Assembly: GCA_964566245.1 (NCBI GenBank)
Contig: CAZMIB010000001.1
Coordinates: 4,777 to 68,776, forward strand
Length of the DNA stretch: 64,000 bases
Direction of reading: 5' to 3'
Origin: an uncultured Elusimicrobia bacterium
GTDB taxonomy: Bacteria > Elusimicrobiota > Elusimicrobia > CAZMIB01
Positions 1-64,000 of this stretch are shown one piece after another (positions within the stretch are counted from its first letter, which is position 1; every line of letters starts with the position of its first letter). The notes under the pieces were generated by a model. The model did no database searches and was not told where the DNA came from. It was given only the letters and a program-made list of their open reading frames with translations. The position numbers and the translations under genes are program-made.

Positions 1-474
1 CTTGCCGACCGCCTTGAAGATGGCGTCTGCCAGATGCAGATGCTCCTCGGTGGCGTGCGCGCCGCGCGCGATCGCGGTCGCGCCCTGGTCGATCAGGCAG
101 GGAGTGTTCGGCATCGCGCGCACGACCGGCAGGTCCTGGCCCAGCTTCCGGGCGATCAGCTCGGTCGTGATGCCGGCCATCACCGAGATGACGAGCTGGT
201 CGTTGGTCAGCGCGGGAGCGAGCTGCGCGAGCACGTCGGAGGACTGCTGCGGCTTCACCGCCAGGATCACGATGTCCTTGCCGCGCACCGCCTTCGCGTT
301 ATCGGTCGTGACCGCGACGCCCCACTGCTTGTGAAGCGCCGCGAGGGCCTCCTCGTTGCGCCGGGAGCAGACGATCCGTCCGGGCTCGACCAGCTTGCCG
401 CGGACCATGCCGCCGACCAGCGCCGCCCCCATGTGACCCGCCCCGACCACCGCGATCGACTTGTGCTTGAGCAT
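1..474 (-). CDS. proC: Pyrroline-5-carboxylate reductase, 5'-partial; start codon at 472-474, gene runs off the window start
   Basis: My translation of the reverse complement gives MLKHKSIAVVGAGHMGAALVGG...VISVMAGITTELIARKLGQDLPVVRAMPNTPCLIDQGATAIA. This is the typical NAD(P)-binding Rossmann N-terminus and conserved MPNTP motif of ProC. Confidence 0.8.
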   Translation of the reverse strand, partial: MLKHKSIAVVGAGHMGAALVGGMVRGKLVEPGRIVCSRRNEEALAALHKQWGVAVTTDNAKAVRGKDIVILAVKPQQSSDVLAQLAPALTNDQLVISVMAGITTELIARKLGQDLPVVRAMPNTPCLIDQGATAIARGAHATEEHLHLADAIFKAVGK

Positions 475-535
475 GGACTTTCTCTCCCGTTGTCTCGGCG
501 GCAGTATACCAATACTTCTGTTATAATGCGCCCGC

Positions 536-3500
536 ATGAAAACAGCCTCGGTGCGACGACGAGAGTCCCTTGTCCTCGCGTTGCGGGGGCTGACGCTGCT
601 GCTCGCGCTGGCGTGCCCGTGGGGGCGCGCCTTCGCGGCGGCGGAGGACGAGGAGTCCAAGCCGGTCAACCTGTGGCCGGTGTTCGTCAAGAAGGCCGAC
701 AAGGACTACCTCGACGTCGAGGTCCTGTTCTCCCTGCTTTCGTACACGCGCGACGGACGCAAGCTGGACCTGGCGATACGGCCGCTGTACTGGCGCTCCA
801 CCGACCGCTCCCGCGACTACGCGCGCACCGACGTGCTCTGGCCGCTCGCGACCCGGATCCGCGAGGGAGACAAGCGCTCGCTGCGCGTCTTGCCGCTGTT
901 CTACCAGAAGCGGACCCCGCCCGAGTTCTACTCGCTGCTGTTCCCGCTTTATCACTACACGTCGGAAACCGATCGCTGGCGCCTGGGCGTGATCGGCTTC
1001 ATACCGTTCACGGTGTTCGACTTCGAGCACGATTACGAGCGCGACCGCACCCACCATCGCTACATCATCTGGACTTACGATCGGTCCGCCGAGCAGGTCA
1101 ATATCAACCTGGCCCCGCTCTACACGCAGCAGACCGCGCCCGGCCAGGGCTCGATCACCATGCTGCCGCTGTTCGCCGACGCCTGGCATCAGCCGACGGG
1201 CTACCACCGCGTGTCGTTCATCGGCTTCTCCGACTATTTCAACCTGGCCGAGTACCGGCGCGACCCGCCGAAGAAGCTCGTCGAGGGCCACTTCCTCGTC
1301 TTCTGGAAGAAGCGCATGGACCTCGACTACCGCACGATCTTCTTCCCGGTCTATTGGCATTCGAAAAGCGGGGCCGACACCTCGCTGTTCTTCTGGCCGG
1401 TCTTCGGCCGCCGCGAGCGCGGCACCGCGGTCGAATACTCGACCATCTGGCCGTTGTTCTCGTTCGAGCGCGACGCGAAGGAGAAGGAGACCGACATCGG
1501 CTTCCTCTGGCCGCTGGGCCGGGACTACAGCGTCGGGACGCGCCGCGAGGCTCGCTTCCTGCCGCTGTTCTCCTGGATCTCCGACCCCAAGACGCACGAG
1601 GAGCCGGGCCTGGTGACCTTGGCGCTGTCCTTGCCGCTGCCGCTGTCGTACCGCGCCGTCGGCGCCGACTTCCATTATCACCGCGTCTTCTATATCGCCT
1701 GGATCACCGAGAACAAGGATGCGGTCCGAAACGTGGTCTTCAACCATTACCTGTTCAAGGACAAGGCCTCGGGCACGATCCACCAGGGCTTTTTCCCGAT
1801 CTACCACGGCTCGCGCTGGGACAAGAGCGCGCTGGACGTGGTCCTGCCGCTGTTCGGGTCGTACCGGCGGCCCGACTTCCGCTTCGAGACCTTGCTGCCG
1901 CTGTACTGGCGCTACGCCTCCAGCGACACCGCGACCGGCGTGCTGTTTCCGTTCTACTTCTCGCACGAGTCGGCGCTGTACGGGATGCAGGTCGTGTTCC
2001 CGTTCTACTACCACTCGCTGGACCGCAAGCTCGGGACCGAGCTGAACTACTACTTCCCGCTCTACGGGACCTACCGCCGCGGCGACGTCGTCACGCGCCG
2101 GCTGCTTTTCTTCCCGCTGTACTCGCGGCTGTACGACCCGGCCCTGGGCCTGCGCTCGCTCGACGTGCTGTGGCCGTTCTTCCACGTCGACAGCGGGCCG
2201 GACGCCTCCTCGACGCGCGTGCTGCCGTTCTATTGGCGGGCCGACCGGCCGGAGCGCTCGTTCAGGATCGCCTTCCCGCTTTATTGGGACTACGCGACCC
2301 CGCAGACGCGGCACCGCTACTTGTTCCCGTTCTACGGCTCGTACGCGAGGGCCGACGAGCTGAGCCTCTCCGTCTTCGGCCCGTTCTACTGGGACGTGCG
2401 CCGCCCGCGCGAGAACTACCGGCGCAGCGACTTCCTGCTCGCGCTGTACTCGCGCGCGCAGGCCGGCGACGAGGTCCGCAGCCATCTCCTGCCGCTCTAC
2501 TGGCGCTGGACCTCCCCGGAGCAGGACGCGCGCTACCTGCCGCCGCTGGCCGGCTACCACAGGATGTCGGACGGCTACCGGAACCTCTTCCTGCTCGGGA
2601 TCAACCGCTCGGTGAACCTGTTCGACTTCGAGCGCGCCCCGCGCTACAACTCGCGCTCCGACCGCGCCCTGCTGTACTACAGCCGCGAGGACAGGACCTC
2701 GGCCTTCACGACGCTGTTCCCGCTGTACTGGAAATGGCGCGACCCCGAGGAGACGGGGCACATCCTGTTCCCGCTGTTCGGCAAGCACGAGGACCTGGCC
2801 GCCGGAAGCTGGGACGTGTCGGTGCTCGGCCTGCCGGAGGGCTTCAGCCTGCTGGAGTTCGGCGGCGAGCGCCAGCGCGACGCGGAGTCCTCGCGCTGGC
2901 TGCTGTTCTACCACGGACGCGAGGGCCGGGATTACACGACCGTCTTCTTTCCGCTGTTCTGGGACCGCCGCTCGCCGCCGTACAGCCGCTCGCAGTTGTT
3001 CCCGTTCTACGCCTACAAGCGCGACGACCAGGAGGGCGAGAAGCGCTTCGGAATCCTCGGCGTCACGCCGCGCATCAGCTTCTATTCGTGGTCCGACACG
3101 CCGCTCGACAAGACGAACCGCCTCTGGCCCCTGTTCAGCTACGGGAGGGACAAGAAGGAGGATGAGGTGTTCCTCAGCCTGCTCGGCGTCCAGCGCGAGA
3201 TCAGCCTGTTCCGCGCCTCGCGCCGCCGCGAGGACGTCTCGACCAGCCTGTTCCCGCTGTACGGCTACGAGCGGCGCGGGCATCTCGGCGAAAGGGACTA
3301 CTACCGCGAGACGAAGGTGCTGTGGCGCCTGTACTACAACGGGCGGGAGGTGACCGGGCGCTCGGACTTCCGCCTGCTGTACCGCTTCCGGCGCGTCTAC
3401 AACGCCCCCGACGAGTCGGCCTTCGAGCTGAACCCGTTCTATTTTTCCGTCCGCCACGGCGGCAGCACCTATCGCGCTATCCTAGGCGGCCTCTTCGGCG

Positions 3501-3553
3501 TCGAGACCCGAGCCGACGGCACCCACGGCTACACCTTCTTCTGGGTGTTCTGA
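536..3553 (+). CDS. Large (1005 aa) secreted repeat protein. It has an N-terminal signal peptide (…CPWGRAFA|AAED). The body consists of dozens of degenerate ~22-25 aa aromatic repeats (LFPLYW / FPFYG / LPLFG / WPLF). The C-terminus ends ...FFWVF. Possibly an outer-membrane or surface beta-rich protein.
   Basis: The ORF-track protein shows a periodic aromatic/Arg/Asp-rich motif, a signal peptide and a C-terminal aromatic residue, which is characteristic of beta-barrel outer-membrane proteins. No family recognised by eye. Confidence 0.55.
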   Translation: MKTASVRRRESLVLALRGLTLLLALACPWGRAFAAAEDEESKPVNLWPVFVKKADKDYLDVEVLFSLLSYTRDGRKLDLAIRPLYWRSTDRSRDYARTDVLWPLATRIREGDKRSLRVLPLFYQKRTPPEFYSLLFPLYHYTSETDRWRLGVIGFIPFTVFDFEHDYERDRTHHRYIIWTYDRSAEQVNINLAPLYTQQTAPGQGSITMLPLFADAWHQPTGYHRVSFIGFSDYFNLAEYRRDPPKKLVEGHFLVFWKKRMDLDYRTIFFPVYWHSKSGADTSLFFWPVFGRRERGTAVEYSTIWPLFSFERDAKEKETDIGFLWPLGRDYSVGTRREARFLPLFSWISDPKTHEEPGLVTLALSLPLPLSYRAVGADFHYHRVFYIAWITENKDAVRNVVFNHYLFKDKASGTIHQGFFPIYHGSRWDKSALDVVLPLFGSYRRPDFRFETLLPLYWRYASSDTATGVLFPFYFSHESALYGMQVVFPFYYHSLDRKLGTELNYYFPLYGTYRRGDVVTRRLLFFPLYSRLYDPALGLRSLDVLWPFFHVDSGPDASSTRVLPFYWRADRPERSFRIAFPLYWDYATPQTRHRYLFPFYGSYARADELSLSVFGPFYWDVRRPRENYRRSDFLLALYSRAQAGDEVRSHLLPLYWRWTSPEQDARYLPPLAGYHRMSDGYRNLFLLGINRSVNLFDFERAPRYNSRSDRALLYYSREDRTSAFTTLFPLYWKWRDPEETGHILFPLFGKHEDLAAGSWDVSVLGLPEGFSLLEFGGERQRDAESSRWLLFYHGREGRDYTTVFFPLFWDRRSPPYSRSQLFPFYAYKRDDQEGEKRFGILGVTPRISFYSWSDTPLDKTNRLWPLFSYGRDKKEDEVFLSLLGVQREISLFRASRRREDVSTSLFPLYGYERRGHLGERDYYRETKVLWRLYYNGREVTGRSDFRLLYRFRRVYNAPDESAFELNPFYFSVRHGGSTYRAILGGLFGVETRADGTHGYTFFWVF

Positions 3554-3567
3554 CACAACTAAAGAGT

Positions 3568-3602
3568 GCCCTCTCCTAATGGGAGAGGGTGGGGGTGAGG
3601 GG
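3568..3602. repeat. GC-rich palindromic element copy (CCCTCTCC-TAAT-GGGAGAGGGTGGGGGTGAGGG), intergenic after the large repeat-protein gene. A perfect 14-bp palindrome GGGTCCTAGGACCC lies at 3656-3669.
   Basis: Sequence read directly; it shares the GGGAGAGGGTGGGGGTGAGGG arm with the other copies. Confidence 0.7.
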
Positions 3603-3727
3603 CAGGTCTAGGTCTCCCTGCCTAATGACCCAGGTCACCTTTCCCGTCGATGACATGGGTCCTAGGACCCCTGACCCTCCGGGAGCCTTCCTTTAATATA
3701 TGGGGGACCGGCAAGCGCCGGCTCTCC

Positions 3728-5380
3728 ATGACCGTCTTCCGTCTGTTCCTTTGCGCTGTTCTCGCTCTTCAGCCCTTCCGCGCCGCGTTGGGCGCGACCA
3801 AGGCCGATAAGCCCGGCTTCTCGCCCATCCTTCCCGTCGGGCTGAACCAGGCCGCGCCGGCCCTGCCTCAACTCCAAGCTCCGCTTGTCGCTCCCTCGGC
3901 CGCGCCGGCTCCAGCGCCGAGTCTCGCCCCGGTCTCGGGCACCTCCGGGGTCAACGCCAAGGAGGCGATCGCCTTTCTCAAAGGGCGGAAAAAAATAAGG
4001 GCGGTGTTCGTCGACGCGGCCGGCTACGGACACCAGACGGCGACGCTGTCCTTGATACGGCGTTTGCGCGAGTTGGGCTACGAAGGGAAACTAGAGGCCG
4101 TCTTTGAGAACGACATCTTGGACGAGGACCGCGGATTGTCCAAGAAGCTGGGCCAGCTTCTTCCGGAGTTCGACCCGTTCGGGCCCGCCGTCCAGCATCT
4201 GCCGGGCCTCGGCCTGACGATGCGGGATCTCGGGCCCCGCGACCGCGGCCAAGGGCCCGTCCGCCTGGAGCCCGTCGCGCTGGCGTTCACGGGCGGCGCC
4301 GACCCCAAGCGTTCCTACGCGCGAAAATACAACGCCGACGTCTTCCTGCGCCTGGGTCCGATGGGCTGGCTGGAGCAAAACTATTGGGAGGTCTATCCGG
4401 ACCAGCTCTATCGTCGCGACCAGGAGGCCGGGATTCCGATCCGGTCGAGACGAGACGCTCCGTTGATCTACCGGCCTTTGGCCGAGGAGATGGACGATGC
4501 TTGGTTCTCGCGGATAGCCCCCGCGAACCTCGAGCCTGAAAAGGCGGCGGGCCTGAAGACCTTGGCGCGCCGCATTGAAGAGCATGACGTTCTCGCCGCC
4601 TACGGGCTTCAGTATTTCAACGAGGACAGATTGACCTTGCTTCTCGTTTCCATCTCGCACGCCATGGAGACTCGTCCCGAGCTGTTCAAGGGCCGCGGCG
4701 TGGTCGTGCCGCTGTTGTCGGAGTTCCAAGGCGCTATCGCCGGCGTTCAATCCCGGCTCGATCACCCAAGGCGGGACAACGGCTGGATAGCGGCGCCGCG
4801 CCGGGGCGCGGCGATCTCGAGCAAGCGAAAGGCGGCTCGGCGCGTGAGCTTCGCCGACGTGCGCGATCCGGACCTGGACGTGACGCTGCGCCGCGTGGGT
4901 CCGGGGGATATCGTCGTCGTCGAGACGGGCGCCGTCCCGCCGGCGCTGTTCGAGCGACTGTTTTCCGCGAGCACCTTGCCGCCGACCCTGGAGGGCTGCA
5001 ACGCGACCAACCTGGCCCGTCTGCTGGGCCTGCCTTTCCTGCCGGTCACCATGTGGCAGCTCGACCGGCTCGTCGATCGGTTCGCCGCCTCCGAGGCCAA
5101 GCGACGGGAGGTGAGCCGGTTGGTTTATTCCCGCCGCGCCGGCATGCACGACTCGATCGCTTACGCGCTGCTGGGCGGCGAGGGCGAGTTCGCCTTCGAG
5201 CGCATCGCGGCGTACATCGCGGCCGCGATGACGCCCGGCTCGTCGCTCCGGCGCATGTTCGAGGACGCGAAACTGCGACAGGATGATTATATTCGCGACA
5301 AGCTGGTTTTCGCCGCGCGGCGAGCCCTGGCCATGTCGCGCCGAGACGCCGCGGGCGCGTCGGGGAAGCCTTCGCCATGA
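3728..5380 (+). CDS. Secreted protein, paralog 1 of 3 (unknown family). It has a signal peptide, a Pro/Ala-rich linker and a conserved ~450-aa domain. Motifs: KKIRAVFVDAAGYGHQTATLSLIRRLRELG, TGGADP, and ETGAVPPALFERLFSASTLPPTLEGCNATNLARLLGLPFLP.
   Basis: ORF 3650..5380 re-started at ATG 3728 (MTVFRLFLCAVLALQPFRAALGATKADKP) by alignment with the paralog 2 and 3 N-termini. Stop overlaps the next start (ATGA). Confidence 0.6.
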   Translation: MTVFRLFLCAVLALQPFRAALGATKADKPGFSPILPVGLNQAAPALPQLQAPLVAPSAAPAPAPSLAPVSGTSGVNAKEAIAFLKGRKKIRAVFVDAAGYGHQTATLSLIRRLRELGYEGKLEAVFENDILDEDRGLSKKLGQLLPEFDPFGPAVQHLPGLGLTMRDLGPRDRGQGPVRLEPVALAFTGGADPKRSYARKYNADVFLRLGPMGWLEQNYWEVYPDQLYRRDQEAGIPIRSRRDAPLIYRPLAEEMDDAWFSRIAPANLEPEKAAGLKTLARRIEEHDVLAAYGLQYFNEDRLTLLLVSISHAMETRPELFKGRGVVVPLLSEFQGAIAGVQSRLDHPRRDNGWIAAPRRGAAISSKRKAARRVSFADVRDPDLDVTLRRVGPGDIVVVETGAVPPALFERLFSASTLPPTLEGCNATNLARLLGLPFLPVTMWQLDRLVDRFAASEAKRREVSRLVYSRRAGMHDSIAYALLGGEGEFAFERIAAYIAAAMTPGSSLRRMFEDAKLRQDDYIRDKLVFAARRALAMSRRDAAGASGKPSP

Positions 5381-7200
5381 CGCGCTCCCGGCTGGCCGCT
5401 TGCTTTCTCCTCGTCGGCGCTCGCCTCGCCGCCTTCGGCGCGACGAAGGCGGACAAGCCCGTCCTTCCGTTCCTCGCGCCGACGGCTCTCAACGAAACAG
5501 TTCCGGCGATCCCCGCAATCGCGCGGCCCTTGGTGGAAGGGGCAGGTCTTGAACAGCCGGTTCTTGTCCCCGTAGCCCCGCGGCCCGAGCCCTCACCCCA
5601 CCCTCTCCCGCTACCGGGAGAGGGTGCTGAGGCGGTCGCGAAGTTTCCCCGGCGCCTGGCCGGGCTCTCCGAGGTGCTCGACGCGAATCGGCCCGCCGAA
5701 CGGCAGGCCGCGGCGCTCGACGCGGCGTTCTCCGGCGCGGCGGGAAAAGAGGAGGGGGAGCGGGGCGTCTCGGGCCTCGCCCTTGCGGAAGGAAAGGTTC
5801 CGCCCGAGGAGGCGATCGCCTACCTTAAAAGCCTCAAGAAGATCCGGGTCGCTTTCGTCAACGCTCCGGGCTTCGGCCATCAGATGGCGACGGTCTCGTT
5901 GATCCGCCGACTCAGGGAGCTGGGCTGCGAGGGCGAGATCGAGGCGGTTTATAAGGATCTGGATTTGCTGGGGAAAGCGAACCGGGTGCTGCGCGACAAG
6001 CTGGGCCAGCTTTTACCGGAGTTCAACCCCATCGGGCACAAAGTCCAACTCCTGCGGAGCGTGGGCGTGACGATGCGCAACATCACGCACGAGGAAGACT
6101 CCTTGCCCCGCGTCTCCTTCGGCCTCACCGGCGGCGCCGACGGCAACGAGCGTTTCGCGGACAAGTACAACGTCGATACCTTCCTGCGCCTGGGGCCCAT
6201 GGACTGGCACCGCCATTACCGGGACCAAGTCTACTTCAGGGCGCTCGGCGCCGGCATCCCGGTAGACGTCCGCGACGACGCGGCGCTCCTCTATCGTCCG
6301 GGATCGGAGGCGATCAACGATGATTGGTTCGGCCGTCTCAAGCGGGCGAACGTCGATCCGTCGAAGGCGGCCGGCCTGCGGACCTTGGTCCGCGGGCTCG
6401 GGGAGCACGACGTCCTCGCGTCCTACGGGCTGGCGAAGTTCAGGCCGAGCTCTCTGGCGGTGGCGCTCGCCTCCGTCGCCCGCGCGATGGACGAGCGGCC
6501 CGAGCTGTTTCGGAAACGAGGCGTCGTCGTGCCGCTTCTCCTGGATGTCGACTCGACGGTCACGGGAGTGGAAGCGATCGTCGCCGCGCCGGAGAAACAT
6601 AACGCGGACGTCGCTCCGACGCGCCTGCCGGCGGTGATCGCGGCGAAGCGCCGGCTGGGCGAACGGCTCAAGATCGCGTCGATCGGTGAGCCCGGGCTGA
6701 AGCACAGGCTGGGACGGTTGGGATCCGGGGACATTTTGGTCGTGAAGACGGGCGGCGCCCCGCCCGCGTTGTTCGAGCATTTTTTCAAGCGAAGCACGTT
6801 GCCGCCGACCGTGGAGGGCAAGAACGCTCAAAACCTTTGCCGCCTCCTGGGTATCCCTTTCCTGCCGCTGGACATGCTGCAGCTCAACGCGCTGATGCAA
6901 GAGCTTCCGGAACTGGGCGCGGACCGCCAGGCGGTCCAAGGCTTGCTCTATTTTCCAGGAGAGGACGGTCCGATGTCGCTGGCGTTGGCGTTGCGCTACG
7001 CGCAAACGGAGTTCGCCGTCGAGCCGATCGCGGCGTATATCGCCGCCGCCCTGACTCCCGGCTCGCCGCTGCGCCGGATGTTCGCCGACGCGCGGCTCGG
7101 GCAGGACGACTACGCCCGCGACAAGCTCGTCTCCGCGGTCCAACGCGTCCTCTTCCTTCAAAAAAGCGACTTGTCCTTGGCCCGCGCGCCGCGACCATGA
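5377..7200 (+). CDS. Secreted protein, paralog 2 of 3. Motifs: KKIRVAFVNAPGFGHQMATVSLIRRLRELG and KTGGAPPALFEHFFKRSTLPPTVEGKNAQNLCRLLGIPFLP.
   Basis: Aligns clearly with paralogs 1 and 3. Signal peptide MTRSRLAACFLLVGARLAAFGATKADKP. The N-terminal linker contains a palindromic-element copy (5589-5629). Confidence 0.65.
   Translation: MTRSRLAACFLLVGARLAAFGATKADKPVLPFLAPTALNETVPAIPAIARPLVEGAGLEQPVLVPVAPRPEPSPHPLPLPGEGAEAVAKFPRRLAGLSEVLDANRPAERQAAALDAAFSGAAGKEEGERGVSGLALAEGKVPPEEAIAYLKSLKKIRVAFVNAPGFGHQMATVSLIRRLRELGCEGEIEAVYKDLDLLGKANRVLRDKLGQLLPEFNPIGHKVQLLRSVGVTMRNITHEEDSLPRVSFGLTGGADGNERFADKYNVDTFLRLGPMDWHRHYRDQVYFRALGAGIPVDVRDDAALLYRPGSEAINDDWFGRLKRANVDPSKAAGLRTLVRGLGEHDVLASYGLAKFRPSSLAVALASVARAMDERPELFRKRGVVVPLLLDVDSTVTGVEAIVAAPEKHNADVAPTRLPAVIAAKRRLGERLKIASIGEPGLKHRLGRLGSGDILVVKTGGAPPALFEHFFKRSTLPPTVEGKNAQNLCRLLGIPFLPLDMLQLNALMQELPELGADRQAVQGLLYFPGEDGPMSLALALRYAQTEFAVEPIAAYIAAALTPGSPLRRMFADARLGQDDYARDKLVSAVQRVLFLQKSDLSLARAPRP
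5589..5629. repeat. GC-rich palindromic element copy (GCCCTCACCCCACCCTCTCCCG-CTACC-GGGAGAGGGTG) inserted in frame in the paralog 2 linker, where it encodes EPSPHPLPLPGEGAEA
   Basis: Direct read of the sequence and its translation. Confidence 0.75.
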
Positions 7201-9185
7201 CCGCCTCCCGCCGTCTCGCGCTTCTCCTCTCGCTCGGCCTCGCGGCCGGAGCAAGAGCCGCGACGGAGAAGGAATCCCCTCCGGCCGTCGTTGTCGTTCC
7301 CTCGCCCCCGATGGGGGGAGAGGGTGGGGTGAGGGGGTTGGCGGCTCCCATGCCCTCACCCCTTCCCTCTCCCGCAAGCGGGCGAGGGAGTTCCTTGGGA
7401 AACATCTCCCAGCCTGCCGCGCATTTTCATCCTTTGCCTCCTGCGGTCGTGTCCGCGGTTCGCGTTATCACCGCCGCGAAGGCGGCTGTCGGCAATGCCG
7501 TCTCTCCGGCGGCGAAAGCCGCGGCGCTGGATCGCCTCTACTCCGGCGCGGCCGAGAGAGACGGCGTCGAAATTCTCGAGACCTCCGATGCCGCGGGGCC
7601 GGGTTTCGCGAGCCTCGCGGCGCGTCGATCCGAGCCTCCGGCGCGCGCGCCCGCGGCCTTCGATCCGGCGCCGGATATCGCCTTCCTCAAGCGCCTCAAG
7701 AAGATACGCGTCGTGTTCACTCATGCCCCGGGCCTCGGCCACCAGACGGCGACGTTGTCGATCGTCCGCCGGCTCAGGGATTTGGGCGTCAAGGCGCCGA
7801 TCGAGGCGATCTATCATGCCGTCAAAGGGGACCCGCAAGACCTCAGGCTCAAGCTGGCCCAGCTCATGCCCGAGTTCGATCCTCACGGCCCGGATGATCA
7901 GCGCGTGCCGTCGCTGAACATGACTTTGCGAAGCTGGGACAGCTTCAGGCGCGACAGGGACGACGTGGTGCTGGGGCTGACCGGAGGCGCGGACAAGTCC
8001 ATCGGCAATTTCGCCCGCCAATACCGGACAGAGATTTTCGCGAGGCTGAAACCTTACGGCTGGGGGGACTACGAGGACGAGCTTCACGTCCTCGAGAGCG
8101 GCAAGGTGAGCTTGCTGTCCTACATCGACGCGTCCTCGGGCCACGGGGCCTTTGTCTATCGGCCCGCCCAGGATCAGGTCGGCGCGGCGTATGTCGATGC
8201 TTTAAACCCGAATAATGTTCCGGCGGCGAAGGCCGCCGGCCTGAAGGTCCTGTTGCGCGAGCTGCCGAAGCGCGACTCCTTGGCCGCCTACGGCCTCCAC
8301 TTCTTCACGCCGCGCGCGCTTCACCGCCTGCTGCTCGGAGTGTCTCGCGCGTTGGACGATCGGCCCGGCTTGTTCAAGGGCCGGGGCGTGGTCGTGCCGC
8401 TGCTTCTCGATATCGACGACACGGTCGACGACATGCAGGATCAAATCAAAATCCCGCGCTTGATCTTGAACTCCGTCACCGATCCGCGGTGGCGCGCCGT
8501 CCTTGTCGCCAACGGCAAGCTGCGCCGCCGGCTGAAGATCGCCGACATACGCGACCCGGCCCTGTCGGAAAAGATCGAGGGAATGAAGCCCGACGACATC
8601 CTTGTCGTGAAGACGGGTGCCGTTCCGCCGCCGCTCTTCGAATGGTTCTTTTCGCGTAGCACCTTGCCGCCGACCTTGGAGGGCAAGAACGCGACCAACC
8701 TCGCGCATCTGCTGGGCATCCCCTTCCTCCCTATCAAGGAGGACGTCCTGGCGGGGCTCATCGATCGCGTTCCCGAGGGCGGGCCCAGGGAGGCGGTCGC
8801 CGCGCTGCTCCACGTCCGGACCGGCGTCATCGGCATGTCCATCTCCGCCGTGCTGCACCATGACGATTTCAGCTTCGCCTTCGAGAAGCTCGCCGACTAC
8901 ATGATCGCGGCGATGACGCCCGGCTCGCCGCTGCGGGAGATGTTCCGGAGCGCGCGCATCGCCCAGGACGATTACGCGCGCGACAAGCTGCTGCAGGCGG
9001 TCCGACAGGCGAGGCCGCGGATGGGCGCCCCGCCGAGTCCATGGCGCCGGTTCCTCGACGCCTGCCTCCGGTGGCTTCCCGGCCGCTCCAAGGAAAAGCC
9101 CGCGCCGCCGCCGGCTTCCCAGGGCCGGCAAGGGCCCACGGGACGCGAGCGGGTGAGCTTTTTCGGCCCCAAGGACCCTCTTTAA
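7197..9185 (+). CDS. Secreted protein, paralog 3 of 3. Motifs: KKIRVVFTHAPGLGHQTATLSIVRRLRDLG and KTGAVPPPLFEWFFSRSTLPPTLEGKNATNLAHLLGIPFLP.
   Basis: ORF 6837..9185 re-started at ATG 7197 (MTASRRLALLLSLGLAAGARAA) by paralog alignment. Start overlaps the paralog 2 stop. The linker carries two palindromic-element copies. Confidence 0.6.
   Translation: MTASRRLALLLSLGLAAGARAATEKESPPAVVVVPSPPMGGEGGVRGLAAPMPSPLPSPASGRGSSLGNISQPAAHFHPLPPAVVSAVRVITAAKAAVGNAVSPAAKAAALDRLYSGAAERDGVEILETSDAAGPGFASLAARRSEPPARAPAAFDPAPDIAFLKRLKKIRVVFTHAPGLGHQTATLSIVRRLRDLGVKAPIEAIYHAVKGDPQDLRLKLAQLMPEFDPHGPDDQRVPSLNMTLRSWDSFRRDRDDVVLGLTGGADKSIGNFARQYRTEIFARLKPYGWGDYEDELHVLESGKVSLLSYIDASSGHGAFVYRPAQDQVGAAYVDALNPNNVPAAKAAGLKVLLRELPKRDSLAAYGLHFFTPRALHRLLLGVSRALDDRPGLFKGRGVVVPLLLDIDDTVDDMQDQIKIPRLILNSVTDPRWRAVLVANGKLRRRLKIADIRDPALSEKIEGMKPDDILVVKTGAVPPPLFEWFFSRSTLPPTLEGKNATNLAHLLGIPFLPIKEDVLAGLIDRVPEGGPREAVAALLHVRTGVIGMSISAVLHHDDFSFAFEKLADYMIAAMTPGSPLREMFRSARIAQDDYARDKLLQAVRQARPRMGAPPSPWRRFLDACLRWLPGRSKEKPAPPPASQGRQGPTGRERVSFFGPKDPL
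7298..7338. repeat. GC-rich palindromic element copy (CCCTCGCCCCCG-ATGG-GGGGAGAGGGTGGGGTGAGGGGG) in frame in the paralog 3 linker
   Basis: Direct read. Confidence 0.7.
7352..7391. repeat. GC-rich palindromic element copy (GCCCTCACCCCTTCCCTCTCCCGCAAGCGGGCGAGGGAG, followed by TTCCTTGGGAA) in frame in the paralog 3 linker, where it encodes [15 protein letters not shown]
   Basis: Direct read. Same left arm and GCAAGC loop as the copies at 15673 and 33975. Confidence 0.75.
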
Positions 9186-9234
9186 AAGCTCGCCCGCCCT
9201 TGTCCCGTCGACGGGGGGGTGGTAAAATAAATTC

Positions 9235-9909
9235 ATGGCGTCGCCGTCGCAGTTTCAAAAAATCCTGGAGAACACCCAAGTGGTGCTCCAGCCGAGCCAT
9301 GCGCTGTCGACCTTCGGCGCGACCCGGGTCGTCTATCACCTGGTCTCGTCCATCGACGGGCTCGACGACCGCGCGCGCTTGCGCGAGGGCGAGATCGCGG
9401 CCGAGAAGCCGCTGATCCTGACGCCCGACGCCCTCAAGGAGCGCTTCGAGGGCTTCGGCGAGGAAGGCCGGCCCTACGCCGAGTTCATCCAGGGCGCCTA
9501 CCGCGAGGCCCTGCGCGCGCTCGAGTACCGGTTCAAGAACACGCCCGGCTCGACGCGCGTGCTGCACGAAAGCGCGCGCACCGTGGCCGAGCGCATCAAG
9601 GCCGAGGTCGAGTCCGGCGATAAACGCGCCGGGGTGCTGGTCTGCCCGGACGGCGGCTGGCAGCTCGCGCTGATGCGCTTCACCCTCGAGGAGGCGCTGC
9701 GCTCCTTTCCGACCAACGTGCGCGACCTCGAGCGGCGGGGGATGTTCGACCCGGACAAGCGCGAGAGCGACAGGAAGCGGCGCGAGATCGACGAGCTTTT
9801 CCGGCGCGCCGCGGGCGACCGTTCCCTTCTCTCCCAGCTCGGCGAGCGCCTGAAGGCCTACGGGCTGTTCAGCGAGTACGAGGACCGCTTTTACCGGCTA
9901 TTGAACTAG
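9235..9909 (+). CDS. Hypothetical protein (224 aa)
   Basis: ORF track only; no motif recognised. Acidic/basic helical composition. Confidence 0.45.
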   Translation: MASPSQFQKILENTQVVLQPSHALSTFGATRVVYHLVSSIDGLDDRARLREGEIAAEKPLILTPDALKERFEGFGEEGRPYAEFIQGAYREALRALEYRFKNTPGSTRVLHESARTVAERIKAEVESGDKRAGVLVCPDGGWQLALMRFTLEEALRSFPTNVRDLERRGMFDPDKRESDRKRREIDELFRRAAGDRSLLSQLGERLKAYGLFSEYEDRFYRLLN

Positions 9910-10726
9910 GCCGCCGCCAGGCGGCCTCGAGATTTTCCAGCCTCGGATAAGGATAGGACTGCGCCGCCGCTTTCTCAAGAGGAACTCCCTCGCGCAGCCG
10001 CCGGCACAGTTTCCCGAAAGCGAGCGGGCCGTGCGTCTCGAGAAGGAAGCGCACCAGCGACTCGGCCTGCGCGTACCACGCGCTCACGCGCTGCGCGGGA
10101 TCGTCGTCCGCGGGCGCGGTCCGCGCGAGGTCTCTCAGCGAGGGTGACGGGGCGGGCGGGCGGCGCTGACTTTCGTCCTCCATCGCCATCGCGAGCCCCT
10201 CGTCCAGCCAGCGCGGCGGGGTTGTTCGCTCCTCGGCGAAATAGGCGCCCATCAGCAGATGGGTCAGCTCGTGCGCCAAGGTCTTCTCGATGCCGTCCTG
10301 CGCGAAAGTCTCGACCGCGCGCCCCTGAAGCCCGCCTCCGCCCTGCGGCCGGTACGAGGCGAAGCCGGTCGACCACGGGGGCGGATGCAGGGGGCCGGCC
10401 AGGTAGGCCGCGCGGTCCTTGTGGATGACGATGTCGATCCGCTCCTGGCTCATCCACGGCGCGACGCCGCCCAGGCTCGCGCGCAGGCGGCCGTGGATCC
10501 TCTCCAGCGAGCCGAGCACACCGCGAGGGGGGAAGGGCGTCTCGTAGCGGACGCGGAAGTGAAGCGTGAGGCTGTCGTGCGCCCACTCCATGCCGAACGA
10601 CAGCAGCGCCGAAAGGATCAGGCTCGCCAGCAGGAGCAGTCCGACGAAGAGGACGCCCCACCGTCTGGCGCGCGGCGTCTCCTCGGGCGGAGGCGCCTGC
10701 ATATACTCCCGGTCTCGAAGCCCCAT
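9869..10726 (-). CDS. Membrane-anchored putative zinc metallopeptidase (HExxH: AHELTHLLMG), peptidase-MA-like
   Basis: N-terminal TM segment WGVLFVGLLLLASLILSALLSFG, plus the HELTH motif with a downstream Glu (WLDEGLAMAME). Confidence 0.5.
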   Translation of the reverse strand: MGLRDREYMQAPPPEETPRARRWGVLFVGLLLLASLILSALLSFGMEWAHDSLTLHFRVRYETPFPPRGVLGSLERIHGRLRASLGGVAPWMSQERIDIVIHKDRAAYLAGPLHPPPWSTGFASYRPQGGGGLQGRAVETFAQDGIEKTLAHELTHLLMGAYFAEERTTPPRWLDEGLAMAMEDESQRRPPAPSPSLRDLARTAPADDDPAQRVSAWYAQAESLVRFLLETHGPLAFGKLCRRLREGVPLEKAAAQSYPYPRLENLEAAWRRPSSIAGKSGPRTR

Positions 10727-10756
10727 CCCGTCGATTTTAGCAGTTTGTCTTTTGTC

Positions 10757-11650
10757 TCACCGTGCCCTCTCCCCAAGGGAGAGGGGGAGGGCGAGGGGTT
10801 CTGATTTCATCCATCCTAATCCGACCACCGACCCCACCACCAGCGCCATCCCCACCCACGTCGCCGCGTTGGGTCGTTCATTCCAAAACATCCATCCGCC
10901 GGCCGCGGTCATCACGACCGAGAGCATCATCGCCGCCCCGCTTTTCGAGACCGGGCAAAGCTCGAAGCCGCGCGTCATCAGCCCTTGTCCCGCGGTCGCG
11001 CTCGTGGAGACGGCGAGCAGGACGGCCCAGCCGATCACGTCGGGCCGGCTCCATTGAACAACGGCGAAGGGCGCGGTCGCGGCCGCCCCGACGAGGTTGA
11101 AGTAGAACACGATCCTCCACGCGGGCTCGTCCTTCGTCAGGGCCCTGACCGTGGCGTACGAGACGCCGCCGATCACTCCGGCGCCGAGGCCGATCGCGTA
11201 GCCGACCCAGTCGCTGCCGCCCTGGGGGTGGACGACCAGGGCGACTCCGGTCAGGGCCGAGGCCAGCAGCCCCCCCGACGCGGGCGTGAGGCTCTCGCCG
11301 AGCGCGACGACGGCGATCACGGCCGCGAACAGCGGCGCGGTGTAGTTGAGCAGCACCGCGGTCCCGAGCGGGATGTGCGCGAGGGCCCAGAAGTAGCAGG
11401 CCATGCTCCCGATGCCCCACAGCCCCCGCGAGACGAGCAGCGGCCACCGCCGGCTGGCCGCGGAAAGGCCCTGCCGGCGCATGATCCGCAGCACCACCGG
11501 GAGCGCGAGCGCGTTGCGGAACAGGCATATCTCCGCGGTGCCGATAGAGCCCTTCAGGGCCTTGATCAGCATGCTCATGACCGCGAAGCACACGGCCGAC
11601 GCGGCGACGAGGCCGATGCCCCGCAGCTCGCTTTCCCGGGAGGGACGCAT
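10757..11650 (-). CDS. EamA/DMT-family transporter. Its C-terminal tail (...SEPLALPLSLGERAR) is encoded by a palindromic-element copy.
   Basis: Duplicated EamA-like TM pattern (NYTAPLFAAVIAVVALGE...). Stop at 10757. Confidence 0.7.
   Translation of the reverse strand: MRPSRESELRGIGLVAASAVCFAVMSMLIKALKGSIGTAEICLFRNALALPVVLRIMRRQGLSAASRRWPLLVSRGLWGIGSMACYFWALAHIPLGTAVLLNYTAPLFAAVIAVVALGESLTPASGGLLASALTGVALVVHPQGGSDWVGYAIGLGAGVIGGVSYATVRALTKDEPAWRIVFYFNLVGAAATAPFAVVQWSRPDVIGWAVLLAVSTSATAGQGLMTRGFELCPVSKSGAAMMLSVVMTAAGGWMFWNERPNAATWVGMALVVGSVVGLGWMKSEPLALPLSLGERAR
10764..10798. repeat. GC-rich palindromic element copy (GCCCTCTCCCCAAGGGAGAGGGGGAGGGCGAGGGG) overlapping the 3' coding end of the EamA gene
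   Basis: Direct read. Confidence 0.7.
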
Positions 11651-11767
11651 GCGGGGAGTCTAGCAGAATCGCCATGTTGAGGCCGCGGGGTCAAAATGAT
11701 AAAATACCTATCCAACCTAGATTCGCATCACGATCGTCGACGGCGGCCGGCAGCGAGGAGAGAGAGA

Positions 11768-12928
11768 ATGCCCTTCTTCATCGGTCATGACCGCGAAGCG
11801 AAACGAGCCTACGGCTTCGACGAGATAGCGCTGGTCCCCGGCTCGGTGACGGTAAATCCCGAAGAGGTCGACATCGCCCTCAAGCTCGGGAAGCTGAACC
11901 TTCAAATTCCCTTCATCGCCTCGGCGATGGACGGCGTGACCGACCCCCGCTTCGCGATCACGCTGGGCAAGTTCGGCGGGCTCGCGGTCCTCAACCTCGA
12001 CGGCATTTACTCGCGCTACAAGGAGCCGGAGAAGGTCCTCGCTGAGATCGCGAGCGCCGGCCCCGAGAAGGCCACCCATCTCGTCCAGGACATCTATAAG
12101 GAACCGGTCCGCGAGGAGCTGATCGCGGAGCGCGTCCAGCAGATCAAGCGCGCGAAGGTCCCCTGCGCTGTCTCGACGATCCCCCAGAACGCGGATAAGT
12201 ACGGTCCGATCGCCGCCGAGGCCGGCTGCGACGTCTTCTTCGTGCAGTCGACCGTGACGACGGTCCGCCACGTCGCGACCAAGTACAAGCCCTTCGACGT
12301 CGCCGCGTTCGTCAAGAAGATGCCTATCCCGGTCGTCGTCGGCAACTGCGTGACCCACGAGGTCGCGCTCGAGCTGATGGAGACCGGCGTCGCCGGCCTG
12401 CTGGTCGGCGTCGGCCCCGGCGCGGCGTGCACCACGCGCGGCGTGCTGGGCCTGGGCGTCCCCCAGGTCACCGCGATCGTCGACTGCGCCTCGGCGCGCG
12501 ACCAGTTCTTCAAGAAGACCGGCAAGTACGTGAACATCATCGCCGACGGCGGCATGTCGACCGGCGGCGACGTCTGCAAGGCCTTCGCCTGCGGCTCGGA
12601 CGCGGTGATGATGGGCTCGCCGTTCGCGCGCACGAAGGAGGCTCCCGGCGGCGGCTACCACTGGGGCATGGCGACCCCGCACCAGAACCTGCCGCGCGGC
12701 ACGCGCATCCACGTCGGCACGACCGGGACCTTGGAGGAGATACTCTTCGGTCCCTCGCGCCTCGACGACGGCAGCCAGAACCTGGTCGGCGCTCTCCGGA
12801 CCTGCATGGGCGCGGTCGGCGCGCGCAACATCAAGGAGATGCAGCTCACGGAGATCATCATCGCCCCCGCGATCAAGAGCGAAGGCAAGATTTTCCAGAA
12901 GGCCCAGATGATCGGAATGGGCAAGTAG
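11768..12928 (+). CDS. IMP dehydrogenase/GMP reductase-family protein without a CBS subdomain (GuaB-related)
   Basis: [11 protein letters not shown]...[11 protein letters not shown]...[27 protein letters not shown] matches the IMPDH barrel. Start moved to ATG 11768, which is preceded by GGAGAGAGAGA. Adjacent to guaA. Confidence 0.7.
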
Positions 12929-13031
12929 CGGCGCAAGTAGTCGCTGTCGCCGCAAAAATGTTAGGGTCCCAGCGAAGGGACCGCCAATAAGGGGTGAATG
13001 TTCCGGGCCGAGGCGAAACGGCCTACCCGCG

Positions 13032-14558
13032 ATGATAATCATCCTCGACTTCGGATCGCAGTACACCCAGCTCATCGCTCGCCGCCTGCGCGAGCTCGAG
13101 ATTTTCTGCGAGATACTGCCGTACTCCACCCCTCTCGCCGAGCTGGTCGAACGCAACCCCAAAGGACTCATTTTCTCCGGCGGCCCCGCCTCCGTCTATC
13201 GCGGCTCCTCGCCCAAGCTTTCCGACGGCGTCATGGGCCTGGGCATCCCGATGCTCGGCATCTGCTACGGCATGCAGCTTCTGGCCCAGATGCACGGCGG
13301 CAAGGTCGAGGCGGCCAAGCGGCGCGAGTACGGCCACGCGACGCTGGACATCGTCGAGGACTCCCCGCTCTTCAAGGACCTGCCGAGCTCGCTCGAGGTG
13401 TGGATGAGCCACGGCGACGGCGTGCAGGCCGTCTCGAACGGCGTGCGCGCGATCGCCGCGACGCCGACCGCGCCCCTGGCCGCGATCGCCTATCCTGAAA
13501 GGCGCTGGTGGGGCGTGCAGTTCCATCCCGAGGTCGCGCACACCCCTCTCGGCGCCAAGCTGCTCGAGAACTTCGCGCGCGACATCTGCGGCATCCGCGA
13601 GCGCTGGACGGCGGGCCGCTTCATCCACGACTCGGTCGAGGCCATAAGGAAGCAGGTCGGCGGCGGCAAGGTGCTGCTGGCCCTCTCGGGAGGCGTCGAC
13701 TCCTCGGTCGCCGCGGCGCTCGTTCATAAAGCGATCGGCCCGCGCCTGACCTGCGTGTTCGTCGACCACGGCCTGCAGCGCAAGGGCGAGGCCGAGCGCA
13801 TACGCCGGCTGTTCGTCCACGCGCTCGGCGTCAAGGTGCGCATGGTCGACGCCTCGAGGGCTTTCCTAGGGCGCCTGAAGGGCGTCGCCGATCCGGAGCG
13901 CAAGCGCAAGATCATCGGCCGCGAGTTCATCCGCGTCTTCGAGACCGAGGCCAAGAAGATCGGCGGCGCCGGCTTTCTCGCGCAGGGCACCCTTTACCCG
14001 GACGTGATCGAGAGCGTCAGCGTGCGCGGACCGTCGGCCACGATCAAGACGCACCACAACGTCGGCGGCCTGCCGAAGCGCATGAAGCTCAAGCTCGTCG
14101 AGCCGCTGCGCTTCCTGTTCAAGGACGAGGTCCGCAAGGTCGGCCTCGAGCTGGGCCTGCCGGAGGAGGCGGTGTACCGCCATCCGTTTCCCGGGCCCTC
14201 GCTCGCGATACGCATCATCGGGGCCGTCTCGCCGGAGCGGCTGCGCATCGTCCGCGAGGCGGACGCGATCGTCGAGGAGGAGCTTCGCGCCGCCGGGCTC
14301 TACGACCGGGTCTGGCAGGGCTTCGCGGTGCTGCTGCCGACCAAGACCGTCGGCGTGATGGGCGACGAGCGCACCTACGAGAACGTCGCCGCGGTGCGCG
14401 TCGTCGAGAGCCAGGACGGCATGACCGCCGACTGGGCGCGCCTGCCCGAGGGCGTTCTGCGCAAGATTTCGAGCCGCATCGTCAGCGAGGTCAAGGGCAT
14501 CAACCGGGTCGTCTACGACGTCACGTCGAAGCCGCCCGGCACGATAGAATGGGAGTGA
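13032..14558 (+). CDS. guaA: GMP synthase (glutamine-hydrolysing)
   Basis: [21 protein letters not shown]...GICYGMQ (GATase), SGGVDSSV (PP-loop), ...PGTIEWE C-terminus. Confidence 0.9.
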
Positions 14559-14563
14559 AACCG

Positions 14564-15451
14564 ATGATAGAGACACTTTCGGCGACGGAGCTTCCGGGCG
14601 TCACCAGGCTGCGCAGCGGCAAGGTGCGCGACGTCTTCGACCTCGGCGACAGGCTGCTGCTGGTCTCGACCGACCGCCTCTCGGCCTTCGACCACATCCT
14701 GCCGACGCCGATCCCGGACAAGGGGCGCGTGCTGAACGCGCTGTCGACCTTCTGGTTCAACTGGTCGCGCGAGCTGGCGCCCAATCATTTGATCACGACC
14801 GACGTCTCCAAGTACCCCATGCCGCTGCGCGAGCACCGCGCGACGCTGGAGGGGCGCTCGAGCCTCGTCCGCAAGGCCAAGCGCATCGACGTCGAGTGCG
14901 TCGTGCGCGGCTACCTCTCCGGCTCCGGCTGGAAGGACTACAAGGCGCACGGGATGATCTGCGGCCAGGCGCTTCCGGAGGGCTTGGTCGAGTCCCAGCG
15001 CCTGCCGATGCCGATCTTCACGCCGACGACGAAGGCCGATGAGGGCCACGACAAGCCGATCACGATGACCGAGGTCCAGTCGATGATCGGCCCGGAGCTC
15101 GCGCGGCGCGTGCAGGACATGAGCCTTTTGCTTTACTCCGCGGGGGCCGACTACGCCGAGAAGCGCGGCCTCATCCTCGCCGACACGAAGTTCGAGTTCG
15201 GCGTGCTGGACGGCGAGGTGATCGTGATCGACGAGATGCTCACGCCCGACTCGTCGCGCTTCTGGGACAAGGAGTCCTACGCGCCGGGCCGCTCGCAGAA
15301 CCAGTTCGACAAGCAGTACGTCCGCGACTATCTGGAGAAGATCGGCTGGAACAAGGAAGCCCCGGCCCCCGCGCTCCCGCCCGACGTCGTCGCCCAGACG
15401 ACCAAGCTTTACCGCGAGGCTTACCGGAGGCTGACCGGGCTGGAACTGTGA
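14564..15451 (+). CDS. purC: Phosphoribosylaminoimidazole-succinocarboxamide synthase (SAICAR synthetase)
   Basis: GKVRDVFDLGDRLLLVSTDRLSAFDHILPTPIPDKGRVLNALSTFWF is diagnostic. ATG 14564 follows GGGAG; the alternative start at 14549 overlaps guaA. Confidence 0.85.
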   Translation: MIETLSATELPGVTRLRSGKVRDVFDLGDRLLLVSTDRLSAFDHILPTPIPDKGRVLNALSTFWFNWSRELAPNHLITTDVSKYPMPLREHRATLEGRSSLVRKAKRIDVECVVRGYLSGSGWKDYKAHGMICGQALPEGLVESQRLPMPIFTPTTKADEGHDKPITMTEVQSMIGPELARRVQDMSLLLYSAGADYAEKRGLILADTKFEFGVLDGEVIVIDEMLTPDSSRFWDKESYAPGRSQNQFDKQYVRDYLEKIGWNKEAPAPALPPDVVAQTTKLYREAYRRLTGLEL

Positions 15452-16011
15452 ACCGAACGCCGGCGGCGCTGATCGAGGTCTCGACGCGAGAGGGCTTCAG
15501 CGACTCCGCCGCCTCCGGCGTTCTATCGCTGGCGAAAGAGCTGGGCGTCCCGGTCGAAAAAGCCGCGACCGTCGCGCTGTACCGGTTGGAAGGGGACCTG
15601 GATCGCGCGGCGCTGACGAAGCTGGCGTCCGAGCTGCTGACGGATCCGGTCACCGAAACATACGAAATTGTTCCCTCACCCCAACCTTCTCCCGCAAGCG
15701 GGCGAGGGAGCTCTTCAATAAGCAACTCTGTTCCATTAGAAAGGAACTCCCTCGCACCGCGTGAGCGGGGAGAGGGCCGGGGTGAGGGGCAGTCGTTGCC
15801 GTGCCTCACCCTCGACATCTGGCTCAAACCCCAAGTCGCCGACCCGGTCGCGCCATCCATTGAACGCGGCGCGAAGGACCTGGGCTTTTCCTTGAAGGCC
15901 CGCATCGGCCGCCGCTATCGCCTGTTCGGGCCGTTGAACGCCGAGGCCGCCAAGACCGTCGCCTGGAAGGCGCTGGCCAATCCCGTCGTCCACGAGTGCG
16001 AGGTCCGATGA
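15448..16011 (+). CDS. purS: PurS-like FGAM synthase subunit. It is unusually long (187 aa) and contains two PurS-like halves separated by a 117-bp palindromic-element insertion.
   Basis: The second half, CLTLDIWLKPQVADPVAPSIERGAKDLGFSLKARIGRRYRLF...ANPVVHECEV, is canonical PurS. The first half, ...LTDPVTETYEIV, is PurS-like. Position is between purC and purL. Confidence 0.65.
   Translation: MNRTPAALIEVSTREGFSDSAASGVLSLAKELGVPVEKAATVALYRLEGDLDRAALTKLASELLTDPVTETYEIVPSPQPSPASGRGSSSISNSVPLERNSLAPRERGEGRGEGQSLPCLTLDIWLKPQVADPVAPSIERGAKDLGFSLKARIGRRYRLFGPLNAEAAKTVAWKALANPVVHECEVR
15673..15789. repeat. Long (117 bp) version of the GC-rich palindromic element, with terminal inverted repeats CCCTCACCCC...GGGGTGAGGGG. 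Inserted in frame in purS, where it encodes [14 protein letters not shown]...RERGEGRGEG.
   Basis: Direct read: the left end CCCTCACCCCAACCTTCTCCCGCAAGCGGGCGAGGGAG and the right end GCGGGGAGAGGGCCGGGGTGAGGGG are inverted relative to each other. Confidence 0.75.
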
Positions 16012-18383
16012 GCTTCCTGCGCGCGTCCCTCGCCGAGCTTGAGACCCTCAGCCGTGAGCGGCAATGGTCGCTGGATCGGATCGAGCTGAAGGCGATCCAA
16101 GACCATTTCAAGAAGCTCAAGCGCGAGCCGACCGACGTCGAGCTGGAGACGTTGGCCCAGACCTGGTCCGAGCACTGCAAGCATAAGACGCTCACCAGCC
16201 CGCTCCTATATAAGGAAGGGGGCAAGGCCCGCCGCTTCAAGAACCTGCTCAAGGAGACGATTTTCGACGCGACCCGGCGGCTCAAGAAGCCATGGTGCCT
16301 GTCGGTGTTCAAGGATAACGCCGGCATCGTCGCCTTGGACAAGGACTGGGCCTTGGCCTTCAAGGTCGAGACCCACAACCACCCCTCGGCGATCGAGCCC
16401 TACGGCGGCGCGGCCACCGGCGCGGGCGGCGTGATACGCGACGTGCTCGGGGCCGGCCTCGGCGCCAAACCGGTGATGAACACCGACGTGTTCTGCGTCG
16501 GCCCGCTGGATCACGAGGGCGACCTGCCCGAGGGCTTCTTCCCGCCGCGCCGCACCTTGCGCCAGATCACGGCCGGCGTGCGCGACTACGGCAACCGCAT
16601 GGGCATACCGACCGCCAACGGCGGCCTGGCCTTCGACCCCGGCTTTCTGACGAACCCGCTCGTCTTCTGCGGCACGGTCGGCGTGATCCCGCGCAAGGCC
16701 GTGAAGAAAAGCGTACGCCCGGGCGACCTCATCGTCGCGGTCGGCGGCCGCACCGGCAGGGACGGCCTTCACGGCGCCACTTTTTCTTCCGCCGCGCTGG
16801 ATGATGCCGCGAGCGTCAGCGCGGTGCAGATCGGCAACGCGATCGAGGAGAAGAAATTCCTCGACGTTCTGCTGCAGGCGCGCGACAAAGGCCTGTACCG
16901 CGGCGTCACCGACTGCGGGGCCGGCGGCTTCTCATCCGCGATCGGCGAGCTCGGCGCGGAAATCGGCGCCGAGGTGCGCCTCGAGACGGCCCCGCTGAAG
17001 CACGAGGGGCTGAAGGCGTGGGAAATTTGGCTGTCCGAGTCCCAGGAGCGCATGGTCCTGGCCGTGCCCCCGTCCCGCTGGCCGGCGCTGAAGTCCCTGT
17101 TCGACGCCGAGGACGTGGAGGCCGTCGCGCTCGGGACCTTCAAGAAGACGGGGCGGCTGCAGGTCTACTTCAAGGACGAGCTGGTCGCCGATTTGTCGAT
17201 GAAGTTCCTGCATGAGGGACTGCCGAGGTATGAGCGAAGGGCGGAGTGGAGCGGACGAAAGAACCCTCACCCGCCCTCCGGGCACCCTCTCCCACAAGTG
17301 GGAGAGGGTGGGGGTGAGGGGCATGATTCCTCCAATCTAGGCTCCGCCCTCAAGGCCCTCCTCTCCCATCCCAACATCTGCTCCCGCGAGTGGATCGTCC
17401 GCCAGTATGATCATGAAGTCCAAGGTCAGACGATCGGCAAGCCGTTTCAGGGGCCGGGGCAGGGGCCGGGGGACGCGGCGGTGATTTGGCCGGTGACGAC
17501 CACGGGCGCCAAGCGCATTCCCGCGTTCGCGGTCTCGAACGGGATCACGATCGGGGCCGCCGATCCGTATAAAGGCGCCGTCGCCGCGGTCGACGAGGCG
17601 CTGCGCAATCTCGCCGCGGCCGGGGCCGACGTCCGGCGCGCGGCCTTGCTCGACAATTTCTGCTGGGGCGATCCGAAGGACCCGCGCGAGCTGGGCGGCC
17701 TCGTCCGCGCGGCGCTCGGCTGCCGCGACGCGGCGCTCGGTTACGGCGCGCCGTTCATCTCGGGCAAGGACAGCCTCAACAATACCTACGCCGACGCCTC
17801 CGGCCGCCGTGCCTCGATCCCCGGGACCTTGCTGATCTCGGCGCTGGCCCCGCTGCCCGATCCGAAGCGCCGCATGACGATGGATTTGAAAGGCTCCGGT
17901 CACGCGGCGTTTCTCGTGGGCCCGGCGGCCGAGGGCTTCGTCTTTTCGCGAGAGGTTCTGGCCGCGCTGTTCAAGGCGATCCAAAGCGGCTTCGTCCTCG
18001 CCTGCCACGACCTTTCGGAGGGCGGGCTCGCGGTCGCCGCGGCCGAGATGGCCTTCGCGGGGAACGTCGGCCTGGAGCTGTCGCTGAACGGCTTCACCTC
18101 CTCGAGCGACGCCGAGGCGCTGTTCGGCGAGGGCCTTACGCGCTTCTTGATCGAGGCCGCCCCCGGGCGCGAGCGCAAGCTGGCGGCCTTGCTGCACGAC
18201 CATCTTTTCATCGAGGTCGGCCGGACGATCGCCGAGCCCGTCCTGCGCGCGCGGCATCAGAGCCGCGTCGTCCTTCAGGAGAACCTCGGCGAGCTGCGCG
18301 AGGCCTGGTCCACGGCCTTGGCCCGCGAGCTGGACGGCCGGCGCTCCCAAGCGCCGGCGCCGGCCCGGGAGGTGGCGGCATGA
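16008..18383 (+). CDS. purL: Phosphoribosylformylglycinamidine synthase subunit PurL (small PurL). It carries an in-frame 58-bp palindromic-element insertion.
   Basis: ...ETHNHPSAIEPYGGAATGAGGVIRDV...; ATGA overlap with the purS stop. Confidence 0.9.
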   Translation: MSFLRASLAELETLSRERQWSLDRIELKAIQDHFKKLKREPTDVELETLAQTWSEHCKHKTLTSPLLYKEGGKARRFKNLLKETIFDATRRLKKPWCLSVFKDNAGIVALDKDWALAFKVETHNHPSAIEPYGGAATGAGGVIRDVLGAGLGAKPVMNTDVFCVGPLDHEGDLPEGFFPPRRTLRQITAGVRDYGNRMGIPTANGGLAFDPGFLTNPLVFCGTVGVIPRKAVKKSVRPGDLIVAVGGRTGRDGLHGATFSSAALDDAASVSAVQIGNAIEEKKFLDVLLQARDKGLYRGVTDCGAGGFSSAIGELGAEIGAEVRLETAPLKHEGLKAWEIWLSESQERMVLAVPPSRWPALKSLFDAEDVEAVALGTFKKTGRLQVYFKDELVADLSMKFLHEGLPRYERRAEWSGRKNPHPPSGHPLPQVGEGGGEGHDSSNLGSALKALLSHPNICSREWIVRQYDHEVQGQTIGKPFQGPGQGPGDAAVIWPVTTTGAKRIPAFAVSNGITIGAADPYKGAVAAVDEALRNLAAAGADVRRAALLDNFCWGDPKDPRELGGLVRAALGCRDAALGYGAPFISGKDSLNNTYADASGRRASIPGTLLISALAPLPDPKRRMTMDLKGSGHAAFLVGPAAEGFVFSREVLAALFKAIQSGFVLACHDLSEGGLAVAAAEMAFAGNVGLELSLNGFTSSSDAEALFGEGLTRFLIEAAPGRERKLAALLHDHLFIEVGRTIAEPVLRARHQSRVVLQENLGELREAWSTALARELDGRRSQAPAPAREVAA
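17264..17321. repeat. GC-rich palindromic element copy (CCCTCACCCGCCCTCCGGGCACCCTCTCCCACAAGTGGGAGAGGGTGGGGGTGAGGGG) inserted in frame in purL, where it encodes [21 protein letters not shown]
   Basis: Direct read. Confidence 0.8.
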
Positions 18384-19080
18384 AGCGCGTCCTCGTGCTG
18401 CGCGCCGCGGGCGTCAACTGCGACGCGGAGCTGGAGCTGGCCTTCCGCTGGTGCGGGGCCAAGGTGGAGCGCGTCCACGTCAACGCCCTTTTGTCCGGCG
18501 CGCGCCGGCTGCTCGATTTCGACGTGCTCGGCCTGCCGGGAGGCTTCTCGTACGGCGACGACATCGCCGCCGGCAAGGTGCTGGCGAACGAGGTCCGCAA
18601 GCTGCCCGGCCTCGCGGAGTTCGTCCGCTCGGGGCGGCCGGTGTTCGGCGTCTGCAACGGTTTCCAGGTGCTCGTGAAGGCCGGTCTTCTGCCGGGCGAC
18701 GGCGAGGGACGCCAGACCGCGAGCCTCGCCGCGAACGACTCCGGGCGCTTCGAGTGCCGCTGGGTGAAGCTGCGCGTGCGAGACGGGTCTTTCTTCACGC
18801 GCGGCCTGCCCGAGGAGATCGAGCTGCCGATCGCGCACGGCGAGGGAAAGTTCGTCGCGCCCGAGGGCGTGCTCGACAAGGTGCGCGTCGCGCTGAGTTA
18901 CGCGGAGAACCCCAACGGCTCGATGCGCGACATCGCCGGGATCGTCAACGCGGCCGGCAACGTTTTCGGGCTGATGCCCCACCCCGAGCGCTTCCTGACC
19001 CCGCTGCATCATCCGAGCCGGCGCGAGGTCGAGGCGCGCGAGCTGGGGCTCGCGATCGTCGAGAATATCGTGAGGCGCTG

Positions 19081-19081
<1 letters not shown>
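18380..19081 (+). CDS. purQ: Phosphoribosylformylglycinamidine synthase glutaminase subunit PurQ
   Basis: MKRVLVLRAAGVNCDAE...GVCNGFQVL...HGEGKF...MPHPER. Confidence 0.9.
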
Positions 19082-20483
<1,402 letters not shown>

Positions 20484-20487
<4 letters not shown>

Positions 20488-21797
20488 ACATCCTCGTCGT
20501 CGGCTCGGGCGGGCGCGAGCACGCCTTGGTGTGGGCGCTCAAGAAGAGCCCCTCGGTCAAAAAGCTTTGGGCGCTGCCCGGCAATCTCGGCATGCTCGAC
20601 TTAGCCGAGCGCGTCTCGCTGAACCCGGTGGACGTGCCGGCCGTCGTCCGCTTCGCGGTCCAGAAGAAGGCCGACTTGGTCGTGATCGGCCCCGAGGCCC
20701 CGCTCGCGGCCGGTCTGGCCGACGCGCTGCGCGCCGAGGGCATCGCGGCCTTCGGCCCCGGCGCGGCCGCCGCGAAGCTCGAGTCGTCGAAGGTCTTCGC
20801 GAAGGACTTCATGTCGCGCCACGGCCTGCCGACCGCGGAGCACCGCTCCTTCGACGACCCGCAGAAGGCGCGCGATTTCCTGCACTCGCCGGAGGGGGCC
20901 GCGTTCCGCGTCGTGAAGGCGGACGGGCTCGCGGCCGGCAAGGGCGTCGTGGTCTGCGACTCCTTGGAGGACACGCTCAAGGCCGTGGCCGACTTCATGG
21001 TCGCGCGCGTGCACGGCGCCGCGGGCGCGACGGTCGTGCTCGAGGAGACGCTGGCCGGCCCCGAGGCGACCGTGATGGCGCTGTGCGACGGAAAAACGAT
21101 TCTTCCGCTTTTGCCGACGCGCGATCATAAACGCCTGCTGGACGGTGACCAGGGTCCGAACACCGGCGGCATGGGCGCGGTGGCCCCGGTGGAGATCGGG
21201 CCCCGCGACTGGGCCGCGATCGAAAAGATGCTCGCGGCTTTCGCGAAGGGCCTCGCGAAGGACAAGCTCGAGTATCGCGGAACGATCTACTTCGGCCTGA
21301 TGCTGACGCCGCGCGGGCCCAAGCTGCTCGAGTTCAACGTCCGCTTCGGCGACCCCGAGACGCAGGCGGTGCTGCCGCTCTTGCAGGACGACCTCGGCGA
21401 GCTGCTGGCCGCGACGGCCGCGGGACGCCTCGAAGGGAGGACGCTGCGCTGGGCCCCCGGCGCCTCGGTGTGCGTCGTGCTGGCCTCGGCGGGTTACCCG
21501 CAGTCCCCCCAGACCGGCGCGCCGATTTCGGGGCTCGACCAGCTTCCCGCCGGCGTCGTCGCGTTTCACGCCGGAACCGACGTGCACCGCGAGCGCTGGC
21601 GCACCGCCGGCGGGCGCGTGCTCGCGGTTTCCGCGACGGGACCCAATCTGGACGCCGCGCGCGGCCGAGCCTACGCCGGCGCGGCCGCGGTGCAGTTCAA
21701 GGGCTGCCACTACCGGACCGACATCGGCGTCGCCGCCTCGACCAAGGCCCACGAGGAACAGAGAGCCGAGACATCAAGGAGGAAGACCCATGCCTGA
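20484..21797 (+). CDS. purD: Phosphoribosylamine--glycine ligase
   Basis: MNILVVGSGGREHALVWAL..., ATP-grasp body; ATGA overlap with the purF stop. Confidence 0.9.
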
Positions 21798-22278
21798 CGA
21801 GAAAGTTTGGATTTTCATGGGAAGCGAGTCGGACCGGCCGGTGATGGCCAAGGCCGCCGAGAGGCTGAAGGACCTCGGCATCGGCAGCAGGCTCACCGTG
21901 GCCTCGGCGCATCGCAGCCCGGACTATCTGGAGCGGCTGATCAAGGACGCCGGCGATCGCGCGCGGGTCTTCATCGCGGGCGCGGGCGGGGCCGCGCACC
22001 TGGCCGGAGTCGTCGCGTCGAAGACGACCAAGCCGGTGATCGGCGTGCCGATGTCGACCAAGATGGGAGGCATCGATAGCCTGCTTTCGACGGTGCAGAT
22101 GCCGAAAGGCGTGCCGGTCGCGACGGTCGCGGTCGACGGCGCGGAGAACGCGGCCATCCTCGCCGCGCAGATGCTGGCCCTGGGCGATCCGGAGCTGGCG
22201 CGGCGCTTGAAGGAGCACCGTGAGAAGCAGGCGCGCGAGATCGAGGCCGGAGCGGCGCCCGCCGCCGCGGCGAAATAA
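21790..22278 (+). CDS. purE: N5-carboxyaminoimidazole ribonucleotide mutase
   Basis: [14 protein letters not shown]...ASAHRSPD...[15 protein letters not shown]. Confidence 0.85.
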
Positions 22279-23217
22279 ATGAAGCACCTTCTCGGCATCG
22301 AGGACCTGTCGGCCGCGGACATCACCGCCTTGCTGGACGAGGCGGAGGGGTTCAAGCGCCGCTGGAGCTCGAGCCGGAAGGCGTCGGCGAATCTTAAGGG
22401 CAAGACGGTCGGCCTGCTGTTCTACGAGCCGTCGACGCGCACGCGCTCCTCGTTCGAGTTGGCCGCGAAGCGCCTCGGGGCCGAGGTGGTCAACCTCTCG
22501 CCGTCCTCCTCCAGCGTCGTTAAGGGAGAGAGCCTTTCGGACACCTTGCGCACCTTGGAGGCGATGGGCGTCGACGCCTTCGTGATACGTCACGCCGAGT
22601 CCGGGGCGGCGCGCGCCGCGGCGAAGGCCGTGAGCGCCTCGATCGTCAACGCCGGCGACGGCGCGCACGAGCACCCGACCCAGGCCTTGCTCGACTTCAT
22701 GACCTTGCGCGAGAAGAAGAAGCGCCTGGCCGGGCTGAAGGTCGTTTACGTCGGAGACATCCTGCACAGCCGGGTCGCGCGCTCCGGCGTCTTCGGCCTC
22801 ACCAAGCTCGGCGCGACGGTCGCCTTCTGCGGCCCGCCGACCTTGGTCCCCGAGGAGGCCCGCGCGTTGGGCGCCGAGGTGCATCACGATCTGAGGCGCG
22901 CCTTGAAGGACGCCGACGCCGTCGTCACGCTGCGGCTCCAGCTTGAGCGTCAGAAGGAAAATCTTTTCCCGAGCCTGGGCGAGTACGCGAAGCTTTACGG
23001 CCTGAGCAGCGAGAAGCTCCACTGGGCCAAACCCGGCTGCGTCGTCCTGCATCCTGGCCCCATGAACCGCGGCGTCGAGATCACCGACGAGCTTGCCGAC
23101 GGCGCGTCGTCCTTGGTGCTGGAGCAAGTCGCGAACGGCGTCTTCATAAGGATGGCCGTGCTGGCCCGACTCCTCTCTGGGAGTCGTTCAAAGACAAGAG
23201 GTTCGGTTCTGAAATGA
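22279..23217 (+). CDS. pyrB: Aspartate carbamoyltransferase catalytic subunit
   Basis: [15 protein letters not shown]...HPTQALLD motifs. Confidence 0.9.
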
Positions 23218-24068
23218 AGGGCATGACTCGGGTTCTCCCTCGCCCCGCGTGCGGGGAGAGGGTGGGGGTGAGGGGATCGAGGATCGCCGTCATACTTGCC
23301 GTTCTCTGCGCCGCCTCGGCCTACGCCTCCACCCCAACCGAAACTCACTTTCACGAGTCCGCCCTTCTATCCTCCGTGGTCCGTTACGCTCAAGCCCATC
23401 CCGCCGCCACGCCCGCCGACATCGCCCGCAAGGCCGACGAACTGTTGCCCCGCGAAGGCCTAAACTTTAAAGCCGCGCTCGACGATTGGAAGACCGACGT
23501 CGAAGCCACCTTGCACAAGGATGCCGCCCTCAAGCGGAAGCTGGGCAAATATCGTCTGGAACCGCTGTCGGCCCAAGCCAGCACGACCTCGTGCGGGACC
23601 GCTTATTACCTGCCGTTCACCAACAATCCCGCCGAGATCGCCGGCATAAGCCTGGCCGACCGGACCGCGTACCTGAAAACGCGCGGCGCCTTCCGCTTCG
23701 ACAGCGTCGCCTTGCTGGAGCGCGGCCGCGCGCGGCCGGTGCGTCGCTGGCCGCTGCCCGATGAGAGCGAGGTTCCCGCGGGGATATCGAAGGATGGCCG
23801 GACCCTCTTTCTGGAGTATAAGCTCGCCTCGGCCGAGACCGGTTGGACGCCGATCAAGGCCGGCGGCGAGGACCACATGCTCCTGGCGATCGGCCCGGAA
23901 AGTCTCATTTTCGCCGACAACTACGCCGAGCTGTCGAAGCAAAGTTGGGACACCCTCGAGGAACTACCCTGGAAGGTCCCGGCCCCCGAAGGCGACTACG
24001 AATCCTTCGGCGTGCTGAAGGCGTGGGGAAAAGAATTCTATTTCGGCTTCGAGCCTATATGTCGATAA
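23214..24068 (+). CDS. Hypothetical secreted protein. The 5' end overlaps a palindromic-element copy; the true start may be GTG 23268, which gives the signal peptide VRGSRIAVILAVLCAASAYAS.
   Basis: ORF track; signal-peptide-like N-terminus; no family recognised. Confidence 0.45.
   Translation: MKGMTRVLPRPACGERVGVRGSRIAVILAVLCAASAYASTPTETHFHESALLSSVVRYAQAHPAATPADIARKADELLPREGLNFKAALDDWKTDVEATLHKDAALKRKLGKYRLEPLSAQASTTSCGTAYYLPFTNNPAEIAGISLADRTAYLKTRGAFRFDSVALLERGRARPVRRWPLPDESEVPAGISKDGRTLFLEYKLASAETGWTPIKAGGEDHMLLAIGPESLIFADNYAELSKQSWDTLEELPWKVPAPEGDYESFGVLKAWGKEFYFGFEPICR
23230..23276. repeat. GC-rich palindromic element, deletion variant (GGTTCTCCCTCGCCCCGCGTGCGGGGAGAGGGTGGGGGTGAGGGG)
   Basis: Matches the internal hairpin plus right terminal repeat of the 173-bp copy at 31150. 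Confidence 0.7.
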
Positions 24069-24766
24069 AGGTAGTGAGAAAAAAATCACCTTCCCCCACG
24101 AGGGGGGGAGGAGTTCGAAGAGAAGACATCATCGCCCGCGCCGCCGATCACGTCCGCGCGAAGCTCGAAGGCGAGGGCACCGGCCATGACTGGTGGCACA
24201 TCCGCCGGGTATGGAAGACGGCCGTTGCGATCGGCAAGCGCGAGAAGGCAGACCTCTTCATCGTCGAGCTGGCGGCGCTTTTGCACGACATCGCGGATTG
24301 GAAGTTTCATGGCGGCGACCTTTCGGCCGGCCCGCGCGCGGCGCGGGCGTGGCTTGAAAGCTTGGGCGCCGAGCCCGCGGCGATCGATCGCGTCTGCGCG
24401 GTCATCAACGAGGTGACCTTCAAGGGGGCAGGCGTGCCGACGCCGACGTCCAGCTTGGAGGCGAAGGTCGTTCAGGATGCGGATCGGCTTGATGCTCTCG
24501 GCGCGATAGGCATCGGGCGTGCCTTCGCCTACGGCGGCGCGAAGGGACGATTGATGCACGATCCTAACGAAAAGCCCCGACTGCACGCCTCGTTCGAGGC
24601 GTACAAGAAGAGCCGCGGCACGACCATCAACCATTTTCATGAGAAGCTGCTTCTGCTCAAGGAGCGTATGAACACGGCGGCCGGACGGCGCATGGCGGCG
24701 CAGCGGCATAAGTTCATGGAGAGCTTTCTCAAGGAATTCATGAAGGAGTGGGACTCCGATGCCTGA
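24059..24766 (+). CDS. HD-domain metal-dependent phosphohydrolase
   Basis: ...LAALLHDIADWKFHG...DADRLDALGAIGIGRAFAYGG is the H...HD...D signature. Start taken at ATG 24059 (MSIKVV). Confidence 0.65.
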   Translation: MSIKVVRKKSPSPTRGGGVRREDIIARAADHVRAKLEGEGTGHDWWHIRRVWKTAVAIGKREKADLFIVELAALLHDIADWKFHGGDLSAGPRAARAWLESLGAEPAAIDRVCAVINEVTFKGAGVPTPTSSLEAKVVQDADRLDALGAIGIGRAFAYGGAKGRLMHDPNEKPRLHASFEAYKKSRGTTINHFHEKLLLLKERMNTAAGRRMAAQRHKFMESFLKEFMKEWDSDA

Positions 24767-26066
24767 AGCCAGATTGTTGATCGAGGGCGGCCGCGTTCTC
24801 GACGCGGCGCAGAAGGTTAATGAGATTCGCGATCTGCTCATTGAAGACGGAAAGGTGCGCGAGTGCGCGCCGGGGCTAAAGGGTAAAATTTCAAAGGATG
24901 GGCTCAAGGTCATCTCCGCGAAGGGGCGGTGGGTCCTTCCGGGGATCATCGACGCGCACGTGCACCTGCGCGAGCCGGGGCGCGGCAAGGACGAGACGAT
25001 CGCCAGCGGGACCGCGGCGGCCGCCAAGGGCGGCGTGACGGCCGTGCTTGCGATGCCGAACACCGATCCGCCGGTCGACTCTCCGGAGCGCGTGCGGTGG
25101 GTGCTCGACGCGGCGCGCAAGGACGCGGCGGTGCGCGTGCTCGCCTCGGGCGCGGTATCGAAGGGACAGAAGGGAGAGGAGCTGGCGCCGCTCGGCGGGA
25201 TGGTCGAGGCCGGGGCGGTCGCGTTCACCGACGACGGGCGCGCGGTCGCGACGGCCCAGTTGATGCGGCGCGCCTTGGAGTACGCTAAGGCCTTCGGCGT
25301 CCCGGTGATCGACCACTGCGAGGAGCCTAGCCTTTCGGCCGGCGGCTGCATGAACGAGGGCGAGGTCAGCTTCCGCCGCGGCCTGAACGGCATTCCCCGC
25401 GCGGCCGAGGCCGTGATCGCCTTGCGCGACATCGAGCTCGCGCGTTTGGCCGGGGGCAAGCTGCATCTGGCGCACGTAAGCTGCCGCGAGACGGTCGAGG
25501 CGCTGCGCCGCGCGAAGAAGGACGGGCTTGCGGTGACCGGCGAGGCCTGCCCGCACCATTTCACCCTTATCGACGCCGACGTCCCGGAGTACGATCCGAA
25601 CTTCAAGATGAACCCGCCGCTTCGGACGGCGGGAGACAGGGACGCGCTGCGCGAGGGCCTCGCCGACGGCACCTTGGACGCGATCGCGACCGACCACGCG
25701 CCGCATGCCCCGGACCGCAAGGCGTTGTCCTTCCAGGAGGCGCCGTTCGGCGTCATCGGCCTGGAGACCTTGATCCCGCTTTCACTGGACCTGGTTCATG
25801 CCGGGGTCCTATCGCCGCTGCGCTGGGCGGAACTGCTGACGGCCGGGCCGGCGCGCATCCTCGGCCTGCGCGCCTCGGGCAGCCTGAGGCCCGGCTTCGA
25901 CGCCGACGTCACGATCGTGGACCCGGAAGCGCAGTGGACGGCCGAAGCCTTCGCGTCCAAGTCCAAGAACAGCCCTTTCATCGGCAAGCGGCTGAAGGGC
26001 CGCGCCGCCGCGACGATCGTCGGCGGGAAGATAGTGTTCGGCGAGAAGGGCCATGGGGTGGTATAG
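24759..26066 (+). CDS. pyrC: Dihydroorotase
   Basis: PGIIDAHVHLREPG...metal-binding His pairs...DHAPH. Confidence 0.85.
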   Translation: MPEARLLIEGGRVLDAAQKVNEIRDLLIEDGKVRECAPGLKGKISKDGLKVISAKGRWVLPGIIDAHVHLREPGRGKDETIASGTAAAAKGGVTAVLAMPNTDPPVDSPERVRWVLDAARKDAAVRVLASGAVSKGQKGEELAPLGGMVEAGAVAFTDDGRAVATAQLMRRALEYAKAFGVPVIDHCEEPSLSAGGCMNEGEVSFRRGLNGIPRAAEAVIALRDIELARLAGGKLHLAHVSCRETVEALRRAKKDGLAVTGEACPHHFTLIDADVPEYDPNFKMNPPLRTAGDRDALREGLADGTLDAIATDHAPHAPDRKALSFQEAPFGVIGLETLIPLSLDLVHAGVLSPLRWAELLTAGPARILGLRASGSLRPGFDADVTIVDPEAQWTAEAFASKSKNSPFIGKRLKGRAAATIVGGKIVFGEKGHGVV

Positions 26067-27072
26067 CGCGGTGAGGCCGCTTCTGTTCGCGATGGAGCCC
26101 GAGCGCGCGCACGAGCGCGTGACCGGCCTGCTGTCGATGTGCCAGCGCTCCGAGCTGGCGCTGTCCGCGCTTCATCGCTTTTGCAGCGGCCCGTCGATGC
26201 CGGTCGAGGTCGCGGGGCTGCGCTTTCCGAACCCGATCGGCCTCGCGGCCGGCTTCGACAAGGACGCGCGCCTCGTGCTCGCGGCCGCGAGCCTGGGCTT
26301 CGGCTTCGTCGAGGTCGGCACCGTGACGCCGCGCCCCCAGGAGGGCAACCCGCGCCCGCGCGTGTTCCGCTATCCGGGGCGCGAGGCGCTGGTCAACCGG
26401 CTCGGCTTCAACAACGCCGGCGCCGAGGCCGCCGCGCGGCGCTTGGCGGCGACGCCGAGAGGGATCCCCGTCGGCGTGAACGTCGGCAAGTCGGCGACGA
26501 CGCCGCTGGACGAGGCCGCGAACGACTACGTGCAGGCGATGGACGCCCTCCACCCGCACGCGGACTATTTCACGCTGAACATCAGCTCGCCTAACACCGC
26601 CGAGCTGAGGCGGCTGCATGAGCCGTCGCGCCTGGCCGCGCTCTTGGACGCCGTCGCCGGATTCCTCGCGCGCAAGGGGCCGAAGCCGCTTTTCCTCAAG
26701 CTCTCTCCCGACGCCGGCGACGCCGAGCTGGAGAACGCGGCCCGCGCCGCGCTCGATTACAAGCTGGGCTTGATCGCGACGAATACCACCGTCGACCGGA
26801 CGGGGATGGAAGGGCTCGAGTCCGGAGGCCTTTCCGGGAGGCCGCTCGCCTCCCGCGCGACCTCCGTGCTGCGCAAGCTCAAGGCGCTGACCGGGGGGCG
26901 CGTTCCGCTGATCGGCGTCGGCGGCATCTTCACCGTCGAGGACGCGCGCGAGCGCCTCGCGGCCGGGGCGGACCTCGTCCAAGTTTACACCGGCCTCATC
27001 TACCGCGGCCCGGGCCTTGTCCGGGAATTGTTGTCGGGGCTGGCTCAACATCCGCGGGAGGCCCGCGCATGA
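26053..27072 (+). CDS. pyrD: Dihydroorotate dehydrogenase (quinone), class 2
   Basis: FPNPIGLAAGFDKD...GFGFVEVGTVTPRPQEGNPRPRVFR...NISSPNT. Confidence 0.9.
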   Translation: MGWYSAVRPLLFAMEPERAHERVTGLLSMCQRSELALSALHRFCSGPSMPVEVAGLRFPNPIGLAAGFDKDARLVLAAASLGFGFVEVGTVTPRPQEGNPRPRVFRYPGREALVNRLGFNNAGAEAAARRLAATPRGIPVGVNVGKSATTPLDEAANDYVQAMDALHPHADYFTLNISSPNTAELRRLHEPSRLAALLDAVAGFLARKGPKPLFLKLSPDAGDAELENAARAALDYKLGLIATNTTVDRTGMEGLESGGLSGRPLASRATSVLRKLKALTGGRVPLIGVGGIFTVEDARERLAAGADLVQVYTGLIYRGPGLVRELLSGLAQHPREARA

Positions 27073-27770
27073 CGTATCCGATCGTCGCGTTGGACGTCCG
27101 CACCTTGCCCGAGGCGCAGAAGCTTTTGACCGAGCTCCAGGACACGATCCATTTCTACAAGGTCGGCTTGAGGCTGTTCACCGCCGAGGGCGCGCGCGCG
27201 GTGAGACTCGTCGACCAGATGGGCGGAAAAGTGTTTCTCGATCTCAAGCTGCACGACATACCGCAGACCGTCGCTCACGCGGTGGAGGAGGCGGGGCGTC
27301 TCGGCGTGCACTCGGTCTCGCTGCACCTGTCGGGCGGCCGCGAGATGCTGCGCGCGGCCGTCCGCGCCCAGCCGCGGCCGAAGCTGTGGGGCGTCTCGGT
27401 GCTGACGAGCCTCGATCAGGACGATTTGAAGGTCCGGGCCGGTGCGAGGCCGGCTGGGGTGTGTTGTGACGGCGCGGGCCTGGCGGCCGCCGAGGGGCTG
27501 GCGCGCGAGGATTGCTCTGGGGAGGACCTGCCCATCGGCTCCAAGCTCGAGCCGCGGCCGGCGTGCATCGTGCCCGGCGTGCGCGGCGCGGCTGACAAGG
27601 TCGGCGATCAGAAGCGCGTCGTCACCCCGGCCGAGGCGGCGAAGCGCGGGGCGGACTATATCGTCGTCGGCCGGCCGATCACGCAGGCCGCGGATCCGAA
27701 GGCGGCCGCCCAGCGCATCATCAAGGAATTGGAGGAAGCACAGGACGTATCCTATGACCCACGCGACTGA
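27069..27770 (+). CDS. pyrF: Orotidine-5'-phosphate decarboxylase
   Basis: IVALDV...FYKVGL...FLDLKLHDIPQTV. Confidence 0.85.
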   Translation: MTYPIVALDVRTLPEAQKLLTELQDTIHFYKVGLRLFTAEGARAVRLVDQMGGKVFLDLKLHDIPQTVAHAVEEAGRLGVHSVSLHLSGGREMLRAAVRAQPRPKLWGVSVLTSLDQDDLKVRAGARPAGVCCDGAGLAAAEGLAREDCSGEDLPIGSKLEPRPACIVPGVRGAADKVGDQKRVVTPAEAAKRGADYIVVGRPITQAADPKAAAQRIIKELEEAQDVSYDPRD

Positions 27771-28407
27771 AGATCTCATCAAGTGGCTGCGCGACGCCGG
27801 CGCTCTTCTGGAGGGGCATTTCCTGCTGTCCTCCGGGATGCACAGCCGGCAATACGTGCAGTGCGCCCAGCTTTTCCAGTACCCGCACATGACCGAGAAG
27901 GTGGCCAAGATGCTGGCCAAGAAGGCCCCCGCGGCGCAGCTCGTCGTCTCGCCGGCGATGGGCGGCCTGTTCCTCGGCCACGAGGTCGCCAAGGCGCTCG
28001 ACCTGCGGCACATCTTTTGCGAGCGAGAGGACGGCAAGATGGTCCTGCGCCGCGGCTTCAAGCTCAAGGCCGGCGAAAAAATCGTGATCGTCGAGGACGT
28101 GTTCACGACCGGCAAGTCGACGCGCGAGGTGATGACGGTCGTCGAGCGCGCCGGCGGCAAGGTGGTCGGGGCGCTGTCCTTGATCAACCGCTCGGTGGGC
28201 GACCTGGGTTTCGGCGTTCCGACCGAAAGCCTCGCCGAGTTGCCGATCGTCAACTACGAGCCCGATGAGTGCACGCTCTGCAAGCGCGGCGTCCCGGTGA
28301 TAAAGCCAGGCTCGCGGCCGAAGCCGGAAGCCGAGAAAAAGGCCGAGGCCGAAAAAAAAGCGGAGCCGAAAGCGGCGCTGAAGCTCCAGCGGGAGTTTTA
28401 CGGATAG
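27754..28407 (+). CDS. pyrE: Orotate phosphoribosyltransferase with an unusual Lys/Ala/Glu-rich C-terminal tail (KPEAEKKAEAEKKAEPKAALK)
   Basis: GHFLLSSGMHSRQYVQC...IVIVEDVFTTGKST PRTase motif. Confidence 0.85.
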   Translation: MTHATEDLIKWLRDAGALLEGHFLLSSGMHSRQYVQCAQLFQYPHMTEKVAKMLAKKAPAAQLVVSPAMGGLFLGHEVAKALDLRHIFCEREDGKMVLRRGFKLKAGEKIVIVEDVFTTGKSTREVMTVVERAGGKVVGALSLINRSVGDLGFGVPTESLAELPIVNYEPDECTLCKRGVPVIKPGSRPKPEAEKKAEAEKKAEPKAALKLQREFYG

Positions 28408-28410
28408 CTC

Positions 28411-29382
28411 ATGCCACTGACCTATAAGCAGTCCGGCGTCGACGTCGGCCTCGCCGACAAGCTCGTCGAGCATTTGCGGAAGCGCTCGCCGGTCATCGGC
28501 GGTTTCTCGGGGCTGCATCCGTTTCGTCTCGGCAGCCGCGAGATTTTCCTCGCGGCCTCGACCGACGGGGTCGGTACCAAGCTTAAGCTCGCGTTCCTGT
28601 TGGACAAGCACGACACGGTCGGGGTCGACCTGGTCGCGATGTGCGTCAACGACCTCGTCACCTGCGGGGCGACGCCGCTGTTCTTCCTGGACTACTACGC
28701 CACCGCGAAGCTCGACCTAAAGCGCTCGAAGAAGCTGCTGGACGGCGTGCTCGAGGGGTGCAGGCTCGGGCGCATGACGCTTTTGGGCGGCGAGACCGCC
28801 GAGATGCCGGGCTTCTATAAGGAAAAGGAGTACGACCTGGCCGGCTTCGCGGTGGGCTGGGTCGAGAAGAACGACGTGCTCGACGGCCGTTCCGCGCGCG
28901 AGGGCGACCTGCTGGCCGCCTTGCCCTCCTCGGGCCTGCACTCGAACGGCTTCTCCTTGGTGCGCAAGGCCTTCAGCGACGCCAAGCTCAAGCGTCAGCC
29001 GGACCTGCTGACACCCACGCGCATCTACGTCGACGAGGCCCGCACCTTGCGCGCGGCCTTGGGCGGGCGCTTGAAGGCCATGGCGCACATCACCGGCGAG
29101 GGTTTGGAAGGGAACGTGCCGCGCGTGTTGCCGAAGGGGCTGCGCGCGGTCGTCGAGCGCGGGCGCTGGGACGTGCCCGAAATTTTTCGCAGGGTGCAAC
29201 ACGCCGGCAAGGTGCCCGAGGCCGACATGTGGTCGACGTTCAACATGGGGACGGGCCTCGTGGCGGTCATTTCGCCGGAGGCGCTGACGCGCGCCAAGCG
29301 CGCCGCGCCGGATTTGTTCGTGATCGGGCGCATCGAGAAGGGTCGAACGGGCTTCGCGTTCGAGGGGGACTCGCGTGGCTAA
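28411..29382 (+). CDS. purM: Phosphoribosylformylglycinamidine cyclo-ligase (AIR synthetase)
   Basis: LTYKQSGVDV...TDGVGTKLKLA.... Confidence 0.9.
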   Translation: MPLTYKQSGVDVGLADKLVEHLRKRSPVIGGFSGLHPFRLGSREIFLAASTDGVGTKLKLAFLLDKHDTVGVDLVAMCVNDLVTCGATPLFFLDYYATAKLDLKRSKKLLDGVLEGCRLGRMTLLGGETAEMPGFYKEKEYDLAGFAVGWVEKNDVLDGRSAREGDLLAALPSSGLHSNGFSLVRKAFSDAKLKRQPDLLTPTRIYVDEARTLRAALGGRLKAMAHITGEGLEGNVPRVLPKGLRAVVERGRWDVPEIFRRVQHAGKVPEADMWSTFNMGTGLVAVISPEALTRAKRAAPDLFVIGRIEKGRTGFAFEGDSRG

Positions 29383-31729
29383 GCTGGCCGTCCTCGCGTC
29401 CGGCGAGGGAACGAACTTCCAAGCGATCGTGGACGCCGCGCGCTCCGGCTGGCTGAGCGCGCAGGTGGCCGTGCTGATCTCAAGCCGCAAGGACGCGGGC
29501 GCGCTGCGCCGCGCGCGCGAGGCGGGCATCGAGACCACGGTCCTGGAGCCGACGGCCTTCCCCACGCCCGAGGCTTACGGCGAGGCTCTCGCGAAGGCCT
29601 GCCGTGACAAAGGTGTCGATCTGATCTGCCTCGCGGGCTATCTGCCCAAACTGCCCGACGCGGTGCTCAAGGCCTTCCCGGGAAAGGTGCTGAACATCCA
29701 TCCGGGGCTTTTGCCCGCCTTCGGCGGCAAGGGCATGTACGGGCGCAAGGTCCACGAGGCCGTGATCGCGGCGGGGGCCAAGGTCACCGGCTGCACGGTG
29801 CACATCGTCGACGAGGAATACGATCACGGGCCGATCGTGCTTCAAGCCACGGTCCCGGTCGCGGACGGCGACACGCCGGAGACGCTGGCCGCGCGCGTCC
29901 TCGAGGTCGAGCACCACCTTTATCCGAAAGCCGTGAAGCTGTTCTGCGAGGGGCGGGTTCACCTTGAAGGCCGGATGGTCCGCATAAAACCCGAGACAGC
30001 CAAGTCCGGCCAGGTGCGCCGCGCGCTGATCTCGGTCTCGGACAAGACCGGCGTCATCGAGCTGGCGCGCGAGCTGGCACGGCTGGGCGTCGAGCTGGTT
30101 TCGACCGGCGGCACCGCGAAGGCTCTCGCCGCGGCGGGACTGTACGTGCGCCCGCTCGGCACGATGACCCACTGGCCCGAGATGTTCGGGGGGCGCGTGA
30201 AAACCCTTCACCCCGCGGTGCACGGCGGCATCCTGTTTCGGCGCGACGATCCGGAGCACGCGCGTGAGGCGGCCCAGCACATGATCGAGCCGATCGATCT
30301 GGTGGTGGTGAACCTGTACCCGTTCGCGGAGGCCGCGAAGAAGCACCGCGCTTTCGAGCCCGAGCTGATCGAGGAGATCGACATCGGCGGGCCGACCCTC
30401 GTTCGCGGCACGGCGAAGAACTGCGACTCGGTGGCCATCGTCACGAGCCCGGCCGACTATGGGGCCGTCGTCGAGGAGCTGAAGTCGAAGGGCGAGCTGT
30501 CGCTGGAGACGCGAAGGAATCTGGCGAGGAAGGCGTTTCAGTCGACCGCCGCGTACGACGCCGAGATCGCGCGGGCCCTCTCCACGGCCGCCGATGGGGC
30601 GCGCTTCCCGGCCGCGTTGGACCTGCGCCTCGACAAGGTGCAGGACCTGCGCTACGGCGAGAACCCGCATCAAGCCGGCGCGCTCTACCGTGTCAGCGGA
30701 TCGGAACGGCCGTTCGAGCAGCTCCAGGGAAAGGAGCTCTCGTATAACAATCTGCTCGATGCCGAGGGGGCTTGGGGACTCGTCCAAGAGTTGGACGGCC
30801 CGGCCGCGGTGATCTTCAAGCACGTCACCCCCTGCGGCGCCGGCGCCGGACGGACCATCGTCGAGGCCTACCGCCGCGCCTGGGAGGCCGACGGCGTCTG
30901 CGCCTTCGGCGGCATCCTCGCGCTGAACCGCCCGCTCGATGCCGAGGTGGCGAAGGCGATCGGGGAGTTTTTCCTAGAGGTCATCGTCGCGCCGGAATTC
31001 ACCCCCGAGGCGCGCGAGTTGCTGCAACGAAAGAAGAACCTGCGCCTCCTGGAGCGTCGCCCCGGCGAGGCCGCTGCGCTGGAGTACCGCGTGGTGGGGA
31101 CGGAGGTGCTGGTTCAAGAACCGGATAAGGCCTTGTGGGCTGCGCAGAACCCCTCACCCCCACCCTCTCCCACAAGTGGGAGAGGGAGCTCCTTGGGAGT
31201 TCTCCGGCACCAGGTCTCCCTCGCCCCGCGTCAGCGGGGACGGGGGGAGCCCGGTGGGCTCCCCCACGAGCCTGGCCGTGGAGGGGGGCGGCTGGGAAAG
31301 GATGAGGGTGGGGGTGAGGGGGCGGATCTCTGGAAAGTCGTCACGCGCCGCGCGCCCACGCCGGAGGAATCCGAAGCCCTTCGCTTCGCCTGGCCGGTCT
31401 CGAAATACACCCGCTCCAACGCGATCGTGGTCGCGACGTCCGTTCAGACGCTCGGCATCGGCGCCGGGCAGATGTCGCGCGTCGACGCGGTGCAGGTCGC
31501 GGCGATGAAGCTCGCGCAGTACGCGCAGCGCAAGCCGATCCCGGCGACTCTCGCCGCGGCCTCGGATGCCTTCTTCCCGTTCCGCGACGGCATCGACGAA
31601 TTGGCTAAACTGAACGTGACGGCGATCGCCCAACCCGGCGGCTCGGTGCGCGACGAGGAAACGATCAAGGCCGCCGACGAGCGCGGCATGGCGATGGTAT
31701 TCACGGGGATGCGGCATTTCAGGCATTGA
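29375..31729 (+). CDS. purH: Fused PurN-PurH protein (784 aa): GAR formyltransferase (PurN-like, ~aa 1-200) joined to bifunctional AICAR formyltransferase/IMP cyclohydrolase. Carries an in-frame 173-bp palindromic-element insertion.
   Basis: The N-terminus [16 protein letters not shown]...[12 protein letters not shown]...[16 protein letters not shown] is PurN. ...[11 protein letters not shown]...LYPF... is the PurH MGS-like domain. There is no stop between them. The start is GTG 29375. Confidence 0.8.
31150..31322. repeat. Full-length (~173 bp) GC-rich palindromic/MITE-like element. Its terminal inverted repeats are CCCTCACCCCCACCCTC ... GAGGGTGGGGGTGAGGG, and it has internal hairpins (CCCTCTCCC-ACAAGT-GGGAGAGGG; GGGAGCCC-GGT-GGGCTCCC). 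Inserted in frame in purH, where it encodes about 58 extra residues.
   Basis: Direct read of both ends and the internal perfect hairpins. The translation [14 protein letters not shown]...GGGEGADLW interrupts an otherwise PurH-like sequence. Confidence 0.8.
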
Positions 31730-31775
31730 GTATTATTTATTGATAAGTAAAGTGTCTGAAAATCGAAGGGAATTC

Positions 31776-32318
31776 ATGGAAAATAAAAGAGCGACGCGCT
31801 GGTTGGTGCCTCACGGCGAAACGCTAGAGGAGCGCATCTACCTCGTTCGTGGACGCAGGGTCATGCTCAGCACGGATTTGGCCGAGCTCTATGGAGTAAA
31901 GCCCAAGGCGCTCGTGCAGGCCGTAAAGAGGAACACGGCGCGGTTCCCCGCGGATTTCATGTTCCGCTTGACGGCCAAGGAGGCCGGTTCTTTAAGGTCA
32001 CAAATTGTGACCTTAAAGAGGGGTGCGCATCGTAAGTATCCGCCGTATGCTTTCACCGAGCAGGGTGTCGCTATGCTCTCGGGCGTATTGCGCAGTCGGA
32101 GGGCTGTCCAAGTCAATGTAGCTATCATGCGGACATTCGTCAAACTTCGAGAGACATTGTCATTGCATAAGCAGCTTGCAGTGAGGCTTGATGACTTGGA
32201 AAGAAAAATAATGGAGCATGACGGCCAAATTCAAAGCGTTTTCGATGCGATCAGACAGCTTATGGAGCCGCCGGAGAAGGATAGTTTGAAGATTGGTTTT
32301 CGGCTTGAGGGGCGGTAG
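31776..32318 (+). CDS. ORF6N-domain DNA-binding protein, encoded in a low-GC insertion
   Basis: RVMLSTDLAELYGVKPKALVQAVKRNTARFPADFMFRLTAKE...YAFTEQGVAMLSGVL matches the ORF6N/KilA-N-type domain. Local GC is clearly lower than in the flanks. Confidence 0.6.
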   Translation: MENKRATRWLVPHGETLEERIYLVRGRRVMLSTDLAELYGVKPKALVQAVKRNTARFPADFMFRLTAKEAGSLRSQIVTLKRGAHRKYPPYAFTEQGVAMLSGVLRSRRAVQVNVAIMRTFVKLRETLSLHKQLAVRLDDLERKIMEHDGQIQSVFDAIRQLMEPPEKDSLKIGFRLEGR

Positions 32319-32360
32319 CATGGATTTGCAGGGCAGCCGACCTTGGATCGGAGACGATTT

Positions 32361-33518
32361 ATGAACAGGCTCGCGGCGTTGGCGATGGAGGATGGGACGG
32401 TTCTTTTCGGCGAGGCTTGCGGGGCCGAGGGGGAACGCACCGGGGAGCTTGTTTTTAATACGTCGCTGACCGGCTATCAAGAGGTGCTGACCGATCCTTC
32501 CTATAAAGGGCAGATCGTCGTGATGACGTATCCGCATATCGGCAACTATGGCGTGACGCGGGAGGATATGGAGGCGCCTAATCCCGCGGCCGAGGGGCTC
32601 GTGGTGCGGGAGAGCAATCGAGTTTACTCCAACTGGCAGGCTGTCGAAGGATTAGAGTCATTCCTCAAGAGGTACAGCCTCGTCGCGATTTCCGATGTCG
32701 ATACGCGGCATCTCGCGACCTTGCTGCGGCAGAAGGGGGCGATGCGGGCCGTCGTGTCCACGTTGGACATGGACAAGCGGCGGCTCGTGAAGAAGGCGCG
32801 CGAGGCGCCTTCGATGGCGGGGCTCGATCTGACGGGGCGCGTCACGTGCCGGAAGACGTATGTTTACTCCGAGGGGCCCGTGGCAGGTCCGAGGCCCGCT
32901 ACTCCGGCGTTGCCGACGCCGCATGTGGTCGCGGTCGATTACGGCGTGAAGCTGGGAATCCTCAGGCAGCTCGCGGCGATCGGGGCGCGCGTCACCGTCG
33001 TGCCGGCGCATGCGACCGCGGATGAGATCAAGGCGCTCAATCCGGATGGACTTTTGCTCTCCAACGGGCCGGGCGATCCGGAGCCGGTGAGGCACGCGAT
33101 CGAGACGATCAAGCGGACTTTGGAGTGGGAGCTGCCGACCTTCGGCATCTGCCTGGGCCACCAACTGCTCGGGCTGGCGCTCGGCGGCAGGACGTACAAG
33201 CTCAAGTTCGGCCATCGCGGGGCGAACCATCCGGTGAAGGACCTCGACACCGGCAAGATCGAGATCTCGACGCACAACCACGGCTTCGCGGTCGATGAGC
33301 GGAAATTGCCGCGCGAGCTGAAGCCGACCTACGTCAATTTGAACGACAAGACGCTGGAAGGAATGGCGCACACCCAGCTTCCGGTGTTCTCGGTGCAGTT
33401 CCACCCGGAGGCCTCGGGCGGGCCGCACGACAGCCGGCACCTCTTCATGAGGTTCCGCGACATGATGCTCAAGCGCATGGGCGCCCTGGCGGGCGCGGGA
33501 GAGACCCTTGGCCGATAA
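32361..33518 (+). CDS. carA: Carbamoyl-phosphate synthase small (glutaminase) subunit
   Basis: LVFNTSLTGYQEVLTDPSYKGQIVVMTYPHIGNYG...GICLGHQLL... Confidence 0.9.
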   Translation: MNRLAALAMEDGTVLFGEACGAEGERTGELVFNTSLTGYQEVLTDPSYKGQIVVMTYPHIGNYGVTREDMEAPNPAAEGLVVRESNRVYSNWQAVEGLESFLKRYSLVAISDVDTRHLATLLRQKGAMRAVVSTLDMDKRRLVKKAREAPSMAGLDLTGRVTCRKTYVYSEGPVAGPRPATPALPTPHVVAVDYGVKLGILRQLAAIGARVTVVPAHATADEIKALNPDGLLLSNGPGDPEPVRHAIETIKRTLEWELPTFGICLGHQLLGLALGGRTYKLKFGHRGANHPVKDLDTGKIEISTHNHGFAVDERKLPRELKPTYVNLNDKTLEGMAHTQLPVFSVQFHPEASGGPHDSRHLFMRFRDMMLKRMGALAGAGETLGR

Positions 33519-33972
33519 GAACGACAAGACCCGCAGGCTCATCGTCACCGACATCGAGCGCCAATGGCTGTCCAGGGTGCTCGAGATCAATTTCCAGGGG
33601 CCCTCGGCCGACGATTTGAAGGCGCTGCTGCCCTCGCTGACGCGCGAGAGCTTCGCGAAGGGCGAGGCCATCGTTCAGGAGGGCTCGGACGGGACCGACG
33701 TGTTCTTCCTTCATAAGGGCCTGGCGCTGGTGACGAAGAAGAAGTTCATCGGCGCCCGCAACGTCGTGAAGCTCAAGCCGGGAGAGGTGTTCGGCGAGGT
33801 GGGATCCTTGGTTCACGCCGAGCGCTCGGCCAGCGTCGTCGCGGACGACGCCGTCGAGGTGCTGCGCGTCCCGTGCAAGGAGTTCCAGGCCTTGCTGGAG
33901 AAGCATCCGCAGCTCGAGGCTTACTTTCAGACGGTGGCGCGGCAGAGGATGCAGGAGTTGGCGGGGGGGTAG
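33508..33972 (+). CDS. Stand-alone cyclic nucleotide-binding (CAP effector-like) domain protein
   Basis: FAKGEAIVQEGSDGTDVFFLHKGLALVTKK...GEVFGEVGSLVHAERSASVVA is the cNMP-binding fold signature (FGE...RSA). Confidence 0.65.
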   Translation: MADKNDKTRRLIVTDIERQWLSRVLEINFQGPSADDLKALLPSLTRESFAKGEAIVQEGSDGTDVFFLHKGLALVTKKKFIGARNVVKLKPGEVFGEVGSLVHAERSASVVADDAVEVLRVPCKEFQALLEKHPQLEAYFQTVARQRMQELAGG

Positions 33973-33974
33973 GC

Positions 33975-34027
33975 ACCCTCACCCCCACCCTCTCCCGCAA
34001 GCGGGAGAGGGCGAGGGGGAGGGGGAG
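33975..34027. repeat. GC-rich palindromic element copy (CACCCTCACCCCCACCCTCTCCCGCAAGCGGGAGAGGGCGAGGGGGAGGGGGAG), intergenic upstream of carB
   Basis: Direct read. Confidence 0.8.
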
Positions 34028-34038
34028 TCTGGGGAGAT

Positions 34039-37284
<3,246 letters not shown>

Positions 37285-37294
37285 ACCGGTTGGC

Positions 37295-38260
37295 ATGAAA
37301 GCCATCCTGGTACGCGCCCACGGCGGGCCCGAGGTCCTGCGTCTGGAGGAAGCCCCCGATCCGCAGCCCGGCCCCGGCCAGGTGATGGTGCGCCTGGAGG
37401 CCGTCGGCGTCAACTTCGTCGACGTCTACTTCCGGATGGGCCTGTACCCCTCGCCGACCCCGTACATCCCCGGCTCCGAGGGAGCCGGGGTGGTGGAGGC
37501 CGTCGGCCCACGCGTCACCAGCTTTAAGCGCGGCGAGCGCGTCGCCTACGCCGGCGTGCCGGGCGCCTACGCCCAGTACGCGGTGATCCCGGCCGAGCGG
37601 TTGGTCAAAGTCCCCAAGGGCATGGACGGCAAGACGGCCGCGGCCGCGATGCTGCAGGGCATGACGGCCCACTACCTGACGCACGCCACCTACCCGCTCA
37701 AGAAAGGCGACTTCTGCCTGGTGCACGCGGCGGCCGGCGGCGTGGGGCTATTGATCTGCCAGATGGCCAAGCGCCGCGGCGCGAAGGTGATCGGCACCGT
37801 CTCGACCGAGGAGAAGGCCCGCCAGGCCCGCGAGGCCGGCGCCGACGACGTGATCCTCTACTCGAAACAGGACTTCGAGGCCGAGGTGAAGCGGATCACG
37901 AAGAACAAGGGCGTGCAGGTGGTCTACGACTCGGTCGGCAAGGCGACCTTCCAGAAAAGCCTCAACTGCCTGGCGACGCGCGGCGTGATCGCCCTGTTCG
38001 GCCAATCGAGCGGGATGGTGCCGCCGCTCGATCTGCTGCTGCTAAGGCGCGGCTCCCTGTTCCTGACGCGTCCCAACCTGGCCGACTACATCGCGACCCG
38101 CGAAGAGCTATTGGAGCGCGCCACCGCCGTCCTGAACGCCGTGAAGACCGGCAAGCTGAAACTGAAAATCGGCCTGACCTTGCCCCTCTCCGAAGCCTCC
38201 CAAGCCCACCACCGGCTGGAAGGCCGACAAACGACCGGAAAAGCGCTCCTGATCCCGTAG
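37295..38260 (+). CDS. NADPH:quinone oxidoreductase / zeta-crystallin-family MDR dehydrogenase
   Basis: MKAILV...GGPEVL...VGVNFVDVY...AAGGVGLLICQMAK pattern. Confidence 0.8.
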   Translation: MKAILVRAHGGPEVLRLEEAPDPQPGPGQVMVRLEAVGVNFVDVYFRMGLYPSPTPYIPGSEGAGVVEAVGPRVTSFKRGERVAYAGVPGAYAQYAVIPAERLVKVPKGMDGKTAAAAMLQGMTAHYLTHATYPLKKGDFCLVHAAAGGVGLLICQMAKRRGAKVIGTVSTEEKARQAREAGADDVILYSKQDFEAEVKRITKNKGVQVVYDSVGKATFQKSLNCLATRGVIALFGQSSGMVPPLDLLLLRRGSLFLTRPNLADYIATREELLERATAVLNAVKTGKLKLKIGLTLPLSEASQAHHRLEGRQTTGKALLIP

Positions 38261-38262
38261 AC

Positions 38263-38673
38263 TTACGCAGCGTCGCGGAACAAGCCTAGAAAGGCTCGGG
38301 GTTCCAGCACGCGCATGCCTTGCCGCTTGTCCGGGGGGTAGTGGCGGATATTCCCGGTGACTAGCGCCTGGGCGCCGGCGGCCAGCGCGATTTCGAGAAA
38401 GGCCTCGTCCTCGGAATCAGGCAGCGCCTTGGCCAGCGGCATGGGGGCGACGAGGCGTCCGCCGGTCTTTATTTGCTCCAGCAGGACCGAGACTTCTTCG
38501 GGGTCAAAACCAAACTTTGGACGGGAGAGCACCTCCCGGTACTCGGCGAGTATTCTGCCGTCATAACAGAGCTCTGAAATCCCGGAGGCCGCCAACTGGA
38601 CGACCTCGCCGGGCGCTCCATAAGGCGAGAGCAAGCCTGAGACGAGGACGTTGGTGTCGAGGACGACTCTCAC
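38263..38673 (-). CDS. PIN-domain toxin (VapC-like)
   Basis: MRVVLDTNVLVSGL... with conserved acidic residues (D6, E..., D...). Confidence 0.7.
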   Translation of the reverse strand: MRVVLDTNVLVSGLLSPYGAPGEVVQLAASGISELCYDGRILAEYREVLSRPKFGFDPEEVSVLLEQIKTGGRLVAPMPLAKALPDSEDEAFLEIALAAGAQALVTGNIRHYPPDKRQGMRVLEPRAFLGLFRDAA

Positions 38674-38960
38674 CGGGAGCGGCGGCGGCGACGTGACGCG
38701 GCGATCTCGGCGTTAATCTCCTCCCCGCTGATCCGGTCCTTTCCGCGCTCCAGAGAACGCTGCTGGAGGGCCGCGACGGCCGCGACGGCCTTGGCTCGGC
38801 GAATGGCGGCCAGCGACTCCTCCCAGGTCGACTCGCTGACCGAGGAAATAATCGCGAGGGGCTTGCCGTTTGACGTAATGATCATCTCCCGCTCCTCCGC
38901 GAGTCGCCGCCAAACCTCGGCCGAACGCCCTCGCAGGTCGCGCACCGTGACAAAGCGCAT
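38670..38960 (-). CDS. Antitoxin (Phd/YefM-like) partner of the PIN toxin
   Basis: Small ORF overlapping the toxin start by 4 nt; MRFVTVRDLRGRSAEVWRRLAEEREMIITSNGKPLAIIS resembles the Phd/YefM N-terminus. Confidence 0.6.
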   Translation of the reverse strand: MRFVTVRDLRGRSAEVWRRLAEEREMIITSNGKPLAIISSVSESTWEESLAAIRRAKAVAAVAALQQRSLERGKDRISGEEINAEIAASRRRRRSR

Positions 38961-38995
38961 GGCATCCTCCTGTCACGCGATAGTGTATACGATCG

Positions 38996-40495
38996 TCACT
39001 CATTTGTCAACGCCATGTCGTGCCGCAGCGCCTGGGGCACCACGGCCCATTCCAGCAGATCAAAGAGCGCGTGCAGGGCAAGGGCCAGCAGGGCGGCGGG
39101 GATGGCGCCGGTGAGGATCATGCGGGTGTCGTTGAGGGCCAGGCCGGCGACGATGGGGACGCCGTAGCCGCCGGCGCCGATCAGCGCGGCGAGCGTCGCG
39201 GTGCCGACGCCGACGATCGCGGAGGTGCGTATCCCGCCCAGGATGCTGACCGAGGCCAGCGGCAGCTCCACGTGACGCAGGCGCTGCGCCTCGCTCAGGC
39301 CCAGCGCCTTGGCGGATTCGATCAGCCTGGGGTCCAGCGAGGCGAGGCCGTTGCAGGTGTTCAGCACGATCGGCAGAAGGCCGTAGAGGAACAGCGCGAC
39401 CAAGGCGGGCACGGCGCCGATGCCGCAGAGCGGGATCAAAAAACACAGCAAGGCCAGCGAAGGGACGGTCTGAAGCACGCCGCTCGCGCCGAGGATCACC
39501 TTCCCCAAGCGCCGACGCCGCGCGGCCAAGACACCCAGCGGCAAGCCCACCGCCAGCGAGGCCGCGAGGGAAATCGCCAGGAGCAACAGATGCTCCTTCG
39601 TCCGGCGCAGCAGACCGCCCGCGAGGCCGTCCTCCTCCCGGTGCGGAACCGCGCGGCCCAAAAAGCCGGCGGCGATCGCGCCGAAGTCGCGCTTCTCCAG
39701 GTCCGCCTCGGCGTTCAGCCTCGCCATCTGTCGCTCCGAAAGCCGGCCCTCCAGCGCGCGCCGCGCGGCGGCCCAGAGCTTCGGCCGGCGCCGGGCGAAG
39801 TCGCTCCGCGCGAGCAGCACCGCGTCGTAGCGCGGAAAGAAGCGCTTGTCGTCCTTCAGCACCGTCAGGTTCAGCCGCTCCAGCATCGCGTCGGTCGAGT
39901 AGACGTCGGTAATGTCCAACTCGCCGCGGCGCATGGCTTCGTAGGCCAGCGAATGCTCGACCTCGCGGATGTCTGTCAGCGCGAGGCTGTAACTTCGCGC
40001 CAGGCCCGGGTAGCCGTCCGGTCGGCGCATGAACTCGTGCGTGAAGCCGGCCTTAAGCGCTGGGGCGCGCGCCAAATCGCCGAGGCTCGTCAGCCCCAGC
40101 CGGGCGGCCGCGTCGGGGCGCGCGGCGAGCGCGTAGGTGTTGTTGAAGCCCAGCGGCTCGCCGACCACTATGCCCGCCGGGGCCAACCCCGCGCGCAGGC
40201 CCGCGAGGTCGCGCACCGAGGAATCCTTCAGCACCGTCTCGGAGATGGTGCCGGTGTACTCCGGATAGATGTCGATGTCCCCGCCGGCGAGCGCGCGGTA
40301 AAGAAAGCCCGTCCCGCCCAGGCCGAACTTGCGTATGACCACCGCCTCGCCGGTGGCCTCCAGCGATTGGGCGACGATCTCGGCCAGGATATAGCTCTCG
40401 GTGAAGGTCTTCGAGCCGACGGTGACCGTCGGCTTGTCGGCGGCCCGGGCCGGCAAAGCCAACAGGGCGGCAACCAGCGCGGCGCGGGCGCTCAT
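38996..40495 (-). CDS. Fused substrate-binding/permease protein of an osmoprotectant (glycine betaine/choline/carnitine-type) ABC transporter. The OpuBC-like SBP is N-terminal and the OpuBB-like permease is C-terminal.
   Basis: Signal peptide MSARAALVAALLALPARAADKP, then an SBP fold (KTFTESYILAEIVAQSLEATG...), then a permease with the EAA-like loop (LIESAKALGLSEAQRLRHVELPLA). There is no stop between the domains. The 820-aa ORF in the track is an upstream read-through artefact. Confidence 0.7.
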   Translation of the reverse strand: MSARAALVAALLALPARAADKPTVTVGSKTFTESYILAEIVAQSLEATGEAVVIRKFGLGGTGFLYRALAGGDIDIYPEYTGTISETVLKDSSVRDLAGLRAGLAPAGIVVGEPLGFNNTYALAARPDAAARLGLTSLGDLARAPALKAGFTHEFMRRPDGYPGLARSYSLALTDIREVEHSLAYEAMRRGELDITDVYSTDAMLERLNLTVLKDDKRFFPRYDAVLLARSDFARRRPKLWAAARRALEGRLSERQMARLNAEADLEKRDFGAIAAGFLGRAVPHREEDGLAGGLLRRTKEHLLLLAISLAASLAVGLPLGVLAARRRRLGKVILGASGVLQTVPSLALLCFLIPLCGIGAVPALVALFLYGLLPIVLNTCNGLASLDPRLIESAKALGLSEAQRLRHVELPLASVSILGGIRTSAIVGVGTATLAALIGAGGYGVPIVAGLALNDTRMILTGAIPAALLALALHALFDLLEWAVVPQALRHDMALTNE

Positions 40496-41238
40496 AAGTA
40501 GGCCCGAAGCTCCTCGGGCGGGCGCTGGGCGTTGATGAACTCGGCCACGAAGGGGCCTGCCGGCCGCTCGGCCAGGTCCGGGAAGGCGCCGTGCTGGGCG
40601 ATGACGCCGCCGTCCAGCAAGGTGACCGTGTGGCCGAAGAAGGCCGCCTCGCCGATGTCGTGCGTCACGATCACGACCGTCTTGCGCAGCGCGTTGAAGA
40701 TCCGCTTCAGCTCGCGGCGCAACGTCGTGCGCGCGATCGGGTCGAGGGCGCCGAGGGGCTCGTCCAGCAGCAAGGCGGGCGGGTCCATCATCAACGCGCG
40801 CATCAGCGCCACGCGCTGCTTCTGGCCGCCGCTCAAACGGGACGGGGGCCGCGAAAGCTCCGCCCGCCCCAGGCCGATCAATGACGCCAACGCGTCGATG
40901 CGCGCGCGGACGCGCTTCGAGTCCCAGCCGCACGTCCGCGCCGCGAGGCTTACGTTCGCCTCGGCGTCGAGGTGGGGGAACAGCCCGCCGTCCTGTATCA
41001 CGTAGCCCACGCGCCGGGCCAGACGGCGCTGGGAACGCGGCGTCACCCGCTCCCCGTCCAGCGTGATCGTGCCGGCGTCGGGCTCGATAAGCCCCAGCAT
41101 CAGCCGCAGCAAGGTGGACTTGCCGCAGCCGCTCGACCCGAGCAGCACGTGCGTCTGCCCCGCCGCGAGCCGCAAGGAAACGTTCTTCAGGACCGCCTTC
41201 GCCCCGTAGCTCTTCGTCACCCCGTCGAGCGCGATCAC
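40492..41238 (-). CDS. ABC transporter ATP-binding protein (OpuCA/OpuBA-like, no CBS domains)
   Basis: Walker A GSSGCGKST, signature LSGGQKQRV, Walker B LLLDEPLGALD. Confidence 0.85.
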   Translation of the reverse strand: MIALDGVTKSYGAKAVLKNVSLRLAAGQTHVLLGSSGCGKSTLLRLMLGLIEPDAGTITLDGERVTPRSQRRLARRVGYVIQDGGLFPHLDAEANVSLAARTCGWDSKRVRARIDALASLIGLGRAELSRPPSRLSGGQKQRVALMRALMMDPPALLLDEPLGALDPIARTTLRRELKRIFNALRKTVVIVTHDIGEAAFFGHTVTLLDGGVIAQHGAFPDLAERPAGPFVAEFINAQRPPEELRAYL

Positions 41239-41264
41239 CCGTCGAATTTATAATATCGCCGCCC

Positions 41265-41939
41265 ATGAGGAAAGTAATCGTCGGCGCCCAGGTTTCATTG
41301 GACGGCGTCATGCAGGCTCCCGGCGGACCGCAAGAAGACCCCACCGGAGGCTTCAAGTTCGGCGGCTGGGTCGCTCCGCTGGGGGACGACCCGGTTTTCG
41401 GCGAAGAGATCGGCAAAATGTTCGGCGAGCCGTTCGACTTGCTGCTCGGCCGGCGCACCTACGAAATCTTCGCCGCGTACTGGCCCTACATCGAGGCCGG
41501 GCCTTACGACTACATCGCCACCGCCTTCAACCGGGTCACCAAGTACGTCGCGACGCGCAAGGGCGTGGACTTAACTTGGAAGGGCTCGGTGGCCCTGCGC
41601 GACGCCGTCAAGGACGTCGCGAAACTGAAGCAGGAAAACGGTCCCGTCCTCCTCACTCAAGGCAGCACGGAGCTGGTGCACGCCCTGCTCGCCGCCGGCC
41701 TCGTCGACGAGATTCGCATGTTCACCTTCCCCGTGGTGCTGGGCAAGGGCAAACGGCTGTTCAACGACGCCGGCCAGCCGCGCACCTTCAAAATGACGCA
41801 CGGCGCCGTCTCCCCGAACGGCCTCATCGCCGCGACCTACGCGCGCGCCGGCGAAGTGAAAACCGCCACCGTCGGCGGCGAGGTCAAACCCTCCCCGGCC
41901 GAGTTGACCCGCCGCGAGAAACTGAACCGCGAAGGCTAG
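41265..41939 (+). CDS. Dihydrofolate reductase-family (RibD C-terminal domain, YwjB-like) protein
   Basis: MRKVIVGAQVSLDGVMQAPGGP...LLLGRRTYE...LTQGSTELVHALL pattern. Confidence 0.65.
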   Translation: MRKVIVGAQVSLDGVMQAPGGPQEDPTGGFKFGGWVAPLGDDPVFGEEIGKMFGEPFDLLLGRRTYEIFAAYWPYIEAGPYDYIATAFNRVTKYVATRKGVDLTWKGSVALRDAVKDVAKLKQENGPVLLTQGSTELVHALLAAGLVDEIRMFTFPVVLGKGKRLFNDAGQPRTFKMTHGAVSPNGLIAATYARAGEVKTATVGGEVKPSPAELTRREKLNREG

Positions 41940-41945
41940 CCGGCA

Positions 41946-41990
41946 AGAACTACTCAGTACGCTGAGTAAATTTACTCAGCGTACTGAGTA
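41946..41990. promoter_or_regulatory. AT-rich inverted-repeat pair (TACTCAGTACGCTGAGTAA ATT TACTCAGCGTACTGAGTAAAAAA) immediately upstream of the HxlR-family gene. Candidate operator, or a bidirectional terminator.
   Basis: Direct read: the two 19-mers are exact reverse complements of each other, and each is internally near-palindromic. Confidence 0.45.
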
Positions 41991-41994
41991 AAAA

Positions 41995-42363
41995 ATGCTC
42001 CTTGACTTACTTACAAACGGTAAGTATACTATGCCTATGATAATGGAACTGCTCGGGCATAAGGACTACCTGCGCATCCTGATGGTTCTGGCGAAGAAGC
42101 CGCTCAGGTTTACCGAGATCCAGAAGACATTAAGCCTCAATCCGACCCAGGTGGATCGAGCTCTCGCGTTCCTGCGTAAGGGTCTGTGGATCATTCCCAA
42201 GACTATCTCGACCGAAAAGGGGCCAGTGAGAGTGGAATACGGGATAGGCAAGCGGGGCGAGGCCTTTCTTGCCTCGTGGCAGTCGTTCCGGGTTCAAGTT
42301 GAGCGCCATGAAGCGGAACTCGGAAGGTCCGAAGTCGCCGAGCTTCATAGCCTGGCGCTGTGA
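41995..42363 (+). CDS. HxlR-type winged-helix transcriptional regulator (low GC). An alternative start lies at ATG 42031.
   Basis: ...YLRILMVLAKKPLRFTEIQKTLSLNPTQVDRALAFLRKGLWI...GPVRVEYGIGKRGEAF matches the HxlR HTH pattern. Confidence 0.6.
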   Translation: MLLDLLTNGKYTMPMIMELLGHKDYLRILMVLAKKPLRFTEIQKTLSLNPTQVDRALAFLRKGLWIIPKTISTEKGPVRVEYGIGKRGEAFLASWQSFRVQVERHEAELGRSEVAELHSLAL

Positions 42364-42370
42364 TCCAATA

Positions 42371-42865
42371 ATGGCGGTCGTCTTTCTTCTTGGTCCGGGA
42401 ATGTGGGGGCCTGAGAAGGGCCCCTCTTCCAATCCGTCGCCTATGGATATCCGCCGCGAGATAGCGCGGATACTAACGATGGGCGGGCATGAAGTCATTC
42501 TCATGGAGGATCAAGCGGACCGGAAGGGCGAAGACATGATCCAGAAGTTCGATCGTCTTCTTCGCTCCAGGATCACCGATGTCGTCATGTATTGGCCTCC
42601 GGCGGCAAAGATGCAGACGACATACGATGAGCTGATCCTTCTCTATGATCGTCAAGAGTTCTTGCAGGAAGAGGAGATTCCCGTCTGGGTTCTGCACCAT
42701 ACCTCAGTGGCAGAGATTACGAGGGATCAATTCAAGGTTCTCGAGACCGGAAATCGCAGCCGCTATCTTACGGCGGTAGCTCGCTTGGGCATTCATCCGC
42801 TTGAGTGGGAAACGGATGCCGATCTGAGGGAGATGACGCGCCTGCTTTCAGCCCAGTTGGATTAA
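42371..42865 (+). CDS. Hypothetical protein (165 aa), low GC, co-transcribed with the HxlR regulator. N-terminus MAVVFLLGPG... suggests a Rossmann-like fold.
   Basis: ORF track, re-started at ATG 42371. No family recognised. Confidence 0.4.
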   Translation: MAVVFLLGPGMWGPEKGPSSNPSPMDIRREIARILTMGGHEVILMEDQADRKGEDMIQKFDRLLRSRITDVVMYWPPAAKMQTTYDELILLYDRQEFLQEEEIPVWVLHHTSVAEITRDQFKVLETGNRSRYLTAVARLGIHPLEWETDADLREMTRLLSAQLD

Positions 42866-42897
42866 CGTAATCGTGCAACGACCCGTTGCACGATTAC
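42866..42897. terminator. Perfect 14-bp-stem hairpin GTAATCGTGCAACG-ACC-CGTTGCACGATTAC immediately after the stop of the 42371 gene
   Basis: Direct read. No strong T-tract follows, so it could be a terminator or a protein-binding palindrome. Confidence 0.45.
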
Positions 42898-43157
42898 CTC
42901 GTCTTGAACATTGCCCTGCTGGGAGTTTATATATAGTCTTGGCTGCCGAAGGGGAATTCCTCGTCGAGAGCTTACATATAGTCTACATATAGTTTGGTAA
43001 ACTCATCCCGGCTGTTTGCCCAATTCTGACACCTACCGTGTCAGAGCTTTGGGAGAATCGTAAAGGGCTCACCAAGGGCTCAAAGGGCTCACCGAGATAC
43101 CCGAGAAAAGCCTCCTGACTCTCCAACCCAAGATCTCGGCGCGCAATACCCCGCTGA

Positions 43158-44429
43158 ATGTCCGACATCCTCATCGTCTGCCCCACCCACCGCGACAAGC
43201 GCGAGCTTGAGGCCTACAAGCCGCAAGGCCACCGCTTCCATTTCTACGACTACGCGAGCGACGACCTCGAGACCCTCACCGCCGCGCAAGGCGGCGCCGC
43301 CCCGTCCGTAAAGCCGGCGGAGCAGGCGCTGAACGAACTGCTGCGCCTGGCGCGAAAGGTGGGCGCCGAGGGCGTGCTCAGCACCGACGACTACCCGGGC
43401 AGCACGCTCGCCAGCATCGTCGCCCGCGAGCTGGGCCTGCCGGGCGTGCCGCCCGAGGTGAATCTGCTGTGCCAGCACAAGTACTACTCCCGGCTCGCGC
43501 AGCTGCGCCTGGTTCCCGAGGCCGTCCCCGAATTCCACCTCATCGACCCGCGCGGCGGCACGGCCCCGCCCGGGCGCCTGCCGCTGTTCCTCAAGCCGGC
43601 CAAGTCCTTCTTCTCGGTCGGCGCGCGCAAGGTCGAGCGCCCCGAGGACTGGCCGGCCGCCGTCCGCGGCGCCGCCTTGCCGGACGCGTTCTTCGCGCCG
43701 TTCAACCGTCTGCTCAAAAGCTACACGCGCCTCGAGCTGGGCGCGGACCGCGTGCTGGCGGAAGGGTACCTCGCCGGCGACCAGGTCACGGTCGAGGGCT
43801 GGTGTCGGAGAGGCCGGGCCGGGATTTTGGGGGTCGTGGACTCCGTCTTCTTCCCGGGGACGCGCTCCTTCAAGCGCTTCGACTACCCGTCCCGCCTGCC
43901 GGAGGCGGTGCAGGCGCGCATGACTATCCTCGCGCGGGGAGTGATGGAGGGTCTGGACTACGGCGACGGACTCTTCAACATCGAGCTGATGCACGACCCG
44001 GACACCGGCCGCCTCGGCATCATCGAGATCAACCCGCGCATGAGCTCCCAGTTCGCCGACCTCTTCGAGAAGGTGGACGGCGTCAACAGCTACGCGCTGG
44101 CGCTCGACCTCGCCTTGGGCAGGCCCCCGTCCGTCCCCAAGCGCGCCGGCCGCCACGCCGCGGCCGCGAGCTGCGTGCTGCGCGCCTTCGAGGACCGCAA
44201 GCTGCTCCGCGTCCCGAGCGAGGTCCGCCTCGACGCCCTGCGCCGCGCCCACCCCGACATCCGCATCGAGCTGCTGGCCACCGAGGGCCTGCGCCTCTCC
44301 GAGCAGATGCAGGACCCGGAGAGCTACCGGTACGGGATCGTCAACCTGGGCGGGGCGTCGCTGGCCGCGATCCTGGAGGCGTTTGAGGACGCGGAGCGGC
44401 GGCTGGACTTCGTTTTCGCGCCGGTGTAA
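43158..44429 (+). CDS. ATP-grasp family enzyme (unknown substrate)
   Basis: ...LPLFLKPAKSFFSVGARKV..., ...LFNIELMHDPDTGRLGIIEINPRMS matches ATP-grasp B/C-domain motifs. Confidence 0.65.
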   Translation: MSDILIVCPTHRDKRELEAYKPQGHRFHFYDYASDDLETLTAAQGGAAPSVKPAEQALNELLRLARKVGAEGVLSTDDYPGSTLASIVARELGLPGVPPEVNLLCQHKYYSRLAQLRLVPEAVPEFHLIDPRGGTAPPGRLPLFLKPAKSFFSVGARKVERPEDWPAAVRGAALPDAFFAPFNRLLKSYTRLELGADRVLAEGYLAGDQVTVEGWCRRGRAGILGVVDSVFFPGTRSFKRFDYPSRLPEAVQARMTILARGVMEGLDYGDGLFNIELMHDPDTGRLGIIEINPRMSSQFADLFEKVDGVNSYALALDLALGRPPSVPKRAGRHAAAASCVLRAFEDRKLLRVPSEVRLDALRRAHPDIRIELLATEGLRLSEQMQDPESYRYGIVNLGGASLAAILEAFEDAERRLDFVFAPV

Positions 44430-44491
44430 TGAATATCGCCGCGGCGCGAGCAGCGGGAGTCGCTCCAGTCGTGTGATATAATTCCGACGAC

Positions 44492-45874
44492 ATGAGGCTC
44501 AAAATCGCGGATATTCTACGCCTGATCCGGAAGGGCGAATCTCAGACGCTCGAGTTCAAGCAATCCTTCGGCCGCGAAACCCTGGAAACTCTCTGCGCCT
44601 TCGCGAATACCGATGGTGGGATCGTTCTGGTCGGGGTCAGCGACGCCGGCGTAGTGACCGGAACGCAGGCGTCCAAGGCTTCTCTGCGTGACTGGGCCAA
44701 CCAGATAGCTCAGGGCCTCGGTCTTCATCCATCGATCCGTACGGCCCCGCTTGAGGGGAAGGAAGTCGTTGTCATCGAGGCCCCGGAGAGCCATATCAAG
44801 CCCGTGCTCTTTCAGGGGAGGGGCTATGGGCGCTCCGGCTCCACGACCCACCAGATGACCGTTGAAGAAATCGCGTCCGCCGCCCTTTCCCGCGTCGGTA
44901 TGACGTGGGACTCGGTCCCCGAGAGCCGCGCCAAGCTCGCCGACATCTCTGGTCCCAAGATTCGGGCGTTCATCGCCGCGGCGAACCGAGAGAAGCGGCG
45001 TCCGGTGCCAGCCGGGACTTCGCCGATGGACTTGCTGAAGAAACTCAAGCTCGTCCGAGCGGGCAAACCGACTCGGGCGGCGATCCTCCTCTTTGGGAAG
45101 GATCCTCAGGATTTTTATCCACAGGCTAGGCTCAAGATCGGGCGATTCCGGGACGAGACTCTGATCGTGGATGACCGCCGCATAGACGGCACCCTCTTCG
45201 ACCAGGTGGAAGGCGCGATGAGCTACTTCCGCGAGAAGCTGGATACCCGATTCGAGAGGACCGGCCGCCCGCAGCGCGACGTGATCTGGGAATACCCGTT
45301 GAAGGCTTTGCGCGAGGCCGTAACCAACGCTATCTGCCATCGGGACTACTCAGGCACCCGCGACTCCGAAGTTCGGCTCTACGATCACGAGGTCATGATC
45401 TGGAACGATGGCGACTTGCCGCCGGAATTGTCGGTGCAGGCGCTCAGGAAGAAGCACCCCTCGGTGCCTCGCAACAAGCAGATCGCCGAAATCTTCTACT
45501 ACGCTGGGATGATCGAGCAGTGGGGAAGCGGGACCGGTATGATGCGCGACGAATGCAGGGCGGCCGGAATGCCGGCTCCCATCTTCGAGCAAAAGCACGG
45601 CCTTCGGGTGACGTTCAAGAAGGCGGTCCCCAAGACCCTCCCAGGACCCTCCCATGACACCTCCCATGAACCTCCCATGACCGAGACGACCGTGGACCGG
45701 GTGCTTTCTTTCTGTAAAGCGCCGCGGTCCAGGGTCGAGATCGCCAAAGAACTGGGTTTGAGCTCGGAGTATGTCCGAAAGTGGATACTTCCCGAGCTCG
45801 TTCGTTCCGGGAAGCTGAGGCTTACTCTGCCTGAAAAGCCGCAGAGCAAACAACAGCGCTATGTCAGCCGCTAA
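44492..45874 (+). CDS. Schlafen-like AlbA_2 plus HATPase_c_4 domain protein (putative transcriptional regulator; this family is often mis-annotated as RecG-like)
   Basis: N-terminus ESQTLEFKQSFG...LCAFANTDGGIVLVGVSDAG (AlbA_2); C-terminus LREAVTNAICHRDYSG...VRLYDHEVMIWNDGDL (HATPase_c_4). Confidence 0.7.
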   Translation: MRLKIADILRLIRKGESQTLEFKQSFGRETLETLCAFANTDGGIVLVGVSDAGVVTGTQASKASLRDWANQIAQGLGLHPSIRTAPLEGKEVVVIEAPESHIKPVLFQGRGYGRSGSTTHQMTVEEIASAALSRVGMTWDSVPESRAKLADISGPKIRAFIAAANREKRRPVPAGTSPMDLLKKLKLVRAGKPTRAAILLFGKDPQDFYPQARLKIGRFRDETLIVDDRRIDGTLFDQVEGAMSYFREKLDTRFERTGRPQRDVIWEYPLKALREAVTNAICHRDYSGTRDSEVRLYDHEVMIWNDGDLPPELSVQALRKKHPSVPRNKQIAEIFYYAGMIEQWGSGTGMMRDECRAAGMPAPIFEQKHGLRVTFKKAVPKTLPGPSHDTSHEPPMTETTVDRVLSFCKAPRSRVEIAKELGLSSEYVRKWILPELVRSGKLRLTLPEKPQSKQQRYVSR

Positions 45875-46094
45875 GTCTAGGCGGAGGGCTGCCGTGAGCG
45901 GTAAACGGAAGCGCACCCCAAGAATGCCCGCCATCGTCCGCAAGGCCGAGCAGGCCTTGCGGATCGCGGTGGCGAAGGCCATCGAGGACCATCGCCGAAG
46001 CGGCGATCCCATCGTGGTTTGGAAGAACGGACGCGTCGTGACCATTCCCGCCAGTAGGATTCCGCGAGGGAAGCCCATTCGCCGCGGCCGGTAG
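45861..46094 (+). CDS. Small basic protein (77 aa), possibly antitoxin- or regulator-like, upstream of the Fic gene
   Basis: ORF track only. It is followed by the hairpin GGGCAAC-TGGTG-GTTGCCC (46128-46146). Weak call. Confidence 0.3.
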   Translation: MSAAKSRRRAAVSGKRKRTPRMPAIVRKAEQALRIAVAKAIEDHRRSGDPIVVWKNGRVVTIPASRIPRGKPIRRGR

Positions 46095-46306
46095 CTTCGG
46101 CGGCTGCCCTATCTCCCCGCGAAGCAAAAGGGCAACTGGTGGTTGCCCAAATATCCTGAGCACAATACGTCTTGTTGATGCGGAAATTTTAATGCTGTAA
46201 ATCCAGGCCTTATCCATCGTAATCTTGATAAAATATGCCGCGTCTGTTATCTTATCTATAAAAATTAGGACAACTTAGCCTTGGTTCTATCTCTAATCAT
46301 CAAAAA

Positions 46307-47758
46307 ATGTCCCCTATAACCGACCTTATCTTCGGCACCTCCGAGAACAAAGAGGCCAAGCGCCTGCGGAGGCTGATCCAGTCCAAGAAAGCCCGCAAGA
46401 TCGCCTCCCGAATCTACACGACCAATCTGATCGACCCGCCCGAGGGGATCATTCGAGAGAATATGTGGGCGGTGCTCGGGCGCCTCTTTCCAAACACGGT
46501 CATCAGCCACCGCACCGCATTGGAGGGGGGGCCGACCAAGAATTCGGAAGTTTTTCTCACGGGACCCTATCCGCGCAAGGTGAGGCTGCCCGGGCTGACG
46601 GTGACGGTGCTCAAGGGGCCTTCCGCTGGAACGGATGACAAGCCGTTCATGGAGAATCTCTTCATCGCGTCCGAACCAAGGGCTTTTTTGGAGAACCTCC
46701 AAATCAGCCGCCCCAAGGGACTTTCCGCCAAGACCATCCCGCGGACGGAGTTGGAGGATCGCCTCGACCGCATCTTGAGGCTGAAAGGCGAAAGGGCGCT
46801 CAATGACCTGCGCGATAAGGCGCGCGACGTCGCCAAAAAGCTTGGGCTCGCGGCTGAATTCCAGGCGCTCGACAAGATCATCGGCGCCCTGCTCCTGACG
46901 AAGCCGGCCGAGCCCCGGGTCGCGGGCCGAGCTTACGATCCTGAGCGACTGAGGATATTCGAGGCGCTGTTCTCCGCTCTAAAGCGGACCGCTCTTCGCG
47001 AAAGTCCCGAACCACTGACCGACCCAGGGGCTCTGAGGACGCTCGCCTTCTTCGAGGCGTATTTTTCGAACTACATCGAAGGCACCCGCTTCGAGGTCGA
47101 TGAAGCGCGATCCATAGTCTTCGAGGGGACGATCCCCAGGACCCGTCCGCAGGATGCGCACGACGTCTTGGGCACCTATCAAATAGTTTCGAATCCGACG
47201 GAGTACCGGAAGGTCCCGGCCGACTTCGAGACTTTTTGGTCCCTGTTATCGACCCGCCATACGACGATTCTTAGCGCCCGACCGGAGAAGGATCCGGGCG
47301 AGGTCAAAACCGACGTGAACCGCGCCGGAGAAACGATCTTCGTGGCGCCCGATTTGGTCAAGGGAACGCTGTCCCAAGGCTTTGAGTTCTACAAGGTCCT
47401 GGAATCGCCCTCCGCCCGGGCCGCGTTCATGATGTTTCTCGTGTCGGAAGTCCATCCCTTCAACGATGGCAACGGCCGCATCGCCCGCGTGATGATGAAC
47501 GCGGAGCTCGTCGCCGAGGGCCTGCGCCGGATCATCGTTCCCACGGTATTCCGCGACGATTACCTCGGCGCCCTGAGAGCGCTCAGCCGCAACGGCGATC
47601 CGGCGGTTTATCTTCGCATGCTCGACCGGGCACAGGAGTTCTCGGCCAGCATCGACTTCTCCGACTTCGCCGCCGCCCAGCGCGCGCTTTCCGCGGCGAA
47701 CGTGTTCAAGGATCCGACCGAGGGGACCCTGGAAATTCGTCCACGCGCGGAGGGATAG
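46307..47758 (+). CDS. Fic/Doc-family protein (AMPylation-type active site)
   Basis: Canonical Fic motif HPFNDGNGRIARVMMN. Confidence 0.8.
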   Translation: MSPITDLIFGTSENKEAKRLRRLIQSKKARKIASRIYTTNLIDPPEGIIRENMWAVLGRLFPNTVISHRTALEGGPTKNSEVFLTGPYPRKVRLPGLTVTVLKGPSAGTDDKPFMENLFIASEPRAFLENLQISRPKGLSAKTIPRTELEDRLDRILRLKGERALNDLRDKARDVAKKLGLAAEFQALDKIIGALLLTKPAEPRVAGRAYDPERLRIFEALFSALKRTALRESPEPLTDPGALRTLAFFEAYFSNYIEGTRFEVDEARSIVFEGTIPRTRPQDAHDVLGTYQIVSNPTEYRKVPADFETFWSLLSTRHTTILSARPEKDPGEVKTDVNRAGETIFVAPDLVKGTLSQGFEFYKVLESPSARAAFMMFLVSEVHPFNDGNGRIARVMMNAELVAEGLRRIIVPTVFRDDYLGALRALSRNGDPAVYLRMLDRAQEFSASIDFSDFAAAQRALSAANVFKDPTEGTLEIRPRAEG

Positions 47759-47823
47759 GCGGACACTCAGGATGTTCCCACCGACTCAACGTTTTCCATT
47801 TTGCTGAGATTTAACGGAATGAC

Positions 47824-48192
47824 TTGAGCATATTTGCTAGACTTGAACTTCCTGTGCCCAGAAAATGTTCCGTGCCTATCGAGATTACGTCCGAAGACCG
47901 GGCCGAGCTATTGATTTTGCGACGAACCTCGCCTAAAAAACGGAATTGGGTCCGTGCCGACATCATTTTGCGTGCCGCCAAAGGCCAGAGCAACTATAGG
48001 ATCGCCAAGCAGCTCGGCCTCAGCCGCAACACCGTGCAGCATTGGCGCTATCGCTTCGCGCGGGAGAGGCTGGCCGGCTTGATGACTCGGCCGATCCCGG
48101 GCCGACCGAAAAGGATCGCCGAGGTTCCGTCGGATAACGGTTCTTTCCGGGTCGCGCGGATTCAGCCCCCAGGGACAGCCCATGAGTTCTAA
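47824..48192 (+). mobile_element. IS630-family transposase N-terminal (HTH) fragment; the catalytic DDE part is missing
   Basis: ...RADIILRAAKGQSNYRIAKQLGLSRNTVQHWRYRFARERLAGLMTRPIPGRPKR matches IS630/Tc1-type transposase HTH domains. Only ~120 aa remain before the frame ends. Confidence 0.6.
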
Positions 48193-48660
48193 GAAGGCGA
48201 GGCGGGTCCGCGGTCGTTCGAGGGAAGATGCCGCATTTCCCGTCGCCTTGCCATCGTCAGACATGCCGCGCGGCTACCCGGAAATGCTCTCCGCCCTTAA
48301 GGAACGGATCGGGCATGAGAGGCAACGCGTCGTATTCGCCGCCAACACCGCCATGATCGTCCTGTACTGGGACATCGGCCGCATGATCCGCCAGCACCAG
48401 ACCCAGAAGGGCTGGGGCTCGAAGGTAGTCGACCGGCTCTCTCAGGACCTCCGTAACGCCTATCCCGACATGAAGGGATTTTCGCCGCGAAATCTCAACT
48501 ACATGCTGTCCTTCGCGGCCGCCTGGCCCGACGCTTCAATTTTGCAACGGGTCGTTGCAAAATTGCCTTGGCGACAGAATATCGCTCTGCTTGAACGACT
48601 TGACGACGAGAAAACGCGCCTTTGGTACGCCCAGGAGACCCTGCGAAACGGCTGGTCCCA
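48182..48660 (+). pseudogene. N-terminal fragment of a YhcG/DUF1016-family (PDDEXK nuclease-associated) protein, a truncated paralog of the intact gene at 59529
   Basis: ...NTAMIVLYWDIGRMIRQHQTQKGWGSKVVDRLSQDLRNAYPDMKGFSPRNLNYMLSFAAAWPD...KTRLWYAQETLRNGWS parallels VALVMRNWLIGRHIVEYEQKG...RLIPKLAEAF...GFSLSNLKLMRQFFLLYP in the 59529 protein. The frame then breaks. Confidence 0.5.
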
Positions 48661-49245
48661 GCCGATCCGCGTTATCCTCCACTCGCGCTCCGAGAGGCTC
48701 TCGCCAACGCCTTCTGCCACCGGGACTACTCCATTGGCGGCGGCTCCGTTGGCGTAGCGATCTACGATGACCGCTTGGAGATCAGCTCATCAGGCTCTCT
48801 GCACTTCGGCCTTGCGGTCCAGGACCTATACAAGCCGCATGAGTCCTTGCCGTGGAATCCGATTGTCGCCGATGTCTTTTATAGGCGCGGCATCATCGAG
48901 ACATGGGGTCGCGGCACGATCAAGATGGCCGAGATGATGGGCCTTGCTGGCCTTCCGCGACCGGAAATTGAGGAGATCTCGGGAGCGATCATTGTCCGTT
49001 TCCGCGCGAGCCGTTATCAGCCGCCGACCCGGATCGGCCACGACCTTACGGATAGGCAGCGCAAAATTCTCGATGTGCTTGCTTCCTCGGGGGCTCTTCG
49101 CCTGGGCGAGATCTTGCCCCTGCTTAAAGCCGGCGCCACGACGAGAGCTTTGCGCGAGGACCTGTATCTGCTTCGGCGGTTCAAGCTCGTTGACTTTTCA
49201 GGCCGAACCAGCGGCGCGCGTTGGCGTTTGAAGAGGGGAAGCTGA
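48622..49245 (+). pseudogene. C-terminal fragment of an AlbA_2/HATPase_c_4 protein, a truncated paralog of 44492..45874
   Basis: LREALANAFCHRDYSIGGGSVGVAIYDDRLEISSSGSL aligns with LREAVTNAICHRDYSGTRDSEVRLYDHEVMIWNDGDL. There is no N-terminal AlbA part. Confidence 0.5.
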
Positions 49246-49377
49246 GCCAGTTATGGCTAATTCTGTCCAATCCTGGCTAATTCTGGCCAATCTTGCGAAT
49301 TGTGATTATAATTTAAGCAGAATTATGGGGTGTTTTTAAGCCATGGGGTTGTATCCAGAGTTTCCTGTCTCGCCCTA

Positions 49378-49530
49378 CGCGCCGCTGATGGGCAGACCAG
49401 CTACATGATCGCCAAGCGGCTCAGGCTCAGTCGCAACACCGTGCAGCACTGGCGTTACCGGTTCGCGCGAGAAAGTTTGGCCGGCTTGATGACTCGGCCG
49501 ATCCCGGGCCGACCTAAAAGGACAGTTATG
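49378..49530 (+). mobile_element. Second, shorter IS630 transposase HTH fragment. It is a direct repeat of 48001-48120 at about 85-90% nucleotide identity.
   Basis: IAKRLRLSRNTVQHWRYRFARESLAGLMTRPIPGRPKR. The nucleotide alignment with the first fragment was read directly. Confidence 0.55.
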
Positions 49531-49636
49531 GAAACTCGCCCGGAACATAGCTCAACAATGGCCGATGCAAGCCAGGCATGAGACCGTCGACGCCGGGCCA
49601 ATCGGGCAACCGGGGTTGCCCAATTCGACGAAGCCC

Positions 49637-52552
49637 ATGAGCACCCCTTTTCATTCGAAATATTACGCGCACGAGTTGACCAAGCGGTGCTCCTCCGACA
49701 GCTTGGAGAAGCTCTCGCAGTCCCTCAACAACGCCACCATCGACTTGAACCCGCATCAAGTGGACGCGGCGCTGTTCGCCTTCAAGTCGCCGCTTTCGCG
49801 CGGCGCGCTTCTCGCGGATGAGGTCGGCCTCGGCAAGACGATCGAGGCGGGCTTGATCATGAGCCAGCTCTGGGCCGAAGGCAAGAGGCGAATGCTTTGC
49901 ATCATGCCGGCGGCGCTACGCCAGCAATGGGAGCGGGAGCTGGCCGAGAAATTCTTCATCGACTCCCTCATCCTGGAGTCGGGCAGTTACAAATCACTTC
50001 AAGCCCAGGGTGTTGCCAACCCCTTCGAACAGAAGAACCGGGTGGTCCTGTGCTCCTTCCAGTTCGCGCGACGAGAGGCCGCCGCCATTCAGCGGACTCA
50101 TTGGGACTTGGTGGTGATGGACGAGGCGCACCGCCTGCGCAACGTCTATAAGAGCGACAATAAGATCGCGCGCGCTATCCGGGACGCTGTCGGCGCGCGG
50201 CCGAAGATCCTGCTCACCGCGACGCCCCTTCAAAACTCCCTGATGGAGCTCTACGGCCTCATCAGCTTCATCGATCCACACCTGTTCGGCAATGCGGAGT
50301 CGTTCCGGGATCAATTCGCCAAGCGCCTCGTCAATGGCCGGGGCGACGAGTTCTCCGACTTGAAGCGGCGCATCCAGCCGGTTTGCATGCGCACGCTGAG
50401 GCGGCAGGTGTCCGAGTATGTCCGGTACACCGACAGGCGGTCCCATACCCAGGACTTCACTCCCAGCGACCAGGAGTGGGAGCTTTATGAGTCCGTATCG
50501 GCCTATCTTCAGCGCCCGCAATCCTACGCGCTCCCGGCCAGCCAACGGGCCCTTATCACCCTCGTGCTCCGCAAGATATTGGCTTCGTCGTCCTTCGCCA
50601 TCGGCGACACCCTGGGCACCCTTATCAAGAGGCTCGAAGCGAAGGAGAAAAGTTTGGCCCCGGCGGAGGGCGACACCGCCGCCGCTCTTGCTTCGGAATA
50701 TGAATCCCTCGCCGATACGAAAGAGGAGTGGGACGAAGCATCGGCGGACACTTCTTTTCCAGGCGGCGAGGCCGCTGCCAATCCGGCCGACGCCGAGCGG
50801 GAGGCAATCCGCAAGGAGTTGGAGGACCTCAAGAACTACAAGAAGCTCGCGGAGTCGATCACTCGCAATGAGAAGGGCGCCGCCCTCCTTACCGCGCTTA
50901 AGACGGGCTTGGCCTGGGCAGAGAAGCTGGGGGCCCGGCGCAAGGCCCTCATCTTCACCGAGTCGCGCCGGACCCAAGCCTACCTCAAGGAACTTCTCGC
51001 GGCCAACGGCTATGCCGGACAGTTGGTGACCTTCAACGGAACCAACACCGATCCCGACTCCCATCGGATTTACAAGGAATGGCTGGCTCGTCACGCGGGT
51101 CAGGACTGCGTGACCGGCGCCCCGAGCGCCGACACCCGCTCCGCGCTCGTTGAGGAATTCCGCGACCGCGCGGCCATCATGATCGCCACCGAGTCCGCGG
51201 CGGAAGGCATCAACCTCCAGTTTTGCAGCCTGGTCGTCAACTATGACCTTCCTTGGAACCCGCAGCGCATCGAGCAGCGCATTGGCCGTTGCCACCGTTA
51301 CGGCCAGCAGCACGACGTTGTCGTCATCAACTTCGTCAACCGCAAGAACGCGGCCGACAAGCGAGTCTTCGAGCTGCTCTCGCAGAAGTTCAAGCTTTTC
51401 GAGGGCATCTTCGGAGCCTCGGACCAAGTGCTCGGCGCCTTGGAGTCCGGCGTGGACTTCGAGAAGCGCGTCAACGACATCTACCAATCCTGCCGCACGA
51501 CGGCGGAGATCGATGCCGCCTTCGACCGGCTTCAGCAAGAATTGGAATTGCAGATTGAGTCCCGTTTGGAAACCGCGAAGAGCCAGCTCCTGGAGCATTT
51601 TGACGTAGATGTTCAGCAGCGGCTGAGACTCAGCCAGGACGGCAAGAATCGGCAGAGAAGCAGATTCCAGCACCTCCTGTGGTGGTTCGCGAAGGGAGAG
51701 CTGCGCGATTGCGCGGAGTTTGCCTCGGACGAGGCGATGGAATTCACCCTCAAGAGCGTGCCAGCCGAAGTCGAGGGAGACGGCATCAAAACCGGATCCT
51801 ACGCCGTCATCCCCGACAGCATGCCGGAGGGCGCCCATCACTTCCGCGTCGGCCATCCGCTGGCGGAACGCCTGATTGCTGCCGCTCGGCGACGGCCACT
51901 TGAGCCGCAAACCGTTCGATTCGACTACGACCGGCTGAGAAAGGTAACGCCTGTCGAGACCCTGCAAGGCCTTTCAGGCTGGCTGCGGCTCCACCTCGTT
52001 ACGCTGGACTCGCTCGAGCCGGAAGATCGCCTCGTGTTCTCCGGGCTGCGCGACGATGGCCAGCCAATGTCCGAGGAGGCCTGCCGGCGGCTCTTCGACT
52101 TCGGGGGGGAAGCGCTTGGCGATGCCGCGGTGCCGGACGAGGTCGCGCGCAGGCTCGACGCGGGCGTCGAGGCCGGCGTCAAGTCGCTGATGGAGGACGC
52201 CCAATCGCGCAACCGTGATTTCTTCGACTCGGAGATCGAGAAGCTGGAGAACTGGGCCGCCGACCTTAAGGACGGCCTCGAGTCCGAGCTGAAGGAGCTT
52301 CAGCGCGAGATCGCCGCCCTCAAACGTGAGTTCCGGCAGGCCGTGGACCTGCAGACCAAGGTCGATCTTCAGCGCAAGGTCGCCGAGTTGGAGCGCAAGC
52401 GCAGCGACAAGCGAAAGGGCATCTTCGAGGCACAGGACCGCATCGACAGCCAAAAGGACGAGGTCCTCTCGAAGGTGGAGCTACGTCTCAAGCTCGACAT
52501 CAAGAAAGAGCCGCTCTTCACGATCCGCTGGCAGGTGGGGGCGAAGGCATGA
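49637..52552 (+). CDS. SNF2-family DNA helicase/translocase
   Basis: Motif I ADEVGLGKTIEAG; motif II VVMDEAHRLRN; LLTATPLQNSLMELYGL; C-terminal helicase domain ...GINLQFCSLVVNYDLPWNPQRIEQRIGRCHRYGQ. Start set at ATG 49637 (MSTPFHSKYY), downstream of the IS fragment. Confidence 0.8.
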   Translation: MSTPFHSKYYAHELTKRCSSDSLEKLSQSLNNATIDLNPHQVDAALFAFKSPLSRGALLADEVGLGKTIEAGLIMSQLWAEGKRRMLCIMPAALRQQWERELAEKFFIDSLILESGSYKSLQAQGVANPFEQKNRVVLCSFQFARREAAAIQRTHWDLVVMDEAHRLRNVYKSDNKIARAIRDAVGARPKILLTATPLQNSLMELYGLISFIDPHLFGNAESFRDQFAKRLVNGRGDEFSDLKRRIQPVCMRTLRRQVSEYVRYTDRRSHTQDFTPSDQEWELYESVSAYLQRPQSYALPASQRALITLVLRKILASSSFAIGDTLGTLIKRLEAKEKSLAPAEGDTAAALASEYESLADTKEEWDEASADTSFPGGEAAANPADAEREAIRKELEDLKNYKKLAESITRNEKGAALLTALKTGLAWAEKLGARRKALIFTESRRTQAYLKELLAANGYAGQLVTFNGTNTDPDSHRIYKEWLARHAGQDCVTGAPSADTRSALVEEFRDRAAIMIATESAAEGINLQFCSLVVNYDLPWNPQRIEQRIGRCHRYGQQHDVVVINFVNRKNAADKRVFELLSQKFKLFEGIFGASDQVLGALESGVDFEKRVNDIYQSCRTTAEIDAAFDRLQQELELQIESRLETAKSQLLEHFDVDVQQRLRLSQDGKNRQRSRFQHLLWWFAKGELRDCAEFASDEAMEFTLKSVPAEVEGDGIKTGSYAVIPDSMPEGAHHFRVGHPLAERLIAAARRRPLEPQTVRFDYDRLRKVTPVETLQGLSGWLRLHLVTLDSLEPEDRLVFSGLRDDGQPMSEEACRRLFDFGGEALGDAAVPDEVARRLDAGVEAGVKSLMEDAQSRNRDFFDSEIEKLENWAADLKDGLESELKELQREIAALKREFRQAVDLQTKVDLQRKVAELERKRSDKRKGIFEAQDRIDSQKDEVLSKVELRLKLDIKKEPLFTIRWQVGAKA

Positions 52553-52743
52553 CGCAAGCGGACCAGACCCCGGATTCAGTCCTGACCGAAGAGGTCATCA
52601 AGAGCCTGCGAAAGGAGATGCTGCTCCCCGAGAAGCAGTTGGACGCTCTTCGGACAAAGATTTCGTCCGGAAAGATGAGGGCCGAAGATTGGCAGGTGAT
52701 GATCGAGCTGGCGATGGACGCGGAGGCCAAGAAGGATGCCTAG
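52549..52743 (+). CDS. Small helical protein (64 aa), translationally coupled between the SNF2 helicase and the SMC-like ATPase
   Basis: ATGA overlap with the SNF2 stop; its own stop overlaps the next start. Composition is all helical. Low individual confidence. Confidence 0.4.
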   Translation: MTQADQTPDSVLTEEVIKSLRKEMLLPEKQLDALRTKISSGKMRAEDWQVMIELAMDAEAKKDA

Positions 52744-55078
52744 ACGCATCGAAAAGCTCTCCTTGGCCGGCTTTCGGGGCGCGTCCAATAGCGTGGAGAT
52801 CCCATTCGACCCCGACAAGCCGATCACGATGATCTTCGGTGAGAACGGGACCGGCAAGTCGTCCATCATCGATGCCATCGATTTCGTGTGCAACAAGCAA
52901 TACGGCTCCGTCGCGGAGCGAAGCGGCACCAAGCCGCGCGAGCACATCGTCGCCTTGAAATCGGAGGCCAAGGACTTGCGCGTCTTGCTCCAGCACGGAG
53001 GCTCCTCCTGGACCGGCACGCTTGAGAAGGGTACGCCTTCGATCGCCGGGGCAGGGGCGCCTCCGCGTGCCCGAATCCTGCGTCGTGGGCAGATCCAGAA
53101 GGTGATCAACGCCCCCGCCGGGGAGCGGTATAAAGAACTTCAGGACTTCATCGTTCCTCCGAAGGTCGAGACCGCCGAGAATGCCCTGCGGGATTGCGTC
53201 AAATCTCTCAAGGACGAGCTGGATCGGGCGGTTTTCGCCAAGACCCATGCCGAAGAGCAACTGCGAGGTTTTTGGACTGGGGTCGGGAGTCCCGGCAAGG
53301 ACTGCTTTTCCTGGGCGAAGGAGCGCGCCAAAGAGAACGAGGCCGGCCTGACGGCCATCGCCGCCGAGGCAAAAGCTCTGCTGTCGGCCTTGGACAAGGC
53401 CCAGGCGGCCGTGGATTCGTGGACCGCAGCCTTCAAGGCCCATGCGGACGCCGCCGGTAAATTGGAGAAGGCGCAAGCGGCGCTGGCCGCGGCCGAAGCG
53501 GCGCAGGAGTTGGATTTGGTCGAGTTGCTGACCGCGGCCCAGGGGTACCTGCCAAAGGCCGCAAAGGCGGATGAATGCCCGCTGTGCGAGCGGCCGGGAA
53601 TTTCCTTGGAAGTCTTGCTCAGGCGCATCGCCGAGCGTCTTGCGGCCATGAACCGTTTGGTCCTGTTGAAGAAGGAGTTGGACGCGGCGAGCAAACTGGC
53701 CGAGAAGGCGGGGTCCCTTTTGGAGTATGGACGAGGCGGCCTGGTGGCGGCGGCGCGCGAATTGGCGAAGGCCCTGGAGAAGTCCAAACTCAGCGAGGTC
53801 GCCGCGCTGAAGTTGGTTTGGACGCACTATCCCGCTATGGGGGCCGCGCCGGAGCCTGAGATCAGCGATGCCGTGCTGAAGGAGGCTCAGAAGCTCCAGC
53901 TTTCCTCTAAAGCGTGCCATGCAGGCGTGAAGGCGAGGCAGGAAGCCGCTTCTCGCGAGGCCAGCCAGCTCGGCATGATCCAGCGGGCCCTGGCCGCGGT
54001 CGGGGAGAACACGAAACACGCCGAAAGCGTCAGTGGCCGCCTCACGCGCGGGGTGGCCAACCGCCGAACCGGTAAACAGCGCGGGAGGAGGTTGGTTGAG
54101 GGCATTTTAGGCGCCATCTCGGGCGAGGTCGGGGACCTCTGCGAGAAGATCCATCCCGGCGAAGGGATCAAAACCCGCCTTTACCTAAACCCCAAGACGA
54201 GAGGCTCGCTGGAGTGCGACGGCGAGTTCGAGGGCGTCAAAGGTCTCCCGCCGCAAGCTTACTACAGCGAGTCCCACCTGGACTCGCTCGGAGTATGCAT
54301 CTTCCTGGCGCTGACCAAGAAGTTCGGGGGCAAGGATCTGATAGTCGTGCTGGATGACGTCGTGACCTCGGTCGATGCGCCTCACATGGGCCGTTTTCTC
54401 GACCTCCTGCTGGACCAGGCCGAGCACTTCGGGGAGATCGTTGTGGCGACCCACTACCGGCCTTGGCTTGAGCGGGTCCGGCACGGCAAGGGGCCGACCG
54501 CGAACATCCACCTTCTCCACCTTTCGCGCTGGTCCTTGGCGCATGGCATCAGGCACGGCATAGGCAAGCTGGCGGTCCAGGAACTGAAGGACGCCGTGGC
54601 GGCGGCGCCGCTTGACCGCCAAGCCGTCGCATCGAAGGCCGGTATTTTCTTGGAAAGCCTCCTCGACCAGTTGGCGCTTCTCTATCAGTGCCGCCTTCCT
54701 CGGCGGCCCGAGCCGGAGTATACGCTGGGCGAGCTTCTCGACTGCTTCGGAAAGAAGCTCCGCCCCGCGATGAAATGCGAGACGTACGCCAAGGGGCAGC
54801 CGCCAAAGGAGATTCCGCTTAAGCCCCTGCTGGACGCCCTTGCCGGGACAGAGTGGATTCGCAATCAGGTCGGCTGCCACTGCAATATCCACGGCTACGA
54901 CGTGCCGGACAGGGACGTGCAGGAATTCGGCGAGAAAACGATCGCGCTTGCCGAGGCCCTAATCTGCGCGGTCTGCGGCTCGTTGCCCCTCCGAGACAAG
55001 ACAGGGACGTATTGGCAATGTCACTGTGTGGGAGAATTGGGCCTGCGGTTGATTCCTTTGGAGAATCCGGATCGGTGA
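52736..55078 (+). CDS. SMC/Rad50/SbcC-like ABC ATPase (780 aa) with a central Ala/Glu/Lys-rich coiled coil and a C-terminal Cys cluster (CHCNIH...CAVCGS...CHC)
   Basis: N-terminus IEKLSLAGFRGASNSVEIPFDPDKPITMIFGENGTGKSSIIDAIDFV (Walker A); C-terminus DLIVVLDDVVTSVDAPH (Walker B/D-loop). Confidence 0.7.
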   Translation: MPRRIEKLSLAGFRGASNSVEIPFDPDKPITMIFGENGTGKSSIIDAIDFVCNKQYGSVAERSGTKPREHIVALKSEAKDLRVLLQHGGSSWTGTLEKGTPSIAGAGAPPRARILRRGQIQKVINAPAGERYKELQDFIVPPKVETAENALRDCVKSLKDELDRAVFAKTHAEEQLRGFWTGVGSPGKDCFSWAKERAKENEAGLTAIAAEAKALLSALDKAQAAVDSWTAAFKAHADAAGKLEKAQAALAAAEAAQELDLVELLTAAQGYLPKAAKADECPLCERPGISLEVLLRRIAERLAAMNRLVLLKKELDAASKLAEKAGSLLEYGRGGLVAAARELAKALEKSKLSEVAALKLVWTHYPAMGAAPEPEISDAVLKEAQKLQLSSKACHAGVKARQEAASREASQLGMIQRALAAVGENTKHAESVSGRLTRGVANRRTGKQRGRRLVEGILGAISGEVGDLCEKIHPGEGIKTRLYLNPKTRGSLECDGEFEGVKGLPPQAYYSESHLDSLGVCIFLALTKKFGGKDLIVVLDDVVTSVDAPHMGRFLDLLLDQAEHFGEIVVATHYRPWLERVRHGKGPTANIHLLHLSRWSLAHGIRHGIGKLAVQELKDAVAAAPLDRQAVASKAGIFLESLLDQLALLYQCRLPRRPEPEYTLGELLDCFGKKLRPAMKCETYAKGQPPKEIPLKPLLDALAGTEWIRNQVGCHCNIHGYDVPDRDVQEFGEKTIALAEALICAVCGSLPLRDKTGTYWQCHCVGELGLRLIPLENPDR

Positions 55079-55082
55079 ATTC

Positions 55083-57059
55083 ATGATCATCAAATCCATT
55101 GCCGTTAAGAACTTCAGGGCGATTCTTGAAGAGTCACTCGACTGCGCGGACTTGACCGTGCTCGTCGGCCGAAACGGTGCTGGGAAATCATCTTTTCTGC
55201 GGGCATTGGAGATGTTCTATGAATCAGCCGCCGCGGCGTCTGTCGACGATTTCTATGCGGAGGATGTGAGTAAGGAGATCGAGATTGCGGTCACGTTCGA
55301 CAGGCTGGAAGCCGCCGAAAAGGAACTCTTTGCGCCCTACTTGGACGCGGAGCGCCTGACTATTTCGCGAGTTTTCTCGTTAGCGGCAGGCAAGAAGTCG
55401 GGGACCTACCACGGATCGCGGCTACAAAACCCCGACTTCTTCCCCATCAGGATGGCCGGAGGCAAGAAGGAAGTCGTCGCCAAGTATAAAGAGGTACGCG
55501 AGCAACCAGCCTACCAGGCCCTGCCAGTTGCTCGTGCCGCTGACGAAGCGGAACAGGCCCTGAAGGCCTGGGAAGCCGCAAATGCGGACGCGTGTACCCG
55601 GCAGCGCGACGATGGACAGTTCTTTGGATTCACAGGCGTAGGGCAAGGCTATCTCGGAAGGCATACCCGCTTCATCAGGATTCCGGCCGTCCGTGATGCT
55701 TCGACCGATGCGATGGAGGGCCGCGGGTCGTGTGTCACCGAAATCATGGACCTTGTGGTCCGGAGCGCCCTAGCAAGGAAGGCCGAGTTCACGGCACTAA
55801 AAGATGATGCTCAAAGAAAGTACCGCGAGATAATGGACCCCGGCCGCCTCACTGAGCTGTCCTCCCTGCAAACGAAACTCTCTGAAACGCTGGCATACTA
55901 CGCCCCTGAAGCCGCTGTTTCCCTGGATTGGGCGAAGCTCGCCGACCTTGAGTTCCCACTGCCAAAGGCAGAAATCAAGTTGAATGAGGACGGCTACAAG
56001 TCGGCCGTCCGGCGGACTGGCCATGGCCTGCAACGCGCATTCATCCTGACCATGCTTCAGCACCTAGTCGCGGCAAAGGGCGGCGATGGCACCGCTCAGT
56101 CCGAGGCGGGACCGGCCGCCGGCGCTCCGGCTGAGCCAGACCAGAGGCTCCCAAGTCTTGTTCTCGCCATCGAGGAACCTGAGCTGTATCAGCACCCGAG
56201 CCGCCAGCGGCACCTGGCTTCGATCCTCCTTCGACTTGCATCCGGGACGATTCCCGGCGTCGCAAAGAAGACTCAGGTGATGTATACCACGCACTCGCCC
56301 CTCTTTGTTGGCTTGGATCGATTTGAGCAGATCCGATTGCTCAGGAAGGCGGACAATACCGCAGGGAAGCCGCGAATCACAAAGGTAACGAAAGCCGCGC
56401 TGGATGTCGTCGCCGAAGAGATATGGATTGCAGGCGGCCAGCAGGGGCCGCGGTTCACGGCCGAGACTCTAAAGCCTAGGCTCCAAGCGGTGATGACCCC
56501 TTGGGTCAACGAAGGTTTCTTCGCCGACGTTGCCGTGCTAGTAGAAGGCGAGGACGACCGCGCCGCGATTCTCGGGGTCGCCCTGTCCTTGGGCCATAAC
56601 TTCGACAGCGATGGAATCGCGGTCATCCCCTGCTCGGGCAAGAACAACCTCGACCGGCCGTTCGTAATCTTCCGGCGTCTTGGCGTTCCAGCCTATCTCG
56701 TTTGGGACGGCGACCATGGGGAGGGAGGCGCACGGCCCGACGACAATCGGAGACTCTTGAAGCTCATTGGACAGGCCGAGGAAGACTGGCCGGCCACGGT
56801 GGCCGGGAGCCATGCATGCTTCAAATCGAAGTTGGAGGATACGCTTGCGGATGAGATCGGGCGGGAACTCTTCGACCGGCTGTTAACCGAAGCTCAGACC
56901 ACCTTCGGAATTCCGCGCAAGAACCACGCCACGAAGAATCCAATGGTAATCCAGCAGGTCATCCAAAAGGCGGGCGCGCAGGGTAAGGAAAGCCATACGA
57001 TGAAGAGCATCGTAGGCAGGATAGTCGCCCTGAAGCCAAATCGGGTGGCGGTCAACTGA
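55083..57059 (+). CDS. OLD-family (overcoming-lysogenization-defect, GajA-like) ATPase-Toprim nuclease
   Basis: N-terminus IKSIAVKNFRAILEES...LTVLVGRNGAGKSSFLRALE; LVLAIEEPELYQHP...YTTHSP (AAA_15-type Walker B/H-loop); C-terminal Toprim-like VAVLVEGEDDRAAILGV...IPCSGKNNL...LVWDGDHG. Confidence 0.75.
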   Translation: MIIKSIAVKNFRAILEESLDCADLTVLVGRNGAGKSSFLRALEMFYESAAAASVDDFYAEDVSKEIEIAVTFDRLEAAEKELFAPYLDAERLTISRVFSLAAGKKSGTYHGSRLQNPDFFPIRMAGGKKEVVAKYKEVREQPAYQALPVARAADEAEQALKAWEAANADACTRQRDDGQFFGFTGVGQGYLGRHTRFIRIPAVRDASTDAMEGRGSCVTEIMDLVVRSALARKAEFTALKDDAQRKYREIMDPGRLTELSSLQTKLSETLAYYAPEAAVSLDWAKLADLEFPLPKAEIKLNEDGYKSAVRRTGHGLQRAFILTMLQHLVAAKGGDGTAQSEAGPAAGAPAEPDQRLPSLVLAIEEPELYQHPSRQRHLASILLRLASGTIPGVAKKTQVMYTTHSPLFVGLDRFEQIRLLRKADNTAGKPRITKVTKAALDVVAEEIWIAGGQQGPRFTAETLKPRLQAVMTPWVNEGFFADVAVLVEGEDDRAAILGVALSLGHNFDSDGIAVIPCSGKNNLDRPFVIFRRLGVPAYLVWDGDHGEGGARPDDNRRLLKLIGQAEEDWPATVAGSHACFKSKLEDTLADEIGRELFDRLLTEAQTTFGIPRKNHATKNPMVIQQVIQKAGAQGKESHTMKSIVGRIVALKPNRVAVN

Positions 57060-57064
57060 CAGGG

Positions 57065-57847
57065 ATGGACGAACCAAACTTTTCCGAAGGCCAGTTGCAG
57101 CAGCTTACGAACACCGAGATATTCAACTTGGTGCGGGGCACCCATCCTCTTGGGATTCCTGTCGTGATCCCTCCGTGGTTGGAGGACATGTGGGGATGGG
57201 ATACCGGGTTCTGGCTTCCATGGATTGGGCGGCGTCATCCTGTCCAGCGGGGTTGCAACTTCTTCATCCAGTACAAGCTATCAGCCCGGCATGAGTCCAA
57301 ATACGCGAAGGGCTGGAAGCACTGGCGGCAACCGTTCCTCCGGTTTCACCTCGGATATCGGAGAAAACGGAGGTGGGACTACAGCCAACGAAACGCGCTT
57401 GAGCGCCTTAGCGCCTCCGGTTTTCGCGTCGTGTACGTCACGAATCACGTCCTCGACTCGACCGACCTGTTCAGTCTCGCGGCTGCGGATCGCCTCCTCA
57501 CAGAGCTTCCGGTCCTTCGAGTCTCTCCTGGACTGACGAAGCATGGCTATGTCACCTTCGTCCCAGGCAACCCAAATTTCTGGCTGCACAGCAGGAGGGA
57601 GTCCGCAGAAGGGACGCACCTTAAGTCGTTGATTGAGTCGCTGGAGTCATCTTTGCTGGCAGATGATCTCCCGAGGTTGGTCAAGGTCGTCAAATCGTTC
57701 GAGGAAGAAGCAGGCATACGAGAGAACGGCTACAGCGCAGCGCTGCAACGATTTCCCGAAGGAAGCGCCGGAGACAAGGCCGCGCAAGCGATGCTCGTTT
57801 GGATATGTCTGCGCCGCTATTTCGGCGTGTTCTGGTGGAGGTTCTAA
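57065..57847 (+). CDS. Hypothetical protein (260 aa), Trp/Arg-rich, tightly coupled between the OLD-family gene and the methyltransferase
   Basis: ORF track. 5-nt gap upstream, 2-nt gap downstream. No family recognised. Confidence 0.45.
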   Translation: MDEPNFSEGQLQQLTNTEIFNLVRGTHPLGIPVVIPPWLEDMWGWDTGFWLPWIGRRHPVQRGCNFFIQYKLSARHESKYAKGWKHWRQPFLRFHLGYRRKRRWDYSQRNALERLSASGFRVVYVTNHVLDSTDLFSLAAADRLLTELPVLRVSPGLTKHGYVTFVPGNPNFWLHSRRESAEGTHLKSLIESLESSLLADDLPRLVKVVKSFEEEAGIRENGYSAALQRFPEGSAGDKAAQAMLVWICLRRYFGVFWWRF

Positions 57848-57849
57848 GC

Positions 57850-59532
57850 GTGAAGACAAAGCTCGAGCTGCAGTGGATCGGCAAGGAGAATAGGCCCAAG
57901 CTGGAGCCACGAATTCTCATCGAGGACCCGGCCAAGTCCTACCATGGGGCTCATCGCGTCACGGACAAAGACATTTTCGACAACTGCTTGATTTTCGGTG
58001 ATAACCTCCTCGCCCTCAAGGCTCTGGAGCAGGAGTTCGCGGGCAAGGTCCAGTGCATTTACATCGATCCACCTTATAACACCGGATCAGCCTTCGAGCA
58101 TTATGACGACGGAATTGAGCACTCTCTATGGCTCTCGCTCATGCGGGATCGGCTGGAGATCCTCCGCGCCCTTCTATCACCGGGCGGCTGCATCTTTGTG
58201 CAGATAGATGACCGCGAGCAAGCCTATCTTAAAGTCGTCATGGATGAGGTTCTCGGACGACGAAATCATTTCGGAACGATAGTCTGGCAGAAGAGGATTT
58301 CGCCAGATTCCGACAGTAAATTTGTATCTCCGACTCACGATTACATCCTTGGCTATGCAAAAGACGTCGAACATGCGGCCTTTTATCGGTTGCCGCGAAC
58401 AGATGTTCAGAATGCTCGATACGAAAACCCCGATAATGACCCCAGAGGACCGTGGACGAGCAGTGACCTTACAAGAAGGGAGTACCGGGAGCATGACTAC
58501 TACCCGATAGTCCTGCCTTCGGGCCGCAAGGTAAAACCAGCAGCCGGAAGGAGTTGGGGGGTCCCCAAGGACTCCCTTGAGAACCTTAGAAAGGATAACC
58601 GCATCTGGTTCGGTCCTGATGGCGATGCAATGCCGCGCCGCAAGCGATTCCTATCTGAAGTCCGAGAAGGAATTGTTCCAACGACTTGGTGGACCGAAGC
58701 CGAGACGGCTGGGAATCAGGACGGAAAGCGCGAGCTCAAGGGCTTATTTCCTGACCAGCCCAATGTTTTTGCCACACCCAAACCCGAAGGACTAATAAAG
58801 AGGATTCTTGAAATAGGGTCCCTTCCGGGCGACCTTGTTCTCGATTCCTTCGCCGGCTCCGGTACCACCGGCGCCGTGGCCCACAAGATGGGCCGCCGCT
58901 GGATCATGGTGGAATTGGGCGAGCATTGCCACACCCACATCATCCCCCGGCTCAAGAAAGTCATCGACGGCAAGGACCCCGGCGGGATCACCGAGGCCGT
59001 CGGGTGGAAGGGCGGCGGCGGTTTCCGCTACTATCGGCTGGCCCCTTCGCTCCTTGAGAAGGACCAGTTCGGCAACTGGGTCATCAACAAGAAGTACGAT
59101 GCCGTCATGCTGGCCGAGGCCATCTGCAAGCTCGAAGGCTTCGTCTACCGGCCGAGCGACACCCTCTACTGGCAGCACGGCCATTCGACCGAGAAGGACT
59201 TCATCTACGTCACCACGCAAACCCTCTCGCGCGAGCAGCTTCAGAAACTCTCGGACGAGGTCGGCGAAGACCGGACCCTCTTGGTCATGTGCGGCGCCTT
59301 CCGGGTCAAGGACCTGGACGAGTTCCCCAACCTGACGGTCAAGAAGATCCCGAAGGCGGTCCTCTCGCGTTGCGAGTGGGGCCACGACGACTATAGCCTG
59401 GAGATCAAGAATCTGCCAATGAAACCCGAGGAGGAGTCGGCGGCGCCGGTCGGCCCCAAGCCGCGTTCCAAATCGGAGCGCCGGGATCAGGCCCTGCTGT
59501 TCGACCTCTCCGGAGCCGAGGAGGGCGCGTGA
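57850..59532 (+). CDS. mod: Type III restriction-modification Mod subunit (beta-class N6-adenine/N4-cytosine DNA methyltransferase)
   Basis: KLELQWIGKE N-terminus; motif IV IYIDPPYNTG precedes motif I VLDSFAGSGTTGAVA (beta-class order). Start taken at GTG 57850. Confidence 0.75.
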   Translation: MKTKLELQWIGKENRPKLEPRILIEDPAKSYHGAHRVTDKDIFDNCLIFGDNLLALKALEQEFAGKVQCIYIDPPYNTGSAFEHYDDGIEHSLWLSLMRDRLEILRALLSPGGCIFVQIDDREQAYLKVVMDEVLGRRNHFGTIVWQKRISPDSDSKFVSPTHDYILGYAKDVEHAAFYRLPRTDVQNARYENPDNDPRGPWTSSDLTRREYREHDYYPIVLPSGRKVKPAAGRSWGVPKDSLENLRKDNRIWFGPDGDAMPRRKRFLSEVREGIVPTTWWTEAETAGNQDGKRELKGLFPDQPNVFATPKPEGLIKRILEIGSLPGDLVLDSFAGSGTTGAVAHKMGRRWIMVELGEHCHTHIIPRLKKVIDGKDPGGITEAVGWKGGGGFRYYRLAPSLLEKDQFGNWVINKKYDAVMLAEAICKLEGFVYRPSDTLYWQHGHSTEKDFIYVTTQTLSREQLQKLSDEVGEDRTLLVMCGAFRVKDLDEFPNLTVKKIPKAVLSRCEWGHDDYSLEIKNLPMKPEEESAAPVGPKPRSKSERRDQALLFDLSGAEEGA

Positions 59533-60572
59533 TGAATTTCAAGCAATTGGTTTCCCAGATTGAAGAAACCCATGGCGCCCTCCAGCGGCGGGCGGTGGCC
59601 GTCGTGGACGTGGCGCTTGTCATGCGGAATTGGCTGATCGGTCGCCATATCGTCGAGTACGAGCAGAAGGGGGCCGATCGCGCGGCTTATGGCGAGCGGC
59701 TGATACCCAAATTGGCCGAGGCCTTTGCCGGGCGAACCCAAGGGTTCTCGTTGTCCAATTTAAAACTGATGCGGCAATTTTTCCTGCTGTATCCGCAGAA
59801 AGGCCAGACAGTGTCTGGCTTTTTGGATGCCGACGGTCCACGGGGCAAGATGGGCCGGACACCCTCTGGCCAAAGGGACTCGTTACCCCTTACTTGGTCT
59901 CATTACGTGTTCTTGATGCAAATAACGAACGCGCAAGAGAGGCAGTTTTACGAAATAGAGGCGGTCAAGGAAAACTGGGCGATCCGTGAGTTGAAAAGAC
60001 AATACAACTCATCGCTCTACGAACGGCTGTCCCTCAGTCGCGACAAGAAGCAGGTGCGTTCCCTGGCGAGAAAGGGACATATCATCGCATCCGCGCAAGA
60101 CGCGGTGAAAGACCCCTATGTGCTGGAGTTCCTTGGATTGCGGGAGGCGGTGGCCTACTCCGAGAGCGACTTGGAATCAGCCATCATCGACAAACTGGAG
60201 CACTTCCTTCTTGAGCTAGGCAAGGGATTCTTGTTCGAAGCGCGTCAAAAACGGATCACGTTCAATGAAGAGCATTATTTTGTGGACTTGGTTTTCTACA
60301 ACCGCCTTCTCCGTTGTTACGTCGTCATCGATCTGAAGATCGGGAAGCTGACCCACCAGGACCTGGGCCAGCTCCAAATGTACGTGAACTATTTCGACCG
60401 GCGTGTAAAAACGAAGGATGAGGAGCCCACTATCGGCATCCTATTGTGCAAGACAAAAAGCGACGCTTTGGTCGAGATGGCCTTGCCGAAAGGCAACCGC
60501 ACGATTTTCGCGAGTCGTTATCAACTCTACTTGCCCAGTAAAGAGGAGTTGCGCAGGCAGATCAAGGGTTAG
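59529..60572 (+). CDS. YhcG/DUF1016-family PDDEXK nuclease-like protein, inserted between mod and res
   Basis: Full-length relative of the fragment at 48182. The C-terminal part has a PD-(D/E)xK-like FVDLVFYNRLLRCYVVIDLKIGK. Confidence 0.7.
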   Translation: MMNFKQLVSQIEETHGALQRRAVAVVDVALVMRNWLIGRHIVEYEQKGADRAAYGERLIPKLAEAFAGRTQGFSLSNLKLMRQFFLLYPQKGQTVSGFLDADGPRGKMGRTPSGQRDSLPLTWSHYVFLMQITNAQERQFYEIEAVKENWAIRELKRQYNSSLYERLSLSRDKKQVRSLARKGHIIASAQDAVKDPYVLEFLGLREAVAYSESDLESAIIDKLEHFLLELGKGFLFEARQKRITFNEEHYFVDLVFYNRLLRCYVVIDLKIGKLTHQDLGQLQMYVNYFDRRVKTKDEEPTIGILLCKTKSDALVEMALPKGNRTIFASRYQLYLPSKEELRRQIKG

Positions 60573-60688
60573 ATTGTGGAACGATCCGCCATTTTTTCTT
60601 ATCGAAGGACAATTCTCTACGCGGTGCGTAGAGAATTGTCGATTTCCGAGCCGCTGCCGCGGAAATCGGTCCAGAGAGGATCCGCTTT

Positions 60689-63445
60689 ATGAACCCGCAC
60701 GTCAACGCCATCGCCAACCGGCTCAGCCTTCGCCCTCCGCAAAGGACATCGCTCGACATCCTCGCGCGCGTGGCCGACATCCTTTCGTTGGAGAAGGGCA
60801 CGGACGCTGCCCAGGCGCTCAAGGCCATCCAGGCCGAGTTTCCGACCGTCGCGGACTTCGAGAGGGACTTCCCGTCGTTTTGCTTCGCCCTGGCCACCGG
60901 GGTCGGAAAGACGCGTCTCATGGGAGCGTTCATCGCTTACCTTTATAAGAAGGAGGGCATGAGGCACTTCTTCGTGCTGGCTCCGAACCTGACCATCTAC
61001 AACAAGCTCATCGCGGACTTCACCCCAAACACCCCGAAGTACGTCTTTCAGGGCATTGCCGAGTTCGCCGTGGAGCCGCCCTGGATCGTAACCGGGGACA
61101 ACTACGAGGACGGGCGCGGCGTCCGAGGCAGAGAGCTGTTCGATACCGCGGTCCACATCAACATCTTCAACATCAGCAAGATCACAAGCACCGAGACCAT
61201 CGGAGGTGCGACAAGGACGAACGTTCCAAGGTTTCGCCGGCTTCAAGAGTACATCGGCCAAAGCTATTTCGACTATCTATCGGGGTTGGATGACCTGGTC
61301 GTGATCATGGATGAGTCGCACCGCTACCGGGCCTCGGCCGGAATGCGGGCGATCAACGAGCTTAAGCCGGTCCTAGGGCTTGAGCTGACGGCAACGCCGC
61401 AGGTGGAGCGCGGCGGCGGCAGAGACGATTTCCGCAACGTGATCTACGGCTACCCCCTTTCCGACGCCATGAAGGACGGTTTCGTAAAGGAGCCGGCTGT
61501 CGCCACGCGGCAGAATTTCGATATCCGCAACTATGATGAAGCCCGTCTGGAGCGCCTGAAGCTTGAGGATGGCGTCCGCATCCATGAGAACACGAAAGTA
61601 GAGCTTGAGGTCTACGCCCGCGAGAACGGGGCGGCTATCGTCAAGCCGTTCGTGCTCGTTATCGCCAAGGATACGGAGCACGCCAACGCCCTGTTCAAGC
61701 TGATCGAGGACGACACGTTTTTCGAAGGCCGCTACAAGGGCAAGGTGGTCACGGTCCATTCGAACCTGCGCGGCGAGGAAAAGGATGAGACCATCGAGCA
61801 GCTCATTACGGTGGAGAAGGCCGATAACCCGACTGAAATCGTCATCCACGTAAACATGCTCAAGGAGGGGTGGGACGTCACCAATCTTTTCACCATCGTT
61901 CCGCTTCGCGCGGCCAACTCGAAGACCTTGGTCGAGCAATCCATCGGTCGCGGACTGCGCCTCCCCTACGGCAAACGCACCGGCGTTGGCTCCGTGGATC
62001 GACTGACTATCGTCTCTCACGATAAATTTCAAGAGATCATCGATTACGCGAACAGCCCGGAGTCCATTATCAAGGGTGGGCTCAAGATCGTCGGGATTCC
62101 AGAGGGGAGGTCCCAGGTCGTCGTATCACAGCCGGCGATCTACGGATTGCTTTCGGAAACTACGGGCCTGCCCGTCGGCGGCGCCAGCTTCATGTCGCAG
62201 GAAAAGCTGGTCTTCAAGACTCCCAAGGAGCAGGAGGCCGCGAAGGCCACCATCGAGATTATCCGGCGCGAATATGAGCGCCTGCCGAGCTCCGCGGACT
62301 TGGCCAAGCCGGAAATCCAGGAAGAAATCGCTGAGAAGGTCAAAGCTGCCATCGCCCCGGCGCAAGGCGAGCTTGAAGGGGTCGCCGAGAAGATCAACGT
62401 GGCGAAAATCGTCGCGAAGACGATTGAGCTTCGGAATGAATTTTCCATCGATATTCCTAGAATCACGCTTCAGCCGGTCGGAGAAGCGACGCGCGGGTTC
62501 AAGGAATTCAAGTTGGACCTCTCCGGCGTCCGCCTACAGCCGGTGGATAATGAGATCCTCATTCAGCATCTCCAGAGCATGGAGCAGCATCGCCTTATGA
62601 GCAGGGATGGGCTCGTCCCTGAGTCGAAGCCCGAGGACTACCTCATTCGCGGGCTCATCGATTTTAACGACGTGTGCTACGACGATCATGCGGCGCTGCT
62701 CTATGAGCTTGCCGGCCAAGTCGTGGCCCATCTGCGCTCCTATCTGAGAAATCCGGATGAGGTTCTGAACGTCCTTCAATACCATCAACAAGCCCTGGTG
62801 AACCTGACCCACGTACAAATGCAGGACCACTACGAGGAGAAGGCTGCCGCCTACGAAGTGCATGTCAGCAAGGGATTCACGACCTTGCGAGACAATGCTT
62901 ACTCGCTCCCTGCCGATGAATCCGCAAGGGATTTCCGAGTTCCGGTGACCGAGCGGCATGACATCCGCAGGATGCTCTTCAGCGGCTTTAAGAAGTGCCT
63001 CTACCGCGTTCAGAAATTCGATTCGGATCCCGAGAGGCGGTTCGCGGTGGTGCTAGAGAACGATAAAGAGGTTCGCAAGTGGTTCCGGCCCAGCAAGGGT
63101 GATCTGTTGATCCACTACAGCAGCGAAAGCTCTTATGAGGCGGACTTTGTCGTTGAAGCCACGGACGCGAAGTATATCTGTGAGGTCAAGAGCACGGCTG
63201 AACTAGCGGACGTCGAGGTCCTTGCGAAGGCCCGTGCTGCGGTGGAATGGTGCAGACACGCGACGGAGCACGCCAAGGCCCACGGTGGGAAGCCCTGGTC
63301 GTATCTCCTCATTCCGCACGATGTCGTCGCTGACAACAAGAACCTCGCGGGTTTGGCCGCGGCGCACAGTTGTCGAATAGAGCCCACAAGTGAGATGACC
63401 AGCAGTGTTGGCCCCAAATTCGTGAAAGCGGTAAAGAAAAAGTAG
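60689..63445 (+). CDS. res: Type III restriction enzyme Res subunit (helicase plus C-terminal PD-(D/E)xK endonuclease)
   Basis: FALATGVGKTRLMGAF (motif I), VVIMDESHRY (DEAH box), C-terminus ...ADFVVEATDAKYICEVKS. Confidence 0.8.
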   Translation: MNPHVNAIANRLSLRPPQRTSLDILARVADILSLEKGTDAAQALKAIQAEFPTVADFERDFPSFCFALATGVGKTRLMGAFIAYLYKKEGMRHFFVLAPNLTIYNKLIADFTPNTPKYVFQGIAEFAVEPPWIVTGDNYEDGRGVRGRELFDTAVHINIFNISKITSTETIGGATRTNVPRFRRLQEYIGQSYFDYLSGLDDLVVIMDESHRYRASAGMRAINELKPVLGLELTATPQVERGGGRDDFRNVIYGYPLSDAMKDGFVKEPAVATRQNFDIRNYDEARLERLKLEDGVRIHENTKVELEVYARENGAAIVKPFVLVIAKDTEHANALFKLIEDDTFFEGRYKGKVVTVHSNLRGEEKDETIEQLITVEKADNPTEIVIHVNMLKEGWDVTNLFTIVPLRAANSKTLVEQSIGRGLRLPYGKRTGVGSVDRLTIVSHDKFQEIIDYANSPESIIKGGLKIVGIPEGRSQVVVSQPAIYGLLSETTGLPVGGASFMSQEKLVFKTPKEQEAAKATIEIIRREYERLPSSADLAKPEIQEEIAEKVKAAIAPAQGELEGVAEKINVAKIVAKTIELRNEFSIDIPRITLQPVGEATRGFKEFKLDLSGVRLQPVDNEILIQHLQSMEQHRLMSRDGLVPESKPEDYLIRGLIDFNDVCYDDHAALLYELAGQVVAHLRSYLRNPDEVLNVLQYHQQALVNLTHVQMQDHYEEKAAAYEVHVSKGFTTLRDNAYSLPADESARDFRVPVTERHDIRRMLFSGFKKCLYRVQKFDSDPERRFAVVLENDKEVRKWFRPSKGDLLIHYSSESSYEADFVVEATDAKYICEVKSTAELADVEVLAKARAAVEWCRHATEHAKAHGGKPWSYLLIPHDVVADNKNLAGLAAAHSCRIEPTSEMTSSVGPKFVKAVKKK

Positions 63446-63515
63446 CACGCTAATGCAACCGCTGATATCCGAGTTCTCATATGGCTTCACCCGCACTGCC
63501 AAAGGATGCCATCGA

Positions 63516-63659
63516 TGAGCGACGAGATCGACAACCTCACGATGGAAGTGGCGCGGCTGCGCCAAGAGAACGAGTCATTGCGGCAACGGCTCGGCAAGTT
63601 CATCGCGCGCGAGGCGTCGTTCATCCAGAGTGGTACTATTGAGGCAGGCCATGATTAAA
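63516..63659 (+). CDS. Small coiled-coil ORF (47 aa), MSDEIDNLTMEVARLRQENESLRQRLGKF...
   Basis: Read from the sequence. Not in the track because it is shorter than 60 aa. Weak call. Confidence 0.25.
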
Positions 63660-64000
63660 CTCGTCGCGGGCAATCTGCTGGAAGCCGAAGTGGAAGCCCT
63701 GGTCAACACGGTGAACACGGTCGGGGTCATGGGAAAGGGGATCGCCCTTCAGTTCAAACGGTCATTTCCCGACAACTTCCGCGCCTATGAGCGGGCCTGC
63801 AAGAATGGGGAGGTCAAGCTCGGTCGGATGTTCGTCCAAGCGAACCCCGCGCTGCACGGCCCGCGATATATCATCAATTTCCCGACGAAGAGCCACTGGA
63901 AGGGGTCGAGCAAGCTGGAGGATATCCGAACGGGCCTGCGAAGCCTGGTGGAGACGATCAAGCAATACGGAATCAAGTCGATCGCCGTGCCGCCGGTGGG
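63651..64000 (+). CDS. Macro-domain (ADP-ribose-binding/processing) protein, 3'-partial at the window end
   Basis: LVAGNLLEAEVEALVNTVNTVGVMGKGIALQFKRSFP... matches the macro-domain N-terminal pattern. The gene continues beyond 64000. Confidence 0.55.
   Translation, partial: MIKLVAGNLLEAEVEALVNTVNTVGVMGKGIALQFKRSFPDNFRAYERACKNGEVKLGRMFVQANPALHGPRYIINFPTKSHWKGSSKLEDIRTGLRSLVETIKQYGIKSIAVPPV

Follow-up and report, generated by a model that had tools for sequence, protein, structure and literature searches.

A probable composite defence locus in an Elusimicrobia genome: a five-gene, helicase-assisted Type III restriction-modification operon with embedded cargo

A block of eight genes from an uncultured Elusimicrobia bacterium is probably a composite locus, consisting of a five-gene helicase-assisted Type III restriction-modification (R-M) operon and independent cargo, in which a trio of an SNF2 translocase, a small helical protein and a Rad50-like ATPase is likely to act on DNA topology or access. 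The block was found in a stretch of 64,000 nucleotides (the window). Gene content and gene context indicate that the locus is a host operon with embedded cargo, its cargo being three defence genes that are independently mobile. The initial annotation had treated the block as a single defence unit. The assignment to defence is upheld, and one portion of the block forms a conserved unit whose genes are inherited together, with the core recurring in 36 out of 40 loci in other genomes.

Between positions 49637 and 63445, eight open reading frames (ORFs), all on the + strand, were read from the sequence. These are listed below with the elements upstream of the operon and in the last spacer, followed by the junctions (all on the + strand).

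49284..49312, +, sigma-70-like promoter match TGGCCA-17-TATAAT (consensus match)
49637..52552, +, SNF2-family translocase, core gene 1 (SNF2-rel_dom and Helicase_C)
52549..52743, +, 64-aa helical protein, core gene 2 (coupled to both neighbours)
52736..55078, +, 780-aa Rad50/SMC-like ABC ATPase, core gene 3 (ABC/SMC-type ATPase)
55083..57059, +, Class 1-type OLD ATPase-TOPRIM nuclease, cargo 1, ATPase/Mod slot (AAA_15 and OLD-like TOPRIM)
57065..57847, +, 260-aa protein of an unannotated family, cargo 2, ATPase/Mod slot (homologue alignment)
57850..59532, +, Type III Mod methyltransferase, core gene 4 (N6_N4_Mtase; PADLOC MTase_III 2e-219)
59529..60572, +, YhcG/DUF1016 PD-(D/E)xK nuclease, cargo 3, Mod/Res slot (DUF1016_N and YhcG_C)
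60573..60688, +, structured spacer 5' of Res (hairpins; MFE z-score -3.8)
60689..63445, +, Type III Res, core gene 5 (ResIII; PADLOC REase_III 6.5e-234)
52549/52552, SNF2 to 64-aa gene: ATGA overlap
52736/52743, 64-aa gene to ATPase: overlap of 8 nt
55078/55083, ATPase to OLD: +4 nt
57059/57065, OLD to 260-aa gene: +5 nt
57847/57850, 260-aa gene to Mod: +2 nt, with GTG at 57850 as Mod start
59529/59532, Mod to YhcG: GTGA overlap
60573-60688, YhcG to Res: spacer of 116 nt

The tight coupling described in the initial annotation is evident from these junctions, but the range given for it (-4 to +5 nt) is too narrow, since the small gene and the ATPase gene lie at -8, and not seven but six genes end by 59532, with the seventh ending by 60572. 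The SNF2 ORF opens at 49565; because homologues align from residue ~25 onwards, the ATG at 49637, already taken as the start, is the likely one. The promoter match is the sole sigma-70-like one upstream of the operon, in a region where the count of such sites does not exceed that of shuffled sequences, and is overlapped by a tandem repeat of 20 nt (49247-49286). The spacer before Res contains three hairpins: a weak terminator-like one (60576-60589), a perfect one of 15 bp and one of 8 bp. Scans of the window for Rfam families and tRNAs gave no matches. The block is held in a low-GC island (~58% vs 68%), and integrases, toxin-antitoxin pairs and other defence genes adjoin it, both here and at related loci. 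An upstream Xis/AlpA-like HTH gene was considered as a sixth core gene and rejected, as it precedes SNF2 in some loci only; in the window, IS fragments are located there.

The domain calls SNF2, OLD-TOPRIM, Type III Mod, YhcG and Type III Res were all confirmed by profile matches, and the catalytic motifs are intact in all core genes. In the SNF2 protein these are GLGKT, DEAH and QRIGRCHR. Its best family match is DrmD of DISARM (PADLOC 4.6e-217; NCBIfam DrmD_b 727 bits). With the DrmD_b cut-off at 950 bits, neither the window protein nor six further family members (606-722 bits) can be assigned to this equivalog, and the profile is matched only at positions ~21-655 of 868, which is the helicase core. 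The SNF2 family is a sister clade of DrmD. The C-terminal ~300 aa are specific to the family and end in a coiled coil; profile searches with this C-terminal third returned no recognisable fold or family.

The ATPase carries Walker A (GENGTGKS), signature (SESHLD), Walker B (VLDD) and H-loop (TH) motifs. Its ABC head is split by an antiparallel coiled coil of ~330 residues, seen in an AlphaFold model (pLDDT 86), and residues 281-284 at the tip of the coil form an invariant CPLC hook; this architecture places the protein in the Rad50/SMC superfamily. This agrees with the earlier call of an SMC/Rad50-like ATPase with a coiled coil. The C-terminal Cys cluster also noted there is present and partly conserved, while the invariant CPxC is the one in the coiled coil. 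Residues E640, Y650, R709, G713, H715 and P774 are invariant in an additional C-terminal domain (~590-780), and profile searches with this region returned no recognisable fold or family. This domain, or the C-terminal third of the SNF2 protein, may hide a nuclease or reader activity. As for a Mre11/SbcD partner, no Metallophos gene is present in the block or in the conserved core, and SbcCD adjoins only one distant ATPase homologue (L070).

The 64-aa gene is translationally coupled to the SNF2 and ATPase genes. A gene for a protein of ~65 aa is kept beside the ATPase gene, and overlaps it, in ~70 loci, with the protein motif TPDxxLAxxIVxxL..LL..KLAxGxhxxEDWRL. No Pfam, PADLOC or NCBIfam match was obtained for the 64-aa protein, so that it stays among the proteins without a family, as does the 260-aa protein. 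In the PADLOC check of the block SNF2 (to DrmD), Mod, Res, OLD and YhcG were matched; for the ATPase, as for the 64-aa protein, PADLOC has no model, and neither does NCBIfam.

Mod was recognised as a Type III methyltransferase (PF01555, 1.2e-45) with DPPY at residue 73 and FAGSG at 334. In Res (PF04851, 4.8e-22), the helicase motifs are GVGKT, DESH and QSIGRGLR, and a nuclease motif (D...EVK) is present at the C-terminus; the gene is located downstream of mod with the YhcG insert alone between them, as befits a Type III Res.

In the neighbourhoods of ATPase homologues in other genomes, a core of five genes is conserved: SNF2, the ~65-aa protein, the Rad50-like ATPase, Type III Mod and Type III Res. 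SNF2 upstream and Mod/Res downstream, all co-directional, were found in 36 of the 40 loci that have a full-length ATPase homologue and enough flanking sequence. The core spans more than ten phyla, with hosts among the Elusimicrobiota, Nitrospira, Bacteroidota, Bdellovibrionales, Synergistia, Treponema, Chloroflexota, Verrucomicrobiota, Planctomycetota, Acidobacteriota and Alpha-, Beta- and Gammaproteobacteria. Its spread is nevertheless sparse and patchy, with 78 loci among 185,579 species representatives. Where the slot between ATPase and Mod is empty, the two are 12-80 nt apart, and neither gene order nor strand changes across dozens of loci from different phyla. As the gene order recurs in dozens of unrelated genomes, it must be more than a chance juxtaposition. 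The neighbourhood conservation that was to be checked for SNF2, small gene, SMC-like gene and OLD next to R-M systems was thus observed for the first three beside Type III R-M; the OLD gene did not take part in it.

Among the loci surveyed, every intact trio is accompanied by Type III genes, L049 and L053 being decayed, and Res is present in every intact locus. In three loci (L011, L016 and L045), the trio is joined to a different Type III lineage. Between systems, the pairwise identities of the proteins are correlated, with a rho of 0.68 for SNF2-Res vs 0.59 for Mod-Res, a measure which ignores shared ancestry. Plasmids of Salmonella and Roseomonas carry SNF2-Mod-Res without the ATPase, at 43% (SNF2), 51-55% (Mod) and 48-50% (Res) identity to the window proteins. 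Since this three-gene form exists, the small protein and the ATPase appear to be an add-on of one branch. The ATPase family, of ~60 clusters, also occurs on Hymenobacter plasmids without SNF2, Mod or Res (33-35% identity) and is thus not strictly tied to Type III systems; homologues of 22-29% identity are found in mixed contexts.

The remaining genes behave differently. By sequence and distribution, OLD, the 260-aa gene and YhcG are judged to be interchangeable embedded cargo outside the core. The 658-aa OLD protein has the ATPase and the TOPRIM fused in one chain (PF13175 and PF20469), and its best matches are PADLOC Old (5.3e-52) and PDB 6P74 (E 3e-25), a stand-alone Class 1 OLD. The match to GajA models is weaker (3.8e-27), with the likeness confined to the N-terminal P-loop; of the earlier label 'GajA-like OLD', the OLD ATPase-TOPRIM part is correct and the GajA part imprecise, Class 1 OLD being nearest. 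Homologues are located in varied contexts with no conserved neighbour, which together with the domains is consistent with a stand-alone Class 1 protein. There was no match to OLD in 83 related loci, and it is absent from close relatives at 68-87% identity. The single OLD-carrying copy of the core elsewhere is 99.7% identical and comes from the same strain. With this copy excepted, OLD accompanies SNF2 and the SMC-like gene nowhere else in 78+ loci, which is at odds with the 'SNF2/SMC/OLD module' proposed in the initial annotation. An OLD protein of 70% identity is encoded within an unrelated Hma-type operon, and the subfamily counts >3000 clusters, vs ~60 for the ATPase.

The 260-aa gene was likewise not matched in the 83 related loci. 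In a 68% relative (L087) it occupies the same slot alone, without OLD, and homologues are found between hsdS and hsdR of Type I R-M operons, so the gene is independent of OLD. Residues D46, Q69, Q108 and H160 are invariant in the family, E40 and K71 nearly so. The pattern E40...D46...Q69-x-K71, the sole basis for this proposal, makes a PD-(D/E)xK-like core possible. Profiles built from 7 and from 52 sequences retrieved nothing in PDB, Pfam or PADLOC, and an AlphaFold model from 7 sequences had a pLDDT of 43. An assignment to LmuA/DUF4297 was rejected, the match (0.005, one member) being too weak.

YhcG corresponds to the PADLOC candidate PDC-S02 (PDLC04807, 1e-134). The Mod/Res boundary is its site both here and in 8 further loci, which bears out its description as an insertion. 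Cargo varies even among close relatives: L087 has the 260-aa gene only, L096 an empty slot, L006 YhcG only and L095 another gene. Elsewhere the slots contain AbiU/AIPR, GmrSD/HEC-06, IetS, RhuM/PDC-S05, PDC-M28, Schlafen-AlbA_2, YhcG/PDC-S02 and ABC ATPases (one AriA/OLD-like, one NsnB/HEC-03-like), almost only known defence genes. In the window, all three cargo genes are co-directional and translationally coupled and therefore ride on the transcript of the host operon.

For Type III cleavage, ATP and two unmethylated sites in inverse orientation are required. Mod would mark host sites on one strand, and at unmethylated sites of an invader Mod-Res would hydrolyse ATP, slide and cut where two complexes meet. 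The trio shows no detectable nuclease domain, and its action is therefore most likely on DNA topology or access. SNF2 would be a motor that moves along duplex DNA, and the Rad50-like ATPase, dimerised through its hook, could hold DNA as a clamp or a bridge, possibly at ends. SNF2 and ATPase would jointly extend or reinforce restriction by Res, host DNA would be spared by the trio through the same methylation, and the cargo genes may serve as independent back-up layers. We infer this mechanism of the trio and its link to Mod-Res from the domains and from Type III biology. A bolder version is put forward tentatively and is more doubtful: the trio might turn the Type III enzyme into a new restriction machine, in which ABC clamp and duplex translocase capture invader DNA (e.g. 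by its ends or by looping) and lift the classical requirements for two head-to-head sites and for DNA that lacks free ends, with the C-terminal domain of the ATPase as a new module for catalysis or for binding DNA or Res and the 260-aa protein as founder of a single-gene defence family.

A logic resembling that of DISARM or BREX would make the trio a Res-independent arm that blocks invader DNA, for instance its replication or circularisation, with the Mod mark as a self label only. The sister-clade relation of the SNF2 family to DrmD, a helicase, methylase and ATPase make-up parallel to Hma and BREX, and the direct action of the SMC-like complexes Wadjet and Lamassu on foreign DNA speak for it. 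It is unlikely nonetheless, as the trio has neither a detectable methylated-DNA reader domain nor a detectable nuclease, and Res, with its motifs intact, is part of every intact locus, so that classical restriction is retained. The absence of a detectable nuclease domain from the trio also argues against two separate neighbours, a self-sufficient SNF2-small-ATPase system beside an ordinary, independent Type III R-M system. Defence systems do cluster in islands, and both ATPase relatives without R-M and Mod-Res relatives without the ATPase are known. However, this arrangement is quite improbable given the fixed order and strand, the short ATPase-Mod gap when the slot is empty, the failure to find an intact trio without Type III genes, the trio's re-pairing with a second Type III lineage, the link of SNF2 to Mod-Res even without the ATPase, and SNF2-Res covariation as high as that of Mod-Res.

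That all eight genes form one obligate composite, in which OLD is the effector of an SNF2/SMC/OLD module and the Type III methylase its epigenetic insulator, was suggested by the tight gene coupling, with co-translation in mind, and OLD would bring the nuclease that the trio lacks. This is very improbable: OLD and the 260-aa gene are missing from the other core copies surveyed (OLD including the 68-87% relatives), the same OLD subfamily sits in an Hma-type operon, and unrelated defence genes fill the same slots elsewhere. Least probable of all is a role outside defence, as a DNA-repair or epigenetic-regulation module using the Rad50-like ATPase and SNF2 for chromosome maintenance. The architecture of the ATPase and the one homologue adjoining SbcCD would fit, but the distribution is sparse and patchy and extends to plasmids, integrases, toxin-antitoxin pairs and IS fragments are found in the island, nearly all slot occupants are known defence genes and the core is without Mre11/SbcD.

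The helicase-assisted Type III operon with cargo is thus a recurrent, apparently unnamed defence operon, in which classical Type III R-M is combined with an SNF2 motor and a Rad50-like clamp, and offers a natural test of the effects of accessory ATPases on restriction. With it, the short list of operons with embedded defence genes gains a host built on Type III R-M, and the three slots of this operon can be mined for new systems, the 260-aa family being one candidate. Tight translational coupling is no proof of one system, which bears on pipelines that derive systems from operon structure. The three-gene relative on conjugative IncFIB resistance plasmids of Salmonella may affect the traffic of plasmids and phages.

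Classical Type III R-M consists of two genes. The core shares with EcoP15I and EcoP1I the adjacent mod and res, in this order, with an N6_N4 methyltransferase and an SF2 helicase-like PD-(D/E)xK Res, and differs in the SNF2, ~65-aa and Rad50-like ATPase genes upstream in the operon and in its cargo slots. Like DISARM class 1, it is a methylase-linked multi-gene system with an SNF2 helicase, but DrmA, DrmB (DUF1998) and the PLD protein DrmC, reported absent in the initial annotation, are indeed found neither in the eight proteins or the upstream ORFs nor in annotated related loci; methylase and nuclease are the Type III pair, and the SNF2 family scores 600-727 bits against the DrmD_b cut-off of 950. 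Hma, a DUF499-centred, BREX-related system, has a methylase of the m5C/DUF1156 type (HmaB), a DUF499 ATPase (HmaC) and no Res (PMC8565338, PMC12839542). The logic of helicase, methylase and ATPase is shared with it, as are boundaries between genes that carry embedded defence genes, whereas the core has a Rad50-like ABC ATPase and a Type III methylase and nuclease, and no Hma model was among the 25 best PADLOC matches of the ATPase. ARMADA, BRIGADE and TALON centre on a YprA-family (DrmA-like, DUF1998) helicase (bioRxiv 10.1101/2025.09.15.676423), which is encoded neither in the block nor in the upstream ORFs. Gabija differs in its UvrD-like GajB, for which the block has no gene, and PARIS in that the AriA model matches the ATPase part of OLD (1.7e-39) while the TOPRIM is fused and no AriB gene is present. 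The earlier statement that no named system matches is in line with these comparisons.

The OLD cargo protein shares the ABC ATPase and the fused OLD-type TOPRIM of the Class 1 proteins P2 Old and Thermus scotoductus OLD. SMC-like proteins of Wadjet and Lamassu are weaker structural neighbours of the window ATPase. Unlike Rad50/SbcC, Wadjet JetC and Lamassu LmuB, it lacks a partner of the Mre11/SbcD, kleisin or LmuA kind; the coiled coil falls far short of SMC length, and the protein is set apart from Rad50/SMC-like defence ATPases by the extra conserved C-terminal domain and by SNF2 and Type III R-M as partners. Targeted full-text searches of the literature gave no description of a system with SNF2, a Rad50-like protein and Type III R-M; an earlier account of the ATPase clade may exist. 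The five-gene core therefore appears to be unnamed, while the embedding of defence genes is already known: the available text of Payne et al. (bioRxiv 10.1101/2024.01.29.577857) describes it with Hma, BREX, DISARM and Type I R-M as hosts, and no host that combines Type III R-M with SNF2 and a Rad50-like ATPase is given there. The arrangement is the same as in the 'guilt by embedding' described there, with co-directional stand-alone defence genes nested in a multi-gene system, and the cargo in common with that text includes YhcG (PDC-S02), RhuM (PDC-S05), GmrSD (HEC-06) and PDC-M28.

All eight ORFs that the initial annotation had placed in one block on the plus strand were confirmed, and its domain assignments for the block agree with the Pfam, PADLOC and NCBIfam results, in which neither the 64-aa nor the 260-aa protein has a match. 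The block and the features around it are as follows.

41951-41990: perfect 20-nt palindrome (TACTCAGTACGCTGAGTAAA/TTTACTCAGCGTACTGAGTA), adjoining a 1-kb dip to 53% G+C (42000-43000)
44492-45874: intact Schlafen-AlbA_2/HATPase_c_4/Fic-like_C gene
46307-47758: 483-aa Fic-domain gene
47824-49581: two IS630-like HTH_29 fragments, forming a 145-nt direct repeat (47971-48115 / 49378-49522, 85% identity)
48182-48757: YhcG N-terminal fragment
48622-49245: HATPase_c_4 fragment
49247-49286: tandem 20-nt direct repeat (CCAGTTATGGCTAATTCTGT / CCAATCCTGGCTAATTCTGG)
49637-63445, plus strand: genes for SNF2, the 64-aa small protein, a Rad50-like ATPase (780 aa), OLD (658 aa), the 260-aa protein, Type III Mod (57850-59532), YhcG and Type III Res
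60573-60688: 116-nt spacer between YhcG and Res
63515-63658: 47-aa coiled-coil ORF downstream of Res
63651 to beyond the window end at 64000: Macro-domain protein (PF01661, 1.2e-20)

Read from the sequence, SNF2 and the small gene overlap by ATGA, the small gene and the ATPase gene by 8 nt, and Mod and YhcG by GTGA, while gaps of +4 nt (ATPase/OLD), +5 nt (OLD/260-aa) and +2 nt (260-aa/Mod) separate the others; Mod begins with GTG. Homologues of SNF2 match the long ORF only from residue ~25 onwards, so translation probably starts at the ATG at 49637. Every catalytic motif of SNF2, ATPase, Mod and Res is intact, and the whole block lies within a region of ~58% G+C that starts near 45 kb, against a background of 68%. 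The palindrome and the G+C dip lie well upstream of this island.

The sole promoter-like site of the operon precedes SNF2, and inside the operon no convincing terminator was found. The tandem repeat overlaps the -35 box of this site and looks like an operator. The YhcG/Res spacer is the operon's only real intergenic gap and folds strongly (z -3.8), with a perfect 15-bp hairpin (GACAATTCTCTACGC/GCGTAGAGAATTGTC) and an 8-bp hairpin, neither followed by a T-run; it may represent an insertion scar, an element of RNA stability or processing, or an operator. The IS630-like repeats bracket the YhcG and HATPase_c_4 fragments, and this decayed cargo-type material directly upstream of SNF2 suggests a possible rearrangement at the operon's native 5' end. 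On the downstream side, the Macro-domain protein is a candidate DarG-like antitoxin or ADP-ribose hydrolase.

The 780-aa ATPase is rare: a set of 5.8 billion proteins holds ~60 clusters of it at 90% identity. When 185,579 species, each represented by one genome, were scanned, 78 ATPase loci came up in many phyla, and the eight window proteins were mapped onto every locus. SNF2, ATPase, Mod and Res are co-directional and identically ordered in 43 loci, and in ~70 the 5' end of the ATPase gene is overlapped by an ORF of ~60-80 aa that has a common motif. Partners were assessed by tblastn in the 40 loci whose ATPase is full-length and whose flanks are long enough: 34 carry all three, L011 and L016 (L-numbers denote loci in other genomes) carry SNF2 and a divergent Type III pair (PF19778 in Res), and four are exceptions, namely the decayed L049, L052 and L053 and the Hymenobacter-type context of L064. 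The initial annotation had counted OLD as a member of the SNF2/SMC-like unit. This membership is not upheld, as neither OLD nor the 260-aa protein matched anything across the mapped loci.

The spacing between core genes is bimodal across loci, with SNF2-ATPase distances of ~200 nt (the small gene) or 1-3 kb, ATPase-Mod distances of 12-80 nt or 0.4-4.8 kb and Mod-Res distances of 0-90 nt or 0.5-2.1 kb. The ORFs inserted in these slots belong to many unrelated families, and the identified ones are all defence genes, either known or candidate.

Cargo families identified in the slots between core genes.
AbiU/AIPR: 10 ORFs, 9 loci
YhcG (PDC-S02): 8 other loci and the window
GmrSD (HEC-06)
IetS: a second gene upstream of IetS in the same slot
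ABC ATPases: one AriA/OLD-like, one NsnB/HEC-03-like
RhuM (PDC-S05)
PDC-M28B/C
Schlafen-AlbA_2/HATPase_c_4
DUF2130

The family of the intact Schlafen-AlbA_2 gene upstream of the operon also fills slots in L009, L020 and L080. Cargo turnover was seen between systems closely related to that of the window. OLD is present in L094 (99.7% nt, same strain as the window). In L095 (87% nt) the ATPase junction is without OLD and another gene lies between SNF2 and the small gene; SNF2 ends at 1296 of the stretch 1-2299 and is followed by a 269-aa gene (1299-2108), whose placement gives a fourth insertion point, SNF2/small. The ATPase-Mod slot is empty in L096 (76% nt), YhcG is the only cargo in L006 (ATPase identity 76%) and the 260-aa gene the sole cargo in L087 (68%). 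OLD, the 260-aa gene and YhcG are thus cargo, and the eight genes in the window show the core with a load peculiar to this strain. The embedding of defence genes has already been described for other host systems (bioRxiv 10.1101/2024.01.29.577857).

The OLD subfamily is abundant, with >3000 clusters at E <= 1e-40, and relatives at 64-71% identity form >120 clusters across phyla. One OLD of 70% identity is embedded in an Hma-type operon (SNF2/NOV_C helicase, RmuC, KTSC, OLD, DUF1156 methylase, PDDEXK_3, DUF499 ATPase). The window's own OLD is nearest in sequence to a Class 1 OLD, the stand-alone protein of Thermus scotoductus. The 260-aa family has few members (7 clusters at 90% identity; among 1.84 billion, 51 representatives at E <= 1e-30), and profile searches against PDB, Pfam and PADLOC detected no relative. 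Two homologues lie directly 3' of hsdS within Type I R-M operons. In L085 (8944-10792), as in L086, a homologue of 46% identity extends over the stop codon of a thymidylate-synthase-like gene, upstream of which lie genes for a protein with a 5-hmdU DNA kinase domain (HMUDK_hel) and for a dTMP-kinase-like protein. This gene set resembles a thymidine hypermodification cluster, its surroundings resemble a mobile element, and it hints at a possible tie of the family to modified DNA. The predicted structure of the 260-aa protein was too poor to use; its conserved residues (E40, D46, Q69, K71, Q108, H160) are compatible with a candidate PD-(D/E)xK-like site.

Several findings favour a functional link within the core. 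Its order and tight spacing are constant across phyla, the trio of SNF2, small protein and ATPase is also paired with Type III genes of a second lineage, and among the loci examined no intact trio was found without Type III genes. Pairwise identities covary over 43 systems (SNF2-Res rho 0.68, Mod-Res 0.59, ATPase-Res 0.51; raw values that include shared ancestry). Salmonella and Roseomonas plasmids carry SNF2-Mod-Res without the small gene and the ATPase, their SNF2 being homologous to that of the window over its full length (43%). On the Salmonella IncFIB plasmid NZ_CP100694.1 (L090, 1679-11694) the order is HTH, SNF2, Mod, Res. In 15 Salmonella records this three-gene relative is carried by conjugative plasmids with multiple resistance genes (floR, tet(A)), with an IS256 transposase and an Abi-family gene in the SNF2-Mod slot. 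These plasmids and the conserved linkage show that SNF2 accompanies this Type III clade throughout, with the small protein and ATPase as an add-on in one branch. Linkage is not strict, however, since a minority of ATPases occur with other partners. On a Hymenobacter monticola plasmid (L089, 9001-14793) a full-length ATPase homologue (35% identity) is found without SNF2, Mod and Res, with an integrase upstream and hypothetical proteins of 642 and 477 aa downstream; this may be a different system built around the same ATPase.

The C-terminal domain of the ATPase (residues ~590-780, window 54500-55078) has invariant E640, Y650, R709, G713, H715 and P774, N710 in 30 of 31 sequences and cysteines conserved in part only; no family and no sequence relative in PDB were detected for it. 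In Mod, the L087 protein (10790-12550) aligns with that of the window at 59% over residues 2-172 and 81% over 311-557, with an unalignable middle of ~140 residues, consistent with a swap of the target recognition domain and hence a different specificity.

A mechanism can be proposed from the observed gene content, conservation and intact motifs of the system. In Type III systems, as treated by Rao et al. (2014), Mod labels the host, and invader DNA that lacks the methylation is cut by Res once ATP-triggered sliding has ended in a collision; the window Mod and Res would do the same. No nuclease domain was detectable in the trio, which therefore most likely alters DNA access or topology and, judging from its domains, would strengthen or broaden restriction. 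SNF2 would be a duplex translocase, the ATPase, dimerised through its hook (CPLC 281-284 at the coiled-coil apex), a clamp or bridge, and the small protein an adaptor. The cargo genes would form independent layers, expressed off the same transcript as the core. The main rival to a trio that assists restriction is a DISARM-like second arm acting independently of Res. SNF2 is indeed closest to DISARM DrmD; the window protein and six other family members score 606-727 bits against a DrmD_b cut-off of 950, their match is confined to the helicase core, and the last ~300 residues are family-specific with a coiled coil at the end.

By gene membership the block falls outside DISARM, Hma, ARMADA/BRIGADE/TALON, Gabija and PARIS. 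Mod and Res do belong to Type III R-M, the YhcG cargo to PDC-S02 and the OLD cargo, by its domains and sequence, to Class 1 OLD. In PADLOC-DB v2 and NCBIfam release 20 the ATPase is modelled for its P-loop only and the small protein is without a model, and a full-text literature search of partial coverage found no published description of a SNF2, Rad50-like and Type III system. On these grounds the core is rated as a methylase-centred, helicase- and ATPase-assisted restriction system.
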